IMG/VR virus record: IMGVR_UViG_3300031707_000010 | Coordinates: 5,175-69,174 of that record | Length of the DNA stretch: 64,000 bases | Origin: a virus | Direction: 5' to 3' (one strand) | Part shown: piece after piece, positions 1 to 64,000 of the stretch | How positions within the stretch are numbered: position 1 is the stretch's first letter | Layout: every line of letters starts with the position of its first letter | Translations under genes and position numbers: made by a program | Notes under the pieces: generated by a model | The model's database searches: none | What the model saw: only the letters and a program-made list of their open reading frames with translations | Told to the model about the DNA's origin: nothing

Positions 1-1
1 C

Positions 2-1459
2 TTTCTTAATGGTCTTTATTTTCTCAAGCGTATTGAGAATCTCTTGAGACTTCTCAAGGTCAATATCATCTCCTTGAAACTTTGCAAGTGTTCTATCATA
101 CCAAGTTATAAGAGTTTGTGCATCGTTGATAGTTCCAATTAATACTTCTGCTAAAATATGGAAGCATAATGTAGCCACTCCATCATCAAGAGCACTATTC
201 ATTCTACTTTTAATATCGTTTACTTTCTCACACCATTCTATAAATTTATCTGAATTAATATTTGGTACAAGAATATAAGCGTGTCCTTCTGACTTAGCCG
301 TTTTACCTACACGACCTGCACGTCCACACATCTGATGAACATCTTGATTACTAATAAGATTAGTTAATCCTCTGTGGAGTCCTACCAACACTACTCTATC
401 TGCTGGTGTGTTTACACCCCATGCAAGAGTAGAAGTTGATACCAATACTCTAAGAGTGTTTCTATCTTTACTATTAAAATCTGCTTGAATTTTAAGGCGT
501 GTCTCTTTATCTAAATCAGCACTATGAAATTCTGATTTAATGTTAGCTTCTTCAAGAGATCTTAAAACTTGAGCGCCCGTATTTTTAGAATGAACAAAGA
601 TTATAAACTTATCATCAGGGAAATCTCCAGCGATTTTAACAGATCTTTCTATTTTAATTCTTTCAGTTTCTCCATAATCTCTAGTTTGCATATAAGTTTC
701 GTAATGCCTATGAAGAGTAACTGGTCTATAGTTAGAAAGTATCGTAGTAGTTTGCTTACCATTTAACTTTGTAAGCCAATCCGCTAACTGACCTACATTA
801 GGCATTGTTGCAGACAAACAAATCAATCTACAATTTGGATTTTGAGCAGTAAAACGGATGATTGCTGATTCTAATTTATCACCACGACCCTCATAAGACA
901 ACAGATGAAACTCATCTATTACTAGTGTTTTAATATCTAATAGCCAATCATTTCTTTCACTTGCCATATTACGAGAACGACTATCGAGCATTTCAGATGT
1001 CATTACAATAACATCTGCTCGTCTCATTTCTTCAACTCTATCAGGAGTGAGTTGATAGTCCCCAGTTGAAATTGATATATTTAATGAATGCCACGAGTGT
1101 TCAGGGCTTGACCAATCTTCCCACTTCTCTTGAGAGATAGCCTTTAAAGGTGAGAGGTACAACAGCTTACCATTCCTTGACAACTCTGCCATTACAGTTT
1201 TGCCAGCTGAAGTTGCTGCAGAAATAATGAAGTTGCTATCTAGAAATCTATTTACATAAAATTCAGATTGAGGAGGATTTAACTGAGCAAAAGGATATTT
1301 AATATCTGGAATATCTTTTGTATTAATTAACTCCCCATTCCAAGTTTTAACTTCGGTAGTAACTACACTTTTGCTAGGAACTCTATTTTCCCTTAGTTTA
1401 AGAACTAAAGGAGCTTTCATAGAGTCATTTGACTTCAACCCAATCTGACTAAGTTTCAT
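2..1459 (-). CDS. Ski2/Hel308-like SF2 (DExH) helicase, 3' end truncated by the window edge
   Basis: Manual translation (absent from ORF track because it has no stop in the window): MKLSQIGLK..., Q motif LNPPQ, Walker A SAATSAGKT, YLSPLKAI, VIDEFH, CLSAT, STSTLAWGVN, QMCGRAGR; RBS AGAGGTGA upstream. Confidence 0.9.
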   Translation of the reverse strand, partial: MKLSQIGLKSNDSMKAPLVLKLRENRVPSKSVVTTEVKTWNGELINTKDIPDIKYPFAQLNPPQSEFYVNRFLDSNFIISAATSAGKTVMAELSRNGKLLYLSPLKAISQEKWEDWSSPEHSWHSLNISISTGDYQLTPDRVEEMRRADVIVMTSEMLDSRSRNMASERNDWLLDIKTLVIDEFHLLSYEGRGDKLESAIIRFTAQNPNCRLICLSATMPNVGQLADWLTKLNGKQTTTILSNYRPVTLHRHYETYMQTRDYGETERIKIERSVKIAGDFPDDKFIIFVHSKNTGAQVLRSLEEANIKSEFHSADLDKETRLKIQADFNSKDRNTLRVLVSTSTLAWGVNTPADRVVLVGLHRGLTNLISNQDVHQMCGRAGRVGKTAKSEGHAYILVPNINSDKFIEWCEKVNDIKSRMNSALDDGVATLCFHILAEVLIGTINDAQTLITWYDRTLAKFQGDDIDLEKSQEILNTLEKIKTIKK

Positions 1460-1486
1460 GTCACCTCTAATGTTTATTACACCTAT

Positions 1487-1515
1487 AATATAACCATAAA
1501 TTTTTGTAGATGCAA
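1487..1515 (-). promoter_or_regulatory. sigma70-like promoter for the helicase
   Basis: TTGCAT-17 nt-TATATT on the minus strand. Confidence 0.6.
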
Positions 1516-1590
1516 GCAACCACTCTTTTATCCACGTCACTTTTTGGTATATTCAATTTACAACAAAACATGAAAGGATGCAACAATTCA

Positions 1591-2145
1591 ATGGAACTAA
1601 TAGAAACTGATAAACAAGGTTCCGGATTATTGTACTACTACGAAAAGAAATTACAGCAATATAAAGGTGTTGAAGATCTTAAGGTAGCTGAATTTGGAAT
1701 TTGGTACGGCGGATTTTTACAATGGATGGATATATACTTTGAAGGTAAAGCTAAAATTTATGGCATGGACGGTAAACTAGAACACTGTAAATTTAATAAG
1801 AGTGAACTTTTCTTGGTCAGTCAAGATGATAAACCCAGTTTAAATACAATAGCAAATCAAATAGGAATGTTAGATGTTTTTGTAGAAGATGGTGCTCATG
1901 AATTTTCTGCTGCATGGAATACCTTTCATGCTTTTTGGCCTTTCATAAAACCCGGAGGTGTTTACTTTATTGAAGATTGGGGAGCACATTACTACGCTAA
2001 TTTCCAACAAGTATGGCAAGATAGATTTAAATCTATGACTAAATTGACCCAGTATATTGTTGAACACATTCCAGAAATTGCACCAGCTGAATTAGAAATT
2101 TATTATAGGAGTTCTGGATGCTCAGTAATAATGCTAAGAAAATAG
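1591..2145 (+). CDS. Class I SAM-dependent (sugar O-) methyltransferase
   Basis: VAEFGIWYGG motif I, GMD, DVFVEDGAH, LKPGG-like IKPGGVYFIED; ORF track starts at 1510, ATG 1591 preferred (AAGGA upstream). Confidence 0.8.
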   Translation: MELIETDKQGSGLLYYYEKKLQQYKGVEDLKVAEFGIWYGGFLQWMDIYFEGKAKIYGMDGKLEHCKFNKSELFLVSQDDKPSLNTIANQIGMLDVFVEDGAHEFSAAWNTFHAFWPFIKPGGVYFIEDWGAHYYANFQQVWQDRFKSMTKLTQYIVEHIPEIAPAELEIYYRSSGCSVIMLRK

Positions 2146-2762
2146 TTGTCATACATACCCTAGCAGGTAGAGAAGCTTGGCTTAGAAATAGTCTTGAAAG
2201 ATTAAAGGGCTATGATAATCGTTATCCTCTTGTAATCTATTTTAGTGATCCTAACCCACCTGATATATCTTTCCAATCATACCTAGGTACTCTTCCTTAT
2301 CCTGTTTACTATTTTCCAGAAAGATATGAAACAGGCTGTATCTCTTATGTTAATAGAATAATACAACCCGATGAATTTATTTATTTACACGATAGTATTG
2401 AAATAAAAGATACTTCTATATTTGATATGAGCTTTAACTTAAAATGGTCTGTTCATTACTTTGAAAGATTTATGTGCTATGCAGGAAAATTTAGAAGAGA
2501 AGCTTTAGATAAAATTGTAATTCCAGTAAGTAAGACCAAGACAGATGCCTGCATAAATGAAGACAAAGGTGCAAAACCAGAATGTAATTCTTTTATGTGG
2601 AAATACTTTAAAATTGAAGACTGCATTTGGTTGTTTCCAGGCTTCAAAGATGGAAAAACCTTTCAAGACAAATTTGAAAGAAGAAACTTGGTAGTAGAAA
2701 ATAAATTCATAAAGAAATATAAAGGAACTTGGAAATGGAGCATGATAAAAGATGACGAATGA
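2118..2762 (+). CDS. Putative glycosyltransferase-like protein
   Basis: GT-A-like N-terminus, YETG, FIYLHDS motif, C-terminal KYKGTW; sits in glycan cluster. Confidence 0.5.
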   Translation: MLSNNAKKIVVIHTLAGREAWLRNSLERLKGYDNRYPLVIYFSDPNPPDISFQSYLGTLPYPVYYFPERYETGCISYVNRIIQPDEFIYLHDSIEIKDTSIFDMSFNLKWSVHYFERFMCYAGKFRREALDKIVIPVSKTKTDACINEDKGAKPECNSFMWKYFKIEDCIWLFPGFKDGKTFQDKFERRNLVVENKFIKKYKGTWKWSMIKDDE

Positions 2763-3339
2763 CCCATTCGGTTCACACATTGGAGTACTGATGGGTATTC
2801 CAAAGTTTGTAACTACACCTATAGAAACTGTTGTAGAATTCGGATGTGGTTTTTATAGTACCATGACATTCCTAAGTTCATATCCTAATCTAAAAACTCT
2901 TTTTTCTTTAGAAAGTAATCCAGTTTGGTTAGCTCAAATGCAACAAACGGCTTGGGATACTAGAGTTCAGTTTAAACAAGATACTGAAGCTGACCTTGCT
3001 AGATTCGCTACCGGGCTTTACTGTGACTTAGCTTTTATAGATGGTGCTACTGCAGAGTATCGCATTATATCTTTCTTAGCAATAGCAAAAACTGCTAAGC
3101 TTATTGTAGTTCACGATGCAGAACAAAACTATTATGATAGAGTAAAAGATAGTCCAGATTTTAAAGTTATTACATTCAAACAACTACTTCCTTGGACTGC
3201 TCTTTATATTCCTAAAACAAATACTCAAGCACTGAAAGACTTTGAAGATGATTATTTCTTTAGTGATGGGTTACTACAACCGAAAAAAAGTTCTATTTCC
3301 AACATTGAAGAGCGTCATGAAGACAGCAGTTCCTCATGA
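2752..3339 (+). CDS. Class I SAM-dependent methyltransferase-like protein
   Basis: VVEFGCGFYST, SLESNPVW, DLAFIDG, IVVHDAE. Confidence 0.7.
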   Translation: MTNDPFGSHIGVLMGIPKFVTTPIETVVEFGCGFYSTMTFLSSYPNLKTLFSLESNPVWLAQMQQTAWDTRVQFKQDTEADLARFATGLYCDLAFIDGATAEYRIISFLAIAKTAKLIVVHDAEQNYYDRVKDSPDFKVITFKQLLPWTALYIPKTNTQALKDFEDDYFFSDGLLQPKKSSISNIEERHEDSSSS

Positions 3340-4039
3340 TGAAATAGAAGTTATTATAGTAGATGATGGCAGTGATGATGAACACATCTTAACAGAAGAT
3401 ATGTTTAAAGATTTTGATTTTAATCTTAAACTTATTTCAATTTCTAAATCAGAAAAAACTTGGGTTAATAGTTGTATTGCTTACAATCTTGGCATACGCG
3501 CCGCTACTGGAGACATTTTAATTCTACAAAATCCAGAATGTCTTCATGTAGGAGATGTCATAAAATATACAATACGCCATATTCAAGATATGCAATATTT
3601 TTCTTATCATTGTTGGAATACAACCCCTAAAAGTGCTAAATTAATTGTAGATTTAGATACATATTCATACGAAAATATAATGAAGATAGTAAACGATGGA
3701 GATGGTGGATGGTATAATCATAACCTTTTTGCTCCTTATGCTTATCATTTCTTAAGTGCTATCCATACTCACCATGTAAAAGAGATGCGAGGATTCGATG
3801 AACGCTATGCTCCTGGAGTTGCCTTTGAAGATAATGATTTCTTATTTAGAGTTTTATTAAAAGGCTTAACAATTAAATACATTGGAGCTCCACTCTGTGT
3901 TCATCTTGACCATCCAAAATTTTCTGAACTCTATCCTTTGAGCCAACAATACATTCAAAGAAATAAAGACTTCTATAACAAAGTAACTCTTAAAGAAAGG
4001 AAGTGGTTGACCAATGAGAATTCTAGTAACTGGCAGTAA
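3242..4039 (+). CDS. Glycosyltransferase family 2
   Basis: SLVMGYYNR, EVIIVDDGSDD, NLGIRAATGD, GFDERY..G.AFEDNDF; ATG at 3248 is an alternative start. Confidence 0.9.
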   Translation: MKMIISLVMGYYNRKKVLFPTLKSVMKTAVPHDEIEVIIVDDGSDDEHILTEDMFKDFDFNLKLISISKSEKTWVNSCIAYNLGIRAATGDILILQNPECLHVGDVIKYTIRHIQDMQYFSYHCWNTTPKSAKLIVDLDTYSYENIMKIVNDGDGGWYNHNLFAPYAYHFLSAIHTHHVKEMRGFDERYAPGVAFEDNDFLFRVLLKGLTIKYIGAPLCVHLDHPKFSELYPLSQQYIQRNKDFYNKVTLKERKWLTNENSSNWQ

Positions 4040-4982
4040 AGGCATTGTTGGTACTGCTCTTGTAAACGAGTTGAAGAAAAAAGGTCATTGGGTTTTTGGT
4101 ATAGATCTTATGCACTCTTTAGGAGAAGTTGGTTATGTTCAAGAGATGAGTCACGAAGTAAATACTTATGAGCGCTGTGATATTAGAGAAATTCGTCAAC
4201 TAGAAAGAGTAATTTCAAAAGGCTTTGATTTAGTCTATAATTGTGCCGCTGAATTCGGAAGATGGAATGGTGAAGATTATTATGAAAAAGTTTGGGAAAC
4301 AAACTGCATAGGTCTTAAACACCTTTTAACTCTTCAAGTACCTTATAGATTTAAGTTAGTTCACTTTTCTTCTGCAGAAGTATATGGTGATTATCCTAAT
4401 ATAATCTTTGAAGATACGATGAAAGAAGCACACATGGAAGATGTAAGACAGATGAATGATTATGCAATATCTAAATGGGCTAATGAATTACAGATTATGA
4501 ATTGGCAAGAGCTTCATCCTGAAAGTGAAATCGTTAGAGTTCGTTTATTTGATATTCAAGGCCCTGGAGAAGTGTACCACGCTTATCGTTCTGTATGTGC
4601 TAAGTTTGTCTATCATGCTTTACATGGATTACCAATCACGGTTTTTAAAGGGCATATACGATGTGGTGTATATATTAATGACACAATCAAAGCACTTGCT
4701 AATATTCCAGATAACTTTAAAAATAAAGAAGTTTATAACCTTGGAGGAGATGTACCTTATACAATAGAAGAACTTACAAATCTTATTTGGGATTATACCG
4801 GTGCAGATAGAAATTTAATTACTTGGATAGATGAACACGAAAAAGCTACAACAAAGATTAAAGTAGCAGACTCTTCAAAAGCAAAGAAAGATTTAATGTT
4901 TGACCCATGGACTCCACTTCCCGAAGTTGTAAAAAGAACCGTTGACTGGATGAAAGAATATTATGCTAAACCCTTGGGTTAG
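4014..4982 (+). CDS. NAD-dependent nucleotide-sugar epimerase/dehydratase (extended SDR)
   Basis: ILVTGSKGIVG, FSSAEVYG, YAISK (YxxxK), YNLGG. Confidence 0.92.
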   Translation: MRILVTGSKGIVGTALVNELKKKGHWVFGIDLMHSLGEVGYVQEMSHEVNTYERCDIREIRQLERVISKGFDLVYNCAAEFGRWNGEDYYEKVWETNCIGLKHLLTLQVPYRFKLVHFSSAEVYGDYPNIIFEDTMKEAHMEDVRQMNDYAISKWANELQIMNWQELHPESEIVRVRLFDIQGPGEVYHAYRSVCAKFVYHALHGLPITVFKGHIRCGVYINDTIKALANIPDNFKNKEVYNLGGDVPYTIEELTNLIWDYTGADRNLITWIDEHEKATTKIKVADSSKAKKDLMFDPWTPLPEVVKRTVDWMKEYYAKPLG

Positions 4983-5514
4983 AACTGATAAAGAATTTTA
5001 CGAAGTATTTAAATTCTTTCTTAATAGAAACCCCAGTAGAGTATTAGAATGGGGGTCTGGCGGTTCAACCACTATCTATCCATATTTTATTCCAAATCTT
5101 AGTATATGGATATCCATTGAAGCCGATTTATCTTGGGCAAAAACTGTTAGGCAACATTTACCAGCAGATAGACTTGTAGATTTAAGAGAAGCCCCTCCAT
5201 TAATAGGGACTCCAACCAAGTTTATACCTGGAGAACCGCTTGATATCTGGTTATCTCATCCTAACTTTTTTTCTTATGTAAGATATCCTGATAGATTTGA
5301 GATGACTTTTGATGTTATTATAATTGATGGCCACGTAAGATATGACACATTACTCCAAAGTAGAAAATACTCTCATAAAGAAACTTTAATTCTCCATCAC
5401 GATTCTTATGATGGTGTACATGCTGCTAATATTTCAAAGGTTCCAAATCTCATTGAAGTAGATTCTTTTGAAACTTATAGGGTATTTAAGCATGAAAATC
5501 TCAACAGTAATTAG
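4963..5514 (+). CDS. Class I SAM-dependent methyltransferase-like protein
   Basis: VLEWGSGGST, SIEADLSW, FDVIIIDGHVR, HD. Confidence 0.75.
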   Translation: MLNPWVRTDKEFYEVFKFFLNRNPSRVLEWGSGGSTTIYPYFIPNLSIWISIEADLSWAKTVRQHLPADRLVDLREAPPLIGTPTKFIPGEPLDIWLSHPNFFSYVRYPDRFEMTFDVIIIDGHVRYDTLLQSRKYSHKETLILHHDSYDGVHAANISKVPNLIEVDSFETYRVFKHENLNSN

Positions 5515-6250
5515 CTATTGTTCAAACGATAAAGATTTTATTAATGACTGTATATCTCATGCACGTCCGTTCTCTACTCAAGTTGCTGTAGCTACTTGTA
5601 CGCATTTCTTTGATGGACAACCTGAAGATACTGCGGGTATCTTAGAAACAATTAAACAAAACTACCCTGTCCAATATACAATGTTTCCTTTTACTGGAGA
5701 CAGACCAACGTATGGACATTGGCATAATCGTATGCGGGCATACGCTTGGCAAGCATTAACAATACCAACTGATTGGGTATTATTTTTAGATGCAGATGAA
5801 ATTGTAGATACTGCTAGATTTATTGAATGGATACATACTTTCAATCTTAATAATTTCTCAGCATATAGAATTTTAGGCTATTGGTATTTTAGAGATACTT
5901 GTTGGCAGGCTAATCAAATTGAAGAAGTAGCAGTATTAACTCGATGGAATAAATGTAATTTTGAATATCTTGATAACTGCCCAGGAGAACGCTTTGGTTT
6001 ATTAGATGCACAATCTCAACGTAATGTAGCAGATACTTTTAATCAACCTATGTTTCATCATTACTCTTGGGCGCGTACAAAAGAAGGCATGCTCCGTAAA
6101 GTAAAGTCTTGGGGGCACTCTGGTAATATGCCTTGGGCTGATTTGATTGAAAAAGAATTCAAAAGAGAATTTAACGAAACCTGCAAAGACTTTGTTCACA
6201 ACTATTCTTTTAAGAAAGTGGAGCCATTCATAAATGTTAGAATTGCCTAA
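5492..6250 (+). CDS. Glycosyltransferase family 2-like protein
   Basis: DWVLFLDADE (DxD), HHYSWAR...KVKSWGH; ATG 5492 preferred over TTG 5468. Confidence 0.8.
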   Translation: MKISTVISYCSNDKDFINDCISHARPFSTQVAVATCTHFFDGQPEDTAGILETIKQNYPVQYTMFPFTGDRPTYGHWHNRMRAYAWQALTIPTDWVLFLDADEIVDTARFIEWIHTFNLNNFSAYRILGYWYFRDTCWQANQIEEVAVLTRWNKCNFEYLDNCPGERFGLLDAQSQRNVADTFNQPMFHHYSWARTKEGMLRKVKSWGHSGNMPWADLIEKEFKREFNETCKDFVHNYSFKKVEPFINVRIA

Positions 6251-6821
6251 CGTAACAGTTGTCTGTATTGATTGTCTTGGAAAAGCTAGAGCAGTTAAAG
6301 CTCTAGTAGAAAGCACCAATGGCATAAATTTCTTTGCTGCTAAATGGATTACATCTTTAGCTATGCTAACTCCACATCCTATAATACTTTCCCCTATTCC
6401 TCATATAGGAACTAAAGAAGATTATTCCAAATTTGTTGTCAAAGAACTGTATAAATACTTTGAAACTGATTATGTTCTAATAGTTCAATGGGATGGCTAC
6501 GTACTTAATCCTAAAGCTTGGACAGATGAGTTTCTACAGTATGATTATATTGGAGCTCCTTGGCATTTTAGAACAGATATTAAAGTAGGCAATGGTGGCT
6601 TTTCCTTACGTAGCAAAAAGCTAATGACATTACTCGCTACCAGTCCTGAGATAACTCGTCTTCATCCTGAAGATGATACTACAACAATCATCTATCGTCA
6701 GTTCTTAATAGACAAAGGAATTAAATTTGCACCAGTAGAACTTGCTTATAAATTTAGCGTTGAGCATGAACCTTATGTTGGCTCATTTGGATATCATGGA
6801 GGAAATGACCCTAGAAAATAG
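6234..6821 (+). CDS. DUF5672-like putative glycosyltransferase
   Basis: LIVQWDG, FLQYDYIGAPW, VGNGGFSLRS, ED, FSVE, FGYH. Confidence 0.8.
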   Translation: MLELPNVTVVCIDCLGKARAVKALVESTNGINFFAAKWITSLAMLTPHPIILSPIPHIGTKEDYSKFVVKELYKYFETDYVLIVQWDGYVLNPKAWTDEFLQYDYIGAPWHFRTDIKVGNGGFSLRSKKLMTLLATSPEITRLHPEDDTTTIIYRQFLIDKGIKFAPVELAYKFSVEHEPYVGSFGYHGGNDPRK

Positions 6822-6879
6822 TTTGTGTCCAGTCATGTTTTGTTGTAAATTAGTGTAGTATAATAAAAAGGATTAGTTA

Positions 6880-8931
6880 ATGAATTTAGAGTTAGCTTCA
6901 ATAAAAGTTTGGAACCTCTTTCGGTTTCCAAAAGAACCTCAATACATAGAGTTCTCTAAAGGAGAAACTTTAATTGTAGGTTCTAATGGAGACTCTATTG
7001 GTTCTGATAGTAACGGTTCAGGTAAATCATCTATTCTTGATGCAATCTGCTGGGCCATTACTGGAAAAGTATTAAGAGATATATCAGTAGACGGGGTTGT
7101 TCGTAGAGGACAAACTGAAGGTGGTGTTCATTTATGTTTAAGAGATACAGACAATAAAGACTGTGAACTAATCTATAGTATATACAGAACCAGAGGAATC
7201 AAAGAAGTTCTTCAATTTATAACCGTAGTTGATGGAGAACCTGTAAATGATCTTGGTAGAAGAACAACATCTCAAACTCAAGAAGAAATACTTCGTCATC
7301 TTAATTTAGACTTAAAGAAATCTCTTTCAGACTATATTAACACCGTTTATTTCTCCTCTTCTACAGTTAGAGGATTTGCTAGTAAAGAAACTAGCAATGT
7401 AGAGCGTATGCAATTGTTGACTCGTTTTCTTAATGTTGAAGCCTTTGACTTTGCTACTGAGAGAGCTAAAGAACTTCATAAGATGGAAGTTCAATCTTTA
7501 TCTTTAGCTCAAAATTCTATTCAAGAAGCACGTAGTATCTTACCATCTGATTTTAATTCTTTTGATGCTTATGAAGCTACTGTTGATGAAAATTTAGCCG
7601 ACAGTAACAAAAATAAAGCAGATTGGATGACATACAAAACTTCTCTTATGGAGAAGCTAACTGAAGCAAATAAGAACCAAACTACTCTTGCTAAGATTGA
7701 AACCCTGAGATTAAAGACTAAACAAGCTGAACAGGTATCTAAACAATACTTTGATTTAACAGAAAAGATTAGTGAAATTACTGAGCAAATTGGAGAACTC
7801 AAAAAGAAAGAAATAAACACAACTGAACTAGAAACTAAGTTAGCTGAATTAAGAGCAGATGAAAAAGAGATAAGAGAAAAACATTCTCTCTTAAGAAAAG
7901 AAGCTCTTGATATAAGTAACCAACTTAAGAAACCTTTGAAGTGTCCTCAGTGTTCTACTATGCTTCACTTACAAGAAGGACATCTTCATATCTTAGATGT
8001 CAATACTTTAAAGGTTAATGAGGAAGTTATAGCTGAAAAAACTTTAGCAGCATCAGCTGAATTAGGAACAGTTGAATCTATTATTAAAAATACAGAAGAA
8101 ATTAAAAAGAAAGATGCTACTTTAAAACAAACAATTGCTTTAGCAGAAGGTAAAGTACGTGCTTCAGCAGAACAACTTGCTAGATTACCAGAAGTAGATA
8201 CAACAGATTATGGTGAAGAAATAAAACAACTTGAAGCCAGTTTATCTGATGTTGATATTGATTCTCTTAAGAAAGAGATGAAAGAAGCAGAAGAGCAAAT
8301 TGAACTTCTCGCTACAGAGCTTGGACAATTAAAAGAAATCAAGCGTCAAATAATGACGGCTAAAGAAAAGATTATTAAAGTAGAAGCTGATATTAAAGAT
8401 ATAGAACAAAAGGTTAGAAACTTTGAGTTTTGGAAACAGAACTTTCCAATGATTAAGCAACTGCTCATTGAAACTTATCTACCCTTCTTTGAGAACTCTA
8501 TTAATTATTACTTGAAATTCTTAAATACAGGACTTTCAGTTGCTCTTGATTTAGAAAAAGAACTTAAGAGTGGTAAGACTAAACAAGAGTTTAGAATCAT
8601 TGTAAAAGATGAACACGGCAGTGAAGCTGAGTATGAAGCCTTCTCTGAGGGAGAACGCAAACGTATTGCTACTTGTGTTGGTTTTGCTATACGTAGAATT
8701 GCACTCTCAAGAAATAGTTTACCACTTGGATTTATGAAGTTCGATGAAATCATAGATGGACTTGATGATACAGGTATTGGAGAATTTTTCAATCTATTAA
8801 GATCATTACCTGGACAAAAACTAATCGTATCTCATGACGATGGACTCAAGCAGATGTTTAGCAACATTATTGAAGCAGTTAGAAAAGATGGTATAACCAA
8901 ACTGAGAACTAACTATGCCAACGTGGCTTGA
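6880..8931 (+). CDS. SbcC/Rad50-like ATPase (recombination nuclease subunit)
   Basis: Walker A NGSGKS, long coiled coil with CPQC zinc hook, signature FSEGE, Walker B FDEIIDGLD, H-loop VSH. Confidence 0.93.
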   Translation: MNLELASIKVWNLFRFPKEPQYIEFSKGETLIVGSNGDSIGSDSNGSGKSSILDAICWAITGKVLRDISVDGVVRRGQTEGGVHLCLRDTDNKDCELIYSIYRTRGIKEVLQFITVVDGEPVNDLGRRTTSQTQEEILRHLNLDLKKSLSDYINTVYFSSSTVRGFASKETSNVERMQLLTRFLNVEAFDFATERAKELHKMEVQSLSLAQNSIQEARSILPSDFNSFDAYEATVDENLADSNKNKADWMTYKTSLMEKLTEANKNQTTLAKIETLRLKTKQAEQVSKQYFDLTEKISEITEQIGELKKKEINTTELETKLAELRADEKEIREKHSLLRKEALDISNQLKKPLKCPQCSTMLHLQEGHLHILDVNTLKVNEEVIAEKTLAASAELGTVESIIKNTEEIKKKDATLKQTIALAEGKVRASAEQLARLPEVDTTDYGEEIKQLEASLSDVDIDSLKKEMKEAEEQIELLATELGQLKEIKRQIMTAKEKIIKVEADIKDIEQKVRNFEFWKQNFPMIKQLLIETYLPFFENSINYYLKFLNTGLSVALDLEKELKSGKTKQEFRIIVKDEHGSEAEYEAFSEGERKRIATCVGFAIRRIALSRNSLPLGFMKFDEIIDGLDDTGIGEFFNLLRSLPGQKLIVSHDDGLKQMFSNIIEAVRKDGITKLRTNYANVA

Positions 8932-9508
8932 TCTTACAATAAAACCAGAATCTTTGGAAAAAAGAGATAAAAAGAAACGCATTGCTAGAAGCTCTAGAGC
9001 TAAAGGCAATCGTGGTGAAAGTGTAGTCTCTGATATTTTTGATAATTGGATAGAGGTGCCACAAGCCTTTAGTCCATCTAGCTCTTCTGGTGCTAATAGA
9101 CTTATTGGTCAAGCTGGAGATTTAGTTGGCCCTAATGGTTTTATCTTCTGTGTAGAAATTAAGAATGATGAAGGCTGGAGATTAACTGATTTCTTAATAC
9201 CTGGCATCATTAGAAAACACCCTGCTAGAATTTGGATATTCTGGGCACAGGCAGTAGCAGCTTGTAACAAATATAACTCTAAAAGAAAAGAACATCAAGT
9301 CAATAAAATCCCTGTACTTATCTTTACAAAGAATTATGAAGATGTTCTAATCATGATAGATGAAGTAGACTACAAAAACCATAACTTACGAGTTCCAGAA
9401 AATTTTATTAGACTTATAAATATGGACTTTGGAGTTTTCTTTATCTGCAAACTACAAGACTTCTTAAAAGGCCATACTCCACTTCAATTAGGAATAGAAA
9501 GAGCATAA
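8915..9508 (+). CDS. Holliday junction resolvase-like PD-(D/E)xK nuclease
   Basis: SRAKGNRGE...SSGA...GDL...VEIKN...WAQA...PVLIF. Confidence 0.8.
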   Translation: MPTWLDLTIKPESLEKRDKKKRIARSSRAKGNRGESVVSDIFDNWIEVPQAFSPSSSSGANRLIGQAGDLVGPNGFIFCVEIKNDEGWRLTDFLIPGIIRKHPARIWIFWAQAVAACNKYNSKRKEHQVNKIPVLIFTKNYEDVLIMIDEVDYKNHNLRVPENFIRLINMDFGVFFICKLQDFLKGHTPLQLGIERA

Positions 9509-9509
9509 C

Positions 9510-9797
9510 ATGGTATTAGACCTTAAGCCAAAACCAGAAAACAGATTTGTTAAAGAGGTTAGATTTGAAGAGATCAAACGTGGAACCTTTAAACATAACC
9601 TCGATAGGCTTTATCATCTAATGTCTACCGAACCTGAGAAGTATGTTGGTTATGTTCTTAGGAAGAAAGATGAACTGCTTGCTACACTATGGCGTGGTGG
9701 CACTAAGGTAATTACTCTTTCTAATCATGACATCTATTACCACGAAGCTGGACAAATCATAGATGAAATTAAAAAATTCCTAGAGGAGCATAAATGA
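9510..9797 (+). CDS. Hypothetical protein
   Basis: 95-aa ORF tightly packed in operon. Confidence 0.7.
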   Translation: MVLDLKPKPENRFVKEVRFEEIKRGTFKHNLDRLYHLMSTEPEKYVGYVLRKKDELLATLWRGGTKVITLSNHDIYYHEAGQIIDEIKKFLEEHK

Positions 9798-10069
9798 AAA
9801 CTTCAATTGCTATTGCTGCACTTATTATTCTTTGTGCTATTTGCGTTGTTACTTGTTATCCTCAAGCTACTGCTAAAGATTCTCTAATGATTAAACAGGT
9901 AACAATTAGAATAGCTGAACTTCAATCAGACCTTCAGAAAGTTACTGAACAAAAGAAACAATTAGAAGAATCAGTATTGAGAATAGAAGGAGCTTTATTC
10001 ATTCTTAATGAACAAAAAATTGGAGAGACAAAAAGACTTGATTCCCTCAATGTCAAAAAGAAGCCTTAA
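9794..10069 (+). CDS. Small exported coiled-coil protein
   Basis: RBS GAGGAG, signal peptide MKTSIAIAALIILCAICVVTCYP-Q, heptad coiled coil; stop overlaps the stop of the convergent tail gene. Confidence 0.7.
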   Translation: MKTSIAIAALIILCAICVVTCYPQATAKDSLMIKQVTIRIAELQSDLQKVTEQKKQLEESVLRIEGALFILNEQKIGETKRLDSLNVKKKP

Positions 10070-13000
10070 CTCTCACCTATAGCTTTTATCCCCTTAACAC
10101 CAAACTCGGTAGTCCTTTTGCGTAAATTGTGTTTGATGGAGGTGACGTAAAAATCTACCGAGTTTCCTTGTATAAGTGGAAACAACTTACTATTTTGAAC
10201 TCTCACCACAAACAACCTTCCATCAGGAGAATCGGGATTATCTTTTACAACTGCCGATAACTGCGGCAACAGTATTGATTGAACCATCCCTTTAAATCTT
10301 GGTTTGGCATTCTCAGTTACTCTTAACTTTGCTAAATTTCTAGCTAAAGGTCTTGTAAGAAATTTCTTATCTGTTATTTCTTCAGATACCAATCCATATA
10401 AAGCCACTGAAACAGAATCAATATAAATCTGTCTTGAAGCCTCATCTGCTTCAAGCTTTAATCCTGGACAATCTACTTCTATATAATCCCCCGTATAAAA
10501 TCTTCTTGTATCTGCTGTAGTTCGAGTAGTTCTTACTTGTGTTGTATCTACTGTATCGCTTGTTTCTTTTAATGTTAGCTTTATAAATACTGAATTTCCA
10601 CCTACTTCATATAGTGTATTAGATAATAATGGAGACCAATACGCTTTTAATGCTGCATTTGTTAAAGCAAATTCTGCTTCAGTTTTATCAATCTTAATAT
10701 AAGGAGTTCCAAAAGAACCTGTAGCCCAATAATCAACAGACGCTTCTATTCCTTTATGAGTAACAATTGCTCTAACCCCTGCAACATTTTCTACAATGTT
10801 TCCTATGCCTAAATTATCTAAAGAATTTACATAAATTCTATCAACATCCCAATCTCCCGTAGCTACATAATCATTGCTATAATAATAATTCTTATCTCTT
10901 AAAATAATGGCCACAGTATCTTTTGTAACTGCAAACCCTAAACTACTTTCGATTCCAATTGTATTATTTGGAACACTTACAGCATTTATTCTTTTAAAAA
11001 CATATTCATCTGTAGCAGGATTCTGAATCTTAAACCAATCATTAATTCTAATTCCAGCACTTGTTGCACTGCCACCAAATACGCTGGCAAGTTGAACCGT
11101 TGTATCTGAACCACCCAAGTCTTTTATAATTCTAACTTCTGTTTCTACTTCAACAACCTTCCATTTAAATAATGGACACGTATCTATATTTGCTGAAGCT
11201 AAAGATATTTCACCATCCCTGACGCAAATCAAGTTTATCTTTTTCTGATAGATGTCTCTTTGTTCAGCATCAAATGTCATATCTGGAAATACTCTATCAT
11301 CTAATCTTTTTCTATAGATAATGTTAAATTTAATGTCTTGTCTATTTGCTCTAAATGGAGTAACAGAACATTGATTAATAATCTCATCTACAGTATTTTC
11401 CATTTCAGTTATATCTATATACTTTGTATCATATCCTTCCAATAAGGTAAGGTCTGGGGTATCTGAATAGTCTGGATTCCTTCTTACCATAAAGAAGTTT
11501 CCATTTTCATCGAACCCTTTTGTCCAATTTATGATTGAACAAAATTCTTGCAATACATCTTCACAAGACATTCCAGAGAAATCTGCAAATTCTATTATTG
11601 GAATATACCGAGTTCCTAACTGCCACAAATAATACTTTCCTTCTAATAATTTATAAGAGTATCTTTCTCCTCCATTGGGAGAACTCACGGCATAAACATT
11701 TGGATTAGTAGCATTACTTACAACAGCAGTCTGTCCATTTGTGTACATCTCATCAAAAACTCCAGGATTGATAGCATCATATTCTCTATATGCGTCTGAA
11801 TCATCTGTATCTATTGATGCAAATATTCCTAATCCTTCTAAAGAAAAGAATATTTTTAAACCAGATACTATAAGATTTTTAGGCTGATTAAATAAAGTCT
11901 TTACACATACTCTACTAGGCCAAGAATAACTTGATAATTTCCATATTGCATATTGGTTTGGAGAATCTGTATATACTGTATCTACTCCATAATCAGTTAT
12001 ATTATTAAGCATCAATACAGCTACATAATAATATCCATCAACATATACTCCTTCTAATACTGCAACATCCATAAAGGAGCTAAGAATTTTTGCCATTTTT
12101 CTAATATAAGTATTTCTAAAATTACCTGCAGGTAATACATTATTTTCTGGATTTACAGAATCTATTGAATTATCTAATCTTTGTTGATATCCAGAATAAT
12201 TTATATCTTGAACAACAGCTCCTAAAGTTTCTATAACAACATTAGAAATCATTACTCGAGAATTAGTTTCTGAGCTTGATCTAAAAAAGTCTAATTCTAT
12301 TTTTATAGTAGTTCCAGATGCAATTGTAGTATTTACTTCAATGAGCGTATTTGTCCAAGTCGTACTAGTACAATCAAATACTGAAGCATGTGCAATTTCT
12401 GTACTAGTGCCTACATTTATTAATTTCCAATCAAATTCAAATCCACCATTGTCTGCTTTCCATCTAATGTGAACTTTTAAACCTGTAAGATTTTGCGTTG
12501 TACTCTCAAATTGTAAATTAAGATCCTGTGTACCTTTTTGCCAATCTGTATTAATGTTAGTATTTCCATAATAAATATAATTTGCATCATCCGAAGTTTG
12601 CCCATCGTCTATACAATCTAATACATCTAATAAGCTTGTTGAATCTGTAGGAGATGCTTTCCAATAATCGATAGGAGTTCCTTCTATAGCATACGTAGCT
12701 CTATATTCTAAAGTTGTTGTTGGAGGAAGAGATGTTGGAGCAGTAGGCTGAAAACAATACTTATGTCCAGAACTATTAGTAACCTTTATTAAATAATTAT
12801 GAGTGCCACCAGGAAATGCTGAACTACTATCTCCACTTATTGTGAATCCCCCAGATTCAACCCCGTGGTAAGAGCCACCTACAGTTTTATCATTATAAGC
12901 AATATCTGTTATTAAAACTACTGTATTTACATCACTCCTTGGATTTATTTCATACACTACACACTCTGCATATTTGTCTGTACCAAATTTTCTATCCTCA

Positions 13001-15264
13001 CTATTAGCGTTGTTACCAATAAAGCGTAAACCATCTAGCGTTTGGAAAGTAATACCAAATAATAAGAATGTTTCATTTGGGCCTTTAACAAGGCACAGAG
13101 GCTGCACCTCTCTTCCATACTTAACAAACATTCTAAGATTATAAATTTCACTTAAAGCAGTTACTTGCCCTTGTCCACCTAATGTCATTTCTCTAACTGT
13201 TAAACCTGCATATCTATAAGTATAAGAAGTATCAAAATTACTTTTTGCTCCTACATACCAAACTGTATTATCTTTTATTCCTTCCTTTACATAATTCTGA
13301 ACATACATCAATCCTATTTTTACTGGACTCGGAATAGCATAAATCTCTAATCTTTTTCCATCACTAGAATCTATACAACAATTAACTCCTTTTTGTCCTA
13401 AAGAAAATTTAATATCTCTTATATGCCTATATTTATTAGCACTTGAAGCAAAATAAACATTTTCTAAACCTCCATTCATATTATATCTATCATTATAATC
13501 TATTGTGTGCATTTGTCCATATAAAGCGTAGTACCCTCTACCCATAGAAAAATCTGGTTTCTTAGTATTGTTTGTTCCAGAAGAAATGAAATCATCGGTT
13601 GTTCCAATCTCACCTTTAAAAGTTGGGGAACGCATCATAGCCACTGTATGACTTAATTTGCTATGATAAGTATTAACTAACCCGGGATATGAAAACCAAA
13701 TTGTTTGTGGAAACGGTATTGGAATATTAAGGGTCTTAAATGTTGGGGGTTGTATCGTCGATTCAAAGCTTGGTAGACTTATTGGATCTATATTAGCATC
13801 ATAATCTGCTGTTTGATGCAATCCAGATTCATCTCTAATGCGAACTAAATGCCAAGGAAATATAATCTCTGCAGTTCCCCACCCACCTGGCCATATCATT
13901 TTCTTAAACTCTAAATTTTCTAAACTTAAAAATGCGTATTGATCTGTATCTCTAGCAGTAGACCATTGAGTATGAACTGGATCCGCCTGCAAAATTGGAA
14001 GTAATGGACCTGATTGAAATGGACACATACCAGCCATATAAGCAAAACTTACTGCATCTTTATAATAGTTTCCATTAGAAACTTCCATAGTATAATTTAA
14101 AACACCCGTTATAGGAAAGAAATTAAACTCTGAATCATAGACGTAATCTCGTTGATCAAAATCTGAAATCCAATCAGCTCTATCTATATAGCTAATATAA
14201 ATCAAATGCTCTTTTAATACGTCATCTGCAAATGGAGAATATTCTAATGCTAAGACTTCATGAACATAGTATCTTGCTTGTACTCGTATATAATTATACG
14301 ATCCTATTGTTTCTAATGATAATCTTTCTATAAACAGTTTATCAGAAAATTCATTTGTAGTAATTGTTTTCTTAAGAGTAAATAAAAATGTATCTAAATC
14401 TAATTGCCATATCTCATCATCAATACCAAGAAACAAATAATTATTAACAACATCGTAACACATAGCCCGGCATAACTTAGATGTCATTGGAAAAGAATCA
14501 GGTTCTCCATCTGCATTAGTATCTAATTGAACTGGCGGTCTGCCAAACATGCCATTCACAGAAGGAGAAAAATCTAAAAGTGTATCTATAAATTTTGGCA
14601 CAACAAATCCAGGAGGAAGATTAACAGTTAATCCATCTGCCGCAACAACTCCATATGCTTTTTTAAGAATCTCTGTAATTAGAAATGAAATTGGTCTTTG
14701 AATATACCAGCGTTTTAATCCATCTACAACATTTTCTGCTGATGTATCCATAGCTATTCTAATTAAGCCATCTGTTTTAATTAAAGCAACTTCTTTTGTA
14801 TCTGTAACAACCTTAGTTAATACCAATGTAGCAAACTTAACAGAAAACTGTTTACCATTTAATTCTAAATCAGCGCCAATTTCAACAAGCGTGTATCTAC
14901 TATTTGAATAAGTGCCACTATTATAACCTGGCTTCTTAAATACATTTATAATTCCATGAGGATCTTGTAAAAACTCTGCAGCAGTTCCTACATTATCTTT
15001 AAGAGTATTTGGGAAAGGTAAATTAAAAAATCTATCATTGTTTCTAACTTGTATATCACCTGACTTATTGTAGAAGTGATTGAAGTCTCCTTCTATAACA
15101 GTCTCTATTGTTCCATAATCTATTAATCTATTAGTACCGTTTATTTGTAGCTGTTCTGAAAAATCTACTTTTCTTCCAGCTTTATCAAAGATAAATAATT
15201 TCTTAATTATCCCAAGAGGGAGTTTCTGCATTATTAACGCATTGAGAAATTCTAATTGCGTCAC
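10066..15264 (-). CDS. Large tail tip/hub (central fibre/baseplate) protein
   Basis: 1732 aa, two genes downstream of tape measure; hub-like segment DFSGMSCEDVLQEF..GFDENGNFF..IINQCSV and C-terminal FYVTSIKHN. Confidence 0.7.
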   Translation of the reverse strand: MTQLEFLNALIMQKLPLGIIKKLFIFDKAGRKVDFSEQLQINGTNRLIDYGTIETVIEGDFNHFYNKSGDIQVRNNDRFFNLPFPNTLKDNVGTAAEFLQDPHGIINVFKKPGYNSGTYSNSRYTLVEIGADLELNGKQFSVKFATLVLTKVVTDTKEVALIKTDGLIRIAMDTSAENVVDGLKRWYIQRPISFLITEILKKAYGVVAADGLTVNLPPGFVVPKFIDTLLDFSPSVNGMFGRPPVQLDTNADGEPDSFPMTSKLCRAMCYDVVNNYLFLGIDDEIWQLDLDTFLFTLKKTITTNEFSDKLFIERLSLETIGSYNYIRVQARYYVHEVLALEYSPFADDVLKEHLIYISYIDRADWISDFDQRDYVYDSEFNFFPITGVLNYTMEVSNGNYYKDAVSFAYMAGMCPFQSGPLLPILQADPVHTQWSTARDTDQYAFLSLENLEFKKMIWPGGWGTAEIIFPWHLVRIRDESGLHQTADYDANIDPISLPSFESTIQPPTFKTLNIPIPFPQTIWFSYPGLVNTYHSKLSHTVAMMRSPTFKGEIGTTDDFISSGTNNTKKPDFSMGRGYYALYGQMHTIDYNDRYNMNGGLENVYFASSANKYRHIRDIKFSLGQKGVNCCIDSSDGKRLEIYAIPSPVKIGLMYVQNYVKEGIKDNTVWYVGAKSNFDTSYTYRYAGLTVREMTLGGQGQVTALSEIYNLRMFVKYGREVQPLCLVKGPNETFLLFGITFQTLDGLRFIGNNANSEDRKFGTDKYAECVVYEINPRSDVNTVVLITDIAYNDKTVGGSYHGVESGGFTISGDSSSAFPGGTHNYLIKVTNSSGHKYCFQPTAPTSLPPTTTLEYRATYAIEGTPIDYWKASPTDSTSLLDVLDCIDDGQTSDDANYIYYGNTNINTDWQKGTQDLNLQFESTTQNLTGLKVHIRWKADNGGFEFDWKLINVGTSTEIAHASVFDCTSTTWTNTLIEVNTTIASGTTIKIELDFFRSSSETNSRVMISNVVIETLGAVVQDINYSGYQQRLDNSIDSVNPENNVLPAGNFRNTYIRKMAKILSSFMDVAVLEGVYVDGYYYVAVLMLNNITDYGVDTVYTDSPNQYAIWKLSSYSWPSRVCVKTLFNQPKNLIVSGLKIFFSLEGLGIFASIDTDDSDAYREYDAINPGVFDEMYTNGQTAVVSNATNPNVYAVSSPNGGERYSYKLLEGKYYLWQLGTRYIPIIEFADFSGMSCEDVLQEFCSIINWTKGFDENGNFFMVRRNPDYSDTPDLTLLEGYDTKYIDITEMENTVDEIINQCSVTPFRANRQDIKFNIIYRKRLDDRVFPDMTFDAEQRDIYQKKINLICVRDGEISLASANIDTCPLFKWKVVEVETEVRIIKDLGGSDTTVQLASVFGGSATSAGIRINDWFKIQNPATDEYVFKRINAVSVPNNTIGIESSLGFAVTKDTVAIILRDKNYYYSNDYVATGDWDVDRIYVNSLDNLGIGNIVENVAGVRAIVTHKGIEASVDYWATGSFGTPYIKIDKTEAEFALTNAALKAYWSPLLSNTLYEVGGNSVFIKLTLKETSDTVDTTQVRTTRTTADTRRFYTGDYIEVDCPGLKLEADEASRQIYIDSVSVALYGLVSEEITDKKFLTRPLARNLAKLRVTENAKPRFKGMVQSILLPQLSAVVKDNPDSPDGRLFVVRVQNSKLFPLIQGNSVDFYVTSIKHNLRKRTTEFGVKGIKAIGES

Positions 15265-16605
15265 TTAAACCTCCGTGAATTCAAAGTCAAATGATACTCT
15301 TGTGAAAGCCCAAACATTCTTTCTAAGATTACCAAGTTTCATTCTACCAGTAAGAACCTCTGGTAGCTCAGGCATGTGCGTATGAAGATTTAAATTAAAA
15401 CCGTTGTCTTGCCACGTTTGAAGAATCTGTAGTTTTCTATAAGTATCCATATTTGAATCTTCAAACGTACAACCTATAGAATACTTCTTTGACTTATTAG
15501 GATTACCTAATGGAAAGAATGGATACTTATCTGCATTAGAAACTTGTACTACTTCTTCTAGTGAGTCCGCATTCATAGATAAAGACTCTCGATTAGGAGC
15601 ATACGTCATTAAGAGAGTCCCTAATTTATCTTGAGTTGTTTCAAATCCCGCAGAGTGTTCTAAATAAATATCGTCAATGCCAAAATTTATTTCTAAATTA
15701 CTAAGAGGAGCTGTACCTCCAACGAATGCAATATAAAGTCTATTATAAGTTGTTGAATCTAAAAGTGTGTTATATGTTTTCCAATCTGAAAAAGCTGGAT
15801 AAGAATGAAAGATAAAATATTTATTATCTTCTGCACCTGTTATATAATTTAATATTATTTTTTCGGGAGTGTCACATCCAAGAATTTTTACAGATATATA
15901 ACCAGCGTCAGCACTACCAATAGATGCAGGCAATGGATAATATTTAATATGATATCTTGCACCTACTCTATAATAAAGTCCATTCCCTTGTTTAGCATAT
16001 TCTTGTATATTAGGAATATTTGTAGTAAACTCTTTTTGTGTTCCTGTAAAATTACCTGACCCTATATACAGTTGCTGACCTTGTAATTTACCATCTACAT
16101 CTTCAAGATCTACTGGATATGATTTAGCTAAACCCCTTGGAACTAATAAAGAATCATTAACATCCCAACCACTTGCTATTCTATCAGAGAAAAATTCTAT
16201 AGTATAATTAGGAGCAGTATAAGTATGTTCTAATGCTCTATCAAATACAATTCTAGCAGTAGTAGAATTTTCATTTGACCAAGTATTGATTCTAACAATC
16301 TCCCCGATCTTAGTAGCATTGTTTGATATAACTCCATATCCTTGGACTGTAAGAAGATTTTTAAATCTGTCCCTTAGTTCTGTACTCCCCAAATTAAGAA
16401 TAATGTGGGAAGCTCCAGAATTTTGAGTATTTGTTCCAATCATCGTTACTTTCTTTTCCCAAGTAAAGTGAGGGTTGGGAATTGGAACATTGACTCCTAG
16501 TTGCCAAGAACGCCAATAACGAGAATCCTCTATTCGAGCTGGTGTTGCATGAGCATAATCAAAAGTGCTTACGTACCAAGCAACATAGGCCGCATTAGTC
16601 GCCAT
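15265..16605 (-). CDS. Putative distal tail (Dit-like) protein
   Basis: Position directly after tape measure; ends VSFDFEFTEV; RBS GAGGG. Confidence 0.55.
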   Translation of the reverse strand: MATNAAYVAWYVSTFDYAHATPARIEDSRYWRSWQLGVNVPIPNPHFTWEKKVTMIGTNTQNSGASHIILNLGSTELRDRFKNLLTVQGYGVISNNATKIGEIVRINTWSNENSTTARIVFDRALEHTYTAPNYTIEFFSDRIASGWDVNDSLLVPRGLAKSYPVDLEDVDGKLQGQQLYIGSGNFTGTQKEFTTNIPNIQEYAKQGNGLYYRVGARYHIKYYPLPASIGSADAGYISVKILGCDTPEKIILNYITGAEDNKYFIFHSYPAFSDWKTYNTLLDSTTYNRLYIAFVGGTAPLSNLEINFGIDDIYLEHSAGFETTQDKLGTLLMTYAPNRESLSMNADSLEEVVQVSNADKYPFFPLGNPNKSKKYSIGCTFEDSNMDTYRKLQILQTWQDNGFNLNLHTHMPELPEVLTGRMKLGNLRKNVWAFTRVSFDFEFTEV

Positions 16606-16718
16606 TTCAACCCTCAGTCAAATTTTTCAGTTGATACGTTGATACCACTTTAAAGACTTGACCATAACCCCACGTGAGGCAGGTACTTAAAAACTTAACT
16701 TCTATTGTATGGTTCAAG

Positions 16719-19700
16719 TCATTTGATTGCATTTTGAAGTTGAAGTTCTCTATTGTCAATCGCTTCTTGTATCCGTTCTACTGTTGCATCCGATATAATC
16801 TGACTTGCTTCTTCGATGCCTATATTAGACATTATAACTGTATCTGCATTTATAGTAGTCGTTGGTGAAATGTAGATATGAAGTTCTTGAGCAGATATTG
16901 TGCCACCTATACTCTTACCCCCAGCATCTGCTGCAGTTGAACTTCCAGACGCACGCTGTGCTTCTCTTTCTGCTAGAGTTGATTCTAATCTAGCCTGAGC
17001 TTCTATTTGAGCTTTATCAGCTATTCCAGATTTCATTAAACTAATACCAACCCCACCTGCCAATACTGCTGCTGACGCATACGCTGCAGCAGCTTTAAAC
17101 CCATTTGGAAATCCTAAAAATCCTAGAGCGGTTGCAGCTAACGCCCTAACTCCAAATTCTAAAGCTAAAGATTTTAACACATTACCCATAGCTATCTTTT
17201 CTTCTGCCGCTTGTAAAGCTGCATTTTTTCTTGTTTCAATTGATGCTTTCTTATTTAACATTATACGAGTAGCTTCATACTCTTGTACTGTTATTTCTCT
17301 ATTCCTAAATTGATCATCCAATAATAATTGATCAACTCTTAATTCTTGTTCTATTTTTTGATTAGCTTCATATGCTTTCAATCCAAAGATATCAAATGTA
17401 TTTTCTGCAAAATTAGCTATATTTCCAAACAGATTTTCAAAAGAAGCCATTATATTTTCATTTGCTGCAAGCATAGAATTTTGATATTCTATTGAGAACT
17501 CCCACCATTTATCTGAAAACATATCAACTGTTCCAGATAACGCATACCATTTTTCATTAGCAATATCTATAGCAGTTGAAAATCCAGCAATATCTTTAAA
17601 TATGCCAGTTCCTCCACCTCCAATATCTAACATAGCTCCAGACATTGTACCTTTACTATATTTCTTAGCAACATCTGAAGTTTTAACTTGCTCGCTCATC
17701 TTTAATTCTCGTTGAATATTAGCTATCATAAGATTATATTGAAATATCTTCTCTAAAATAGGTTCCATCTTTTTAAGTTCATCTGCTTGATTTTCATAAG
17801 CAATAGCTAATGTAACAGCATGATCTAATTCTGCTAATCTTTTATTATCTAAAGCTTTTATTCTTCTATCTTCAAGATCAAATAACTCATTTCTGTATTC
17901 AGCATAAACATTTTCTATATTTTGTTGTTCCGCTGTTTTACTTAAAGCATAATATCTATCCCAAGACTGTGATACTGCTGTATTTGTTTCTTTATTAATC
18001 TGTCTTAAAGTTTCTGCTTCTTGAATTTGAGTTTTAACAATTGCTCTTTCTGATTCTAAATCAATTGCTGAAGAAACTTTAGCCTTTATTGCAGCTACAG
18101 AAGCTTGAGTTTTTTGAATTCCTTTTATATATTGTTCTATTCCAGCAATTTGTTCTTCCACAAATTGGATATTTGTTCCCATTATTGGCTGATTAAGAGA
18201 TTCTAACTTAGCCCGTAAAACTGTAAGCGCACTACTTAAAGTATCTTCTATAGTTTTAAATTTATCCATTTCTGAAATTTTTCTCATTTCTACTTCTAAT
18301 TTAGCAACTTCTTCTGGACTTCCTTTAAGTTTCTTCATCATCATATCTGCTTCTGTTCCAAATTTCCTTAATCCATCAGTACCTTCTAATAAAATCTTTC
18401 CTACTTCATTTTTACTCCATTCAGTTATTAATCTTTTAGCTTCTGTATTAGCTCCAGGTACTTGTGTACCATATCGAGTTTCAAGAACTTTTTGTTCTTG
18501 TCTTAATCGTTGAAATTTTCCTAACGCCTCAATTAACTTATCTCCTAAATTACCAACGACCTGCGATCTCATAACGCCAGTTCTAAGCATATCTAAAAAC
18601 TTCAAATATGCTTCAGCTCCTACTCCCTTTCCAAATTTTTTCTCCATCTCATCTAAAGTTTTATTTAAAGCATCAATTTGAGAATTAAAATCTTCAGAGG
18701 CGTATCCTGCTTTTAATAATGCGGCTTGAATATTTATTAAAGCATTTTCTTGAGCTTTTAATTTATCTATATTTTCTTGTTGAGTAGAAGAAAGCTTTTT
18801 ATGTGCATTAATTGTAGGTTCTAAAGTTTTAGCATAAGCTTCTTGTTCTTTCCTTACCTCTGCCAACTTCTTTTTAGTAGAATCCCATGCTCCCATTAGT
18901 TGTCTACCTGCTTCCATCTGATCTACACCTAAAACTATTTCATTCGCAGTTGTAAATTTTCCACGAAGAGCCCCACCAAGCATATTTCCAATACCTTTCC
19001 AAGTAACAGAAGAACTAAGTAATCCTTCAAATTGTGCAGCTAAATCTACAATTCCACCTTCTTTAGCATATTTAAGAGCTTCTATTACTCCAGTTACATC
19101 ATCTTTAGCTTTTTGCCCAATGTCCATAGCCATCATTGTTTGTTTATCTTTTATAGTATTTTTCATTCTTTCTACTTCTATTTTTCTTAATTCATCTGTT
19201 TTCTCTATAACTGTATCTAAAACACTAGCATAATTTTTATTTAAATCTATTGATTGAGAAATTAAACCAATTCCATTTTTAGTTTCTACACCTTCTTTTA
19301 TTTTAAGCAAATTATATTTTGCAAAAACTCCAGTAAGCTTTGTTTGAATTTCAGACATCCTACTATAAGTCTGAGTAGTTTTTTCTCCCTGTTCATTCAA
19401 CCCTTTATACTCTTCTAATAAATCTTTTAAATTATCTATCTCTGATAATCTGCTATCAAATGCCTCTTTTTCTTTTACCAACATTTCATTTCTTGCAGAC
19501 ATTCTTTTTTCTTCAGTAGCTTTTATAGCTTGTTGAGTTTTATTATATTGATCCCAAGCATATATTACAAACATAATAGCAGCTTGAAAACCTAACATAA
19601 CTGCATTAGCTTTTATAAATGCTCCTACATTACCCATTATTACACTTGTGGCATTCTTAATATTATCAACCATTCCTTTCCAAGCACCTTTAAAATTAAT

Positions 19701-21263
19701 TGAGCTATGGGCAGTTAAATTTGTAATATTTCTTAATTTTGTCATCTCTTTAAAAGTTTCGCCATAAATTTGATTCATCTTAGCTCTTGATATTCCATAA
19801 GCTTCTCCAATAGAATAAAATTCTTTTTTAAATTGAGATAAATTACCTTTTGTTAATCCTTTAAATCCTTGTTCCATATAAGTCATTGTAGATGCAAACT
19901 GTCTTCTAAATTCATCTAAAGGTAATTTTAAATTTCCAATAGAAGTTTTCATTGTTGTAGCAAAAACTCTTCCTTTATCATGCGCAGCTTTAATCATGTT
20001 ATCTAAAGCTTTTAAACCACTTCTACTTTCTGAGGCACCTAACTCTTTTGTTCTTTCCATTGTTAAAGCATAAGGAGACATCATTTTTCCCATAGATGCA
20101 GCTTGAAAAGTTTGCTGTAAACTCTTAAGAATGCTACCACCTTGTCCTAATCTAAGAATAGCACTGCTAAAATCTGCTATTTTTAAAGTTAATTTACTTA
20201 AAACTAATCCCCAAATTATAAAATTCGTTATAAATGTATTAGAAAATACATCAGCTATCATTCCAAAAATACCAAGAATAGGTTTTAAAATTGTCCATAA
20301 TCCATCTAATACACTCATTACTCTATTTATATAAGTATCTAATTTAACAGAAATAATATCTTTATTAGCTACAATAATTAATTCAAGCCAAGTTAAAAGT
20401 TCTCCAACTCTTTTATATAAACTAGCAAACGCACTTCCAGTTCCCGTTGTTCCTGTAATAACATCTCCAAAAGCTGCTCGAGTTTTAAGTAATTGAGCTT
20501 CTAACTGAGCTTGAGTTCCTGCAAAAGTTTGTGTTAATTTTGCTGCATCTCCTAAGAAATACCTACCTTCGTTGACTAATCCAGAATACAATGCTTGAAC
20601 TGCTCCAGCTTTTTTAGTTTCATCTGTTAAATCTTCAAGTTCGTATCCTTGTTTCTTCATCATCTGAGCAATACGAGTACGAATACCTACGTCATCTATT
20701 AATCGTATATTTTGCATCTTAACACCCGCAGTTGCTCTAACTATAGCTTCTTCATATTCTAATATACCTTGTCTATTAAAAGCCGCTGCATCTTTAAATA
20801 CTCTCATTAAATCTGTCGCTTGTTTAAGATTTAATCCAGTAGATAACAAATTTTTCAATCCTTGCGCTGCGCCTGATAAAGATAATAAACCATCTTTTGT
20901 TAATCCTAAAGCTGCATCTTTTACTTCTGAAATATCGTTTCCAGTAGCTAAAGCTACTGATTTAACACCTGCTAAAGCAACTTGAAATTTAACAGAAGCA
21001 TCTATAGATTTTTGAAATTCTCTAGCTACTCCTGCTAAAGAGAACACCATTAATAAAATATCGTTACGAAAAGCTGAGATATCTCTTTTAAGTCCAGTTG
21101 TTTTATTTCTTAAATTATCAAAAGCGGTTTCAACTTTTTTTCCACTTAAACTAGTTTTATCTAAAGCACCATTAAGTCCAAATATGATATTCTTGGCTTC
21201 ATTAACGCCAATAACTTTCATATCGAGTCTTACAATTCCAGTAGCTTGTACTGTTCCACCCAT
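16719..21263 (-). CDS. Tail tape measure protein
   Basis: 1514 aa helical Ala/Leu/Lys-rich; TMP-like N-domain (KDGLLS..A..LKNLL..FKDAAAFNRQG..AIVRAT.G.K..N..L.D.VG); central hydrophobic segments; follows chaperones. Confidence 0.92.
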   Translation of the reverse strand: MGGTVQATGIVRLDMKVIGVNEAKNIIFGLNGALDKTSLSGKKVETAFDNLRNKTTGLKRDISAFRNDILLMVFSLAGVAREFQKSIDASVKFQVALAGVKSVALATGNDISEVKDAALGLTKDGLLSLSGAAQGLKNLLSTGLNLKQATDLMRVFKDAAAFNRQGILEYEEAIVRATAGVKMQNIRLIDDVGIRTRIAQMMKKQGYELEDLTDETKKAGAVQALYSGLVNEGRYFLGDAAKLTQTFAGTQAQLEAQLLKTRAAFGDVITGTTGTGSAFASLYKRVGELLTWLELIIVANKDIISVKLDTYINRVMSVLDGLWTILKPILGIFGMIADVFSNTFITNFIIWGLVLSKLTLKIADFSSAILRLGQGGSILKSLQQTFQAASMGKMMSPYALTMERTKELGASESRSGLKALDNMIKAAHDKGRVFATTMKTSIGNLKLPLDEFRRQFASTMTYMEQGFKGLTKGNLSQFKKEFYSIGEAYGISRAKMNQIYGETFKEMTKLRNITNLTAHSSINFKGAWKGMVDNIKNATSVIMGNVGAFIKANAVMLGFQAAIMFVIYAWDQYNKTQQAIKATEEKRMSARNEMLVKEKEAFDSRLSEIDNLKDLLEEYKGLNEQGEKTTQTYSRMSEIQTKLTGVFAKYNLLKIKEGVETKNGIGLISQSIDLNKNYASVLDTVIEKTDELRKIEVERMKNTIKDKQTMMAMDIGQKAKDDVTGVIEALKYAKEGGIVDLAAQFEGLLSSSVTWKGIGNMLGGALRGKFTTANEIVLGVDQMEAGRQLMGAWDSTKKKLAEVRKEQEAYAKTLEPTINAHKKLSSTQQENIDKLKAQENALINIQAALLKAGYASEDFNSQIDALNKTLDEMEKKFGKGVGAEAYLKFLDMLRTGVMRSQVVGNLGDKLIEALGKFQRLRQEQKVLETRYGTQVPGANTEAKRLITEWSKNEVGKILLEGTDGLRKFGTEADMMMKKLKGSPEEVAKLEVEMRKISEMDKFKTIEDTLSSALTVLRAKLESLNQPIMGTNIQFVEEQIAGIEQYIKGIQKTQASVAAIKAKVSSAIDLESERAIVKTQIQEAETLRQINKETNTAVSQSWDRYYALSKTAEQQNIENVYAEYRNELFDLEDRRIKALDNKRLAELDHAVTLAIAYENQADELKKMEPILEKIFQYNLMIANIQRELKMSEQVKTSDVAKKYSKGTMSGAMLDIGGGGTGIFKDIAGFSTAIDIANEKWYALSGTVDMFSDKWWEFSIEYQNSMLAANENIMASFENLFGNIANFAENTFDIFGLKAYEANQKIEQELRVDQLLLDDQFRNREITVQEYEATRIMLNKKASIETRKNAALQAAEEKIAMGNVLKSLALEFGVRALAATALGFLGFPNGFKAAAAYASAAVLAGGVGISLMKSGIADKAQIEAQARLESTLAEREAQRASGSSTAADAGGKSIGGTISAQELHIYISPTTTINADTVIMSNIGIEEASQIISDATVERIQEAIDNRELQLQNAIK

Positions 21264-21265
21264 TG

Positions 21266-22192
21266 TTATCCCTCTTTCTCTGCTCTTTTACCTTTATGAG
21301 AGACCTTCAACTTTACTCTTTCATATTCGGAGATGGTAGTATTAACAGCCTTAAAGCCTTCTATCAATTGATTTGGCTGTTTAAAATACTCTCCTGGATA
21401 TGGAAGAGCTGACATATTTTTACAGTCTGAAGCCCAGTCTAAAAGCTGTATAAGGTCTCTGTCAATTAAGCCTGTAACACAAACTTCTTTAGGCCAATTC
21501 AAATACCCTTGTAACCTTATTAGAGATAAATATGCTGGAACTGTAGGGTAAAGTTTCTTAGCAATTTCAAAAAATTCTGTCAAAAACTCTTCAGCAATAA
21601 ATGCTGTCTTTTTCGTATCAGGAAATACATCATACTCCATAGTAAAATCATCTTGCTCTCCAAGAACTGGCATCTCAATTACGTTCATTGGATTCAAAAC
21701 AAAACAGTAGCGCTCTTCATGCTTCTTTGCAACTTGGCAGTTTTCACAATCATAAGATAATCTATCTTGCAAACTCATATCTTCATTCTTAGTTAAAGCA
21801 AAGTAGGTCATTAACTCTATAGCTTGACGATGTGCAGCGGATAATACAGAAGATATGGTGCAATAGTCTAATACTTCTCTTATAAGATTTGGATCTGTTT
21901 GATTGAATACTTTAACTAATCCTTCTATACTTGTAACTTCTTCTGTTATCTTTTCTTCTTTATCAAATTGAAAGTTCTCCACTTTAACACAAACTGCTAA
22001 AAACTCTGCAAGTTTCTGATTGGTTGCGTACAAATGAAAGTTAGGGATATCCTTAAAATCCATCGTACGGATATCCTTTTGAATAAGCTCGACGGTCTTA
22101 GGCTTGAGCCAAAAGACCGTCGCATTATCTTCCTCCAACTGGCACTGTGGAATATATGGAATTGGGTCTAAGCCCAACCCTAATAGTCTCAC
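21266..22192 (-). CDS. Tail assembly chaperone, GT-like (G-paralog domain plus C-terminal extension)
   Basis: N-half aligns with 22189..22641 (DPIPYIP..T.FW..PK..FL..C.KVEN); C-half has CENC and LPYPGEYFKQP; lies just before tape measure. Confidence 0.65.
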   Translation of the reverse strand: MRLLGLGLDPIPYIPQCQLEEDNATVFWLKPKTVELIQKDIRTMDFKDIPNFHLYATNQKLAEFLAVCVKVENFQFDKEEKITEEVTSIEGLVKVFNQTDPNLIREVLDYCTISSVLSAAHRQAIELMTYFALTKNEDMSLQDRLSYDCENCQVAKKHEERYCFVLNPMNVIEMPVLGEQDDFTMEYDVFPDTKKTAFIAEEFLTEFFEIAKKLYPTVPAYLSLIRLQGYLNWPKEVCVTGLIDRDLIQLLDWASDCKNMSALPYPGEYFKQPNQLIEGFKAVNTTISEYERVKLKVSHKGKRAEKEG

Positions 22193-22641
22193 TTCTTTCG
22201 TCCTTTAATAAACTCTTTATGAAGCTTATATGCTTCCTCTCCCTGTCCTAACATCTCCCAATTTGCTGAAGCATTCTGAATCTCTTGAAAAATTGTAGGA
22301 TCTAAATCTACATACATCAACCTTAAAGTATTTTCATCTTCTATTAAAGAGATGATTCCTTTATTCTCTAAGTCTGAAAAATCTGGACCAAATGAATAGT
22401 TCTCTACCTTTTTGCAGAATGTTAAAAAGTCCTCAACATCTGCTTGAGCCATCTTTTCTGGATTGATAGTACGCTGACCCTTACCAGACATATTAGCTCC
22501 CTTAGAAAACCGTTCTAAGGACTGATATGTTCCCTTCATATTCTTAGGAACAATCCAAAAAATTGTTGGCTGGTCACTTGACCGTTCTGCTTCCGGGATA
22601 TAAGGAATAGGATCATGTGTTGATTTACCTTTGAGTGCCAT
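22189..22641 (-). CDS. Tail assembly chaperone, G-like
   Basis: 150 aa between tail tube and tape measure; strong RBS AAAGGAGG. Confidence 0.7.
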   Translation of the reverse strand: MALKGKSTHDPIPYIPEAERSSDQPTIFWIVPKNMKGTYQSLERFSKGANMSGKGQRTINPEKMAQADVEDFLTFCKKVENYSFGPDFSDLENKGIISLIEDENTLRLMYVDLDPTIFQEIQNASANWEMLGQGEEAYKLHKEFIKGRKK

Positions 22642-22654
22642 AAAAACGCCTCCT

Positions 22655-22685
22655 TTAAAGAAGGGGAGGTGATTAGCCTCCCCTG
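22655..22685 (-). terminator. Hairpin terminator/attenuator after the tail tube gene
   Basis: GGGGAGG-loop-CCTCCCC followed by TTCTTT on the minus strand. Confidence 0.55.
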
Positions 22686-22697
22686 GCTGTTAGTTGA

Positions 22698-23855
22698 TTA
22701 TGTTAAACCACGATTCAAATCTGTCTTGGTATGCCCACACTTAATCGTAACTGAAGGCGTACCGGCTGTTGGCTGAACACAAGTGAAGGCCATATTAGAA
22801 CCAAGTACATCGTCACCTTCCAACGTACCTGTGTTATACTTGATATACATATCTATCACAAGCGAGTTATCCGATGTAGCATCAGCATTACCCCAGAAAA
22901 TCTTAAGATGTTTTGTGATACCATCTCGGAAATTCTGAATGTGTGACCAATAGTATCTCGTTTCAAGTCCAGGACCTGGAACAACCCACGGGATAACAAA
23001 AGTACCTGAAGCTTTATACTTTCCAAGTACATAAGACTGAATAGTTTCTGAATTATAAAACTTTGCTAATAAACCATTCGTGAGAGTTAATTCAAATCCC
23101 TGTAAAGCAAAGCGCGTAAGCGTAGTGCTATCTGTTAAAGTCTTGAGTCCAGAATCCGGATCGCCTGCTGTAACATAAGCATCGTCAATTAAGATGATTG
23201 CATTCTGCCATTTCAAAAATGCTTTCTTTGAAATAGAATCAGCAACAGCCGGAATACCTGTACCGTTAAAAGCTTTTGACCAAGACGCACCCATCACTTC
23301 AGCAGATAATTTAAGCGTTTCACCTTCTGCAGCACTCAACTTAACACTAGAAGGAACACATCCACGCATAAGAGCACATTCAGTAACAACTCCACCGATT
23401 TGCTGCACCTTGCCCATAAAAGCGGCAAAATAAATCATATCTATCTTTGTATAAGGAACAAAAGTAGATGTTAAAGTAGCAACACCAGATTGCGTTGAAC
23501 CAGTCTGAGCAAGAAGCTGCATAAACAAACTAACCGTATAAGCGTTTGCTTCCATCTCGGGAGCAAATTTGGCAGGTTCTGCAATCAACGCCACAAAATC
23601 TTCTTCAGTATTATCTGCAAACCCTGTAGCTTTTTCAGATTCCTTAACAGCTGAACTTGAAACTAAATCCGGTTTGTTTGTCAATAACAGCTTGAACTTA
23701 CCACGAGCAGTTCCATCTCCAGCAACACCAATTTTAGATGGAGCAAATGTAATTGCTGAAGCATCTGTGGTCTGAAACAATGTTGGAAGACCAACATCGT
23801 TTGCGATTGTCTCGACCTGAACAGCATATTCTCTTACCCAGCCACCTGCACCCAT
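22698..23855 (-). CDS. Major tail tube protein
   Basis: 385 aa; GC.PSSVKLSAAEGETLKLSAEVMG, FELTLTNGL, ASGTF; position before chaperones. Confidence 0.8.
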   Translation of the reverse strand: MGAGGWVREYAVQVETIANDVGLPTLFQTTDASAITFAPSKIGVAGDGTARGKFKLLLTNKPDLVSSSAVKESEKATGFADNTEEDFVALIAEPAKFAPEMEANAYTVSLFMQLLAQTGSTQSGVATLTSTFVPYTKIDMIYFAAFMGKVQQIGGVVTECALMRGCVPSSVKLSAAEGETLKLSAEVMGASWSKAFNGTGIPAVADSISKKAFLKWQNAIILIDDAYVTAGDPDSGLKTLTDSTTLTRFALQGFELTLTNGLLAKFYNSETIQSYVLGKYKASGTFVIPWVVPGPGLETRYYWSHIQNFRDGITKHLKIFWGNADATSDNSLVIDMYIKYNTGTLEGDDVLGSNMAFTCVQPTAGTPSVTIKCGHTKTDLNRGLT

Positions 23856-23867
23856 AGTATTCTCCGT

Positions 23868-24116
23868 TTAAAATGTTTGTGTATCGTCTTTTAGTTTAAC
23901 GGGAGGTACAAAACTTTTTGGTTGAGGTTTTACTTCTGTAGTAGTTTTTATGACTTCCACATATCTCTTTACTTTAGAATATTGTCCTTCTGTTAATTCT
24001 ACCGCCTCTCCAGAAGATAACTTTTCCCATAAATAAGAGTGTGTTCTTAAAAATTCGATTGCATCTCTTGGAACCCAATGATTTGGGTGTTTTACTACAA
24101 GATATGTATTAGCCAT
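23868..24116 (-). CDS. Hypothetical protein
   Basis: 82-aa ORF overlapping upstream gene stop. Confidence 0.65.
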   Translation of the reverse strand: MANTYLVVKHPNHWVPRDAIEFLRTHSYLWEKLSSGEAVELTEGQYSKVKRYVEVIKTTTEVKPQPKSFVPPVKLKDDTQTF

Positions 24117-25053
24117 GTTTAAAGTCCATTAAGGATAGTTGAACAGTTGTATCACTTCTGAATACAGGAATCTCTGCCATTTCTCCTTGATACGCTCTTT
24201 CATGTAACTCAATTCCATAATCTACACTTGATAGCATGAAGTTTTTTGCTCTTCCATCTAAAGATGGATTTTTAAAAATCCAAGTCTTTAATGTCTCTAC
24301 ATTCTTTAAATGGTTAAGAAAAGCAACTTCTCGTGTAGCTAAACTTGAATATATTCTAAATATAATAGTTACATCTTCTAAATTTAAACTAGTTATTCTA
24401 CTTTTATCTTCATCTGGTTCTTGAATGAACACGCCAATAGCAGGAAAATTATCCATACTTACTGGCTTTGATTGATCTTTCCAAACTGTCTCATAATGAC
24501 TAAAGGACTTACATTGAATATAAAGAAAATCTAATAAGTCTACGATATCACACTCTGCCATCTCTGCTGGAATTGTAGGATTCTCTATTGTAGTATAGCT
24601 ACTAAGAGTTACAGGGAGCGAGCAATATTGCGTGTATTGACTTTCAACTGCGGTAGGTTCACTGAGAGTTTCTATACCAAGACTGAAATCGTAAACTTGG
24701 ATTTCATCAAATGAAGTTTTTAAATTCCATCTTAAGTGTTCTATTGAAAATAAATCTGTTACTGCTAACATCCTTTTCTTAAGATTTGCTTTAACCTCTT
24801 CAACTGAATATGCTTTATCTACTATATCAATTCTAAATAATCTATCTACTGCGAATAAGCCATTATTATACATCCTTGTTACAACTTCTGATACAGGAAG
24901 AACCATACACATTGGAAGTTCATCTCTTGTATCTACAAGGCCGGTCTTTACGGTACTAACGAGTCGTTGGGAAGTTTGAAGATTTACTTTAAGGTAATTC
25001 TTCAAAGATGCCAAGAGGTCTTCAGTTGTAACATTTTGTGCTAACTTCGGCAT
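24109..25053 (-). CDS. Tail terminator/completion-like protein, apparently two tandem domains
   Basis: Position before tail tube; ELPMCMVLPVSE and NFPAIGVFIQEP segments each resemble a gpU-like core. Confidence 0.55.
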   Translation of the reverse strand: MPKLAQNVTTEDLLASLKNYLKVNLQTSQRLVSTVKTGLVDTRDELPMCMVLPVSEVVTRMYNNGLFAVDRLFRIDIVDKAYSVEEVKANLKKRMLAVTDLFSIEHLRWNLKTSFDEIQVYDFSLGIETLSEPTAVESQYTQYCSLPVTLSSYTTIENPTIPAEMAECDIVDLLDFLYIQCKSFSHYETVWKDQSKPVSMDNFPAIGVFIQEPDEDKSRITSLNLEDVTIIFRIYSSLATREVAFLNHLKNVETLKTWIFKNPSLDGRAKNFMLSSVDYGIELHERAYQGEMAEIPVFRSDTTVQLSLMDFKHG

Positions 25054-25118
25054 TACAGAACTCCACTGGTTCTGCTTGTAGTATCAAGAGGGATAGTTCC
25101 AACGACTATCCTAATTAG

Positions 25119-25146
25119 AAGGTAACAAAAGATTTTTAAATGTCAA
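25119..25146 (-). promoter_or_regulatory. Putative sigma70-like promoter for tail genes
   Basis: TTGACA-16 nt-TACCTT with TG extension. Confidence 0.4.
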
Positions 25147-25163
25147 GAGACAAAAGAATTTAA

Positions 25164-25838
25164 CTAACCTCTACGCATTATATAAACTCTTCGTCCACCA
25201 GGGGACAACAACTTCTGAGTGGTAGGATTAAGAAGAATTGTTTTATTTCTTCTACTGTTAGTTACTATATAATCTGCCATACCTTTTGTAATAGCATTAT
25301 AAGCCAATACAGCCACATGGTCAAATGGTCTTGCTGGTACTTTAATAGCTTTCTTTAAATCTTTATAATAGCTAATATGAATTGTTCCCCCATCTCCTAT
25401 TTTTTTATTAGAATAAGTTCTATCATGTTCAACATGAATCCGTTTTACTGTTCCACCTTTCATAACATCCATAGCATGTGGAGCAGTAGTCCCATAAGTA
25501 AGAGTTGAATCTGTAACTCTAAAAATAGTTCCTAACGTACCAAACAACCATCCAGCTCTAACATTTATCTTGCCAAATGGAGTAGGGTATCTACCTAATT
25601 CAGCGGGCTGTACGTTTGCTTTTGGTGCAATCTTACTTCCTGCTTTTATCTTAGCATATATAGGAGATAAAGGTTGCCACTTAGGACGACGCCCACTTAC
25701 TTGAAAATTGTAAGCAACTTCTGAATGTATAATTGGACCCGCTATATGTCTAATCATATAGCGACAATGAGCTGGTGAGGCTTTACTCGCCAGCTCTTTA
25801 AAGTATTCTTTTATATCTCCAGTTAGCGTAACTTTCAT
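25164..25838 (-). CDS. Virion morphogenesis protein (Mu gpG/P2 gpS-like)
   Basis: NF...GR.PKWQPLS, YGT...A, GG, VPARPF. Confidence 0.8.
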   Translation of the reverse strand: MKVTLTGDIKEYFKELASKASPAHCRYMIRHIAGPIIHSEVAYNFQVSGRRPKWQPLSPIYAKIKAGSKIAPKANVQPAELGRYPTPFGKINVRAGWLFGTLGTIFRVTDSTLTYGTTAPHAMDVMKGGTVKRIHVEHDRTYSNKKIGDGGTIHISYYKDLKKAIKVPARPFDHVAVLAYNAITKGMADYIVTNSRRNKTILLNPTTQKLLSPGGRRVYIMRRG

Positions 25839-26609
25839 TTATTCCTCAATCACATCTCGCTCAACCCCAGTAGGTGGCGGTTGTTCATAGCCATACTCAT
25901 CTATATTATAACCATGCCAAGACTCTCTTGAATCAGGAGGTCCACCTTCATCAGAATCTGCACATTCTAACTTAATATCTCCTGTAATATAAATGCGTTG
26001 GAGTAATGTATCAGCTTTACCCCCATACGTCTGTCTTACGGGTTGCATTGTATTTGCTTGTTCAGAAACATATCTAGCAGATAACAAGGCTTGAGCAGTT
26101 TTATACGCAGTAATTAATCTTAAAACCTCTTCATAACATTCTATAGCAAACGTAAATTTATCCCCACTTGAAAAACTTCCTGACCAATCGGTTGTCTTAA
26201 TAACCAAGAATCCATCTGCAGATGTAGTATCTGAATCTATTTTACCAGAAGTTACAGTTCCCGATTTCAAACAAGACAATTGATAATTTGTTCCATCGGT
26301 AAATAGAATTGTATATGTATCAGGAGTAATTGTAGCTAATAAACTTGTGCTATCTGTTATTGTAGGCTTTCTTAACATACAATCATTATCGGCATTACCT
26401 CTCCTAGCAATAGGATTAGTAATATAAGGACTGATGTCTAAATCTAAACCAAAATAAGGCTGTAAAGTTCTAGCTACTTCAGCCGAAAATATCTGAATGT
26501 TCTCTAACATTAACCCCAACGGTTCACTGTACTTATCATTTTCTCTAGAATATAACTCAGGGACATTAATCTCAATATCATAAATAGTACACATCGGTGT
26601 CTGTGGCAT
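25839..26609 (-). CDS. Head-tail adaptor-like protein
   Basis: Begins PMCTIYDI, LRLITAYKTA..LL, A..LLQRI..G.I.L (Mu gp36-like pattern); position. Confidence 0.55.
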   Translation of the reverse strand: MPQTPMCTIYDIEINVPELYSRENDKYSEPLGLMLENIQIFSAEVARTLQPYFGLDLDISPYITNPIARRGNADNDCMLRKPTITDSTSLLATITPDTYTILFTDGTNYQLSCLKSGTVTSGKIDSDTTSADGFLVIKTTDWSGSFSSGDKFTFAIECYEEVLRLITAYKTAQALLSARYVSEQANTMQPVRQTYGGKADTLLQRIYITGDIKLECADSDEGGPPDSRESWHGYNIDEYGYEQPPPTGVERDVIEE

Positions 26610-26612
26610 GGT

Positions 26613-26897
26613 TTAATCCTTCTTTATATGGACATTAAATGAAATAGTTCCTACATCTCCACCGAGTGTTGTTGCATGGACTTTAATAAGATAAACATTC
26701 CCAACAGTTCCACCAGTCGTATCTACTCTAACTTGAACAGTCTGTCCACTAATAATACGTAGAGACTGATACTCCGCTATAGGAGCTGGAGCTTCAAAGC
26801 TCACACTATTTATAGGATCTCCCTCAACAAAACTAGGAGAAAAATTACAATCTATAGGTAGCTTATCAGATTTTGTCTGTCGATGTTCTGGTAGCAT
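26613..26897 (-). CDS. Small virion/fibre adaptor-like beta protein
   Basis: 94 aa; VQVRV..GGTVGNVYLIKVHATT..G pattern seen in phage structural modules. Confidence 0.5.
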   Translation of the reverse strand: MLPEHRQTKSDKLPIDCNFSPSFVEGDPINSVSFEAPAPIAEYQSLRIISGQTVQVRVDTTGGTVGNVYLIKVHATTLGGDVGTISFNVHIKKD

Positions 26898-26906
26898 TTT
26901 GACTCC

Positions 26907-29456
26907 TTAATAAGGCACTTTAGTTCTAGATTTAAGCCGTAAAGTTGACCTAGATTCTATATCATTTACTTTACGTTTACTGCTATATAGTCTTGTTCTT
27001 TCTTGACCGTGTATTGCTAACTGTTTACTTCCAAAAATTATAACATCTGATGGATCATAACTTGACTGTGTTCTACAGATGTCGAGCCACTCACTCATTA
27101 TAACAAGATCATCTGTGGATACCGGAACAATGAACGATGGCATAAACATCTGTATTGCTTCATTCACCAACTGAAGATCAGTGGTTTCAGCTAGCAATCC
27201 AGATATCGCTGCTTCAACTAAATCTTCTATAACCGATGAATCTTCTGTATAAGACTTAACTTTAGATATTAAAGTTTGAACAAATTCTTGAGAAGCTACA
27301 GTATCGAAAGTATCTATCTTAAGGCTTGAGATTCTAGTGCTAACTGTATCATCGACAGTATTTGTATCAAATACACTTGCTAATAACTTAGAGATTACAA
27401 TCTGAAGAGTCTCAGAAACAATTTCATTTTCTGAGGTTGTTGCTTTTATTCCAGTTATGAGTCCAGATAAAGTTTCTGCTACATTGACGGTGTCAGAAAC
27501 TAAAACTGGTAAGTCTGATATATCACCAAGTAAAGTCTCTGTTACAGTCTGTGTATCAGCAACTTGTGCATTTTGTACAGCTCCAGATGCAACAGCTTCA
27601 ATGATATTTTCAGTATCAGAAGTAGAAGCTAATAATTTAGATATTATAGCTTGAACAGTTTCTTGTATTGTAATAGAATCTTCTATTAAACCTAATGAGG
27701 ATGCGAAACTTGAAATTGTTTCTAATATTGTAATTGTTTCTGAAGTAGAAACTTTTAATCCAGAAATTAATCCAGTTAAAGTTTCTGTAATAGACTCTGT
27801 ATCTTCAGTATTTACTCTAGTTTCAGATACTCTAGTTTGAATAGTTTCTGTAACTACTTCAACCTCTTCAATAGAAATCTTAATTTGAGATACTAAACCA
27901 TTTACCGTTTCTGTAATAGTCTCAGTATCAAATATAGAAACTATTAAATTAGAAACTTTACTTATTAAGGTTTCAGATATGCTTTCATCATCATAAATAG
28001 AAGCTAATAATCCAGAAATCTTACTATTTAAAGTCTCTGTAATTGATTCTGTATCAAAGATACTTATAACAACTGCTGATACTAATTCTAAAAGTGTTTC
28101 TGTAGCAGTTTCAGTTTCAAATATAGAAACTTTTAATGCTGAAATTATTGGAGTTAAAGTCTCTGTTATATTTTCAGTATCAGAGGTTGAACCAATGACT
28201 TTAGATATTAATATAGAAACTATCTCAGAAACATTTATAGTATCTTCAATTACAACTTCATTAGGTGGTAAATAACTAAGTAATTTATTTACTTCTTCTT
28301 GAACTGCAATAGAATCAAATATAAATATATCTAAAGCATTAATATCTATTTCTAACATCGCCCAAGATACTTGCATCCAAAGGGCGGTTGGAATATTAGC
28401 AGTAAGTGTTTCTGTTACTGTTATAGAATCAAATATAGAAGTAGCACAATCTCCAACATCTCCAACAAGTGTTTCAGAAATTAAATTTGTATCTGATGTC
28501 GAGGCTAATATGCCACTTATTTTTCCAGTTAAAGTTTCTGTAATTGTGTTTGTATCTTCACTACTAACTTTTATTCCACTAACTAAGCTCGTAAGCGTTT
28601 CTGTAATAGAATTTGTATCTGATGTTGAAGATAATATAACACTAACTTTACCTATTATTGTTTCGGTTACAATTGTTTCATCACTTGCTAAACAAAGTAA
28701 AGCAGTTATTTTTACTGCTAAAGCTTCCTGTACTGTAGAACCATCTTCAATACTGATTCTTAAATTTATTCTAGCATCTAAAGTTTCTGTGATACTTTCT
28801 ATATCATCTATAGAAGGTTCAATTGCAGCAGCACCTGCTACAACTCTATCTAGTTGCTCAGTAATAGATGCAATATCTTCTATATTAACTTTAATTAATG
28901 ATATCTTAGCATCTAATGTTTCTGTAATACTGTTAGAATCTTCAATAGAAACTTTTAATGCTGATACTAATCCTATTAAGGTTTCTATAGCTGTACTAGA
29001 ATCTTCAATAGAGACTTTTAAAGCTGATATTAATCCTGTTAAAGTCTCAGTTATCGTAGTTGTATCTTCAACAGAGGCGTGGTGATCTCCTACAACTAAG
29101 TTTGTAAGAGTTTCTGTAATATTCTCGGTATCTGATATAGAAGGTTTGTGAGCACCAACAACTTGAGATGTTAAAGTCTCTGTAGCCGTATTAGAATCTT
29201 CTATAGCTATTTTAACTGCGGATATTCTACTATCTACAGTTTCTGTAGCTGTATTAGAATCTTCAATTGAAACTTTTAAAGCTGAAATCTTAGAAGTTAA
29301 AGTTTCTGTAATAGTACAAGTATCTGATATAGAAACTAAATTATTTCCATTAACAGAACAAGTAAGAGCTTCTGTTACTGTACTCGATTCAAAGAGATTC
29401 GGTCCAGTATTTAAACTAGCAATAGGAGCTGACGCTATGGGATAAAACCCATTCAT
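26907..29456 (-). CDS. Thr/Ser-rich 21-aa repeat fibre-like protein (849 aa)
   Basis: Roughly 35 repeats of consensus S-I-[FE]-D-T-x-x-[IV]-T-E-T-L-x-x-x-[IV]-S-x-L-x-x; N-terminus MNGFYPIASAPIAS. Confidence 0.75.
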   Translation of the reverse strand: MNGFYPIASAPIASLNTGPNLFESSTVTEALTCSVNGNNLVSISDTCTITETLTSKISALKVSIEDSNTATETVDSRISAVKIAIEDSNTATETLTSQVVGAHKPSISDTENITETLTNLVVGDHHASVEDTTTITETLTGLISALKVSIEDSSTAIETLIGLVSALKVSIEDSNSITETLDAKISLIKVNIEDIASITEQLDRVVAGAAAIEPSIDDIESITETLDARINLRISIEDGSTVQEALAVKITALLCLASDETIVTETIIGKVSVILSSTSDTNSITETLTSLVSGIKVSSEDTNTITETLTGKISGILASTSDTNLISETLVGDVGDCATSIFDSITVTETLTANIPTALWMQVSWAMLEIDINALDIFIFDSIAVQEEVNKLLSYLPPNEVVIEDTINVSEIVSILISKVIGSTSDTENITETLTPIISALKVSIFETETATETLLELVSAVVISIFDTESITETLNSKISGLLASIYDDESISETLISKVSNLIVSIFDTETITETVNGLVSQIKISIEEVEVVTETIQTRVSETRVNTEDTESITETLTGLISGLKVSTSETITILETISSFASSLGLIEDSITIQETVQAIISKLLASTSDTENIIEAVASGAVQNAQVADTQTVTETLLGDISDLPVLVSDTVNVAETLSGLITGIKATTSENEIVSETLQIVISKLLASVFDTNTVDDTVSTRISSLKIDTFDTVASQEFVQTLISKVKSYTEDSSVIEDLVEAAISGLLAETTDLQLVNEAIQMFMPSFIVPVSTDDLVIMSEWLDICRTQSSYDPSDVIIFGSKQLAIHGQERTRLYSSKRKVNDIESRSTLRLKSRTKVPY

Positions 29457-30178
29457 GCAAGTCTCTTCATTTCTTCATGCACTTGTTGTGCGCGTTCCAA
29501 GAAATGTCTGAAAGCAGATGGAAGCAACGCCATCGTCTTGTAGTGAGTCACTTCCGCAAGAGGATCGACAAGCAATTTGTATCCTGCCATTCGCGCTTTG
29601 CGACAAAATGAAATGTCTTCGTTCATCACCTGCGGTTTTGTTTTGCCCGTTGGGATGATGTAGTCCAGCGTGAACCACGGAAACTCGATTCGTTCAAACA
29701 CGCTGATGTGTGTCAGCATGCACCCGCTGCCTGCGGCATCCACATAGAACGGGCGTGAATCTGAGGGCGGCGTGACATTCATATACTCGCCGTTTTCCAC
29801 TTCACGAAACAACATGTCCACATGGTAGTACGCACCTTCAGCCTGTTGCGGAGCTTGAGCGATATTGGAGTATACACCAAATACAATCGGTGCATTGTTT
29901 CTGTCCGCATGAACCATCAACTGCCGAAGTAAATTTGGCTGGAATGATTCATCTGTGTCCACCATCAATAGCCAATCGGCCTTGTCTCTCTGTGCAAGCT
30001 CAACGATCACGTTGCGATTTTCTTCCACATACAAACTCGCGCTGTACTCTATCGGCAACAGGTCGTATGTCGGAGATGGTTCCGTAAGCTCGAATCTTTG
30101 CAGATCGAGCAGGGCTTTGGCAAATGCGGGATGACATGACCCGCCCACCGGAAATGCAACAAGTATTTTGGCTTTCAT
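29453..30178 (-). CDS. Glycosyltransferase family 2-like protein
   Basis: RN, DWLLMVDTD, DAAGSGCML, PWF, NEDISFC, H; ATG 30178 (ATGA overlap) preferred over 30253. Confidence 0.85.
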   Translation of the reverse strand: MKAKILVAFPVGGSCHPAFAKALLDLQRFELTEPSPTYDLLPIEYSASLYVEENRNVIVELAQRDKADWLLMVDTDESFQPNLLRQLMVHADRNNAPIVFGVYSNIAQAPQQAEGAYYHVDMLFREVENGEYMNVTPPSDSRPFYVDAAGSGCMLTHISVFERIEFPWFTLDYIIPTGKTKPQVMNEDISFCRKARMAGYKLLVDPLAEVTHYKTMALLPSAFRHFLERAQQVHEEMKRLA

Positions 30179-31293
30179 ATATCCATTTCCATGTATAGTT
30201 TTCCAAGAAAAATTGCAACAGCAGATCCTGCTCCACCAGCTTGATTTTGACATTCCGCATGAGGATAGAGAATAGTTGTGCCTGTCGGCAAATTCGTTGA
30301 CTTCTCTACGTTGTCCACGATTGTTGCCGGTGTTGCAACATCCACCATGCGATACGTAATCTTTGAATCTCCCGGCTTACAGAACATCATAAAATCAAAC
30401 ACTTCAGCAGCACCCCCAGCAGCCGTTGTTCTCCCTGTATCCGTATAGTTTGGTGTAACAGTATCCTTGTTTCCATATTGCCACACGGTCTTTCCTGTAT
30501 CCTTGCAAAATCCGCAAGAATCGTTTACTGCCGATGCGTCACCATTCATAGCGCCACTGGCACCATTCAAACCGATGAATATGCGCATGGTGCTTGTGTA
30601 CGTCAAAATTCCTGCGCGTGCTGCAAAAAAGAATCCCGCATTTCGTGTTGTGGCTGCGGCGGTTGTTCTCGCACCGGACTGATTGGCTGCTGTTGTTGTC
30701 GTAGTGTATGTTGCTCTGCGCATCTTTGTCATCACATTCGTATCAGCAATCGCAGGGTGTGCTTGTGTAGCCGATACCGTCCACGAACATCCAAATGAAA
30801 TAGCAGCAGTTGTACCTGCTCCCGGCAACCACAGCAATACAGAATTTCCCCACAAAGACGGTTGCGTTGCGCTATCCAATCCTGAAGGCCCAATCCAACG
30901 CGGAATTATTCTTCCCGCCAAGGACTTGGAATACATATACACGGCAGCCCCCGCAGGAGCCGCAGGGTCAGCCGTTACATGCGGCAACACCATGCGTTCT
31001 GATGTAGCCGTGATGAACACATCCTTCGTTCCTGCGGAAAGTGTTACCACATTATTGCTGTTGCTCGATGCAAGAATTGTTGTCCGCGCAAGAGCAGGCG
31101 TAGCAGAAACAAACGTGCCTATCCCCACTTCCCATTCCGCACCGCCCTGAATGCAATAGAGGCACGTATCATTGTTCGCCATGACGGAAGCAAACGTGCG
31201 AAACCCCGTTGCGGCACCTGCAAGGGTCACATTCCCTGAGCCTTCAGTTGTCGTTGTCTCTTTTATGCGGTCTTCATTTATGAGTGATGCCAT
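30175..31293 (-). CDS. Virion structural/fibre-associated protein
   Basis: N-terminal DRIKETTTTEGSG..TLAGA..GF..F...WEVGIGT...LARTTILASSN...KDVFIT domain typical of phage structural genes; C-terminal beta-sandwich. Confidence 0.7.
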   Translation of the reverse strand: MASLINEDRIKETTTTEGSGNVTLAGAATGFRTFASVMANNDTCLYCIQGGAEWEVGIGTFVSATPALARTTILASSNSNNVVTLSAGTKDVFITATSERMVLPHVTADPAAPAGAAVYMYSKSLAGRIIPRWIGPSGLDSATQPSLWGNSVLLWLPGAGTTAAISFGCSWTVSATQAHPAIADTNVMTKMRRATYTTTTTAANQSGARTTAAATTRNAGFFFAARAGILTYTSTMRIFIGLNGASGAMNGDASAVNDSCGFCKDTGKTVWQYGNKDTVTPNYTDTGRTTAAGGAAEVFDFMMFCKPGDSKITYRMVDVATPATIVDNVEKSTNLPTGTTILYPHAECQNQAGGAGSAVAIFLGKLYMEMDI

Positions 31294-31302
31294 ACGATCC
31301 TC

Positions 31303-34300
31303 TTATGATGATGTTGCTGAAAATCTTAATCTCAAGTCTGAATAATCTGTTATTGAATCTGCCTGTAAAGGAGTGAGGGTAAAGCTATCATCTGTCCAAG
31401 TGTTTGCTACATTATTTATAGTCTTCTCTGCAATTACATTTACACCTTGTCTTAACTGAACCGTAAAATCCATTACTCCTTGATTTGTACTCTTTTGAAA
31501 TCTAAATTTTACTTGATGTCCACTAGCAACTTGTGGATCTATCACTCCATTGAGCTTCACTTCACACCAGCTGTTACTTGGATTTTCTGGTGAATGAATA
31601 TAATCTGAATCGTTTGGAGGTTCTAATTCATCAATACAAGCATATAAATCAACTCCTATACTAGGTACCCAAGTCTGTGGATCTACATCTGAACCTGCAA
31701 AGATTTGAAGTGGATTAATATTTTCATCAAAACTCTCTTCAACTGTAATAGTATCTGATGCAATTGCAGAAAGGTTAGATACTTTACTTGCAACAGTCTC
31801 TGTAATACTCTGAGAATCTTCAACTGCTACTTTTAACGCTGATATCTTATTATCTAATATCTCTGTAATATTAACAGTATCAAATATAGATGCAACATTA
31901 TTTCCTTCAACTTTAGAACTAAGTGTTTCTGTAATTACTTTAACATCTTCAATAGATACTTTTAATCCACCTATAAGAAGAGCTACAGTCTCTATAATAC
32001 TTTGTTCATCATCTATAGAAACTAAATTGTTTCCACTTACTTTACTCGTTATAGTTTCTGTAATGCTTATAACATCATCTATAGAAACTATGAGATTGCT
32101 TATTTTGCTAGTTAAAGTCTCAGTTATTGATTCTGTTTCAAAGATACTTATAAGTGAATTTCCAACAACCTGTACATTTAATGTTTCAGTTATCGTTGTT
32201 GTATCGAATATAACAATGCCAGCTAAAGGCATTGCTATAATAATTGTCTCATTTACAGATACAACATCTTCAATAGAAACTTTATTAGCGCCAGTAACTC
32301 GTGTTATTACTTCTTCAATTGCTGTCTCTGTATCAAAAATCGAGGGCTTGTGAGCACCAACAACTTGCGTTAAAAGAGTTTCTACAACATTCTCTGTATC
32401 AAATATAGATATTAAATTAGAACCTACAACTCTTACTACGAGTGTCTCAGTAATTGATATTGAATCTTCTATAGGTATTGATAAATCTGCAATATCTCCA
32501 GCTAAAGTTTCTGTAATTGACTCTGTATCAAATATGGATACTTTTAATCCACTTATTAATTCTATTAAAGTTTCTGTTATAGTTTGAGAATCTTCTGTTA
32601 TTGCACCAAGAACACTACTAAGAATAACAGTTGTTTCTGTAACTGATTGTGTGTCTTCAGTTATTGCTAAATTTGCACTTAGCTTACCTAATAATGTTTC
32701 TATAATAGATTCAGTATCAGATACAGACGCTAAGTTTGCACCTGATACAAAACCTATTAAAGTTTCTGTAATTGATTCTGTATCACTTGTAGATGCTAAT
32801 ACACCGCTTATCTTGCCTATTAAAGTCTCTGTGATACTTTGAGAATCTTCAATAAGAATTGGTATATCTGCCACATCACCAAATAACGATTCTGTAATAG
32901 ATTCAGTATCAGACGCTATTGCACTTATAGATAACTTAAGCTGTAAAGTCTCTGTAACTGATACAGTATCATCTATAATTACACTACAATCTCCAACATC
33001 TCCATAAAGATTTTCTGTAATTGATTCTGTATCAGAAGCTACTCCACTAATAGATAACTTTAACGCTAAGGTTTCTGTTATAGACTGTGTGTCTTCTGCT
33101 ACTTGGTATATTCCAGAAGTGCCTGCATTTAAAGTTTCTGTTGTTGACTGTATATCTTCAACACCAACTTTAATAGCCGAAATTACAATACTTAAAGTTT
33201 CTGTTACATTCTGTGTATCTTCAGCATTAGCTTTAACTAAGGATACAATACCTAATACAGTTTCTGTAATTGTCTCAGTATCAAATATCGATATTGGAAG
33301 ATCTGATATGTCACCAACTAAGGTTTCTGTTATAGACTGTGTATCAAAAATACTTGGAAGAATAGATAACTTAGTAACTATCGTTTCAGTAGCTGTATTA
33401 CTATCTTCAATTGCTATCTTTAAAGCTGAAATTAATACAGTAAGAGTTTCTGAAATATTTTCTGTTTCACTTGTACTAGCATTAATTAAAATTCCAGCAA
33501 ACAAAGTTTCTGTAATAGACTCTGTATCAAATGTAGTAGCTGGTAAATCTGATATATCTCCTAATAAAGTCTCCGTTATACTCTGAGAATCAAATAAGCT
33601 TAGATTAACAGATAACTTTATGCTAATTGTCTCAGTTATAGATTGTATATCTTCTATTACTACTGAGCAGTCTCCAACATCTCCATAAAGATTTTCTGTT
33701 ATATTAATAGTATCTTGAGCAACTGCTGGTAAATCAGAGACATCGCCTAATAAAGTTTCTGTAATTGATTCTGTATCAAATATAGAAACTAAATTAGTTC
33801 CAAAAACTCCAGCTGTTATAGTTTCTGTAATTGATTCTGTATCAAAGATAGAAGGCTTATGAGCACCAACAACTAAACTGCTTAAAGTCTCAGTTACAGA
33901 TTGTATATCTTCAGCATTTGCTTTATTAGCACCAACGACTAAGCAAGTTAAAATCTCAGTTATTGTCTCTGTATCAAATACGATAACAGTAACATTTGAA
34001 GCTGTTTGTATTTCATCTATAGCATTTTCAGTATCTGATGTTAAAGCTAATATACCACTTACTTTTCCAGTTAAAGTTTCTATTATTGAATCTGTATCAA
34101 ATAACGAAGCTGGTAAAGATTCTCCTAAAGTGAGGGTTTCAGATGCTGATTCTGTATCGAATATAGATGTTAATACTGTTCCTATCTTAATATCAAATTG
34201 TTCTGTTGCTGTGTTAGAATCAAATATTGATACTAATAATCCACCTATTTTACTTGTTAAAGTCTCAGTTATAGATTCTGTATCAAAGATGGAGACTACA

Positions 34301-36096
34301 TTAGCACCAATAACCGCTACAGTTAAAGTCTCAGTTATACTTTGAGAATCTTCTATAGCTAATTTATGAGCACCAACAACTCTTGAATCTAAAGTTTCTG
34401 TTATTGACTGAGAATCAAATATACTAACAAGTAATCCACCAATTCTAACTGCTAATGTTTCTGTTATTGATTGAGAATCAAATATCAAAAATTCTATTTC
34501 TGTTTCGAGATTTAAAGTTTCTGTTATTGATTGAGAATCAAATATATTAACAAGTAATCCACTAATTTTGCTTGTTAATGTTTCTGTTATAGATTCAGTA
34601 TCTTCAGCTAAACTTACTAGAGAAAGTGTAGCTCCAACAGTTTCTGTAATTGTAGTCGTATCATCTTTTGATGCAAGTACCGTACCAACTTTAAGAGTTA
34701 AAGTCTCGGTTATTGATATGGAATCTTCTACTAAAGAAACCACATTTCCAATTTTAACAGCTAAAGTCTCTGTTGTAGACTGTGTATCAAATATAGATAC
34801 TAAGCTAGTGCCAAACACTCCGACTATTAAAGTTTCTGTTACACTTTGAGTATCGTCTTTAGTAGCATAATTAGTACCAAATATACCAGCAGTTAAAGTT
34901 TCTGTTATACTCTGAGTATCATCTTTTATAGCATAGTTAGTACCAAATACTGCTCCACTTAAAGTCTCTGTAGTAGAACGAGTATCTTCAGCATTAGCTT
35001 TTAAAGCGCTTATTAATGCTGTTAATGTCTCTGTTACTGATTGAGTATCTTCAGAGTTACATTTTAGACTACTTATTAATCCAGTTAAAGTTTCTGTAGT
35101 AGAACGAGTATCTTCAGCATTAGCTTTTAAAGCGCTTATTAATGCTGTTAATGTCTCTGTTATTGTTTCTGTATCAAAAATTGAGATTAAGCTAGTACCA
35201 AATACACCAGCTATTAAAGTTTCTGTAATTGATTCTGTATCAGATATAGAAACTAGATTAGTACCAAATACTCCACCTGTTAAAGTCTCTGTAATAGAAC
35301 GAGTATCTTCAGTATTACATTTTAATCCACTTATTAATGCTGTTAAGGTTTCTGTAATAGATTGTGTATCTTCAGCATTGCATTTTAATCCACTAACTAA
35401 AGCTGTCAAAGTTTCTGTAATTGTACAGCTATCTTGAACAGAGGTTATTTTAAGAGCAGATATTAATGTTGTTAAAGTCTCAGTTATCGTACAAGTATCA
35501 GAAACTCCAGGAATTCTATTAGCACCAACAACTAAAGCTGATAAAGTTTCAGTTATAGTAGTCGTACTAGAAGCAGTTGAAGTCTTTAAAGCAGAAATTC
35601 TAGCAGTAAGTGTCTCTGTAATAGAGGTTGTACTCGCTGCAGTTGAAGTCTTTAAAGCTGTAATAACCGCAGTAGTAGTCTCTGTTATGGTACAAGTATC
35701 AGATACATTAGCTACTTTAAGAGCAGTTATAACAGCAGTAAGAGTCTCTGTTGCAGATAATGTATCAGAAACATTTAAAGGAACTAAAGGATTTACTTTA
35801 GGTGCTAAAGTTTCTGTTAAAGTACAAGTATCTGATATAGAAGTTATTTTAAGTTCAGAAATTCTACTTGTTAAAGTCTCTGTTATTGTCGTAGTGCTAG
35901 AAGCTGTTGAAGTTTTAAGTCCACTTATTGTAGCTGTAAGAGTCTCTGTTATAGTACAAGTATCTTCTGCTGTTACATTTATAGGAACTGGAGCTATATA
36001 ACCGGCAGCTATGATTGGAACAAACAACGGAGCATCGACCGCCGTAAAAACGTCGGATTTGATCTGCGGTGGGTTTCTTACATAGCCAGTTGCCAT
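31303..36096 (-). CDS. Giant Thr/Ser-rich 21-aa repeat fibre-like protein (1597 aa) with C-terminal beta-sandwich
   Basis: Roughly 70 repeats of S-I-F-D-T-[EQ]-S-I-T-E-T-L..., then ~115-aa non-repeat domain. Confidence 0.8.
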   Translation of the reverse strand: MATGYVRNPPQIKSDVFTAVDAPLFVPIIAAGYIAPVPINVTAEDTCTITETLTATISGLKTSTASSTTTITETLTSRISELKITSISDTCTLTETLAPKVNPLVPLNVSDTLSATETLTAVITALKVANVSDTCTITETTTAVITALKTSTAASTTSITETLTARISALKTSTASSTTTITETLSALVVGANRIPGVSDTCTITETLTTLISALKITSVQDSCTITETLTALVSGLKCNAEDTQSITETLTALISGLKCNTEDTRSITETLTGGVFGTNLVSISDTESITETLIAGVFGTSLISIFDTETITETLTALISALKANAEDTRSTTETLTGLISSLKCNSEDTQSVTETLTALISALKANAEDTRSTTETLSGAVFGTNYAIKDDTQSITETLTAGIFGTNYATKDDTQSVTETLIVGVFGTSLVSIFDTQSTTETLAVKIGNVVSLVEDSISITETLTLKVGTVLASKDDTTTITETVGATLSLVSLAEDTESITETLTSKISGLLVNIFDSQSITETLNLETEIEFLIFDSQSITETLAVRIGGLLVSIFDSQSITETLDSRVVGAHKLAIEDSQSITETLTVAVIGANVVSIFDTESITETLTSKIGGLLVSIFDSNTATEQFDIKIGTVLTSIFDTESASETLTLGESLPASLFDTDSIIETLTGKVSGILALTSDTENAIDEIQTASNVTVIVFDTETITEILTCLVVGANKANAEDIQSVTETLSSLVVGAHKPSIFDTESITETITAGVFGTNLVSIFDTESITETLLGDVSDLPAVAQDTINITENLYGDVGDCSVVIEDIQSITETISIKLSVNLSLFDSQSITETLLGDISDLPATTFDTESITETLFAGILINASTSETENISETLTVLISALKIAIEDSNTATETIVTKLSILPSIFDTQSITETLVGDISDLPISIFDTETITETVLGIVSLVKANAEDTQNVTETLSIVISAIKVGVEDIQSTTETLNAGTSGIYQVAEDTQSITETLALKLSISGVASDTESITENLYGDVGDCSVIIDDTVSVTETLQLKLSISAIASDTESITESLFGDVADIPILIEDSQSITETLIGKISGVLASTSDTESITETLIGFVSGANLASVSDTESIIETLLGKLSANLAITEDTQSVTETTVILSSVLGAITEDSQTITETLIELISGLKVSIFDTESITETLAGDIADLSIPIEDSISITETLVVRVVGSNLISIFDTENVVETLLTQVVGAHKPSIFDTETAIEEVITRVTGANKVSIEDVVSVNETIIIAMPLAGIVIFDTTTITETLNVQVVGNSLISIFETESITETLTSKISNLIVSIDDVISITETITSKVSGNNLVSIDDEQSIIETVALLIGGLKVSIEDVKVITETLSSKVEGNNVASIFDTVNITEILDNKISALKVAVEDSQSITETVASKVSNLSAIASDTITVEESFDENINPLQIFAGSDVDPQTWVPSIGVDLYACIDELEPPNDSDYIHSPENPSNSWCEVKLNGVIDPQVASGHQVKFRFQKSTNQGVMDFTVQLRQGVNVIAEKTINNVANTWTDDSFTLTPLQADSITDYSDLRLRFSATSS
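31730..35980. repeat. Coding tandem repeat, ~63-bp period
   Basis: Recurring aaagt(t/c)tctgt(a/t)at..attctgtatc; near-identical ~78-bp copies at ~34959 and ~35085 (126 bp apart). Confidence 0.85.
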
Positions 36097-36097
36097 A

Positions 36098-36739
36098 TTA
36101 CGATGTCGCTACTTTTATAGTACCACCAAAACCCCGTTGATTTACAAACTGTGCTCCTGTACCAAAAGCACTGAAATCTAAAGGCAGATTAAATATACAC
36201 CGTTTCCACTGAACTGGAGTATTGCTATACATCTCTGCGCGAATTTCTCCCGGCTGCATTTCCCCTTTGAACGCTTTCACAGCGCAAATGCTTGGTTTAA
36301 ACCCTGTCGCTGGTGTCCACCAATTTATTGCGCCGGAATACATAGCACACAGATTGTTCGATGGAAAAGTGTAACTAAACCAATCATTCCCACTATCCAA
36401 AACTTTTGTAGCATTACCATTTAATCGCCCATAAAAATTATTGCCCATGGCATCATTATACACCTTGCCAGCGTACACTGAAAGATGATACCACACATCG
36501 TAAGATACACCATAATACACAAAACCTGTGGCAAGGTAGTTAACGCCAATTTCTCCACTTTCTATTCCTATTCTGAAAGAAAAATTAGTTGTATCATCAG
36601 AATGATTTATCATCCACAAATTTCCTTCTTCATTTATTGTACGCTTGAACCAAAACATGAACGTAAAATCCCCTGTAAAAAGGGGAAACGGCATGGTGGC
36701 TACATGCTTGAGCGAACTTGTATCACAATATATGGCCAT
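36098..36739 (-). CDS. LamG/concanavalin-like domain protein
   Basis: DFTFMFWFK, WYHLSV, I..V.AF...M...EI..EM. Confidence 0.65.
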   Translation of the reverse strand: MAIYCDTSSLKHVATMPFPLFTGDFTFMFWFKRTINEEGNLWMINHSDDTTNFSFRIGIESGEIGVNYLATGFVYYGVSYDVWYHLSVYAGKVYNDAMGNNFYGRLNGNATKVLDSGNDWFSYTFPSNNLCAMYSGAINWWTPATGFKPSICAVKAFKGEMQPGEIRAEMYSNTPVQWKRCIFNLPLDFSAFGTGAQFVNQRGFGGTIKVATS

Positions 36740-37176
36740 TATGCGCTCTGGTATCTGATCGGAACCATCTTCACGGTATTTCCTGAAGATGCCATTGCCT
36801 GCGCAGTATTGTTCTTCACATGAACCTTGAATTTCAATGGCGGTATCTTCACATGCTCTCTCAGCGTGATTCTTTGCGCCGTGTTCACATCCCGCAGAAC
36901 AAACGACCCAACAAAATTGCTTTCACTAACAACGGAACTCGACCCATCGGCATAATTTGTCGCATCAGGGCAGGACACAAGGTACAGATCGACCGTGGTG
37001 CCCAACACCGGAGCAGTACCGAATGTAACGTAAAGCTCAAACAACCCTTCAATATACAGATTGGTTTGATTGGCGTATTCTGTTCCGAGCGCACACAAAC
37101 TGCCTGCCCCAAGAGAGTTCATCTCCGTGGTGAGCATGGAAGCAATTGTTGTCACTTCATACTTGGTTGTCGCCAT
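36739..37176 (-). CDS. Putative virion structural protein
   Basis: 145-aa beta-rich ORF, RBS GGGTGA; LYLV...D..NY.DG, IPPLKFK...N...A. Confidence 0.6.
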   Translation of the reverse strand: MATTKYEVTTIASMLTTEMNSLGAGSLCALGTEYANQTNLYIEGLFELYVTFGTAPVLGTTVDLYLVSCPDATNYADGSSSVVSESNFVGSFVLRDVNTAQRITLREHVKIPPLKFKVHVKNNTAQAMASSGNTVKMVPIRYQSA

Positions 37177-37180
37177 AGGA

Positions 37181-37477
37181 TCACCCTATCGCAAAATTGT
37201 TGACGGCGGCATCCACAGCCGTTTGAATTTCCGCATCCGTTGCCGTGTCGCCTTTCGTGCGCAATGTCGCATCGAGCATGCACGCCCAGAACAACCTGTC
37301 GGTCATTCCTTCAGGACCAAGAATAGCGGTCTTTGCCCATATCACACGGTTGGCATGGTTCGCTGTCCCTGCGCTCTCAGCCATGATGTCCAGCGAAATT
37401 TTCGCAATGGCAACAGCCATGCGATTACGCACATCAGCATTGGACTTCAGATTGTATATGTCATTGTATACTGTCAT
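37181..37477 (-). CDS. Putative small virion protein
   Basis: RBS AAGGAGGT; E...TANHANR..WA...ATDAEIQTAV. Confidence 0.65.
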   Translation of the reverse strand: MTVYNDIYNLKSNADVRNRMAVAIAKISLDIMAESAGTANHANRVIWAKTAILGPEGMTDRLFWACMLDATLRTKGDTATDAEIQTAVDAAVNNFAIG

Positions 37478-37497
37478 AGTACCTCCTTTAAATAAAC

Positions 37498-37533
37498 AAA
37501 TGGCGCCCTTTAAATTAAAGGAGCGCCATTATT
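37498..37533 (-). terminator. Intergenic hairpin
   Basis: AATGGCGC(C/TC)CTTTAA inverted repeat between 37553 and 37477 genes. Confidence 0.5.
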
Positions 37534-37552
37534 TTCTCCTTTGTAAGGGCAA

Positions 37553-38320
37553 TTAATAAACCCTACCATAATTGTCGATATGCCCACATTTTATTCCTGT
37601 ATCAACAATAAAAGGGTTCTTACGATTGGCTACTTTTTTATACCCAGTCTTATGAAGCCATCCTTCATTCATAACACGAGTACACCACCACAAATCTTCA
37701 GTTCCACCTTGAATTTCATAAGTTCCAGTTTTTTCATTGTAAGTAGCTGACCTAGGAGTATGAAATACCTTACGAACTTTATCATTTCCTACTTGTATCT
37801 CTTCACTCTTTTCCCACATGGCTTTCAAAAGCTTAACTGAAATAAGAGTACAACCCATACCAAGTCCATCACACCAAACAGAGTCTCCTTGTTTCCATTT
37901 ACGAAAACTTCCATTACCTCTACCTCTATACACTAATGGATCTGGTGGATTACCTTTAATATGATACAGGCCTCCAACAACCGGATACTCTTCTCTGTGC
38001 ATCCACTCATTCATACGAATAAAAGTATCCGGAGGAAGAATAACATCGTGGTCAATAAATAGCAACCAATCGAAATTATTCTTTACGATGAAATCTACAG
38101 CAAGATTTCTAGCATCATCTACTGCATAAGATAAAGGCGAAAATGTATCAATCCAACGAATCAATTCTGCATTAGACCAATTCGCTGGTATAACCTGCCC
38201 ATATCTCGCTAACATCCACTCTGCTCGAACCAACCCAGTAAGAGGAATAGACACACATACTTTTCTTTGAATGGGCTTTCCAGACGGTTTGAGGACATTA
38301 TATCTTTTAAGTGTTTTCAT
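37553..38320 (-). CDS. Glycosyltransferase family 2-like protein
   Basis: ARN, DWLLFIDHD, VVGGLY, DGLGMGCTLI, TEDLWWC, CGHID; paralogous to 29453..30178. Confidence 0.88.
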   Translation of the reverse strand: MKTLKRYNVLKPSGKPIQRKVCVSIPLTGLVRAEWMLARYGQVIPANWSNAELIRWIDTFSPLSYAVDDARNLAVDFIVKNNFDWLLFIDHDVILPPDTFIRMNEWMHREEYPVVGGLYHIKGNPPDPLVYRGRGNGSFRKWKQGDSVWCDGLGMGCTLISVKLLKAMWEKSEEIQVGNDKVRKVFHTPRSATYNEKTGTYEIQGGTEDLWWCTRVMNEGWLHKTGYKKVANRKNPFIVDTGIKCGHIDNYGRVY

Positions 38321-38484
38321 CTCCCCATCCCATCTTTTGTCTTTACATCTTCTGAAACTCCTGCATTAAGAATTTTAGGAGGTTCTTTAGATTTTTCAGC
38401 TTCTCCATAATGAAACTCACACAATTTAACGACTATAAAAGTATCGTTATCTACAGTACAACCGCATGGCATTCTTTCTTGCAT
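38317..38484 (-). CDS. Hypothetical 55-aa protein with CGC...CEFH motif
   Basis: Manual translation MQERMPCGCTVDND...KLCEFHYGE...; overlaps both neighbours (TAATG, ATGA). Confidence 0.55.
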   Translation of the reverse strand: MQERMPCGCTVDNDTFIVVKLCEFHYGEAEKSKEPPKILNAGVSEDVKTKDGMGR

Positions 38485-39050
38485 TAGCGCCTCCGCTTTT
38501 CAAGAATTACTTCCAAATTACCATCACCCTTCCATGTTACCATCTCAATCTTCCATGGCTGAGGTGCATAATAATCATAGAGTTTATTGTGAACACCGAT
38601 TTGTTTTACTTCATAGATACCAGTTTTCTTATTCTTAATTTCTTTCCAACCCATAGCTTCTGGCATTGGATCAAAATAAAAGAATGTTACTTCATTAAAA
38701 GGATTGCAATGCGTAGGGTCTTGAACATATTGTTCATTAACCCCATAAGGACAGCCAATTGCGAGCTGTCCTTCTGGCTTCAATATCCTCCAAATTTCGT
38801 TAAATACGTCTAAAGTGAGCCACGGCTTGATATGCTCAAGCACGTGGCTCGCCATGACCGTAGTAACGGAATTGCTTTCAAATGGATAAGGTATATCTTC
38901 AATGTCGTGAACAACATCAACGCCATCGAGTTTACGTTTATCCATCCCGATCCAATGCGGACCACTTTTACGATCGCCACATCCGATATCGAGAAGAAAT
39001 GGAGTCAATAATTTGGACTTGGATTTCTTTATTTTCTTAGTCACAATCAT
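38484..39050 (-). CDS. Class I SAM-dependent methyltransferase (type 11-like)
   Basis: LDIGCG, PYPFESNSV, SHVLEHI, EIWRILKPEG, QDPTH. Confidence 0.9.
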   Translation of the reverse strand: MIVTKKIKKSKSKLLTPFLLDIGCGDRKSGPHWIGMDKRKLDGVDVVHDIEDIPYPFESNSVTTVMASHVLEHIKPWLTLDVFNEIWRILKPEGQLAIGCPYGVNEQYVQDPTHCNPFNEVTFFYFDPMPEAMGWKEIKNKKTGIYEVKQIGVHNKLYDYYAPQPWKIEMVTWKGDGNLEVILEKRRR

Positions 39051-39052
39051 CC

Positions 39053-39538
39053 TTACGGGAATTTGACTTGATAAGTGGCCGACACATCCTGATTGCTATT
39101 CCACTGCGAAGAGTTAAAGGTGTTACCAGCGAAAATTGAATTCGAGGACGCATTTCCGTAAAGACCAAGGGAGCTAATCGTTAACGGACACAGTGAACCA
39201 AACTGCGCCGAACCAAACGATGCTGTTGCCTGCATAGTACGGGAAGCAACAACCGATGTAGAAACTGCAATACGGTTGCTCGATCCGCCAATTTCAGCCG
39301 GCAAAGTCGTTGCAGCCGCTGCAGGAGCAGTTCCAGATCCAATAGCCATGTGCGTAACTCTCTTTGAGTTTGCACCAGCCACGAGATTCTCAACCAGATA
39401 ATACTGAGCACCTAAGTCAGTTATCTGATTTTTCTGCCAGCCGCTATCTCCAATAACCTTCCCATTCTCAAGAATGTTTATACGAAACATTCCATTCGCA
39501 TGAGCTACTTCTTTTACTGCACCCTTTTTGCGAGACAT
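39053..39538 (-). CDS. Tail-collar/fibre-base-like structural protein
   Basis: NQITDLG, THMAIGSG, TL..EI, I...GLY...S...F, TYQVKF. Confidence 0.65.
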   Translation of the reverse strand: MSRKKGAVKEVAHANGMFRINILENGKVIGDSGWQKNQITDLGAQYYLVENLVAGANSKRVTHMAIGSGTAPAAAATTLPAEIGGSSNRIAVSTSVVASRTMQATASFGSAQFGSLCPLTISSLGLYGNASSNSIFAGNTFNSSQWNSNQDVSATYQVKFP

Positions 39539-39565
39539 TTGATGTTCCTTCCTTTTTGTTGATTG

Positions 39566-40270
39566 TTATTTAAATGCGTTTCCTACTAAAAACGCTACAG
39601 TTGCAATTCCAGCACCTATTACTCCAGGAATAACCCAATTACTTGATTCTTGAGAAGTAGTTGGTTTTAAATTAATAGAAAATTCTGCATTCTTTTCTAA
39701 TATGTAAGGATTCGAATGAAGAATAAATCCACTTAGCACAAGGTCTTTTTGTTCCATTACTCCTATTGTGGTAGAATCTGGAATAGTGATGGAATGAATA
39801 TACAGCTTTGCTGAGCTACTATCAGTTCTAGTTGTTCCACTAAAGGAGTAATACCTATGAGTCGTATCAAATTTAGCAAACATATAACCATCTTTAAATG
39901 TAATCTTTCCTAAGAGCTCTAGATTTTCTATCTTTAATTCACCAATTGTCTTAGTTAAGAATAAAATTCTACCATCTTTCTCTTTAATATACTTGCTTAA
40001 CTCTTTATTTGATTTTATCTGAGCATTTAAATCTTCTTCTATTTTAGCATAACGGACTGAGATAACTTGCACTTCACCAATCAAAACTCTACGTAGACTA
40101 TCCGTTTTTGCTAACTCATTTTGTAGTGTTACGTTGGTATTACGAAGTGAGTTGTTCTCCAACTTCAGACGTATGGTAAAAACCACTAGTGCTATGACCA
40201 GTAGTGACACAACAAACAATGGGATATTTTTAGTATTAAAGATATCAGTAAATTTCATGTTAATCCTCAA
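39566..40270 (-). CDS. Spanin-like membrane protein
   Basis: N-terminal TM, coiled coil, beta region, C-terminal hydrophobic tail; follows putative endolysin. Confidence 0.5.
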   Translation of the reverse strand: MRINMKFTDIFNTKNIPLFVVSLLVIALVVFTIRLKLENNSLRNTNVTLQNELAKTDSLRRVLIGEVQVISVRYAKIEEDLNAQIKSNKELSKYIKEKDGRILFLTKTIGELKIENLELLGKITFKDGYMFAKFDTTHRYYSFSGTTRTDSSSAKLYIHSITIPDSTTIGVMEQKDLVLSGFILHSNPYILEKNAEFSINLKPTTSQESSNWVIPGVIGAGIATVAFLVGNAFK

Positions 40271-40679
40271 CTTTTATATGGACACTTGAGGAATTAACAA
40301 AAGGTGCAACTTTATTATAGAAACTAAAATACGCCACTCTACTATCTTCTAAAGAAAATGAATCTACGTGGGCATGAACTCCCCAACCTACTAAGATACA
40401 GCCTGCTGTATCTCTATTGAAATTTCCAGGATGAAACAAGATATACTCAAATTCTGGTACATCCATTACCCATAACATATGATGCCCAAGTCTAGGAGTA
40501 AACTTTGGGCTATATCTTAATCCTACTTTATAGTATCCAGCAGGAATTCTTGTTTCACCTGGAATTTTAGGATATGAAGCTTTATCTTCAAGAGTAAAGA
40601 CATCAAACACAGAATCAATTGACATTAAGCCAATTGTATCTTTCGGTGCATGAATTACTCTTTTAAGACCAAGTTCCAT
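40260..40679 (-). CDS. DUF5675-like putative endolysin (L,D-peptidase fold)
   Basis: TIG, TLED, TRIPAGYY, VPEFEYILFHPGN...DTAGCILVG, SR.A. Confidence 0.85.
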   Translation of the reverse strand: MELGLKRVIHAPKDTIGLMSIDSVFDVFTLEDKASYPKIPGETRIPAGYYKVGLRYSPKFTPRLGHHMLWVMDVPEFEYILFHPGNFNRDTAGCILVGWGVHAHVDSFSLEDSRVAYFSFYNKVAPFVNSSSVHIKVED

Positions 40680-40745
40680 ATTTTCCTCAATTGTTGGGGG
40701 CTAGAGAATCCTAGCCCCCTCGTCCACAGATAGCTCTAGGAGGCG

Positions 40746-41099
40746 TTAGGCTACTGGGGGCGGAGTCGGTGGCGTCTTTGCCATAGGCGGACGCAATTTT
40801 AAAAGCTCTAAAAGATATTGGACAAATGGAGTTGTAAACGACCAATTCGCCATTAATGCGGCTCCTAGTCCAATAACAGGCCCTGAGATGTAATCTGGTT
40901 GTGCGCCAATTACAGTAGGATCAGCAAACATTCCTAAATCTAAATATGCTCCTAAAGTTCCTACGAGTGCGCCAATAACAAGGGAACGAGCTTGTGATGC
41001 AACGCCTTCTAAGTCCCAAAATTTATCTACAAATTCGCTAAGAGCCAAAACTGCAGAAATCAAAACTGCGATGTTTACAAAAATTTCGTTCATGTTCAT
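40746..41099 (-). CDS. Putative holin
   Basis: 117 aa, three hydrophobic segments, directly upstream of endolysin; RBS GGAGG. Confidence 0.6.
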   Translation of the reverse strand: MNMNEIFVNIAVLISAVLALSEFVDKFWDLEGVASQARSLVIGALVGTLGAYLDLGMFADPTVIGAQPDYISGPVIGLGAALMANWSFTTPFVQYLLELLKLRPPMAKTPPTPPPVA

Positions 41100-41126
41100 A
41101 TAGCCTCCAAACGATTTTGGTTTAGT

Positions 41127-41162
41127 TATCCCGTTTCTCTTATTAGGAGAAACGGGATTTTT
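41127..41162 (-). terminator. Intergenic hairpin/terminator
   Basis: ATCCCGTTTCTC-loop-GAGAAACGGGAT inverted repeat. Confidence 0.6.
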
Positions 41163-41237
41163 AAAACCTTAAATGAAAAGATGCACCTTTTCATTGTAGA
41201 CACAAATTTTTCAAAGTATCTACAAAGAATGAACAGA

Positions 41238-41669
41238 TTAAACTACATGCTCAACCCAAACGAATCCAAAGTTTTCAACTGGACGAACTTGTGCAGCATT
41301 GTTCACCGTGAATCCAATTTTATTGCAATTATCCACAGTGCCATTATCGCCAGTTGTGCGAATCCAAGCAGACCCAGATTTTCCAAGCTGAGCATCCGTA
41401 AAAGTAACAAAGGTTTCAATTGCAGAACTCGGTAAATCTGATCCAACAACTTCTCCTTCACCCACAAACTGATAAACCAGATTGTGTTTTTCTACAAAAG
41501 AATCTGGTGAAGGAGTCCATGTAGCTTTAAATTTTTCCATATTTCCCTCTATGTGATTGAATGTGAAATTGCTAACAGCGTTAACTGGTTTTCTTCGCAT
41601 TATACAATAGAAAAATAACACAATAAGTGCGAAGCAAAGTAAGGCGATAATAGAAAAAAGAGTTACCAT
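41238..41669 (-). CDS. Membrane-anchored Fn3-like protein; possible internal start at 41540
   Basis: N-terminal TM, then ATWTPSPD, HNLVY, WIRTTGDNG (Fn3-like); internal AGAGGG-AAAT-ATG. Confidence 0.55.
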   Translation of the reverse strand: MVTLFSIIALLCFALIVLFFYCIMRRKPVNAVSNFTFNHIEGNMEKFKATWTPSPDSFVEKHNLVYQFVGEGEVVGSDLPSSAIETFVTFTDAQLGKSGSAWIRTTGDNGTVDNCNKIGFTVNNAAQVRPVENFGFVWVEHVV

Positions 41670-42427
41670 GTGGATACATCTCCTACAACAGCCCTATTAA
41701 GTGAATCATTTGGCATTTGATAAAGCTTCATTTTAAACACAGCTCGTTGGTCCCAACCTCTATTTTTTGTAGGATCTCCAAGAATTTTTTCCATTCTAAT
41801 GTGAACATACCAATCGTAAGGCTTACCTTTAAAACTATCGCTCCACTCCTCTACAGGTGTTGGCCCTGCAGAATAGATATACCACCCATGACCGTTCTGG
41901 TCTAATACCTTACGAGCGTAAGTAAGCCAACGAGAAATTTTTACAGTAGAATCTCGAGTACGCCCAAGAGTGTCGTATAAATTAGGAGCTGACCCTCCTC
42001 CTAAGCCTAAGCTATCTGGAACAAAAACTCCTCGTTTTTCTACTATCCAAATCCAACTTGAATCATCGCAAGTTTTTCTAGCCCATGAAAATAATGCTTT
42101 ACGTTGGTCTCCACGTCCAGTAACAGAATCAAAAGAGAAGTGATAATCTATAGAATAAGTTATCCAAGCAGAATCTTTACCACCGCAGGTTGTTGCACTC
42201 CACAATCTTTCATCGGGAGCTTTCCACCAAAATCCTTGTTTAATATAACAGAAGATTGTTGTTTCTCGTGCGGCTTCTTCACATAGATTAAAATACATAA
42301 ACGCAGCTCGTTTTTGACTCCAATATAAGGAATCCCCTTTTAAATTTACCCATACTTTTGGTTGAGAAAGAACTGTAGAAGTGAACAACAACAGAAGAAG
42401 TCCGGCGCGCTTCATTTGACGCCTCAT
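41663..42427 (-). CDS. Exported protein, aromatic-rich (possible glycan-binding/hydrolase fold)
   Basis: Signal peptide MKRAGLLLLLFTSTVLS-Q; many W/Y; seven D(S/T)(A/L/V/T) sequons. Confidence 0.6.
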   Translation of the reverse strand: MRRQMKRAGLLLLLFTSTVLSQPKVWVNLKGDSLYWSQKRAAFMYFNLCEEAARETTIFCYIKQGFWWKAPDERLWSATTCGGKDSAWITYSIDYHFSFDSVTGRGDQRKALFSWARKTCDDSSWIWIVEKRGVFVPDSLGLGGGSAPNLYDTLGRTRDSTVKISRWLTYARKVLDQNGHGWYIYSAGPTPVEEWSDSFKGKPYDWYVHIRMEKILGDPTKNRGWDQRAVFKMKLYQMPNDSLNRAVVGDVSTW

Positions 42428-43005
42428 GGTTTCGGAATTGACCCTGGAAATAAATGTTCAAATCCTTTGCTGACCCAACCCATTGGATCTACTTGTTGTA
42501 ATCCCAAAGAATGTAATACAGATAAAAACATAAAACCGCCTACAAGAATTAAAATAAGTTTTCCAGTTTTGCTAGTTATAAATTTACCTGTCTTAGTTTC
42601 TTTTTTGTAAGTATTCCAAGCATCTTCTGCACGTACGGTTGCTCGTACAGAAGTAGTTAATCTTTGAATTTCTATTTGGCCCTCTGATAGTTTAGCTAAA
42701 CTGCTCATTATAGCAGTATGCTCATTGGCGTTTTGTTTAGTGAGGGTGTCTACACTATTAATTAGATTCATATGGCCCTCCTTATAATCTTTTTTAAATT
42801 TAGCTAAATCTGCAATATCTTCTCTTAATTCTCTTTCAATCTCTAAAATCTTACCCCCAAATTTTTGCTCACTGAGCATCATCTTTTCATCTACACGACT
42901 TAACACTTGATCCGTAAGCTTATGAATCTCTGTTAATACTTCTGCTAAGTCTACTAAATGAACGACTTCTACAGGGGTCTTAATTGCGGCCGATTTAGGA
43001 GTCAT
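42424..43005 (-). CDS. Coiled-coil protein with C-terminal TM helix
   Basis: Heptads then LILILVGGFMFLSVLHSLG. Confidence 0.6.
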   Translation of the reverse strand: MTPKSAAIKTPVEVVHLVDLAEVLTEIHKLTDQVLSRVDEKMMLSEQKFGGKILEIERELREDIADLAKFKKDYKEGHMNLINSVDTLTKQNANEHTAIMSSLAKLSEGQIEIQRLTTSVRATVRAEDAWNTYKKETKTGKFITSKTGKLILILVGGFMFLSVLHSLGLQQVDPMGWVSKGFEHLFPGSIPKP

Positions 43006-43385
43006 GTTTTTCTTTCTTTAAATGAGAACCAAATTAGGAATATTCCTATAACCCAACTACCGATTTCAAGATACCAAAAGTCTGGCCACCAATTATACCC
43101 TGGTTTAATATGAATGAAACTATCAAGGTATAGATGTATTGCATAAGCTGGATGCCAATAAAAAGTATTGACCAGATCTCCAGTGTGCATCCTTGTATAA
43201 TATTCCCATCTTGTAGCTCCAAAAAATGTTGCTGCAACCCAATCAAATATGTCTGGCCAAATGCCGCCAATAAAACCAAAAATAGATGCTATTAAGACTG
43301 CCTGTTTTCTCCAAATCTTTGGCATCCATCTCCAAGGTAATGCACAAAATCCAGCACCTAAAACTCCATGAGCTAGAAATGTCAT
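43002..43385 (-). CDS. Membrane-bound metal-dependent hydrolase-like (YdjM-like) protein
   Basis: N-terminal AHG, G..PDIFD, RMH, HLYLD..H motifs within TM helices. Confidence 0.6.
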   Translation of the reverse strand: MTFLAHGVLGAGFCALPWRWMPKIWRKQAVLIASIFGFIGGIWPDIFDWVAATFFGATRWEYYTRMHTGDLVNTFYWHPAYAIHLYLDSFIHIKPGYNWWPDFWYLEIGSWVIGIFLIWFSFKERKT

Positions 43386-43711
43386 GTTCCTGTCTCCACT
43401 AATTTTAGCTGCAATTCTTTATGTCGATTTTTATAATATCTATTAATTCTTCTTTTCTCTAATACTTCTACCCACCAAGCTGCGTCGCAGACTCTACATT
43501 TTCTAAATTTATTTCCTACAATTCTATTACACTTAGGACATAATACTGTTATCTTTGGAACTAATACTTCGTTACTATGAAGAGCAGCAAACAATGCTTC
43601 ATGAAGAATTTGTACTTCTTGTTTTAATTGAAGACAATACTTTATTAAGTCTTTTCGAGACATTTCTTCCCAAATTACAAAAGGCTTATCTTCAAATTTA
43701 AATTTGTTCAT
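43382..43711 (-). CDS. Hypothetical zinc-ribbon protein
   Basis: CPKC...CRVC. Confidence 0.6.
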   Translation of the reverse strand: MNKFKFEDKPFVIWEEMSRKDLIKYCLQLKQEVQILHEALFAALHSNEVLVPKITVLCPKCNRIVGNKFRKCRVCDAAWWVEVLEKRRINRYYKNRHKELQLKLVETGT

Positions 43712-44400
43712 GGATTTGGCTTTACGCTAGCGGTACAAATTGACCAGTCTTCTGAATTCCATTTACTCCAACTCATAGTAACTGAAGACGCCCCAGATTC
43801 CTGAGACGAACCAAATGCCAATTCTCCAGTTCTAGAACTCCAATAGTATCCAGATTGTCCAGATCCTACTGTAAAACCTCCTCCATCGTATGTCGCACAA
43901 GCATCAATTACAATTTCTCCTTCAGCACTCGTTTGATCTCTAGTTGCAGTTGTTGAAGTTCCTTCAGCTTCTCCACTATAACTAAATGGAGTGCTTTGAT
44001 CTACTTCATTCCAGCTTGTAGCTAATGCTCTAAAATCGCTAGTTGAAGAACTCAAAGTAACGACAATATCATGTGTTCCATCATCTGGGAGTAACAAATA
44101 CCAAATTGCAGATCTAAATCCACCTTTATCTCTATCTACAAGTTCTGTTAAAGCATCTCCATTATAAGCTATAGATGTAACAGTTCTATAAGCTACTCCT
44201 AAACATACTGTAAGCATTCCATTATCAGTAGCACAAGTGTGACTCCACGTAGTTGCAGAACTTTGTGTAGTATCGTCAACTCCGAATTCTCCAGATGGCC
44301 CTCCCCCTGAACCTTTAAAAGGAAGGATGAAAATATCTTGTGCTTTTATGGGTGCAATCCATAATAGCATTAAGGCAATGTACGCGTACCTATTATCCAT
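43708..44400 (-). CDS. Exported beta-sandwich protein resembling phage fibre-tip domains
   Basis: Signal peptide ..YIALMLLWIAPIKA-Q; WSHT, VTSIAYNG.ALT, IWYL..P..GTH.IVVT, VDQSTP. Confidence 0.65.
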   Translation of the reverse strand: MDNRYAYIALMLLWIAPIKAQDIFILPFKGSGGGPSGEFGVDDTTQSSATTWSHTCATDNGMLTVCLGVAYRTVTSIAYNGDALTELVDRDKGGFRSAIWYLLLPDDGTHDIVVTLSSSTSDFRALATSWNEVDQSTPFSYSGEAEGTSTTATRDQTSAEGEIVIDACATYDGGGFTVGSGQSGYYWSSRTGELAFGSSQESGASSVTMSWSKWNSEDWSICTASVKPNP

Positions 44401-47291
44401 ACTTTTAATCCTGCTCCAGCTATCGTTGACCCTATTTGATCTACAAAAATTTTAATTTCTGAATCATCCGCTAATGAAGCATCTGTAATTGTTGCTTGTG
44501 TAGAATTTGGATATGAAGATTTAGCTGATACATCAATTTGACATTTTGTTCCTAAAATAGTCGTTCCAGATTCATGAATATCTACATGAAGAGAAGACCC
44601 CGTCGGAGCTGTTGTAACACTTGCTCTTATGCCAGTAACTGTCATGGCATAAGGCATTCTAAAAGTCATCTTTTCTACAGAAGTTGAAGCAGTTAACGCA
44701 GTTGTTTCATCTGAACACGCAATTCCTATAACAGTAGGATAAGAAGCTTTACTTACAAAATTAGAACTGACCCATCCTTGAGTTGCTCCTCCAGTTGTTC
44801 CAACTGCTTGTCTTAATTCAAATCCAGTAAAAGTCGTTCCATTTCTTATAAATAAAAACGATGAGGATTCTCCATTAGTAGGTTGTGGTGCAGTAGATAA
44901 TCCAGACCAAGTTATTCCCGTAGGCCAAGTAACTGTTTTATTATTTGGATTATAAAGAGTTAAAATATTATCTCTTCTTTTTGAATTACTCATTAAAATT
45001 CTAGTATTAGCAGTTAAAGTATCCACAGTAATTGTATTATTCCAATCTAAATATACTGTATCTGAAGTAACTGCGTATGATAATGTTCCAAAAAGAAAGT
45101 CTTGTGAAAAATTGCTGTATCCTGCAGAATTTCCAGCTGCAATTCCCCATGCTAAATTTAAATTTTCTGGAAGATTAGTAACATTAACAAAAGTATCAGG
45201 AAAATCTTCTCTAAGTAAATATGTAGTTGTCCAATTTATTGTTCCATAATTAAACTTATACTTTGTAGCTCCTGTAACTTTTCTCCATTTAAAAGTATAA
45301 TCCGGAGGAATTAGCCACGCATTTGCTGTAGGTTGAACAATTTGTGTAGGTATATCAGGAATTGTTTCTCCAGGACCTCCACCGTCTGTAATTATTCCTA
45401 TTGGAGCTCCAATATCTCTCCACTGTTTTCCACCACTGAAAAAATAAATCCTATCATTTGTAGCAGTTGTTATAGATTTATTAAAGGTTACAGTTCCAGC
45501 GTGGTGATCTATAGAACTAATTCTAACTATATCTACAGTAGAGGCATGAACAATAAGTAAACTATCTCCATATAACGTAAATCCTGCTCCCCATACAGTT
45601 CCTACTGTATAATCATCTCTAAATAACCAAGTATCTACTCCAAGAGTTTGAGTAGCACTTGTAGTTCCAGTAACAATCTGCGATAGAGCGACTGCTTTTC
45701 CTTTAGCAGCGCTTGTAGGTTTAGGTCTAAAATCATAACTTCCTACCCAAGCAGTTGGATATACTGGAGCATTCTCAAATCCCGGATCTGCCCAAATGCT
45801 TGAATCTTCTCCCCCTTTACATATCGTTCCAGTAACAAAAGAGACATGGTTTGTCATTCCTAAGTTTGTATCTGGAGAATCTCCAATATCTTGAAATTTA
45901 CCGCCGTAAGCCATAGAGTCTGGATAATCCCAATAAAGATTTCCATTTACATGATAAGCAGGAGTTCCAGTTCCAGTACCCCCACTTGTATTATAATTTG
46001 GCTTCAATCTCATAAGGGCTCCTGCCCCACTCCCTGTTCCTCCATTATTAGGCATTCCAACAACTATATTATTTAACACCCATCCACAATACCCTCCAGT
46101 TGTTCCTGCATCCATGTTATAAGCACCTGAAGATTTTTGAGTAGTGTTCCATCTTCTTCTATTATTCGCAAAAGTATTGTGATAGGCCATAAAACTACCA
46201 GAATAATCCATCCCATCTCCATTAGAATACAACACATTATTTCGATAAATCATAAAATGTTCCATTCTTGAAGGAGTTCCACGACAAAAAGCAGCTCCAG
46301 TTCCATAGTGAGAATCTGAAATTCCAACTACTGTTTGATCTCCATCGTCATCATTCTTAGTACCCCAAACAGTACATCCTTCAACCATAGACCGCCAAGC
46401 ACCCTTAGGATCGAAAGCATTTTCTCCTGCATTTTTAAGAATACTATTTCTAACAAGAATTTGAGCTGAAGAATCTGCATAATCGCTATTAATTTGGATG
46501 TTATCTTCTTCCCAAGATGTATCCATATAACACTGTTCTATTAAATGTCCTGTATAACCTACGCCTGCTCCTCCAGAATAAGTTAATACAAAATTACTTT
46601 CTCCTTGATTAGTAATTGTATCTCGATAAAGTGTTGAATGATCTGCTGCTCCTCCATCTATAGCTATTCCAATACCTGGAGTTCTAAAAACTTTTGTATT
46701 CATAACCGTAGTATGTGAACCGCCTATTACAATTCCACGATCTTTATAATAATGGATCCAATAATCGTGAGCTACATCTGTAGATCCAGAACTCACCCAA
46801 CAACGATCCATAATTCCATAATCTCCTGCCATCTGTACATAATAGGTAGCAGCTGTTGCTTTTGTATAATCATTACACATAAAACCTAATCTATATAATT
46901 TTACATAATCTCCTGTAACAACAGCTACATTCCTTTGATTTTGCCAACGCCAATCATCGTCAGTATCATAATATGTTCCATTCAAATATCCTACAATTAC
47001 TGGATAACTTGTGTCTGTAGCAGCCATATAAACAAGCATTGCTCCAGAAGTTCCATTTCTAGATTGATAAAGATCTTCGTTGTAAGTTCCACCGTACATT
47101 TTAATAGTATCAATTCCACCTGCCCCTAATTCTGCATTTGCTTTATGTAAAGTCCACGCATCTGTTTTACTAGTTCCACCATTGCTAGATGAACCATCTG
47201 GAGCAACATATTTAATTGTTCCAGAATAAATTAAAGTTGGAAATAGAATTAATAAAACTAAATATCTTAATTTTAAGGTAATTGTATCCAT
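44370..47291 (-). CDS. Exported right-handed beta-helix (pectate-lyase/depolymerase-like) protein with Fn3-like and phage fibre-type C-terminal domains
   Basis: Signal-like LKLRYLVLLILFPTLIYS-G, YVAPDG..NGGT...AW, GGTY, RNNVLY/HNTFANN/NNIVV repeats, ADPGF, C-terminal ACSDETTALT..FRMPY..GLKV; ATG 47291 preferred over 47336. Confidence 0.75.
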   Translation of the reverse strand: MDTITLKLRYLVLLILFPTLIYSGTIKYVAPDGSSSNGGTSKTDAWTLHKANAELGAGGIDTIKMYGGTYNEDLYQSRNGTSGAMLVYMAATDTSYPVIVGYLNGTYYDTDDDWRWQNQRNVAVVTGDYVKLYRLGFMCNDYTKATAATYYVQMAGDYGIMDRCWVSSGSTDVAHDYWIHYYKDRGIVIGGSHTTVMNTKVFRTPGIGIAIDGGAADHSTLYRDTITNQGESNFVLTYSGGAGVGYTGHLIEQCYMDTSWEEDNIQINSDYADSSAQILVRNSILKNAGENAFDPKGAWRSMVEGCTVWGTKNDDDGDQTVVGISDSHYGTGAAFCRGTPSRMEHFMIYRNNVLYSNGDGMDYSGSFMAYHNTFANNRRRWNTTQKSSGAYNMDAGTTGGYCGWVLNNIVVGMPNNGGTGSGAGALMRLKPNYNTSGGTGTGTPAYHVNGNLYWDYPDSMAYGGKFQDIGDSPDTNLGMTNHVSFVTGTICKGGEDSSIWADPGFENAPVYPTAWVGSYDFRPKPTSAAKGKAVALSQIVTGTTSATQTLGVDTWLFRDDYTVGTVWGAGFTLYGDSLLIVHASTVDIVRISSIDHHAGTVTFNKSITTATNDRIYFFSGGKQWRDIGAPIGIITDGGGPGETIPDIPTQIVQPTANAWLIPPDYTFKWRKVTGATKYKFNYGTINWTTTYLLREDFPDTFVNVTNLPENLNLAWGIAAGNSAGYSNFSQDFLFGTLSYAVTSDTVYLDWNNTITVDTLTANTRILMSNSKRRDNILTLYNPNNKTVTWPTGITWSGLSTAPQPTNGESSSFLFIRNGTTFTGFELRQAVGTTGGATQGWVSSNFVSKASYPTVIGIACSDETTALTASTSVEKMTFRMPYAMTVTGIRASVTTAPTGSSLHVDIHESGTTILGTKCQIDVSAKSSYPNSTQATITDASLADDSEIKIFVDQIGSTIAGAGLKVWIIGTRTLP

Positions 47292-50245
47292 GTGTCCGCC
47301 ACTCGTTGGTACATGAAGAGTTTTGTTGAATGCCAATAAAAGTCACCGTTGTTTCCACCTGTTGGATCTGTTGACCCATAAGTATAGCTCGTTTTTCCAT
47401 TCAATTGCGTTTGAATAGCACTTGTAACTCCATCTACAAAATTAAGTTCTGCTCCTGTTGGTAAAACAGATACAGCTCCAAGAGTAAAAGGAGTTGGAAT
47501 AGTAACAGTCCCCGTAAAAGTGGGGGAGCTTTTGGGAGCGTATATTAATGTGCTATAATTTCTTATACTAGTGCTATCTGCATTTTTAAGATATAAGATA
47601 TTGCTATAATTTCTTATACTAGTGCTATCTGCATTTTTAAGATATAAGATATTGCTATAATTTCTTATACTAGTGCTATCTGCATTTTTAAGAACTGCTG
47701 TTAAAAATGCTTTAGCTGCTAACGAAGTACCAAGTCCAGCTGTATCGCTAGCTACCCATCCTGGAATAGTACCATTACTTCCTAAGCGTTGACCGATAGT
47801 GCCTACTGTCAATCTAGTAAAATATCCAGATGAGTTTCTATAAAATATATCTCCCGTCGCATCAGATGTTAAAGTAAAAGTTGGAGTGCCTGTAAAAACA
47901 GGCGACGTAAACATTGTTGCTTTACTTTCATTAGTAACATTCTGTAAAGCTAAAGCAGTTTTAACCGCTGAAGCATCTGACGATGCCCAAGCTCCTCCAA
48001 CAGAAAGAATCATGTTGCCAGTTGTAGGAGTTAATCCAGCAATTGTTGTTAAGTCTGCGTCTAAAGGTTGTTTTCCTGATAATGATGTACCTAAACCTGC
48101 CGTATCGCTAGCTGCCCAAGTTGGAATAGTACCATTACTTCTAATATGATAGCCAGTTGTTCCAAGTCCAAGACGAGTAAAATAACCTGAAGAGTTTCTA
48201 TAAAACATATCTCCTGTAGCATCACTTGTAAGCGTGAATGTTGGCGATCCTGTAAAAGTGGGGCTCGTGAACATTGTTGATTTAGATTCATTTGTGACAT
48301 TCTGTAAAGCTAATGCAGTTTTAACAGTTGCTGGATTAGCAGAACTCCATGCCGAGCTTGCTGCTAAAATCATATTATTATCTGTAGGCGTCAATCCTGC
48401 TAGTGTCGTTAAATCTGAATCTAAAGGCTGTTTACCTGCTAGTCCTAATATTACTCTAGCAATAGTAGCTAATCCAGTTGCTGCCGTTGATGTATCAGCA
48501 CTTAAAGTAATAGCACCCGATGTTGCACCCCCAGTTATCGGCGTATTTGTACTTACAGAAGTTATATCCCCATAATTCATAGCATTAATATCTGCCCACG
48601 TAGGCAACCACGTAGTAGTATCTGTAGCAAGAACATAATTACCTGATGCTTGTTTACCTGCAAGTCCAAGTGTTACTCTTGCTATTGTAGCTAAGCCTGT
48701 AGCTGCTGTAGAAGTATCTGCACTTAATGTTATTGCTCCAGACATCGCTCCACCTGTTATGGGGGTATTAGTGCTAACTGATGTAATATCCCCATAATTC
48801 ATGGCATTTATATCAGACCATGTAGGAAGCCAAGTAGTTGTATCTCCTTTAGCAGGATACAAAAAATTACTATAAGTTCTAATATATCCACTATCAGCTG
48901 GAACTAAATATACACCACTGGCTTGTTTCCCCGCTAATCCTAATGTAACTCTTGCTATTGTTGCAAGTCCAGTTGCTGCTGTGCTTGTATCAGCACCAAT
49001 GGTTACGCCACCACTCGACCCTCCACCTGTTATGGGGGTAGTTACACTCACCCCAGTTATGTCACCATAATTCATTGCGTTGATGTCTGACCAGGTGGGT
49101 ACCCAAGTTGCTGTATCTGCTTTTGCTATGTATAAAGCATTACTTTGATTTCTAAGAGATGTTGAATCAGCATTTTTAAGAAATGTATTATTTGACCAAT
49201 AACGAGTGGCATAAACTGAGGAATCCGGAGTTGCAATTGTGATAAGATATTTTGTGTAAGCTAAAAAAGTAGCTGAATCTTGTTTTGATATTAAATCTGA
49301 TAAAAGTTTAGTTCTATAAATATCTCTAAAAATCATATTACTTGCTGCATCTAAAGTTATCCAAACTGTATCTTGAGCCGTACCTTCCCAAAGTCCAATT
49401 TTTCTAAATTGCTGGTCTCCCCATAAAAATAAATCTTGTGTATGATCGAAAGCTGAACTAGCTAAACTTCTTGCGTATGCGCGAGTAGCAGCTGAATCTG
49501 TATTTCCCATTCGTAGTGTACCACTAACCTTCAATACTCCATTAACATACATGCTATCTTTAACATAAGTAAATCCTGGATTTACAGAAAAAGTTTCTAT
49601 TGAATTAATTGTAGCAGTTAAAGGTTTTCCACTTGTTGTTGAAAAAGCTCCTGCGGTTCCACTAACAGAAGCTGCCCAAATGCCATATCCAGCACCTTGA
49701 TTAGTACCAACTAACGCCATAGAAGTAGCAGAAGACGATGCAGAATTTAATGTAGCTGCTACCCCCATAGATAATGCTGCTGTTGATGGATTATATACTT
49801 CAATTGACGCCTCTCCACCTGAATTTGCTACATTAAAAATTTGCTTAGCATACCAAGTTTTTGTAAGATTTTTTTGAGCTACGTTTGTATCAACACCAAT
49901 TCGTATTTGATTAGAAACTGAACTATCTATTAAAATTCCCGTATTTGCTGTAAGAGTTTTAAACCATAATGTAGTATCTGTCTTATTCTTGTAGATTTTA
50001 AATCCAGTTCCTACGTTTCCTCCTGTACCAACACTTCCACTACCTCCAGTTGGAGCCGCCCATGCTGCACTTCCATTAATCTGCTTTGTTAATACGTAGC
50101 CTGTAGAACCTCCAAGCAGAATTAAGCTCTTATTGAAATAAGTGCTTTCAGCAAATTCTACAGGGGTTCTAAACTTTTGATTTTGAGCAACAAGAAGGGC
50201 TGGTATTAAAAGCAGTAAGAAAAGAATTAATAGCAGTCTTTTCAT
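47273..50245 (-). CDS. Exported fibre-like repeat protein (990 aa)
   Basis: Signal peptide MKRLLLILFLLLLIPALLVA-Q; fibre-type motifs KQPLDADLT.IAGL, LQNVTNESKATMF, SPTFTG, VDGVTSAIQTQLNGK, DPTGGNNGDFYW. Confidence 0.8.
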   Translation of the reverse strand: MKRLLLILFLLLLIPALLVAQNQKFRTPVEFAESTYFNKSLILLGGSTGYVLTKQINGSAAWAAPTGGSGSVGTGGNVGTGFKIYKNKTDTTLWFKTLTANTGILIDSSVSNQIRIGVDTNVAQKNLTKTWYAKQIFNVANSGGEASIEVYNPSTAALSMGVAATLNSASSSATSMALVGTNQGAGYGIWAASVSGTAGAFSTTSGKPLTATINSIETFSVNPGFTYVKDSMYVNGVLKVSGTLRMGNTDSAATRAYARSLASSAFDHTQDLFLWGDQQFRKIGLWEGTAQDTVWITLDAASNMIFRDIYRTKLLSDLISKQDSATFLAYTKYLITIATPDSSVYATRYWSNNTFLKNADSTSLRNQSNALYIAKADTATWVPTWSDINAMNYGDITGVSVTTPITGGGSSGGVTIGADTSTAATGLATIARVTLGLAGKQASGVYLVPADSGYIRTYSNFLYPAKGDTTTWLPTWSDINAMNYGDITSVSTNTPITGGAMSGAITLSADTSTAATGLATIARVTLGLAGKQASGNYVLATDTTTWLPTWADINAMNYGDITSVSTNTPITGGATSGAITLSADTSTAATGLATIARVILGLAGKQPLDSDLTTLAGLTPTDNNMILAASSAWSSANPATVKTALALQNVTNESKSTMFTSPTFTGSPTFTLTSDATGDMFYRNSSGYFTRLGLGTTGYHIRSNGTIPTWAASDTAGLGTSLSGKQPLDADLTTIAGLTPTTGNMILSVGGAWASSDASAVKTALALQNVTNESKATMFTSPVFTGTPTFTLTSDATGDIFYRNSSGYFTRLTVGTIGQRLGSNGTIPGWVASDTAGLGTSLAAKAFLTAVLKNADSTSIRNYSNILYLKNADSTSIRNYSNILYLKNADSTSIRNYSTLIYAPKSSPTFTGTVTIPTPFTLGAVSVLPTGAELNFVDGVTSAIQTQLNGKTSYTYGSTDPTGGNNGDFYWHSTKLFMYQRVADTWIQLP
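47551..47692. repeat. Perfect 51-bp coding tandem repeat (~2.8 copies; LKNADSTSIRNYSNILY)
   Basis: tgctataatttcttatactagtgctatctgcatttttaagatataagatat starting at 47551, 47602, 47653. Confidence 0.95.
47720..49110. repeat. Internal module duplications in the 990-aa protein
   Basis: Three copies of TW.PTW.DINAMNYGDIT...ADTSTAATGLATIARV.LGLAGKQ and two copies of KQPLD.DLTT...LQNVTNESK...SDTAGLGTSL. Confidence 0.85.
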
Positions 50246-50847
50246 ATTAGTACGATCATTATGTCACAATAGTAATGCGACATTTCTGGCCCGTTTGGAT
50301 CCAATGAAACATTAAATAATAAATTTCCACCAACAACCTGTATAGATGCTTGTGTAAGTTTTACTGCTCGATAAACATAGATATTATTAATAATAGATGA
50401 TGGCTCAAAAATAAAAACTGCTGGAAGATTTGAAGATGAAAATTTTGGCCACGTTTGTCCACCATCTGGAGTTGTCAATTTTCCTGAACCTGTAGTAAGA
50501 ACTTCAAATTCACCTACTGCAAGTTCTCCAATATCTACCCCTCTCTTAATGTATATTGACTTACTTGCTGGAACCTCAAATCCTGATGCGCCAGAGAAAT
50601 CGTCCTGCTTATTCGTATTAATGTAAAGGTCATATCTTACATTCTGATTTGTAATGTCTGCATACCATTGTCCAGGATTATTAACAGATTGCGTCAATAC
50701 TACAGAATATGAATCAGCAGTTTTTGTAGAAGGGTTAGCAGAATTTAAATCTGGTTGAGGTTGCAAGAATGCTGAAGTAATACCACTCTGAGGTTTTAAT
50801 GTACCATCTAATGCGTGCTCCACTAAGAATATTGAAAACCTTGGCAT
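50242..50847 (-). CDS. Hypothetical virion-associated protein
   Basis: 201 aa, RBS GGAGG, first gene after major capsid; no signal peptide. Confidence 0.7.
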   Translation of the reverse strand: MPRFSIFLVEHALDGTLKPQSGITSAFLQPQPDLNSANPSTKTADSYSVVLTQSVNNPGQWYADITNQNVRYDLYINTNKQDDFSGASGFEVPASKSIYIKRGVDIGELAVGEFEVLTTGSGKLTTPDGGQTWPKFSSSNLPAVFIFEPSSIINNIYVYRAVKLTQASIQVVGGNLLFNVSLDPNGPEMSHYYCDIMIVLI

Positions 50848-50860
50848 TTATCCTCCAAAT

Positions 50861-50901
50861 AAAAAAGGTGTGGAACTTTGCAGTCCCACACCTTTGTTTT
50901 G
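50861..50901 (-). terminator. Rho-independent terminator after major capsid gene
   Basis: AAAGGTGTGG-loop-CCACACCTTT with T-run on the minus strand. Confidence 0.75.
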
Positions 50902-50911
50902 ACTCCAGCCA

Positions 50912-52075
50912 TTACGCCGTAATCCGTACGCCGTAACGATAATCCCTATGGCCAACGCCGCCATAGTAATTGAACCGCGCCTTCCACACAATACGACGAC
51001 GGAAAGCATCATCATCAGACGCTGCAGCAGTAACTGTGCTAGGACGCTCAACCCAAAGCCACAGTAACGACCGCTTGAAATCTCCCATATACATAACATT
51101 GGTCGTATCTGAAACAAAAGGCGACACAACCGTAGCCAACGAAACACGACCACGTGGCCCAAACTGGTTGACATCGTTAAAAGCATTGCCAACACTGCGT
51201 TCAGTAGCAAACAGTGTAGCAATCGTCAATTCATCCGAAGAGTGAACAATAACCTGAGTCGGACGAACAACAATCTGCTTTCCACGTTCATCAACCATAG
51301 CCGCAAATGCCAACCACGCATTCGTAAGACCAGTAGCTGTAATCCCACCTGCGACTTCATTCTTATTAACCTGCATATCAAGAATGGTAGCATGTGTACT
51401 TGCATAGAACTGAGCCTGCGTATAAGCTGTGCCATTATAAACAAACGCCCTTGAAGTAGCTTCCTGGAAAGCAGTACGCGGAAGATTTTCAAGGGTTTCC
51501 ATAATCATCAGTTCCTGATGCTGTCCAGCATCTTCACCGATTGTACGCGCACGTGCCTGTATATCACCTGTCCGGTCATTGAAAATGTCTTCCATCGTAA
51601 GAGAAATGATACGACCAAAGTCACTCTTACGAATCGACACTTTCTTCTCACCGAAATCCGTTTCGTCGTAGGCTTCAGTTTCTAACCTACGCCGAATACC
51701 ACCAATTGCTGTCATTCCACGCACTGTCTCGTCGTCCGTCATTGTAGCATCGCCCTCTGTGCAGAGAGCCATGACTTCATTCATACGGACTTCATAAGGA
51801 GCAATAACGATAGAATGTGTAAGCATGGTTGTGATAGTAGGAAATGCTGACGAAGAAACTGCTTCAGCAACTTCCATAGCATTGCTAGAATCGATATTAT
51901 TCATATCGACCAAACCCTCAAAAAGTGCTTTGTAACTCACATTCTGAGGATCCAATGTCTTTTCAGCAACCATCTTTTTAAACGCCTCTGCCACCAGTCT
52001 GTTGGTCTTATTTACATCTCCACCACATTGCTGGGAGCAGGCTTCACGAAGTTCACGAATTGCACCGATTCTCAT
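50912..52075 (-). CDS. Major capsid protein (Mu gpT-like, HK97 fold)
   Basis: EAVSSSAFP, E.E.Y....GE, FGRIISLT.E.I.ND.TG.I..A..IG..A, V.PTQVIV; follows protease and cement genes. Confidence 0.88.
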   Translation of the reverse strand: MRIGAIRELREACSQQCGGDVNKTNRLVAEAFKKMVAEKTLDPQNVSYKALFEGLVDMNNIDSSNAMEVAEAVSSSAFPTITTMLTHSIVIAPYEVRMNEVMALCTEGDATMTDDETVRGMTAIGGIRRRLETEAYDETDFGEKKVSIRKSDFGRIISLTMEDIFNDRTGDIQARARTIGEDAGQHQELMIMETLENLPRTAFQEATSRAFVYNGTAYTQAQFYASTHATILDMQVNKNEVAGGITATGLTNAWLAFAAMVDERGKQIVVRPTQVIVHSSDELTIATLFATERSVGNAFNDVNQFGPRGRVSLATVVSPFVSDTTNVMYMGDFKRSLLWLWVERPSTVTAAASDDDAFRRRIVWKARFNYYGGVGHRDYRYGVRITA

Positions 52076-52104
52076 CTTTGTTCCTTTCTAATTTGTTCGC
52101 TCAA

Positions 52105-52599
52105 TTAGGATGCTGAAAGAGCATTAAAATGTGATTCACCATTAATATTAATCTTGCACTTCAAATCGGCATCATCTTCGTTTACCGCACACACAGCAAA
52201 ATCTCCACTAAGAGACAGATCTGGTTCATATGCAGAATCATATGCTGAATCTTCCTGGAAAGAATACTTTAAAGTCGTAGTGTTATACAAAGGAACCATT
52301 TTGCAACCAACCCACACGGTTCCAGTAACAGTTGCGAGGATAACTGCTTTCAAAGCAACAATAGCAGTAGTTTCACCAGACTTCTTTCCTGCCTGAGCGA
52401 TACCAATTAATGAAGCCTGAAGCGCGCCACCTGCGGTTGTATCAGCAGGAGCGTACTTCTTAACTTCGTTTGCCGTTGTATCCCAGTAAAGCAAATCTCC
52501 TTGGCCCCAAGTAGAACCAACGGCGGCCGGGAGAACTTTGTAAGACAGATTATCGTTCGCCCACTGGAGTACTTCAATGCCATTGAGTATGTGACTCAT
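52105..52599 (-). CDS. Capsid cement/decoration protein
   Basis: QGDLLY..., IGIA pattern; position between scaffold and capsid. Confidence 0.65.
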   Translation of the reverse strand: MSHILNGIEVLQWANDNLSYKVLPAAVGSTWGQGDLLYWDTTANEVKKYAPADTTAGGALQASLIGIAQAGKKSGETTAIVALKAVILATVTGTVWVGCKMVPLYNTTTLKYSFQEDSAYDSAYEPDLSLSGDFAVCAVNEDDADLKCKININGESHFNALSAS

Positions 52600-52633
52600 C
52601 TCTTTTTCTCCTTAAAGATTATTGAGGTTTTAC

Positions 52634-54061
52634 TTACTTTCTCTTGACCTGTTGCGCGACTTTCTTAAGAATCTCATCCATATCAACCTTCTTACCTTCT
52701 TCAACCTGTTCAGTGTGAACTGTCGTAGAGGGTTTTGCTTCAGCAACTAGCTTCTTCCGATCTTCCAAATATTCCTTAACCTTTACCATATCTTGTTCGG
52801 TCTCGAGAACAGTTCTAAAGATAGGAGTAATGTACTGAGCATCAATCGCACTTTCTTTGATTGCTGTTTCAATCTCTTCTTTGTGCTTTGCCACTTTTTC
52901 CTTCACTTCGTACTCGTCCAGCTTTTTCGCAAGCTCAGCTTTTTCAGCAACAACTTTAGCCGTATCTTCCTTGGCTTCGGTCAGCTGCTTGTCAAAGGAC
53001 TCCTTAACGGAAGCTTGGGCAAGGGCCACAGCTTCTTTCTGGAGTTCTGCGTAAGCCTGCGGGTCCTTGGCCATCAATTCCGCAAGTGTCATCTTTTGAC
53101 TCTCCTGTGTTGTTTGTGTGGATGGTTCTTCATACTTAATCGTTGGATCTTTCCATAAAGCTAAAGATTGTATAACTGACAAGCTCTTATCAAAAGCTTC
53201 TTTTATAGCTGCTAATCGCATCTCAGGCGTTATACCTTCTTCCGCATCATAATAAACATTCCACCAGCAATCATTGAGGTAATTCCCAAGAGAATTAACA
53301 ACCGCTTGTATCTGAGCATATGCTTCTTGTTCCTTTAAACCAGACGTAAAAGATCTTACAGACTCCATTAGAAGTTCAAATTTATCTTTTTGAGCCTCAA
53401 TCTGTTCCTTAGTAGATTTCTTGAGAGGAAGATTAACTTTTTTAGATTCTTTAGCTTTTAAGATTCTTTCTTTTAAATCACTAGCAGCAACCGCCACTCC
53501 GCCCGCTGACGGCCAAAGAACGTAATCTGCAGAATCAAACCAAGCTATCGAATCTATTTTATTTCCTTTTCCGCCATCTCCCTCCCAATCTTCCGTAATA
53601 TAAACAGCCATAGACACTGAAACTCCCACCATTTCAGGGTCTTCTTGAATCATGCTAAAAATCCATCCAGTGTCAACTTTTTCTTTAGGAAACTTAACTA
53701 TTGCATAAACACCCTGCGTAGCTTCATCGTACCAGGTTAATTTTGTATAAGATACTAATTCTTCCCATCCTCTATTCAATGCAGTTTTATCGTCTTCTTC
53801 AAGATGATTCGCAAATTGAATAGGTCCTTGTTTTTCAACAAGAGACACCATCTCTTTTAAAAGATTGGTGTCATAATAGTTCTTATTGATAGACCAACCC
53901 GCTTTAATAATGCGGATTGCTGCCATACCTGGTAACGCAAGAAGTTCTTGAGCTTTAGTAGGGAGTACTACGGTTTCAGTACCACCGGACAACTTTCCCT
54001 CTTTATCTACCATAACAGCAGATAAAGGTCCAATATCTTCTCTTATTCTTATTGGATTCAT
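52634..54061 (-). CDS. Prohead protease-scaffold fusion
   Basis: IIKAGWS.N.NYY, FANH, GVSV, SADYV..PSAGG protease core, then acidic coiled-coil scaffold (possible internal start MTLAEL after CAGGAG). Confidence 0.85.
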   Translation of the reverse strand: MNPIRIREDIGPLSAVMVDKEGKLSGGTETVVLPTKAQELLALPGMAAIRIIKAGWSINKNYYDTNLLKEMVSLVEKQGPIQFANHLEEDDKTALNRGWEELVSYTKLTWYDEATQGVYAIVKFPKEKVDTGWIFSMIQEDPEMVGVSVSMAVYITEDWEGDGGKGNKIDSIAWFDSADYVLWPSAGGVAVAASDLKERILKAKESKKVNLPLKKSTKEQIEAQKDKFELLMESVRSFTSGLKEQEAYAQIQAVVNSLGNYLNDCWWNVYYDAEEGITPEMRLAAIKEAFDKSLSVIQSLALWKDPTIKYEEPSTQTTQESQKMTLAELMAKDPQAYAELQKEAVALAQASVKESFDKQLTEAKEDTAKVVAEKAELAKKLDEYEVKEKVAKHKEEIETAIKESAIDAQYITPIFRTVLETEQDMVKVKEYLEDRKKLVAEAKPSTTVHTEQVEEGKKVDMDEILKKVAQQVKRK

Positions 54062-54083
54062 CTTTACTCCACGTTGTATTCTA

Positions 54084-54112
54084 AATATAATTGGTTGACT
54101 CTATTTTGTCAA
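54084..54112 (-). promoter_or_regulatory. sigma70-like promoter for head genes
   Basis: TTGACA-17 nt-TATATT. Confidence 0.7.
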
Positions 54113-54123
54113 GAAACAGATTT

Positions 54124-56025
54124 TTAGTCCTGATTATTTGTACCACTTCCATCATCTACTGACTTCCCGCTGTCTAGACCATCACCAGCAGAATCCATTC
54201 CTGTGGTTGCATTTGAACTACCCTCTTGACCTTTGTTTTCTGCAGAAGCCCAAATGCCCAAAGAAACTTCTTCAAGCATCCGCATAAGTTCTTGTGCCCA
54301 AACATACCCACGTTTTTCCGCCAATGTTCTACTTGACACCATACCTATTTTACGCTCAATAAATGCAGTTTTGGCGTTTTCAAGTGGATTTGGTTTAACC
54401 GCATCTGCAATAATCGTTTCAATTGGAATATCAATTGTAGGTATTTCTTCTTCCTCTAAAGCATCTTCATACTCACCTCCAAGTTGAGTAAGCATTGCTT
54501 CAGTCACTGCCTGCTTAGACTGAAGTATTCTATATACTTTTTGCATACTTCTATAGAATTTTTCTTCTTTCTCTTTTGCTACTTTTTTAATAGTAACTTT
54601 TTCTGGAAGAACACCAGCTTGAATATATCTTGATAATGCAAACTTCCATGTTTTCCGTAAGAAAGCAATATACTCTGCGGCATACTCTAAAATCATTTGA
54701 TTGAAAGGAGAATCTGTATTTTTAATAGCTGAATAATTCTGTTGATCTGCTCGCATTCCTAAAATATAAATCGGTATATTTAAACCTGCAGACATAGAAT
54801 ATAAGAACAACAAGCCGTCAACATCAGCATCTGCAGCATTTAATGAAGCAGTAACCATTTCATACTTCTCATTAGGTCCAAGTGTAAGTTGAACCCCACC
54901 TTTAGGAGATGCACTTTTCTTTATATCAGTAGAAGTAGTTTTTCTATTAATTGCGGTTCTATCATGTTTAATATAAAGAACCTTACTTCTTTCATAATTT
55001 AATACTGCCCTGCTAATTTTAAAGTCTTCATAAAGTCTAAAGTCTCTTAATGCAGGTTCGAGAGGAACTCTACCGCGTAGTTCTCTCTTGTCGCCATGCT
55101 GAAACCAGCATATTACTTTCTCTTCCGTAAGAGATGAGTCATTGACTGCTTTACTGCCATCAAAAGCTATTAAGTTGCCCCTACTGTTAAATTGTTGGAA
55201 ATATTCGATATCTGCAATCCATTCATCGACGATATTAAACTTTGATGTATCTTGAATAATAACCTGACGTAAATAAGCATACTTCTTTCCAGGATCTTCT
55301 GAATGAACTTCAAATCCCCTAATTTCTTCAGAAAATACTTTATGCACACTGAATTGAACTTTAGACTTTAAAGGATCTGTCCAGTTTCGTCTAATTCTAG
55401 ATTTAACTACAAGTCCACCTTCTCCATCCTTAAACGTAGTTCTAACAAAATCATTAAACATCTCACTAATATTTGTTTGACGCATAAAATCTTCTAAAGC
55501 ATCTTCAACATCCATATTTTGAATCATAAGACGAATGCCATTACCACAAATGTATCTAGTATAATTATCTATTGCATTTCTACAATAAGGATCAGTACCC
55601 CACCTAGAATTAACAATTAACTGAATAATCCTTAATTCACCTTCTGATTGGCGTTTCTTTAATACTGTACCACCTTGCGTTGTTCCATACGTAGTGGCAT
55701 CATTACCAGAAAAACTTTCATACGTTCTTTTTAATTCTAAGTTTTCTGTTACTACGCCTTTATTTTTATACCCATAAATATATTTCTGGTCAAAGGTTAC
55801 GTTTGAAGGAGTGCTTATTCCTTCATACACAGAATAGTGAGGATCTATAAAACGCCCAACAAATTCTGAACCAAACTCTTGTTTAAACTCTTCTTTAGTC
55901 ATTCTTCGTTCTTCTACTGCTGCAGATGCAATAAGATGGTCAACTTCATCCATAATTTCTGGATGAATTTTTACAACTTCTTTTAAAGTCGTTGAACCAT
56001 TCTTTTTAATCGGTAAATTAATCAT
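54124..56025 (-). CDS. Portal protein
   Basis: 633 aa between terminase and protease; DP..RNAID....ICGNG, KDGE, RG.VPL.P.L, G.NIP.Y.LG, NYS, GMVSSRT. Confidence 0.85.
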   Translation of the reverse strand: MINLPIKKNGSTTLKEVVKIHPEIMDEVDHLIASAAVEERRMTKEEFKQEFGSEFVGRFIDPHYSVYEGISTPSNVTFDQKYIYGYKNKGVVTENLELKRTYESFSGNDATTYGTTQGGTVLKKRQSEGELRIIQLIVNSRWGTDPYCRNAIDNYTRYICGNGIRLMIQNMDVEDALEDFMRQTNISEMFNDFVRTTFKDGEGGLVVKSRIRRNWTDPLKSKVQFSVHKVFSEEIRGFEVHSEDPGKKYAYLRQVIIQDTSKFNIVDEWIADIEYFQQFNSRGNLIAFDGSKAVNDSSLTEEKVICWFQHGDKRELRGRVPLEPALRDFRLYEDFKISRAVLNYERSKVLYIKHDRTAINRKTTSTDIKKSASPKGGVQLTLGPNEKYEMVTASLNAADADVDGLLFLYSMSAGLNIPIYILGMRADQQNYSAIKNTDSPFNQMILEYAAEYIAFLRKTWKFALSRYIQAGVLPEKVTIKKVAKEKEEKFYRSMQKVYRILQSKQAVTEAMLTQLGGEYEDALEEEEIPTIDIPIETIIADAVKPNPLENAKTAFIERKIGMVSSRTLAEKRGYVWAQELMRMLEEVSLGIWASAENKGQEGSSNATTGMDSAGDGLDSGKSVDDGSGTNNQD

Positions 56026-57053
56026 GCTGGCCCCACTGAATAATTAGAAAACTTTGCGAGTGAATCATGGTCGTATGTATATTGACTTCTCCAACCTTCT
56101 CTTTCATATTTATCATCTTGTACTTCTACAGGAAGTTCTTTTTCTTCCATATCAGGCTGTTCATTATTAGCAGCATTGAATGCTGCACCTGCTATTGATT
56201 GAGCTAAGTCGTCAGAGGTATGTGGAGATTTAACAACTTTATCTTTATCTGATAAATATTCCAAACCCCGAGTCTCTTTCTCCCAATCTTCATGAGGACA
56301 TACTTGTATTCTAGTTTCTTGAACAGCATACCGTAAACACTCCATTGCCGCATTATATTGCTTATCTGTACTTACTTTTTCATAATTTTCATCTTTCTCG
56401 TAATTAACGACCAATTTAAAAGCTGTTCTATCTATAGACATATGTCCAACATTAAATCCCTTTTCTCTAAGGGTTTGTACTGTCTGCATTGATTCAAATC
56501 TATCAAATGTGATAAGATGAATATAAAAGTTCCTTTGATAGGATAAATCAAATATGATGTCTTGAGCTGTAGAAATTAAGAGTTCCGAGCGATTTTCAGC
56601 GAGGATACGACCAACAAAGTCAAATTTGATAAAGGGCTGTATAACTTCAATTTCTTCGTGTATTCCTTTTTCTTTATTCTCAATTACTCGCTTAACATTA
56701 ACCCAACGAGGAATGTGGCACATCGAAATACCAATACCATCTTTCTTAACCGCCAAGTCAACGTGCATATATCTAAAGAAATCATCGTTACAATAAAAAT
56801 CAGAATCAAATTCTCGAGTTACAGAATTAAAAGGATTGTAAGGACCTACCGCAGTATCGAGTTTATCATAGTCCGTAAAGAAAGGCGAAATGGCATTGGT
56901 AGGAATACAAGCATAATCACGTAAAGCACCTAGCGGGTTAACGATGAAGGCATTAATCAACTCAATCGGTATGTTGACTATCTCTTCATCAAAAAGAACC
57001 CCAGAAAAGTCCTTCTTTAAAGCTAACTTTATCTTAGGCTTTATGTCTAACAT
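56022..57053 (-). CDS. Terminase large subunit, nuclease (RNase H-like) part
   Basis: ALRDYACIP..AISPFF, YMHVDLAVKKD..GISMCH, ITFDRFES, SIDR, SDDLAQSIAGA. Confidence 0.8.
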   Translation of the reverse strand: MLDIKPKIKLALKKDFSGVLFDEEIVNIPIELINAFIVNPLGALRDYACIPTNAISPFFTDYDKLDTAVGPYNPFNSVTREFDSDFYCNDDFFRYMHVDLAVKKDGIGISMCHIPRWVNVKRVIENKEKGIHEEIEVIQPFIKFDFVGRILAENRSELLISTAQDIIFDLSYQRNFYIHLITFDRFESMQTVQTLREKGFNVGHMSIDRTAFKLVVNYEKDENYEKVSTDKQYNAAMECLRYAVQETRIQVCPHEDWEKETRGLEYLSDKDKVVKSPHTSDDLAQSIAGAAFNAANNEQPDMEEKELPVEVQDDKYEREGWRSQYTYDHDSLAKFSNYSVGPA

Positions 57054-57309
57054 TAACTGCCTGTCCTGTGAATTCCCTTGTTCTCTTTAACTTTTTACCT
57101 TTCCCCTTACACGCCTCCTGAGCGTCAAGAAGAGCAAGAGCCCTAGCTTTTTGAGCAGGGCTCAACTGATTGCTATTTTCAATATCTTCCCTATTCTGAG
57201 CTATCATCTCGTCTTTCATCTTCATCTCCTGCTGATACAGTTTCCGATTCTTTGAGGATATTTTGGGCGATCGTTCTCTGTCTATCCAGGCGTACTGCCT
57301 CGGCCTCAT
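57034..57309 (-). CDS. Small basic hypothetical protein between the terminase halves
   Basis: 91-aa ORF overlapping both terminase genes in a third frame. Confidence 0.45.
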   Translation of the reverse strand: MRPRQYAWIDRERSPKISSKNRKLYQQEMKMKDEMIAQNREDIENSNQLSPAQKARALALLDAQEACKGKGKKLKRTREFTGQAVNVRHKA

Positions 57310-58303
57310 TTTTCAATCTCTGTAATGTTTCTTCGTCGGCTTCAATTTTCTTCGTCTTCGTATTAAAAGGTACTGTAATTCCAGAAAAATACCACTTCGG
57401 CTTAGCTTCCCACAAAGACCGTCTTCTGACGAAAATGTGTGATTTCTCACCCAGTTTGAAATGCTCGCGTGCCTTTTTCTCCAGAAAGTCATCAGGATAC
57501 CTCGAAGATGAAATCATAAACAACATACCATCCAAATGTCCCGTAATAGGATTTAAAAATCGGGACATCATACGTCCATTTATCGCATCGTGCATTTCCT
57601 TTGCAGCATCATAAGTCTCTGTCGCACTTGCGTTTCTTTTACTGCCTTCAACAGTCTCTAAGAAATTCGCCTCATCTACACCACCTCCGAATATGTTATA
57701 GCCTAAAGCAGACGCTGCATTACTAGTACCAGCAAATATGAGAGTATTATTACGTGGAATCCAAATCTCCTGTCCTCTACGTTTAGATGGAGGGAAGTAG
57801 TCCAAGTTAAATGGAGTTCTAAACTTAGGAAAAACCTTCTGTAGTGTAACTCTTTTTGCCTGTGTTTCTGACCGATTCATGGCGACAAACGCTATGATTT
57901 CATCTTTCATCAAACCATAATATTTGTGTGGATTGTATCTGCATATCAAACGAATCCATTCCAACCATGTCATAACAGAATACAGAGTGGTTTTTCCGCT
58001 CCCTATACCTTCTATCAGTATGACAAGATTAATTGGTCTCCTTTTATTCTCTTCATAGATAGCTAGTATATCTTCCCTATGTGCATCATACAATACGTTC
58101 TCCTCAGTCGCCATATCACTCCGAGGACGGCGTAAACCAAGAAAATAATCATCGTGAAGTAGTCGTGATAAGTCATTATCAAAGTAGTCACGAAGCTCAG
58201 CGGCTACTTCTGGTGTCCAATCTCTTAATGCTCCTTCACGGTCGTCATTAAGAGTTTCAAGACCCCACTTACTAATCGCTTGGCTTATCTTTGGACTTAT
58301 CAC
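57191..58303 (-). CDS. Terminase large subunit, ATPase part
   Basis: Walker A GIGSGKT, ALGYNIFGGGVDEANF (Walker B), SRF, MISS coupling motif. Confidence 0.85.
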   Translation of the reverse strand: MISPKISQAISKWGLETLNDDREGALRDWTPEVAAELRDYFDNDLSRLLHDDYFLGLRRPRSDMATEENVLYDAHREDILAIYEENKRRPINLVILIEGIGSGKTTLYSVMTWLEWIRLICRYNPHKYYGLMKDEIIAFVAMNRSETQAKRVTLQKVFPKFRTPFNLDYFPPSKRRGQEIWIPRNNTLIFAGTSNAASALGYNIFGGGVDEANFLETVEGSKRNASATETYDAAKEMHDAINGRMMSRFLNPITGHLDGMLFMISSSRYPDDFLEKKAREHFKLGEKSHIFVRRRSLWEAKPKWYFSGITVPFNTKTKKIEADEETLQRLKNEAEAVRLDRQRTIAQNILKESETVSAGDEDERRDDSSE

Positions 58304-59312
58304 GAGTTAATAGCCTATGAGTTTTCTTATAATTAGGGACAGGCTTTTGTACGGTAGCCCTACCCATGATGGGTTTGTCGTACCCAGTTACTTCTGGGAT
58401 TTCCGACCAGTCAGTACCTTGCTCAACATAACTTCCAGCTTTTTGGAGAGCTCTGACAACATCTTCCTGTTTCCTATGTGAAGGTATTTCCTGGTTGCCT
58501 GAATCAATCCTAGGTACGAGAATAGACCCAATATCTTTAGCTCTTTCAGCAATTCTCCTGCGCACATCGTCGTTCTCATTTTTAGTTACTGCATCCATAA
58601 CCTGTAAGATAATACCGATAACTTGTTCAGGTGGAATCCAATTTAAAGCTTCGGTTTTTACTTTTAAAGCCTTAACCTTTGCCATAACCTCACTAATGTA
58701 AGCAAGGTCAGCGGTATGTTCCCGTAAAGGAATACCTCCATTCGCCTCAACCTTCTGCATTATAGCCTGGCGTGCAATCTCAAGATACGTCAAATCACCA
58801 TCCATCGTCTTTACCGATATATCAGATATCTTCTCAGCTCGTATTACCAAGTCTTTCAAAGATGGTACATTCCCATGCACCAGCTTCAATTGAATCCACA
58901 AATCTCTTTTCTCATCCATTAGTAAAAGTCCTTCATGTGCTGCGCAATAACCAAATCCATGATGTTTAGTACCCTGTCCAGCAAGTCTCTCACACATAAC
59001 ACCAGCAGGCATCCCCTTTATAGGATACCCACATACTCTTTTGCCCGAATTGTAGAACTCAATATACTTTCCAATAATCTTAACTGATAACTTCTTAGGC
59101 CCGTATTTAATTCCCTCTTTTTTCTTACTTACCTTATCTAACTTTCTCAAATTACAATAATGCGTACAAGCTCTTTTAAGAAACCATCCCCTCTGTCCAT
59201 ATCTTTCTAACACATCCGAACAGTGTAATATATGCTCATACTCGTACCATGACATATAACGAATACACTTACAAGCACTATCGAAGTCTTCTATCACCTT
59301 CCAATAAATCAC
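58272..59312 (-). CDS. Putative terminase small subunit
   Basis: CG...C...AG.GT.H.G.G.C..H zinc motif then helical domain; directly upstream of large terminase; start uncertain. Confidence 0.6.
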   Translation of the reverse strand: MIYWKVIEDFDSACKCIRYMSWYEYEHILHCSDVLERYGQRGWFLKRACTHYCNLRKLDKVSKKKEGIKYGPKKLSVKIIGKYIEFYNSGKRVCGYPIKGMPAGVMCERLAGQGTKHHGFGYCAAHEGLLLMDEKRDLWIQLKLVHGNVPSLKDLVIRAEKISDISVKTMDGDLTYLEIARQAIMQKVEANGGIPLREHTADLAYISEVMAKVKALKVKTEALNWIPPEQVIGIILQVMDAVTKNENDDVRRRIAERAKDIGSILVPRIDSGNQEIPSHRKQEDVVRALQKAGSYVEQGTDWSEIPEVTGYDKPIMGRATVQKPVPNYKKTHRLLTRDKSKDKPSD

Positions 59313-59408
59313 GGGCCCTCTTCATTTCCTCATCCCAGGATTTACCATTAACAGACACAAACTCCCCACACCAACAAATGAATTCTTTTCGGGGAGCTTT
59401 CCGTATCT

Positions 59409-59858
59409 TTAACTTAATGTCCAGGACTTTTTGATTATTTGTAGGAGTGTCAGGCAATCGCCTAATGCCCTATGCTGTTCGACTTGTTTAACCCCATAAT
59501 ACTTAGCAACCGTTTCTAAGTTGTACTTCAATTCCGGATACTGCCTTTTAAACTCATACATCACATCCATGAACCTACTAAAACAGCACTTTAAAGCACT
59601 TTCTTCAAACTTCAAATTGAAGCCTATAACACAGTCACTTCCAATAAAGTTCTTCAATATAATCCCAGCTTCTTTTTCAGTATATTTTCCAACTGGCACT
59701 TCAATCTTTGAGATGTGATTCTCTGGCCATATTATATTAGTTCGTACTTCCATCTCTTCTAATACATTAAATCTAGAGTCAATCCTAACAGCAGCAACTT
59801 CTAGTAACAACTTATTCACAAGACCTAATGTTTCTATGTCTATAATGCAGTAGTTCAT
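59409..59858 (-). CDS. DEDDh 3'-5' exonuclease (DnaQ-like)
   Basis: IDIETLG, IGFN..F, Y.LE.VA..YG, HRALGDC. Confidence 0.88.
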   Translation of the reverse strand: MNYCIIDIETLGLVNKLLLEVAAVRIDSRFNVLEEMEVRTNIIWPENHISKIEVPVGKYTEKEAGIILKNFIGSDCVIGFNLKFEESALKCCFSRFMDVMYEFKRQYPELKYNLETVAKYYGVKQVEQHRALGDCLTLLQIIKKSWTLS

Positions 59859-60091
59859 TTTGATTCCCAGAACTTACCTTCTACTCTACAAGACCTCGGT
59901 TGTATTAAATACCTTGCATCATCGGTATATTGCTTAAGTCGCATACATTTATCTTCTCTTCTACGTTCGCCTTTAACAAACCATCTGCAATCTTCGCATT
60001 TGGGCATTGAAAGGTTTTTTATGATAACATAGATGAAAAACGCGGCTATCATTAAAATCATGGCTACTGCAACTTGTACCCAGAGTTCCAT
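59855..60091 (-). CDS. Small membrane protein with Cys cluster
   Basis: N-terminal TM, CEDC..C..C; RBS AAGGAG. Confidence 0.65.
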   Translation of the reverse strand: MELWVQVAVAMILMIAAFFIYVIIKNLSMPKCEDCRWFVKGERRREDKCMRLKQYTDDARYLIQPRSCRVEGKFWESK

Positions 60092-60117
60092 AGTGGCTCT
60101 CCTTTGTGATACACCTT

Positions 60118-60146
60118 AATATAACAAAAGAAGTCTCTTTTGTCAA
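60118..60146 (-). promoter_or_regulatory. sigma70-like promoter
   Basis: TTGACA-17 nt-TATATT with TG extension. Confidence 0.75.
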
Positions 60147-60416
60147 GATAATTCATGGGTGATTCATCTTTGAAGGATTTAGAGTGGAAAAAGTTGAGGT
60201 TGACACTCTAAAATTTTTTGATACATGAAAGATGCAGAGTGTTCTTTAAGTTTTGACGATTCAGAGTGGATATTATTCTGGCGGATTCTGCGGTTGAGAA
60301 AGTGGAGTCACGCAAAATATTTTTATAAAAAAATTCAATGACAAAAATGTCGTATGATAAAACATAAAACGACAAAAATGTCATACGTTAACTTTAACGC
60401 TAACTTAAAACAAAAT

Positions 60417-60448
60417 AAAAAAAGGGAGCGTTCCAAGCTCCCTTTTTT
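60417..60448. terminator. Bidirectional rho-independent terminator
   Basis: AAAAAAAGGGAGC-loop-GCTCCCTTTTTT. Confidence 0.8.
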
Positions 60449-60470
60449 AGTTACTTTATTATTAACTTTA

Positions 60471-61052
60471 TTACTTTCCTTCTCCATTATGACGTCTTTT
60501 TAGTTCGCTTTTGAATCCGTTGACGTCTTTAACTCCCTCTAATGGCTTTTCGCTCAAAATGTAAGTATTATTATAATACAACATATTGCCATCTGACAAA
60601 ATTTTGTCGCTTGTGGCTCTCAATTCTTTAGTACAAAATTTATACAATACTTGTGCATGGTCTTTTTCTTTTCCGCATAAAATCCAGTATTTTGTAGGGC
60701 TGTCGCTTGCATCAAATGCCGGAAAAGAAAAACCATTTTTTATCATTCTTTCTAACACTATCGGGATATGTACGGATTGCGTTTTTCTTTCTGTCAATTC
60801 TTGAATAGCAGAAAGTAAAAACATTTCTCTCATGGTTGTTTCAAAAGGGATTGCATCAACTTTGGCGTTTTCAACTTTGACGTTTTCAACTTTGTTATCT
60901 TGCGGAATGTCCGTCTTTTCATCTACTTTCGTATGTTTCAATACATTCAAAACGTCTTTAGATACACTAACGTCTTTTCCGGCATCATTCATAAATGCGG
61001 ATTTTGCATCTTTTGCATCTTTTGCGGAATTGCTATCTTTTGACGTTTTCAT
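60471..61052 (-). CDS. Hypothetical protein
   Basis: 193 aa, low-complexity N-terminus (KDAKDAK), followed by terminator. Confidence 0.7.
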   Translation of the reverse strand: MKTSKDSNSAKDAKDAKSAFMNDAGKDVSVSKDVLNVLKHTKVDEKTDIPQDNKVENVKVENAKVDAIPFETTMREMFLLSAIQELTERKTQSVHIPIVLERMIKNGFSFPAFDASDSPTKYWILCGKEKDHAQVLYKFCTKELRATSDKILSDGNMLYYNNTYILSEKPLEGVKDVNGFKSELKRRHNGEGK

Positions 61053-61126
61053 GATTTTTGCCCTTTTTGTTGTTTTTGTTGTTTTTTACTTACCTTTTGG
61101 CATTTTGCACAAAAGGTATATATAAA

Positions 61127-61369
61127 CTATCTTTTTACGTTATATGCGAAATTAATGAAAAACATAATCAAAAGGGAAAAGAAAGATATATAGAAAAATC
61201 CTGCAATTAATTCACCTTTTGATATATCAAATTTGTCGATTATTGCAATCAAAGTATATACAGCAATAAAAAGGACAAATAAGAGAGAAAAAGCTAAAAA
61301 ACTATCTTTTGACGTTTTCATGATTTTGTCTTTCTTTGTTGTATATGGCGTATTGAATTGCGTTTTCAT
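61127..61369 (-). CDS. Small two-TM membrane protein
   Basis: Two hydrophobic helices; alternative start MKTSKDS at 61321. Confidence 0.6.
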   Translation of the reverse strand: MKTQFNTPYTTKKDKIMKTSKDSFLAFSLLFVLFIAVYTLIAIIDKFDISKGELIAGFFYISFFSLLIMFFINFAYNVKR

Positions 61370-61383
61370 TTGTTTTTATTTTA

Positions 61384-61411
61384 AATATAACACTAAAAAA
61401 GCATTTGTCAA
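61384..61411 (-). promoter_or_regulatory. sigma70-like promoter
   Basis: TTGACA-16 nt-TATATT with TG extension. Confidence 0.65.
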
Positions 61412-61635
61412 TAGGCAAAAGCTAAAATATAAAAAATAAATATAAGACAAAAAATGATTTTTGGCATACCTTTTGACGTTCTCTCCCCACAAAAATCATG
61501 CCAAAATATAAAAATAAAAAATATTTATTTTTGATAAAAAATGATTTTTGGCACACTTTTTGATTTTGTAATTTTTACAAAAACTTGGTACAGTTTTTGT
61601 GTTTTGAAAAATCTACAACTCGACACCGGAAGACT

Positions 61636-61735
61636 GCGGCAGTATCTTGCTAGTATCCCTCCGGTATCCCGCCACTATCTACGCCGATAAGTTCGGCAGT
61701 ATCCTGCCAGTATCCTGCCAGTATCCCTCTGCTAT
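61636..61735 (+). repeat. 11-bp-period degenerate repeat (CAGTATCCTGC)
   Basis: cagtatcttgc tagtatccctc cggtatcccgc cactatctacg ... cagtatcctgc cagtatcctgc cagtatccctc. Confidence 0.75.
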
Positions 61736-61760
61736 AGCACTCATAAATAGATGCAACAAA

Positions 61761-61803
61761 AATTAAAACGGTTAAACAAATTTAATGTTTAACCGTTTTA
61801 ATT
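61761..61803. terminator. 18-bp perfect inverted repeat (terminator or cruciform)
   Basis: aattaaaacggttaaaca-aatttaa-tgtttaaccgttttaatt just downstream of 61809..62348. Confidence 0.65.
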
Positions 61804-61808
61804 AAATT

Positions 61809-62348
61809 TTAATAATCACAACCTATAAATTCCCTATCATTTATTGTATCAACAAATGCAAATTGAAAATTTATTGGAGCTATTTTTTCAAATGTTTTCA
61901 ATCTATGAATTGCCAGATAAACGTCTTTTGTTTCACCTTCAAAATCAATATCCCTATCACCCCCGTTTAAATTCATACCGCTACCTTGTTTTTTCAATCC
62001 TATAATACTCTCAAGTAAATTGTCAATTTCAGAAAAATGAAAATTATAATAATCGGCATTATATGAAATTTTTATTTCAGCACGTTCAATTTCTCCAACA
62101 AATGTAAAATTATCTTCAATACGATTAATTCTTACAAATGTTGGTTTTTCCCCTGTTGAATCAATAACGATTTCTTTATAATGTATATCATGATGTTCTT
62201 CAAGATGCTCAAAAAAACTTTCACATTGTATGCCTACAAATGCAGGTTTGTTATCAATAACTTCAGAAATATCATTTTCTAAAGTTATGAACGTCATACA
62301 ATAGTTGCAACGAAAATTGAAAACGCGACGATATTTTGAAGTTTCCAT
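61809..62348 (-). CDS. Hypothetical protein with CxxC...C...H...H motif
   Basis: RBS GGTGAGGG before ATG 62348; CNYC, HLEEHH. Confidence 0.65.
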   Translation of the reverse strand: METSKYRRVFNFRCNYCMTFITLENDISEVIDNKPAFVGIQCESFFEHLEEHHDIHYKEIVIDSTGEKPTFVRINRIEDNFTFVGEIERAEIKISYNADYYNFHFSEIDNLLESIIGLKKQGSGMNLNGGDRDIDFEGETKDVYLAIHRLKTFEKIAPINFQFAFVDTINDREFIGCDY

Positions 62349-62401
62349 TTTGCCCTCACCTTTTGAATTGAACATTGTGAATTAAAAAACTTTTTATTTT
62401 T

Positions 62402-62430
62402 AATATAACACAATGAAATCACCGAGTCAA
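62402..62430 (-). promoter_or_regulatory. sigma70-like promoter
   Basis: TTGACT-17 nt-TATATT with TG extension. Confidence 0.7.
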
Positions 62431-62756
62431 TAGTCAATGCGGCACTAGAGGGAATAGAGTAGGCAGATGGGTGGCATTGCGGAACACTTCGGAAGAAGAA
62501 ACGCCGAATCATGCGGAGTACCAACAAAGAAGGCGACTAGAACTTAGCCGCCAGTATCTTGCCGTCCAACCCCCGGTATCTTATCGGAAAAGTTCGGCAG
62601 TATCCTGCTGCTATCCCTCCAGAATGGCGGATAGAAAACTCGGACTCATTCGGAAAAAGATTTGTGGAAAAATTTCTTTTCGTAGGTGGCCGGCAGTATC
62701 TTGCCTTTATAACTCGTGGGTATCTTGCCTCATGTCCTAGGCAGTATCTTCAAACC

Positions 62757-62912
62757 CTAGTTGGGCAGGATGTAGAAGATAAAACCGTTATTTGTTACGA
62801 GACCAATACTCATGAGCTGCAAGAATCTTTCGTACATTTCTGCGTTGTGAACTGCGATGGCTTTAGATACCACACCATCGAGACATAGAGTTGTGCTCTT
62901 AAGAGTAAGCAT
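62757..62912 (-). CDS. Hypothetical 51-aa protein
   Basis: Manual translation MLTLKSTTLCLDGVV...FYILPN; leader AGTGAGGGCCACAATG. Confidence 0.55.
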   Translation of the reverse strand: MLTLKSTTLCLDGVVSKAIAVHNAEMYERFLQLMSIGLVTNNGFIFYILPN

Positions 62913-62927
62913 TGTGGCCCTCACTTG

Positions 62928-63095
62928 TTAATCATCAGATTCATCAGCATCAGGATTAGGGCATGAGTTAGCCCTTTGAGATACGACTTCATCATGAAAC
63001 TCATTCGCACAAGGCACATGATACAGATTATCATGTACTTTCACGCAGTGGCCTGTGATTACTTCATCGCACCAAGGACATTTTACTGTATTCAT
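62928..63095 (-). CDS. 55-aa LIM-like zinc finger protein
   Basis: CPWC...I.G..V......YHVPC; same leader AGTGAGGGCCACAATG; ATG 63095 preferred over 63275. Confidence 0.6.
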   Translation of the reverse strand: MNTVKCPWCDEVITGHCVKVHDNLYHVPCANEFHDEVVSQRANSCPNPDADESDD

Positions 63096-63119
63096 TGTGG
63101 CCCTCACTATTGTTACTAT

Positions 63120-63148
63120 AATATACAAAATTCCAAACAAAGATGCAA
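63120..63148 (-). promoter_or_regulatory. sigma70-like promoter
   Basis: TTGCAT-17 nt-TATATT. Confidence 0.65.
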
Positions 63149-64000
63149 TGAGTCGTGAAAATATATTTACGACATAGAAAGATATGGCACCCTCCGACAC
63201 CATCCGATACTCTAAACGCGTAGCACGAGTCAATATTGCATCTAAACCACTATCTTGTAGAAATTCCGAATGCATCGGAGTGCCTGTGTCTGATTTCTAT
63301 CTCAAACCAGTGGTCAACGAAGGCGCCATGGTATCTGCCACCTAAACTTCCGATTTTACCCCAGTATCTTTAGAAATAACCTCCGGTGCACAACTGACTA
63401 TCTTATACGTATCAAATGACTGTTTATCCTCAATTTTGCTGTACTTGCTGTAACGGAGGTTGAATGGCAGTATGGTTTGTGTATGTATGTGTCAACCAAT
63501 CACGGAAGTGCAGGCAATGTGTATAGGTGTGAGTAATACAATTTCACATCCGAAGTCATCCGATGTATTTCTTTATACACCTGTAAGGAGAGCCTTGTAA
63601 TCTTATATAGGGGGTAGAGACTGGAATAGGATAATTTAGTGGCAATGTAGAGGAGGTACGGAGCATCCGCTATCTACAAATTCTTATCTGGTTTCTAAAT
63701 AATGGCAGTTAAACTCCAAAAACACCTTTAAAATAGGCAAATAGTTCTTAACTTCGTAAACCGGCATATTTATTATGTCTTCATCTTATTCCTAAGTGCC
63801 TTTAACATAGACGGAAGTGCTGTTATACAACCTATTATAACGAATAAGAATACATATATGATGCTTGCTGGTATAACGATGATTAGTGCGAGTGCTTGTC
63901 TTATCTTACGTACCATCTATCATCGTCTCCTACTGTATATGACTCCACTATGATCTTATTCGTAGGTCTATTCAAATGACCCTGTAGGTCTGTCCATATT

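Follow-up and report, generated by a model that had tools for sequence, protein, structure and literature searches.

Enrichment of a Bacteroidota-type O-glycosylation sequon in predicted exported proteins of a tailed phage

In a 64,000-nucleotide stretch of viral DNA (hereafter the window), the tripeptide D-[ST]-[AILVMT], the O-glycosylation sequon of Bacteroidota, is in excess, and the excess is concentrated in four proteins, one of them fibre-like (990 aa), one of 254 aa and two small. From the motif excess, its residue pattern, the export signals and the gene order we infer that the fibre-like protein and its neighbours are probably exported via Sec, cleaved and O-glycosylated by the host. 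The strongest support for export-linked sequons comes, at the level of sequence, from the contrast within the family of the 990-aa protein: the excess appears tied to export because only those relatives that bear a signal peptide show it, with the residue pattern of the published motif.

Gene module and predicted export signals

The features of the module are as follows.

47273..50245, minus strand: fibre-like protein of 990 aa, signal peptide at the N-terminus (predicted cut LVA↓QNQ); 14 sequons, about 9 of them independent
47551..47693, minus strand: 51-bp unit repeated perfectly in tandem (2.8 copies), with KNADSTS in the 17 aa that each copy encodes
44370..47291, minus strand: 973-aa protein (988 aa from an upstream TTG) that may form a right-handed beta-helix, signal peptide IYS↓GTI, 6 sequons in the mature part
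43708..44400, minus strand: 230-aa protein, signal peptide IKA↓QDI, 1 sequon
43002..43385, minus strand: 127-aa membrane protein, 0 sequons
42424..43005, minus strand: 193-aa protein with a C-terminal membrane segment, 1 sequon
41663..42427, minus strand: 254-aa all-beta protein, signal peptide VLS↓QPK, 7 sequons
41238..41669, minus strand: 143-aa protein with an N-terminal membrane anchor, 0 sequons
40746..41099, minus strand: 117-aa protein with two hydrophobic segments, holin-like by position only
40260..40679, minus strand: 139-aa DUF5675 protein (family match E 6.5e-27)
39566..40270, minus strand: 234-aa protein with a membrane segment at each end and 3 sequons between them
9794..10069, plus strand: 91-aa coiled-coil-like protein, signal peptide CYP↓QAT, 2 sequons
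50864..50895, minus strand: strong terminator-like hairpin (14 pairs and a T run) that directly follows the capsid gene and precedes the exported genes
54084..54112, minus strand: promoter-like site TTGACA-17-TATATT ahead of the head-gene operon, which continues into the cluster

Signal peptides were called by our own hydrophobicity scan and by eye, and the cleavage sites were set by eye. N-termini that are first positively charged and then hydrophobic, with small residues before the predicted cut are present in the 990-, 973-, 254-, 230- and 91-aa proteins, and glutamine occupies position +1 in four of the five (LVA↓Q, VLS↓Q, IKA↓Q and CYP↓Q; the fifth is IYS↓G). Likewise, of the 43 signal peptides judged convincing in relatives of the 990-aa protein, 32 have Gln at +1; the average for Bacteroidetes is 71%, with 77% in Ignavibacterium album (PMC5837995). 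The 990-aa protein was also considered as a conventional tail fibre, assembled in the cytoplasm with a docked N-terminus. This was rejected on account of its signal peptide and the lack of an alternative start: codons 2-60 hold no in-frame ATG, GTG or TTG, so that a form without the signal peptide is not available.

The C-terminal part of the 230-aa protein is similar to a PHROG 'minor tail protein' family; a signal peptide was seen in none of 12 relatives of this protein but is present in its counterpart on the viral contig L096. The 973/988-aa protein gave no Pfam match, and its relatives P0174 and L096 2096-3859 gave sub-threshold matches to Beta_helix, DUF1565, Pel9A-like and chondroitinase B families; its predicted structure was unusable (pLDDT 40.9). 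The model of the 254-aa protein (pLDDT 61.7) returned nothing above noise in a fold search, and the family search with the 117-aa protein gave no match. DUF5675 is found in 213 phage records, in which the named hosts are Gram-negative, and related phage records annotate it as an endolysin of the L,D-carboxypeptidase/transpeptidase type. A spanin was taken to be either an inner-membrane subunit anchored once at its N-terminus and paired with an outer-membrane lipoprotein, or one chain with an N-terminal lipobox and a C-terminal anchor; judged from its own sequence, the 234-aa protein fits neither form, having hydrophobic segments at about 10-40 and 211-233 and no Cys in its N-terminal 40 residues.

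Sequons in the window and among related proteins

Sequons were counted exactly by script over 59 chosen ORFs, and the expectation for each protein was obtained from 1000 shuffles of that protein. The preliminary description had counted by eye about 14, 7, about 6, 2 and 3 sequons in five exported proteins, with about 3 in SbcC and 1 in the capsid. The script reproduced these numbers, giving 14 for the 990-aa, 7 for the 254-aa, 7 for the 988-aa (6 once the one in its signal peptide is excluded), 2 for the 91-aa and 3 for the 234-aa protein, 3 for SbcC and 1 for the capsid. The perfect 51-bp repeat, described as carrying one NADSTS sequon per copy, was recovered as well. The broader statement that the exported proteins are sequon-rich stands for the 254-aa (0.88 expected, p<0.001), 990-aa (5.66 expected, p=0.001), 91-aa (0.15-0.17 expected, p=0.008) and 234-aa proteins (0.63 expected, p=0.017; all three sequons lie between its two membrane segments, where 0.62 are expected), but it fails for the 988-aa (7 against 5.24, not significant; its mature part is likewise not enriched) and 230-aa proteins (1 against 1.59, not significant).

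Together, the five signal-peptide proteins hold 31 sequons against 13.5 expected (p<0.001), the six membrane-anchored proteins 4 against 2.1, and the remaining 48 proteins 76 against 66.2, which is not significant; the comparison of signal-bearing with other ORFs proposed in the preliminary description came out as it had predicted. The reverse motif shows no excess in the same five proteins (13 against 13.7). The count of the 990-aa protein is inflated because of its internal repeats; with the repeats collapsed and the signal peptide removed it has 9 sequons against 3.4 (p=0.004). Treated in the same manner, all five proteins give 25 against 10.9, a value reached in 0 of 5000 shuffles, and 18 against 10.2 (p=0.012) when the 254-aa protein is left out. 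No excess was seen in five large Ser/Thr-rich tail/fibre proteins without signal peptides (33 against 32.9) or in the capsid (1 against 1.57). Four of five other control tripeptides (E or N at position 1, A or G at position 2, swapped order) remained at or below expectation, and D[ST] with another third residue was slightly but not significantly up. Two proteins without an export signal go against the pattern, being nominally enriched: the DUF5675 endolysin (3 against 0.39) and a 164-aa head-decoration-like protein (4 against 0.76). Sequon densities reach 12-50 per 1000 aa, whereas two sampled bacterial genomes have about 2-4 per 1000.

The family of the 254-aa protein, with eight members including that of the window, has 54 sequons against 6.2 expected (8.8x), and a signal peptide is present in all seven full-length members. 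All eight members retain the sequons at D100, D152 and D159, and seven of the eight that at D241; substitutions at the conserved sites remain within the motif, for example DST to DTL.

By sequence comparison, the 990-aa protein is built of modules common to phage fibre proteins, shared with 2071 proteins at E<=1e-3, mainly over residues 550-960. Its closest Atlas clusters are viral (a lead only), weak tblastn matches occur in two phage records, and the LKNADST unit of its repeat recurs in relatives. The best 149 relatives were analysed, with 8 of the 51 signal-flagged ones re-sorted by eye. The 32 with a signal peptide and Q at +1 carry 345 sequons against 115.9 (2.98x, or 2.68x with NADST units masked; 22 of the 32 exceed 1.5x), ratios left uncorrected for kinship in a set that is phylogenetically non-independent and in which many share the NADST unit. 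The 11 with a signal peptide but no Q at +1 have 75 against 49.1, and the 106 without a signal peptide 370 against 538 (0.69x; 7 exceed 1.5x). The proposed link between sequons and export is hence upheld by this contrast.

Among the 32, D alone is enriched at the first position (2.97, with E at 0.37 and N at 1.09), and S (4.7) and T (1.7) are enriched at the second. The third position favours T (4.4), V (4.4), I (2.4), L (2.0), M (1.9) and A (1.4); S and N are at about 1.1, and D, F, G, P, W, Q, E, Y, R, K and H at 0.65 or less. Third-position R, H, K, W and Y were never found glycosylated in the experimental work (PMC10897501), and the pattern at all three positions matches the experimentally defined Bacteroidota motif (PMC10897501).

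Two related modules share the arrangement. On the viral contig L096 (GC 54.6%) the gene order is conserved: an NADST fibre, a signal-peptide 230-like protein, a signal-peptide beta-helix-like protein, a two-anchor membrane protein and the DUF5675 endolysin, and the two-anchor protein, counterpart of the 234-aa protein, has 4 sequons between its two segments. The Ignavibacteria-class genome G100 contains a prophage with a signal-peptide+Q fibre, 35% identical to residues 597-793 of the 990-aa protein, and behind it a 1172-aa protein that also has a signal peptide and Q. Sequons number 26 against 8.9 in the four exported proteins of this prophage and 20 against 15.5 in its other 29 ORFs; the fibre itself is not enriched (2 against 2.5), and a 133-aa spanin-like lipoprotein with a lipobox and a C-terminal anchor has 6 against 0.68.

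Host and closest known systems

Shine-Dalgarno sites precede about half of the genes in the window, its promoters read TTGACA/TATATT, and no TAnnTTTG was found upstream of its genes. These expression signals differ from those of four Bacteroidia-type controls, Bacteroides and Flavobacterium included, and a classical host of the Bacteroides or Flavobacterium type is not supported. Gln at +1 and the sequon pattern favour a host with general O-glycosylation. Most likely the host belongs to a lineage of Bacteroidota, taken in the wide (GTDB) sense, that uses Shine-Dalgarno sites, for example Ignavibacteria, rather than to Bacteroidales or Flavobacteriales; the Shine-Dalgarno sites, the promoters, the lack of TAnnTTTG and Gln at +1 fit such a lineage, and the G100 module points the same way. 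No report was found in the literature searched of Ignavibacteria using D-S/T-X O-glycosylation.

In a 500 kb stretch of a Parabacteroides genome, used as a crude control, signal-peptide proteins (0.81x) showed no sequon excess relative to cytoplasmic ones (0.87x), so that sequon density cannot be taken as a validated predictor. The outcome of this control disagrees with the enrichment of the motif in non-cytoplasmic Bacteroidota proteins stated in a review (PMC12871550).

The substrates of general O-glycosylation in Bacteroidota resemble the window proteins in predicted extracytoplasmic location, motif and position preferences (PMC10897501; PMC12871550). The commonest glycosylated forms in P. 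intermedia, DS(L/I/V) and DTL (PMC10897501), also occur in the window, where DSL is the commonest form (6/30). The window proteins differ in being phage-encoded, phages being nowhere mentioned in the review (PMC12871550), and in that the host probably lies outside the classes in which the system was demonstrated. The signal-peptide proteins of Porphyromonas gingivalis prophages, which obey the Q-rule, are likewise phage-encoded and functionally uncharacterised; their host-type signal peptides, with Gln at +1, are interpreted by the authors as adaptation to the host secretion system (PMC10367356). Unlike these, the window proteins are large, fibre-like, sequon-dense and linked to a lysis cassette; that paper mentions neither glycosylation nor fibre-like architecture.

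Compared by description, the mosaic adhesive trimer (MAT) fibres of Bdellovibrio bacteriovorus are also phage-tail-fibre-like proteins that leave the cytoplasm and are displayed to bind surface glycans, but they are encoded by bacterial genes for the bacterium's own surface and belong to another phylum, and the abstract does not speak of sequon-based glycosylation (PMC10769870). The crAss-like tail fibre gp22 of PhicrAss001 is similarly a modular trimeric fibre of a Bacteroidota phage; its N-terminus is uncleaved, since residues 1-26 sit in the docking hub, and the paper mentions neither signal peptides nor glycosylation (PMC10172136). The window phage, a long-tailed one, is not a crAss-like podovirus, judging from a tail-tube match and a 1514-aa protein read as the tape measure.

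Export model and its alternatives

In the favoured explanation, the capsid-to-tail stretch would be a late-gene module mixing a lysis cassette with Sec precursors. The exported set would comprise the 990-aa fibre-like, 973-aa possible beta-helix, 230-aa and 254-aa proteins, joined by the 91-aa protein encoded elsewhere. In most of them the cut by signal peptidase I would fall before Gln, by the Bacteroidota-type 'Q-rule', and in the periplasm the host machinery for general O-glycosylation would place a glycan on Ser/Thr of D-(S/T)-(A/I/L/V/M/T). Dense sites would have been selected in the fibre-like, 254-aa and 91-aa proteins and in the periplasmic stretch of the 234-aa protein. The weakest step is the role of the putative glycoproteins. 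Tailed-phage particles assemble in the cytoplasm, and glycan-coated virion fibres therefore face a topology problem. We lean, at somewhat less than even chance, to a fibre and an enzyme that mature together in the periplasm and come into contact with the particle only after the holin opens the inner membrane. The general form of this idea, in which some tailed phages of Bacteroidota-type hosts, the present host being probably Ignavibacteria-like, make part of their recognition gear outside the cytoplasm (Sec, Gln trimming, dense O-glycan) for joining to the particle at holin opening, is put forward tentatively and is doubtful. If true, tailed phages would have an assembly route that is new for them, and the D-S/T-X glycosylation system would extend to Ignavibacteria; no report of exported, host-glycosylated tailed-phage proteins was found in the literature searched.

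It is a substantial possibility that the fibre, the 254-aa protein, the membrane proteins and the putative beta-helix enzyme are exported and glycosylated but never enter the particle, acting in the periplasm or on the surface of the infected cell, where they may aid lysis or release, destroy or mask receptors so that progeny are spared from debris, or block superinfection. The cytoplasmic site of assembly fits such a role, as does the position of the exported genes, which are interleaved with or adjoin lysis genes in the window, L096 and the G100 prophage. Clearly non-fibre envelope proteins are sequon-rich too (the 234-aa protein, its L096 counterpart and the G100 133-aa protein), and the tail module has giant fibre proteins of its own without signal peptides, together with a fibre-tail adaptor match. 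However, the modules of the 990-aa protein are common to very many phage fibre proteins, and the exported genes belong to the late structural operon, directly past the capsid gene.

It is improbable that the tripeptide bears no glycan and serves as a structural element, in a fibre repeat and a single small beta protein, passed down in a clade whose members happen to have signal peptides as well. A strand or turn could plausibly begin with D-S/T plus a hydrophobic residue, the sequon has a fixed place in the 17-aa, 74-aa and 120-aa units, and repeat copies supply 5 of the 14 sequons of the 990-aa protein; the Parabacteroides control and the uncorrected relatedness of the 32 relatives also speak for this reading. 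Yet the excess persists after repeat collapse and masking, and it recurs in unrelated proteins (the fibre, the 254-aa family, the two-anchor proteins, the spanin-like lipoprotein and the 1172-aa protein), while signal-less relatives with the same modules show none. Moreover, all three positions fit the enzyme preference, including Thr/Ala at position 3 and the exclusion of Glu at position 1.

Phage-encoded glycosyltransferases glycosylate phage proteins in some mycobacteriophages, and window positions 1510-6821 encode a methyltransferase-like protein, GT2 glycosyltransferases, an NAD-dependent epimerase/dehydratase and DUF5672; glycosylation in the cytoplasm by the phage's own sugar enzymes, with the host system uninvolved, is nevertheless very improbable, as the excess tracks signal peptides and not virion proteins such as the capsid and the signal-less fibres, the residues preferred at the sites are those of the periplasmic host system, and the sugar-enzyme cluster is distant, on the opposite strand and in another module.

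Sequon density in the signal-peptide proteins

The preliminary description had proposed that exported proteins encoded at 39566-50245 (minus strand) are rich in D-[ST]-[AILVMT], the O-glycosylation sequon of Bacteroidota. Every one of its counts was reproduced by script, and the 51-bp repeat of the 990-aa fibre-like gene, which encodes a 17-aa unit (the NADST unit), is indeed perfect, with 2.8 copies at 47551-47693. Signal peptides were called by an in-house hydrophobicity scan and by eye across 59 chosen ORFs. The scan flagged a strongly hydrophobic N-terminal region in ten of these, eight of them within 39566-50245, and five of the ten were judged by eye to have a cleavable signal peptide, namely the 990-, 988/973-, 230- and 254-aa proteins and a 91-aa protein encoded elsewhere (9794-10069, plus strand). 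The other five flagged ORFs, together with one protein having a C-terminal hydrophobic segment, form a membrane-anchored class of six.

Against shuffled sequences, the five signal-peptide proteins carry 31 sequons where 13.5 are expected (p<0.001), and the reverse tripeptide occurs 13 times against 13.7. The six membrane-anchored proteins have 4 against 2.1 and the remaining 48 have 76 against 66.2, which is not significant. As internal units inflate the count of the 990-aa protein (three perfect units of 17 aa, three of ~74 aa and two of ~120 aa), its repeats were collapsed, and the mature protein then has 9 sequons against 3.4 (p=0.004). Treated likewise, all five proteins have 25 against 10.9, a value reached by none of 5000 shuffles, and 18 against 10.2 (p=0.012) when the 254-aa protein is left out. 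The preliminary description's shuffled control for Ser/Thr-rich proteins gave 33 against 32.9 in five large tail or fibre proteins without signal peptide. The excess in the exported proteins is not shared by all five, being absent from the 988-aa protein (6-7 vs about 5) and the 230-aa protein (1 vs 1.5). The density in phage exported proteins is 12-50 sequons per 1000 aa, against 2-4 in the two bacterial genomes sampled.

A nominal excess also occurs despite the lack of an export signal in the endolysin (3 vs 0.39) and in a 164-aa head-decoration-like protein (52105-52599, minus strand; 4 vs 0.76), where two sequons belong to a tandem DSAYDSAY. The related tripeptide E[ST][AILVMT] is found 158 times in the 'other' proteins against 76 expected, but was rejected as a glycosylation-like signal because it stems from ITETL repeats in two giant proteins that lack a signal peptide:

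31303-36096, minus strand, 1597-aa repeat protein with 77 copies of E[ST][AILVMT]
26907-29456, minus strand, 849-aa repeat protein with 34 copies

Both consist almost entirely of ~20-aa units with the core (F/E)D(T/S)x(S/T)ITETL, and upstream of the 849-aa gene lies a 94-aa protein matching the podophage fibre-tail adaptor family Gp77.

Protein families and recurrence of the module

Queried with the 990-aa protein, a full HMMER search returned 2071 proteins at E<=1e-3, of which the best 149, excluding the query itself, were analysed; most share the fibre modules (residues 550-960). A heuristic flagged 51 as having a signal peptide, and eight unconvincing ones were re-sorted by eye to 'none'.

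Sequons in the best 149 of 2071 relatives of the 990-aa protein (class; observed / expected; ratio; members above 1.5x; ratio for the reverse motif)
Signal peptide, Gln at predicted +1 (n=32); 345 / 115.9; 2.98x (2.68x with NADST units masked); 22/32; 0.85
Signal peptide without Gln (n=11); 75 / 49.1; 1.53x; 4/11; 1.03
No signal peptide (n=106); 370 / 538; 0.69x; 7/106; 1.22

Among the 32 proteins of the first class, Asp alone is enriched at the first position (2.97, with Glu at 0.37), Ser (4.7) and Thr (1.7) at the second, and T, V, I, L, M and A at the third, where S and N are neutral and all others depleted. This is the published O-glycosylation motif, D(S/T)(A/I/L/M/T/V), in which no R, H, K, W or Y has been found at position 3 (PMC10897501), and no such pattern was found in the relatives without signal peptide. 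The contrast within one family together with this residue pattern would be hard to explain other than by selection for the motif.

The 254-aa protein has seven relatives (37-73% identity), and each of the six that reach the N-terminus starts with a signal peptide and a following Gln. The family as a whole has 54 sequons where 6.2 are expected; three are present in all eight members and a fourth in seven of eight, with substitutions remaining within the motif. Its fold had no Foldseek match at E<=0.001, and in a wide VIA search with its model the best Z was 7.9 (flavivirus envelope protein domain I), which is inside the tool's stated noise. Neither the protein nor its alignment matched anything on viral contigs. 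On genome contigs, a match in G003 (E 2.3e-4) was spurious, lying inside a portal-like ORF, and one in a Chloroflexi MAG was discounted at 21 residues; there was no other.

The 988-aa family is close to expectation (31 sequons vs 22.9). As listed, its ORF starts at a TTG and shares 64 bases with the end of the 990-aa gene (47273-47336); the ATG 15 codons downstream (47291) is the likelier start and would give a normal signal peptide. The earlier beta-helix label is unconfirmed, the model of the 973-aa protein being too poor in quality for structure search. The label 'spanin-like' does not fit the 234-aa protein, since anchors at both ends and the lack of a lipobox place it outside the spanin definitions. 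Eight exported or membrane proteins were searched against NCBIfam, with no family match and hence no sign of a type IX secretion C-terminal domain. Neither a signal peptide nor a sequon excess (20 vs 18.6) is present in the 12 relatives of the 230-aa protein. The window protein (43708-44400, minus strand) and its L096 copy (1344-2132) have each acquired a signal peptide followed by Gln at +1. The N-termini of the 12 retrieved relatives have a TWSHTC motif.

The same gene order recurs on the viral contig L096, with a GC content of 54.6% against 36% in the window:

Gene 1, fibre with NADST units, 17 sequons in 471 aa, ended by the contig edge
Gene 2, relative of the 230-aa protein, signal peptide and Gln
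Gene 3, weak beta-helix matches, signal peptide and Gln, 9 sequons in 587 aa
Gene 4, two-end-anchored membrane protein, 4 sequons between the anchors
Gene 5, DUF5675 endolysin

Similarly, a second viral contig, L097, encodes a 226-aa protein with signal peptide, Gln and 8 sequons. A 53-nt DNA match of 87% identity (E 2e-9), representing a homologous gene, led to a prophage in the Ignavibacteria-class genome G100:

Fibre, signal peptide and Gln, identical to P0148, a relative of the 990-aa protein
1172-aa protein, next after the fibre, signal peptide and Gln, 15 sequons vs 4.8
133-aa protein, 16971-17369 of joined L147+L148 (G100:C1:3855001-3895000), VAGC lipobox and C-terminal membrane anchor

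The 133-aa protein, with 6 sequons against 0.68 expected, has the layout of a single-chain spanin. Overall, the four exported proteins of this prophage have 26 sequons against 8.9, and its other 29 ORFs have 20 against 15.5. Shine-Dalgarno-like motifs were seen by eye ahead of many of its genes.

Proposed export and glycosylation, and possible function

Export and glycosylation of these phage proteins may be inferred from sequence as follows. Since the 990- and 973-aa genes have no in-frame internal start in codons 2-60, the late proteins would be made as precursors only. Sec would carry the precursors across the inner membrane, signal peptidase I would cut them, mostly before Gln, and the sequons would next be modified by the periplasmic O-glycosylation system of the host. 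Two features speak for a virion appendage that would mature in the periplasm and encounter the particle once the holin has acted: the fibre-type modules and a gene position following that of the capsid. An action of the exported proteins on the envelope is favoured, in turn, by the linkage of their genes to lysis genes, by the presence of sequon-rich envelope proteins that are clearly something other than fibres, by other giant fibres without signal peptides in the same phage, and by the cytoplasmic assembly of particles.

Should the sequons be in use, phages would be turning a phylum-wide bacterial glycosylation system to the modification of their own exported proteins, at site densities well beyond those of the two bacterial genomes sampled, and the signature of signal peptide, Gln at +1 and dense D-S/T-hydrophobic tripeptides would mark phages of Bacteroidota-type hosts in metagenomes. 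It would also suggest that the reach of the system extends to lineages such as Ignavibacteria, and would bear on why Bacteroidota glycosylate exported proteins, a reason listed as unknown in a 2025 review (PMC12871550). If the fibres end on particles, this would break with the rule of cytoplasmic production and assembly of tailed-phage parts, and host-type glycans on phage surfaces would touch recognition, stability and immune visibility.

Among the papers listed by full-text literature searches, none deals with phage proteins using the Bacteroidota glycosylation system or with exported tail fibres of Bacteroides phages. The same review never mentions phage; a P. gingivalis prophage paper notes Q-rule signal-peptide proteins but not glycosylation (PMC10367356), and the PhicrAss001 atlas mentions neither signal peptides nor glycosylation (PMC10172136). 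The nearest case is the Bdellovibrio MAT fibres, phage-like fibres exported by a cell (PMC10769870). What is new here is the long-tailed, Shine-Dalgarno-using phage, the link to a lysis cassette, the within-family contrast with its residue pattern, and the Ignavibacteria-class relative.

Host and genome layout

The Bacteroidota-type host assumed earlier is supported by the Gln after the cut, found at the predicted +1 in 4 of 5 window signal peptides and 32 of 43 among relatives. A classical Bacteroidia host is opposed by the frequent Shine-Dalgarno motifs and by the absence of TAnnTTTG upstream of the genes. Gln at +1 averages 71% in Bacteroidetes and reaches 77% in Ignavibacterium album, against <9% in most Chlorobi and typically <20% in Spirochaetes and Chlamydiae (PMC5837995).

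Upstream signals (Shine-Dalgarno-like; TAnnTTTG). TAnnTTTG was counted <=100 nt upstream of annotated or chosen genes in phage rows and <=60 nt upstream of crudely called ORFs in genome rows
Window; 30/59 (background 8%); 0/59
Bacteroides phage B40-8; 5/46; 7/46
Flavobacterium phage 11b; 3/65; 11/65
Parabacteroides genome (500 kb); 14/294; 23.5%
Ignavibacteriaceae genome (500 kb); 103/325; 8.6%

Shine-Dalgarno motifs before about half of the genes, together with four near-consensus TTGAC(A/T)-N16-17-TATATT sites, argue against a Bacteroidales or Flavobacteriales host. In the Ignavibacteriaceae genome, 53 of 81 signal-peptide-like proteins have Q-type sites. A Shine-Dalgarno-using lineage of GTDB Bacteroidota that follows the Q-rule, for example Ignavibacteria, is the probable host.

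When 20 kb of the window was compared with 401 genomes each, the class of the Ignavibacteriaceae genome G001 gave 4 short matches and that of G002 gave 6; only G100 stood out. No CRISPR-like repeats were found around three of the other short matches (L140-L142). The capsid had no match in 401 genomes of G001's phylum, the NADST alignment matched as a pattern in 25 stretches of genome contigs with none confirmed, P0029 and P0060 found nothing on viral contigs, and no tRNA genes were found. Parts of the window are present in 14 runs labelled as sediment metagenome, half or more of it only in X1, possibly the run of origin, and X2 (0.69 of words in X2).

The motif is reported as enriched in non-cytoplasmic proteins of nearly all GTDB Bacteroidota families and Fibrobacterota (PMC12871550). 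At odds with that review, crude samples did not reproduce an overall excess among exported proteins of hosts, as signal-peptide and cytoplasmic proteins have 0.81x and 0.87x the expected sequons in Parabacteroides and 1.51x and 1.32x in G001. As Parabacteroides, the positive control, lacked an excess, this was dropped as a genome-level test for the glycosylation system.

The record has 69,174 bases (CheckV completeness 43%), and the analysis covers the window's 64 kb from base 5,175. Among 50,697 deposited phage records, blastn found no relatives of the head region and tblastn none of the portal protein. Family searches identified a Phage_capsid_4 capsid, a weak portal match, a tail-tube match, an SbcC-like nuclease and a PDDEXK nuclease, and a 1514-aa protein was read as tape measure. 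From 10066 to 63275 every gene is encoded on the minus strand, along which a promoter-like site is followed by head genes, the capsid gene, a hairpin, the 39566-50245 region, and a methyltransferase with tail genes:

54112-54084, minus strand, TTGACA-17-TATATT promoter-like site ahead of the head genes
50895-50864, minus strand, terminator-like hairpin of 14 pairs, after the capsid gene and before the 39566-50245 region
54084-54112, 60118-60146, 61384-61411 and 62402-62430, minus strand, the four TTGAC(A/T)-N16-17-TATATT sites, each lying between genes and on the gene strand (0.19 expected)
1510-6821, plus strand, sugar-enzyme block (methyltransferase-like, GT2 glycosyltransferase, NAD-dependent epimerase/dehydratase, second GT2-like, DUF5672)

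The epimerase is 55-58% identical to genes of many phyla, mostly Patescibacteria; with best genome matches led by that group and including some Bacteroidota and Cloacimonetes, it was uninformative as a host clue. GATACTG(G/C)C occurs at 10 sites in the window against 0.78 expected, eight of them in two intergenic clusters (61638-61725 and 62550-62748, minus strand), which look like operator or iteron arrays of an early region. Both cluster regions end with a TTGAC(A/T)-N16-17-TATATT promoter-like site.

Follow-up and report, generated by a model that had tools for sequence, protein, structure and literature searches.

Tailed phages are thought to assemble all of their parts in the cytoplasm. 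Host Sec leaders are used by the coat proteins of filamentous phages and by exported lysis proteins (Sec/SAR endolysins and spanins); filamentous phages, however, are assembled at the membrane without a capsid in the cytoplasm, and the lysis proteins are not fibre-type virion parts. Our window, a stretch of 64,000 nucleotides from IMG/VR record IMGVR_UViG_3300031707_000010, belongs to a 69-kb contig of a siphovirus-like phage with a host in Bacteroidota. Near its major capsid gene, this phage carries four genes whose products appear to begin with signal peptides, and the question arises of where such proteins go and what they do there. Our literature searches turned up no paper on Sec-leader fibre proteins of tailed phages.

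All four genes are present on the minus strand where the initial annotation had placed them, share their orientation with the capsid gene and have long, intact reading frames (Table 1). The ATG of the 990-aa gene overlaps the stop codon of the 201-aa gene (ATGA), and the 201-aa product matched no family in Pfam, phrog and NCBIfam searches. The role of capsid-side dock that the initial annotation had suggested for this product gained no support from them. The three small genes code for proteins of 109 aa (Cys-rich, without a TM segment), 127 aa (a membrane protein with a weak, below-threshold Pfam match to Zn_dep_PLPC) and 193 aa (with a C-terminal TM segment). The lysis cassette is composed of a holin-like protein of 117 aa (2 TM), a DUF5675 peptidoglycan hydrolase of 139 aa (E 6.5e-27) and a protein of 234 aa that has TM segments at both termini. 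Homologues of the DUF5675 protein carry the annotation L,D-carboxypeptidase or peptidoglycan hydrolase. Other large host-recognition candidates on the contig, of 1732, 1597, 849 and 372 aa, are leader-less.

Table 1. Features of the leader-gene region (window coordinates; arrows mark predicted cut sites).
Feature	Position	Strand	Remarks
Major capsid protein gene	50912..52075	(-)	Pfam Phage_capsid_4, E 3.9e-14
201-aa protein gene	50242..50847	(-)	leader-less; between capsid gene and 990
990-aa fibre-like protein gene	47273..50245	(-)	ORF call
Predicted signal peptide of 990	aa 1-20, nt 50186-50245	(-)	cut LVA↓Q; heuristic score 7.6
973-aa chimera gene	44370..47291 from ATG	(-)	ORF opens at TTG 47336
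Predicted signal peptide of 973	aa 1-23, nt 47223-47291	(-)	cut YS↓G
230-aa minor-tail-fold protein gene	43708..44400	(-)	ORF call
Predicted signal peptide of 230	aa 1-20, nt 44341-44400	(-)	cut KA↓Q
Three small genes separating 230 from 254	42424..43711	(-)	
254-aa secreted all-beta protein gene	41663..42427	(-)	ORF call; unnamed family
Predicted signal peptide of 254	aa 1-21, nt 42365-42427	(-)	cut VLS↓QPK
143-aa protein gene	41238..41669	(-)	N-terminal TM (aa 2-20); 254-family neighbour
Lysis cassette	39566..41099	(-)	just downstream

Leaders and cut sites were called with our own n/h/c and -3/-1 heuristic, not with SignalP. It splits the N-termini as MKR-LLLILFLLLLIPALLVA↓QNQ (990), MDTITLKLRY-LVLLILFPTLI-YS↓GTI (973), MDNRY-AYIALMLLWIAPI-KA↓QDI (230) and MRRQMKR-AGLLLLLFTSTVLS↓QPK (254). 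All four have the n/h/c layout with small residues at -3/-1 and score 3.6-7.6, the n-region of 230 having a net charge of 0. A score of at least 3.5 was reached by 10 of the 61 contig ORFs of at least 75 aa, holin- and anchor-like TM proteins among them. Three of these ten, all from the present gene set (990, 230 and 254), have Gln at the predicted +1 position and the other seven do not; in 973, this residue is Gly. Gln after the signal-peptide cut, the so-called Q-rule, is described as specific to Bacteroidetes (PMC5837995). A lipobox with Cys at +1 is absent from all four proteins (+1 residues Q, G, Q and Q), and no T9SS C-terminal sorting domain of type A or B was detected in them with NCBIfam (E<=0.05) or Pfam. 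Since neither feature was found, the cell surface, offered by the initial annotation as a destination alongside the periplasm, is unlikely. The same annotation called the genes a phage export module; what they encode are export substrates, not an export machine.

The signal peptides it had read on 990, 973, 230 and 254 are borne out by the heuristic and by conservation among homologues, the latter holding for three of the families. A leader is present in 4/4 homologues of 990 (with Gln at +1 in three), in all three full-length homologues of 973 (P0005, P0006 and P0007) and in 26 of the 35 representatives of the 254 family, the other nine having shorter or cut N-termini. Among these 26, Gln occupies the predicted +1 position in 18 and lies 3-7 residues further in eight. 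The exception is 230: all 12 of its homologues are without a leader, which indicates that the leader was added in this protein.

Further evidence, to which the initial annotation had not pointed, comes from the sequon of the general O-glycosylation system of Bacteroidota, given as D(S/T)(A/I/L/V/M/T) (PMC8550257). The four leader proteins of the window contain 29 D[ST][AILVMT] sequons versus 13.2 expected, the 990 family 50 versus 14.8, and the 254 family 178 versus 25 (O/E about 7), whereas leader-less homologues have 32 versus 32.5 and five control motifs gave O/E values of 0.56-1.78. Within the window, the excess falls on 990 (14 versus 5.7) and 254 (7 versus 0.9), with 0/500 shuffles reaching the observed count in either case; 973 (7 versus 5.3) and 230 (1 versus 1.4) are not enriched. 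In 990, much of the excess lies in internal repeats, its 14 sequons being of only ~8 independent kinds. In the 254 family, 73 of 145 sequons fall outside the four conserved columns. The limitation of the enrichment to leader-bearing sets supports export, as the sequon belongs to a periplasm-dependent host system. Overall, the predicted export of the four proteins, judged from leaders, +1 Gln, homologue conservation and sequon enrichment, is well supported.

What is being exported? The 990-aa protein contains fibre repeats, the motifs KQPLDADLT, LQNVTNESK and DGVTSAIQTQL noticed earlier, and three 17-aa NADSTSIRNYS.. units with one sequon in each. A motif at aa 667-728 is common to three leader-less tail fibres, the conserved adaptor-like N-terminal start of which is missing in 990. 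The sole match to aa 41-180 was phrog_35416, a family without an assigned function.

The 973-aa protein, in which the previously noted SDETTALT..FRMPY motif was located, appears to be a chimera: a signal peptide is followed by a probable beta-helix domain of a secreted bacterial type and by a phage tail-fibre domain at aa ~854-970. The beta-helix of the initial annotation finds no direct Pfam support in 973 itself (no match at E<=0.01) and is retained because homologues point to one. P0005 has a precomputed PF22842 assignment that a rescan did not return, and P0007 has weak Beta_helix, NosD and Pel9A-like matches below curated cut-offs, as well as a weak GH123 match. Over ~600-700 aa, this part of 973 shares 27-30% identity with chromosomal proteins that bear leaders and occur in Bacteroidota, Ignavibacteriota and Myxococcota. 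Four of the six genome matches are titled Bacteroidota or Bacteroidetes MAGs, and a GH123-like gene adjoins the protein in all four matches with flanking genes (three of these MAGs and the Ignavibacteriota MAG). Nine phage records contain proteins annotated as tail fibre or virion protein that share 31-60% identity with the C-terminal domain. Among cultured phages, this domain occurs in leader-less proteins with a tail-fibre annotation. At 56-60% identity, these include gp023 of the Synechococcus phage S-CRM01 and gp87 of the Rhodobacteraceae phage LS06-2018-MD05, annotated as tail fibre or virion structural protein; unlike 973, both are without a signal peptide and a beta-helix enzyme part, and the hosts of these phages, unlike that of the present one, are not Bacteroidota.

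In the 230-aa protein, the leader and a ~20-aa linker precede a domain that is all-beta and has the "minor tail protein" fold; the protein matches phrog_2106. Its model (pLDDT 80; residues 1-33 below 50) gave 70 BFVD matches at E<=0.001, many of them called minor tail protein. The fibre-type build proposed for 990, 973 and 230 is supported by our results: the C-terminal domain of 973, the motif of 990 and the fold of 230 all match established fibre or tail proteins and are genuine virion-type parts.

Comparable gene sets exist in other phages. On contig L004, six genes were judged by eye to have leaders, Gln being present in five. Contigs L007 and L008 each carry a leader-bearing beta-helix gene and then a leader+Gln gene, near tail or lysis genes and in the tail-fibre slot. 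L007 has the 973 cassette at 51% identity, although its only other protein to match the window is the DUF5675 hydrolase, and the L007 gene at the position equivalent to 230 shares with it the leader and QDI(F/M)IL. Among cultured phages of Bacteroidota, the Cellulophaga phage phi18:3 (NC_021794), which belongs to a different family (Pachyviridae) from the present phage, encodes three consecutive large leader+Gln proteins, gp085, gp086 and gp087, whose genes immediately precede those of small membrane proteins and the endolysin. They are annotated as structural or tail proteins. Its record lists 12 proteins as structural "by experimental MS/MS proteomics", and leader+Gln occurs in these three and not in the other nine.

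Our best explanation, to which we would give a little less than an even chance, is that the four proteins are Sec-exported periplasmic pre-proteins and that those of virion type attach to particles at lysis. The four late genes would be translated as pre-proteins with cleavable leaders for Sec and signal peptidase I; the products would cross the inner membrane unfolded, be cut and capped as pyroglutamate, and then fold in the periplasm, where the general system of the host may O-glycosylate 990 and 254 in particular at D(S/T)(A/I/L/V/M/T). With neither a lipobox nor a T9SS domain in any of the four, they would probably wait in the periplasm until the holin, the DUF5675 hydrolase and the two-TM protein of the lysis cassette open the envelope. 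Three of the four are made of tail-fibre, tailspike and minor-tail components, which therefore probably mature in the periplasm; as particles assemble in the cytoplasm, attachment would be confined to a brief period at or after lysis. In this last and weakest step, the 990 fibre, the 973 beta-helix enzyme with its tail-fibre tip and the 230 minor-tail fold might bind cytoplasm-built particles and serve as side or accessory fibres, that is, as glycan-protected, pyroGlu-capped appendages. Attachment of these three at lysis is favoured in our analysis because three of the 12 MS/MS structural proteins of phi18:3 carry leader+Gln.

Several observations bear on the attachment step. Mature 973 has no recognisable N-terminal virion anchor, 990 is without the adaptor-like start of leader-less fibres, and the phage has its leader-less host-recognition candidates; all of these speak against it. 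The fibre gp22 of PhicrAss001 docks via residues 1-26 and is therefore not leader-cut (PMC10172136). MS/MS on virion preparations may also detect co-purifying proteins, and for gp085-087 of phi18:3 we detected no similarity in sequence to proteins of the window and no sequon excess (1 versus ~3 expected each).

A substantial possibility, though well short of an even chance, is that the proteins are exported but never become virion parts, acting instead in the infected cell's envelope or, once lysis has set them free, on their own. The 973-aa protein would then be a soluble glycan depolymerase with a binding module, and 990 and 230, as soluble binders, would mask receptors or capsule or strip them off; as a result, progeny might be shielded from debris, superinfection blocked or neighbouring cells opened. 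This reading draws on the resemblance of 973 to leader-bearing chromosomal proteins with an adjoining GH123-like gene, on its anchor-less mature N-terminus, which opens directly with the enzyme domain as in free secreted bacterial homologues, on the leader-less fibre candidates of the phage and on the adjacent cluster of membrane and lysis genes. An exported tailspike-like enzyme is known in bacteria: WceF of Pantoea stewartii is a trimeric beta-helix glycanase, and it shows that tailspike-like beta-helix folds can function outside the cytoplasm (PMC7949094). WceF differs from 973 in being bacterial rather than phage-encoded, in having a Tat leader (exported folded) instead of a Sec one and in lacking a fibre tip domain. 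For Porphyromonas gingivalis phages, signal-peptide genes obeying the Q-rule were read as using the general secretion pathway of the host and as possible outer-membrane modifiers; there are five, function-unknown by description, and the accessible part of that report mentions no fibre or tailspike parts (PMC10367356). However, free proteins would be an odd use of a minor-tail fold and of a repeat fibre of 990 aa, the genes belong to a late structural operon in which 990 overlaps the 201-aa gene that follows the capsid gene, the L007 and L008 homologues occupy the tail-fibre slot, and the leader proteins of phi18:3 are annotated as virion-found.

It is improbable that there is no export at all and that the hydrophobic N-termini are uncleaved anchors, assembly helices or mis-called starts of ordinary cytoplasmic virion parts. 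Our leader calls do rest on a heuristic and not on a trained predictor, the h-region of 990 is long (17 residues), and the 230 family is normally leader-less. Moreover, the L004 neighbour that matches the 143-aa protein (E 2e-29) has no TM segment, which some other members of this family have, so N-terminal hydrophobic extensions evidently vary. Against this, +1 Gln and small -3/-1 residues are seen repeatedly in different families and contigs, only leader-bearing sets show the sequon excess, none of the four genes has an in-frame Met shortly downstream of the leader, and homologues begin at the same leader. Least credible are captured host genes with little phage role (973 as a recent host secreted glycanase, the other leaders carried along by recombination), a scenario that fits the chromosomal homologues of 973 in FCB-group bacteria and the isolated similarity of its cassette to L007, but not the fusion of the enzyme part to a phage fibre domain, the leader added onto a phage-only fold (230), the arrays of such genes kept in several unrelated phages or the intactness of all the reading frames.

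Returning to periplasmic pre-proteins that join particles at lysis, we consider it a real possibility, though less likely than not, that the tailed phages infecting Bacteroidota have a second assembly line in the periplasm, in which Sec-exported, pyroglutamate-capped and host-O-glycosylated appendages join particles only when the holin breaches the inner membrane. If so, appendages of fibre, tailspike and lectin type would be added to cytoplasm-built particles, and leaders would have been grafted onto otherwise cytoplasmic folds (230) as well as onto a secreted glycanase of host type that is fused to a fibre tip (973). Docking sites might be provided by the 201-aa protein or by the two leader-less, Ser/Thr-rich repeat proteins of 1597 and 849 aa.

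Finally, we would like to comment on the 254-aa protein, which had been placed under a heading of fibre-like virion proteins together with the other three. It is not fibre-like but a secreted all-beta protein of an unnamed family, and its model (pLDDT 83) had no PDB match. The 143-aa protein is a conserved neighbour of this family (E 7e-21 for the neighbour in L006), and the two belong to a separate conserved secreted module.

The four genes whose products of 990, 973, 230 and 254 aa give them their names here are placed in a contig on which, from 10 kb onward, nearly every gene lies on the minus strand, and GC content varies between 31 and 44% along the window, which covers bases 5175-69174 of this 69,174-base virus contig. 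The start codon of 990 overlaps the stop codon of the preceding 201-aa gene (ATGA); therefore, the genes of interest belong to the late operon. The best matches of the major capsid protein among 50,697 phage records reached 28-31% identity over part of the protein, and such distant similarity, taken with the gene content, indicates a siphovirus-like phage without a close cultured relative. Close relatives were not found when IMG/VR was searched with the capsid protein, 973 and the homologous protein P0004, when genome contigs were searched with the 254 family, or when the phage record collection was searched with 254; the search with 990 returned short motif matches only. ARAGORN detected no tRNA genes within the window.

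Features of the contig and of related loci (window positions unless another contig is named; order follows the direction of transcription)
Feature	Position	Strand	Order	Remarks
Portal			1	weak Phage_portal_2 and PHROG portal matches
475-aa protein			2	after portal
Decoration-like protein			3	sub-threshold match
Major capsid protein		minus	4	Phage_capsid_4, E 3.9e-14
201-aa protein		minus	5	after capsid gene
990	47273-50245	minus	6	large gene with leader
973	44370-47291	minus	6	large gene with leader
230	43708-44400	minus	6	large gene with leader
Three small genes (109, 127, 193 aa)		minus	7	between 230 and 254
127-aa membrane protein	43002-43385	minus		in membrane-protein cluster upstream of lysis genes; weak zinc-dependent phospholipase C match (18.6 bits vs cut-off 26.8)
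254	41663-42427	minus	8	leader
143-aa gene		minus	9	after 254
Lysis cassette		minus	10	holin-like protein, DUF5675 hydrolase, two-TM protein
Long stretch		minus	11	methyl- and glycosyltransferases, two huge repeat proteins
Two further glycosyltransferase-like genes and a methyltransferase	37553-39050, 29453-30253	minus		late region; no TM segment
1597- and 849-aa giant proteins	31303-36096, 26907-29456	minus		paralogous; ~20-residue Ser/Thr-rich units (..D(S/T)xSITETLT..), 33-42% identity in many registers
Glycosyltransferase	29453-30253	minus		between 1597- and 849-aa genes
Neck and tail genes			12	including 1514-aa tape-measure-like protein
150- and 308-aa genes	21266-22641	minus		adjacent, directly upstream of tape-measure-like gene; N-terminal ~75 residues in common (33% identity); layout like tail assembly chaperone pair
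91-aa ORF	9794-10069	plus		where gene orientation switches; strong N-terminal hydrophobic segment, heuristic score 7.15
Sugar-modification set	1510-6821	plus		methyltransferase, two or three family-2 glycosyltransferases, NAD-dependent epimerase/dehydratase, DUF5672 protein; no TM segment
tRNA-Met (CAT)	contig bases 192-266			outside window, beside replication genes
254/143 pair	41238-42427	minus		adjoining
254/143 pair	L004 7979-9066			adjoining
254/143 pair	L006 9487-10684			adjoining
Beta-helix/GH123-like set	L025 3088-13095			Ignavibacteriota MAG
Beta-helix/GH123-like set	L027 3141-12571			Bacteroidetes MAG

When the sequence was re-read, the four ORFs and the motifs quoted for them in the initial annotation were found as described. 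Its observation of predicted Sec signal peptides (leaders) on these four genes was borne out and extended. Leaders were scored by a simple n/h/c plus -3/-1 heuristic scan of all ORFs of at least 75 aa, and 10 of the 61 reached a score of at least 3.5, among them the four genes, membrane proteins of the holin-like and anchor types, and a doubtful case. Gln directly follows the predicted cut in only three of these ten, all from the set of four (LVA-Q, KA-Q and LS-Q); the predicted cut of 973 is YS-G, and none has Cys at +1. Export of the four proteins, as predicted from sequence, seems to us very probable.

Conservation of the leaders among homologues, proposed in the initial annotation as a check, was seen in the families of 990, 973 (for homologues of its enzyme part) and 254, but not in that of 230. 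A word-index search returned four homologues of 990, all with a leader and three with Gln at the predicted +1. In the homologue P0002, repeats of the 990 type are fused to the 973 C-terminal domain, so parts of 990 and 973 are shuffled as modules. Another homologue, P0001, is 98% identical to 990 and 17 residues shorter, carrying two copies of a 17-residue unit (NADSTSIRNYS.., which contains the sequon DST) that 990 has in three; near-identical phages therefore differ in how many copies of this unit they carry. Among the five homologues returned for 973, the three whose alignment runs through the enzyme part bear a leader, followed in one by Gln, and the two that match the C-terminal domain only have none. 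An exhaustive HMMER search yielded 35 representatives of the 254 family. Leaders were present in 26 of them: in 18 the residue at the predicted +1 is Gln, and in the other eight Gln lies 3-7 residues downstream, the predicted cut probably being misplaced there; the nine leader-less members have shorter or cut N-termini. None of the 12 homologues of 230 has a leader, and they begin at the start of the conserved domain; this lineage has therefore gained the leader and a linker of ~20 residues. The AlphaFold model of 230 agrees with such an addition, residues 1-33 having pLDDT <50 and the remainder being confident. In the metagenome contig L007, the gene after a 973 homologue has a leader and a QDI(F/M)IL start like that of 230 (35% identity over 55 residues).

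In Bacteroidota, exported proteins are O-glycosylated at the sequon D(S/T)(A/I/L/V/M/T) (PMC8550257). Compared with composition shuffles (500 for the window proteins), 990 and 254 are rich in this sequon, their observed counts being reached in 0/500 shuffles; enrichment is absent in 973, 230 and 15 leader-less proteins of the phage.

Observed sequons and numbers expected from composition shuffles
Protein set	Observed	Expected
Window 990	14	5.7
Window 254	7	0.9
Window 973	7	5.3
Window 230	1	1.4
Window, four leader proteins together	29	13.2
990-family homologues	50	14.8
254 family (26 proteins)	178	25
Leader-bearing proteins of L004, L007, L008	43	18.1
16 leader-less homologues	32	32.5
Other proteins of L004, L007, L008	36	37.3

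Each of the 26 members of the 254 family individually had p ≤ 0.05, these members being related and hence not independent. Five control motifs (E or N in the first place, reversed, permuted, and with a wrong third residue) gave observed/expected ratios of 0.56-1.78. In the 254 alignment, 72 of the 145 sequons fall in four conserved columns and the remaining 73 are spread across 34 columns, 30 of which are used by at most three sequences. Such a distribution suggests that selection acts on how many sequons there are and not on a single structural motif. Much of the excess in 990 falls within internal repeats, with about eight independent kinds. The excess of host sequons is a new line of evidence, with glycosylation itself being predicted.

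A Gln at +1 after the signal-peptide cut (the Q-rule) is reported to be specific to the Bacteroidetes phylum (PMC5837995). Because of this specificity and the occurrence of leader and Gln in several families, these features point to a putative Bacteroidota host. A Bacteroidetes-type promoter consensus was not enriched (3 matches vs 3.07 expected), and the search of genome contigs with the 254 family gave nothing on host placement. Homologues of the DUF5675 hydrolase are found in phages of many hosts, so this gene does not place the host either. Together, leader, Gln and sequon excess also provide a marker for a Bacteroidota host that can be read from sequence alone.

As to their composition, 973 is a predicted chimera of a beta-helix enzyme front of secreted bacterial type, recognized through its homologues, and a phage C-terminal domain. 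973 itself gave no Pfam matches at E ≤ 0.01, and the matches of its homologues were under curated cut-offs. Its last ~115 residues are 31-60% identical to protein C-termini in nine phage records, with Synechococcus, Microcystis, Planktothrix, Sphingomonas, Polaromonas and a Rhodobacteraceae host; the domain is annotated as a tail fibre or virion structural protein in three of the nine, and two of these proteins, when translated, both proved leader-less. 990 contains a motif block common to three IMG/VR tail fibres with an ordinary leader-less N-terminus. The model of 230 had no matches in the PDB at E ≤ 0.001 and 70 among predicted viral structures at the same threshold (TM 0.6-0.77), many of them named minor tail protein and belonging to Mycobacterium and Gordonia phages; phrog_2106 was also matched. 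The model of 254 is confidently all-beta (pLDDT 83) and likewise matched nothing in the PDB at E ≤ 0.001; 254 is not fibre-like.

No C-terminal sorting domain was found in the four proteins, and T9SS cargo was rejected; lipoproteins were likewise rejected, there being no lipobox. The default location is, accordingly, the periplasm until lysis. We tentatively favour attachment to the virion at lysis, a reading that we hold at slightly below even chances; the 201-aa protein, suggested as a dock in the initial annotation, is a putative one. That the exported proteins act free or in the envelope is only slightly less probable to us. Against a virion role, mature 973 begins with the enzyme domain, as free bacterial enzymes do, 990 is devoid of the N-terminal start found in leader-less fibres, and host recognition could fall to other large proteins of the phage that have no leader. 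On the same side, the fibre gp22 of PhicrAss001 docks via residues 1-26 (PMC10172136). Against a free or envelope role, however, stands the Cellulophaga phage phi18:3, whose RefSeq record has 12 proteins annotated 'by experimental MS/MS proteomics'. Three of them, the consecutive gp085, gp086 and gp087, encoded directly upstream of the endolysin, have a leader and Gln; the other nine have no leader. These three proteins show neither sequence similarity to the proteins of the window nor a sequon excess. By analogy, they provide the sole experimental hint that such proteins may travel with particles, and co-purification could be another source of their detection.

According to textbooks, tailed-phage morphogenesis is wholly cytoplasmic. 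Our limited literature search found no paper on Sec leaders of tailed-phage fibres. The opposite norm is described in PMC6199706 for phage DGR targets, which have no signal peptides, unlike their bacterial counterparts. Also close are the accounts of P. gingivalis phages with five Q-rule genes of unassigned function (PMC10367356) and of WceF, a tailspike-like protein exported by Tat (PMC7949094). If the parts used in host recognition did mature in the periplasm, assembly would include a late step after holin action, and phage appendages would bear host-made glycans and pyroGlu caps, which would matter for stability, immune recognition and host range. For Bacteroidota phages, a signal peptide should then no longer count against a virion role in annotation pipelines. 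Phage phi18:3 offers a cultured system open to direct test.

Leader-bearing genes recur in related contigs. The 16 kb IMG/VR contig L004 has six such genes by eye, five of them with Gln after the leader; they include a beta-helix protein and a 254-family member, the latter followed by a leader-less 143-family gene. L004 also encodes a 626-aa repeat protein analogous to the giant proteins of the window. In the metagenome contigs L007 and L008, a beta-helix protein with a leader (identity to 973 of 51% and 49%, respectively) is encoded after large or tail-fibre-like leader-less genes and is followed by a leader+Gln protein, next to which L007 has a DUF5675 hydrolase, its only match to the window beyond the 973 cassette. 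Other matches of 973 come from 12 further metagenome loci and six genome loci, mostly on high-GC contigs; they bear leaders, are 865-1404 aa long and show 26-30% identity over ~600-740 residues. Four of the genome loci are titled Bacteroidota/Bacteroidetes MAGs, one Ignavibacteriota and one Polyangiaceae, and a GH123-like gene adjoins the 973-like protein in four of the six (three Bacteroidota/Bacteroidetes MAGs and the Ignavibacteriota MAG). In L025 and L027, two paralogous leader-bearing beta-helix proteins flank the GH123-like gene, and a gene for a FadL-like outer-membrane protein comes after this set. Both appear to be chromosomal loci for glycan degradation that are related to the enzyme front of 973.

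The 254 family is sequon-rich, with a leader and QPK. In three different phages, two of which have contigs of about 180-200 kb, a gene of this family adjoins one of the 143 family; in L005 the 254-family gene is not beside a 143-family gene. An N-terminal TM segment is present in the 143-aa protein of the window and in its L006 counterpart, and absent from that of L004.
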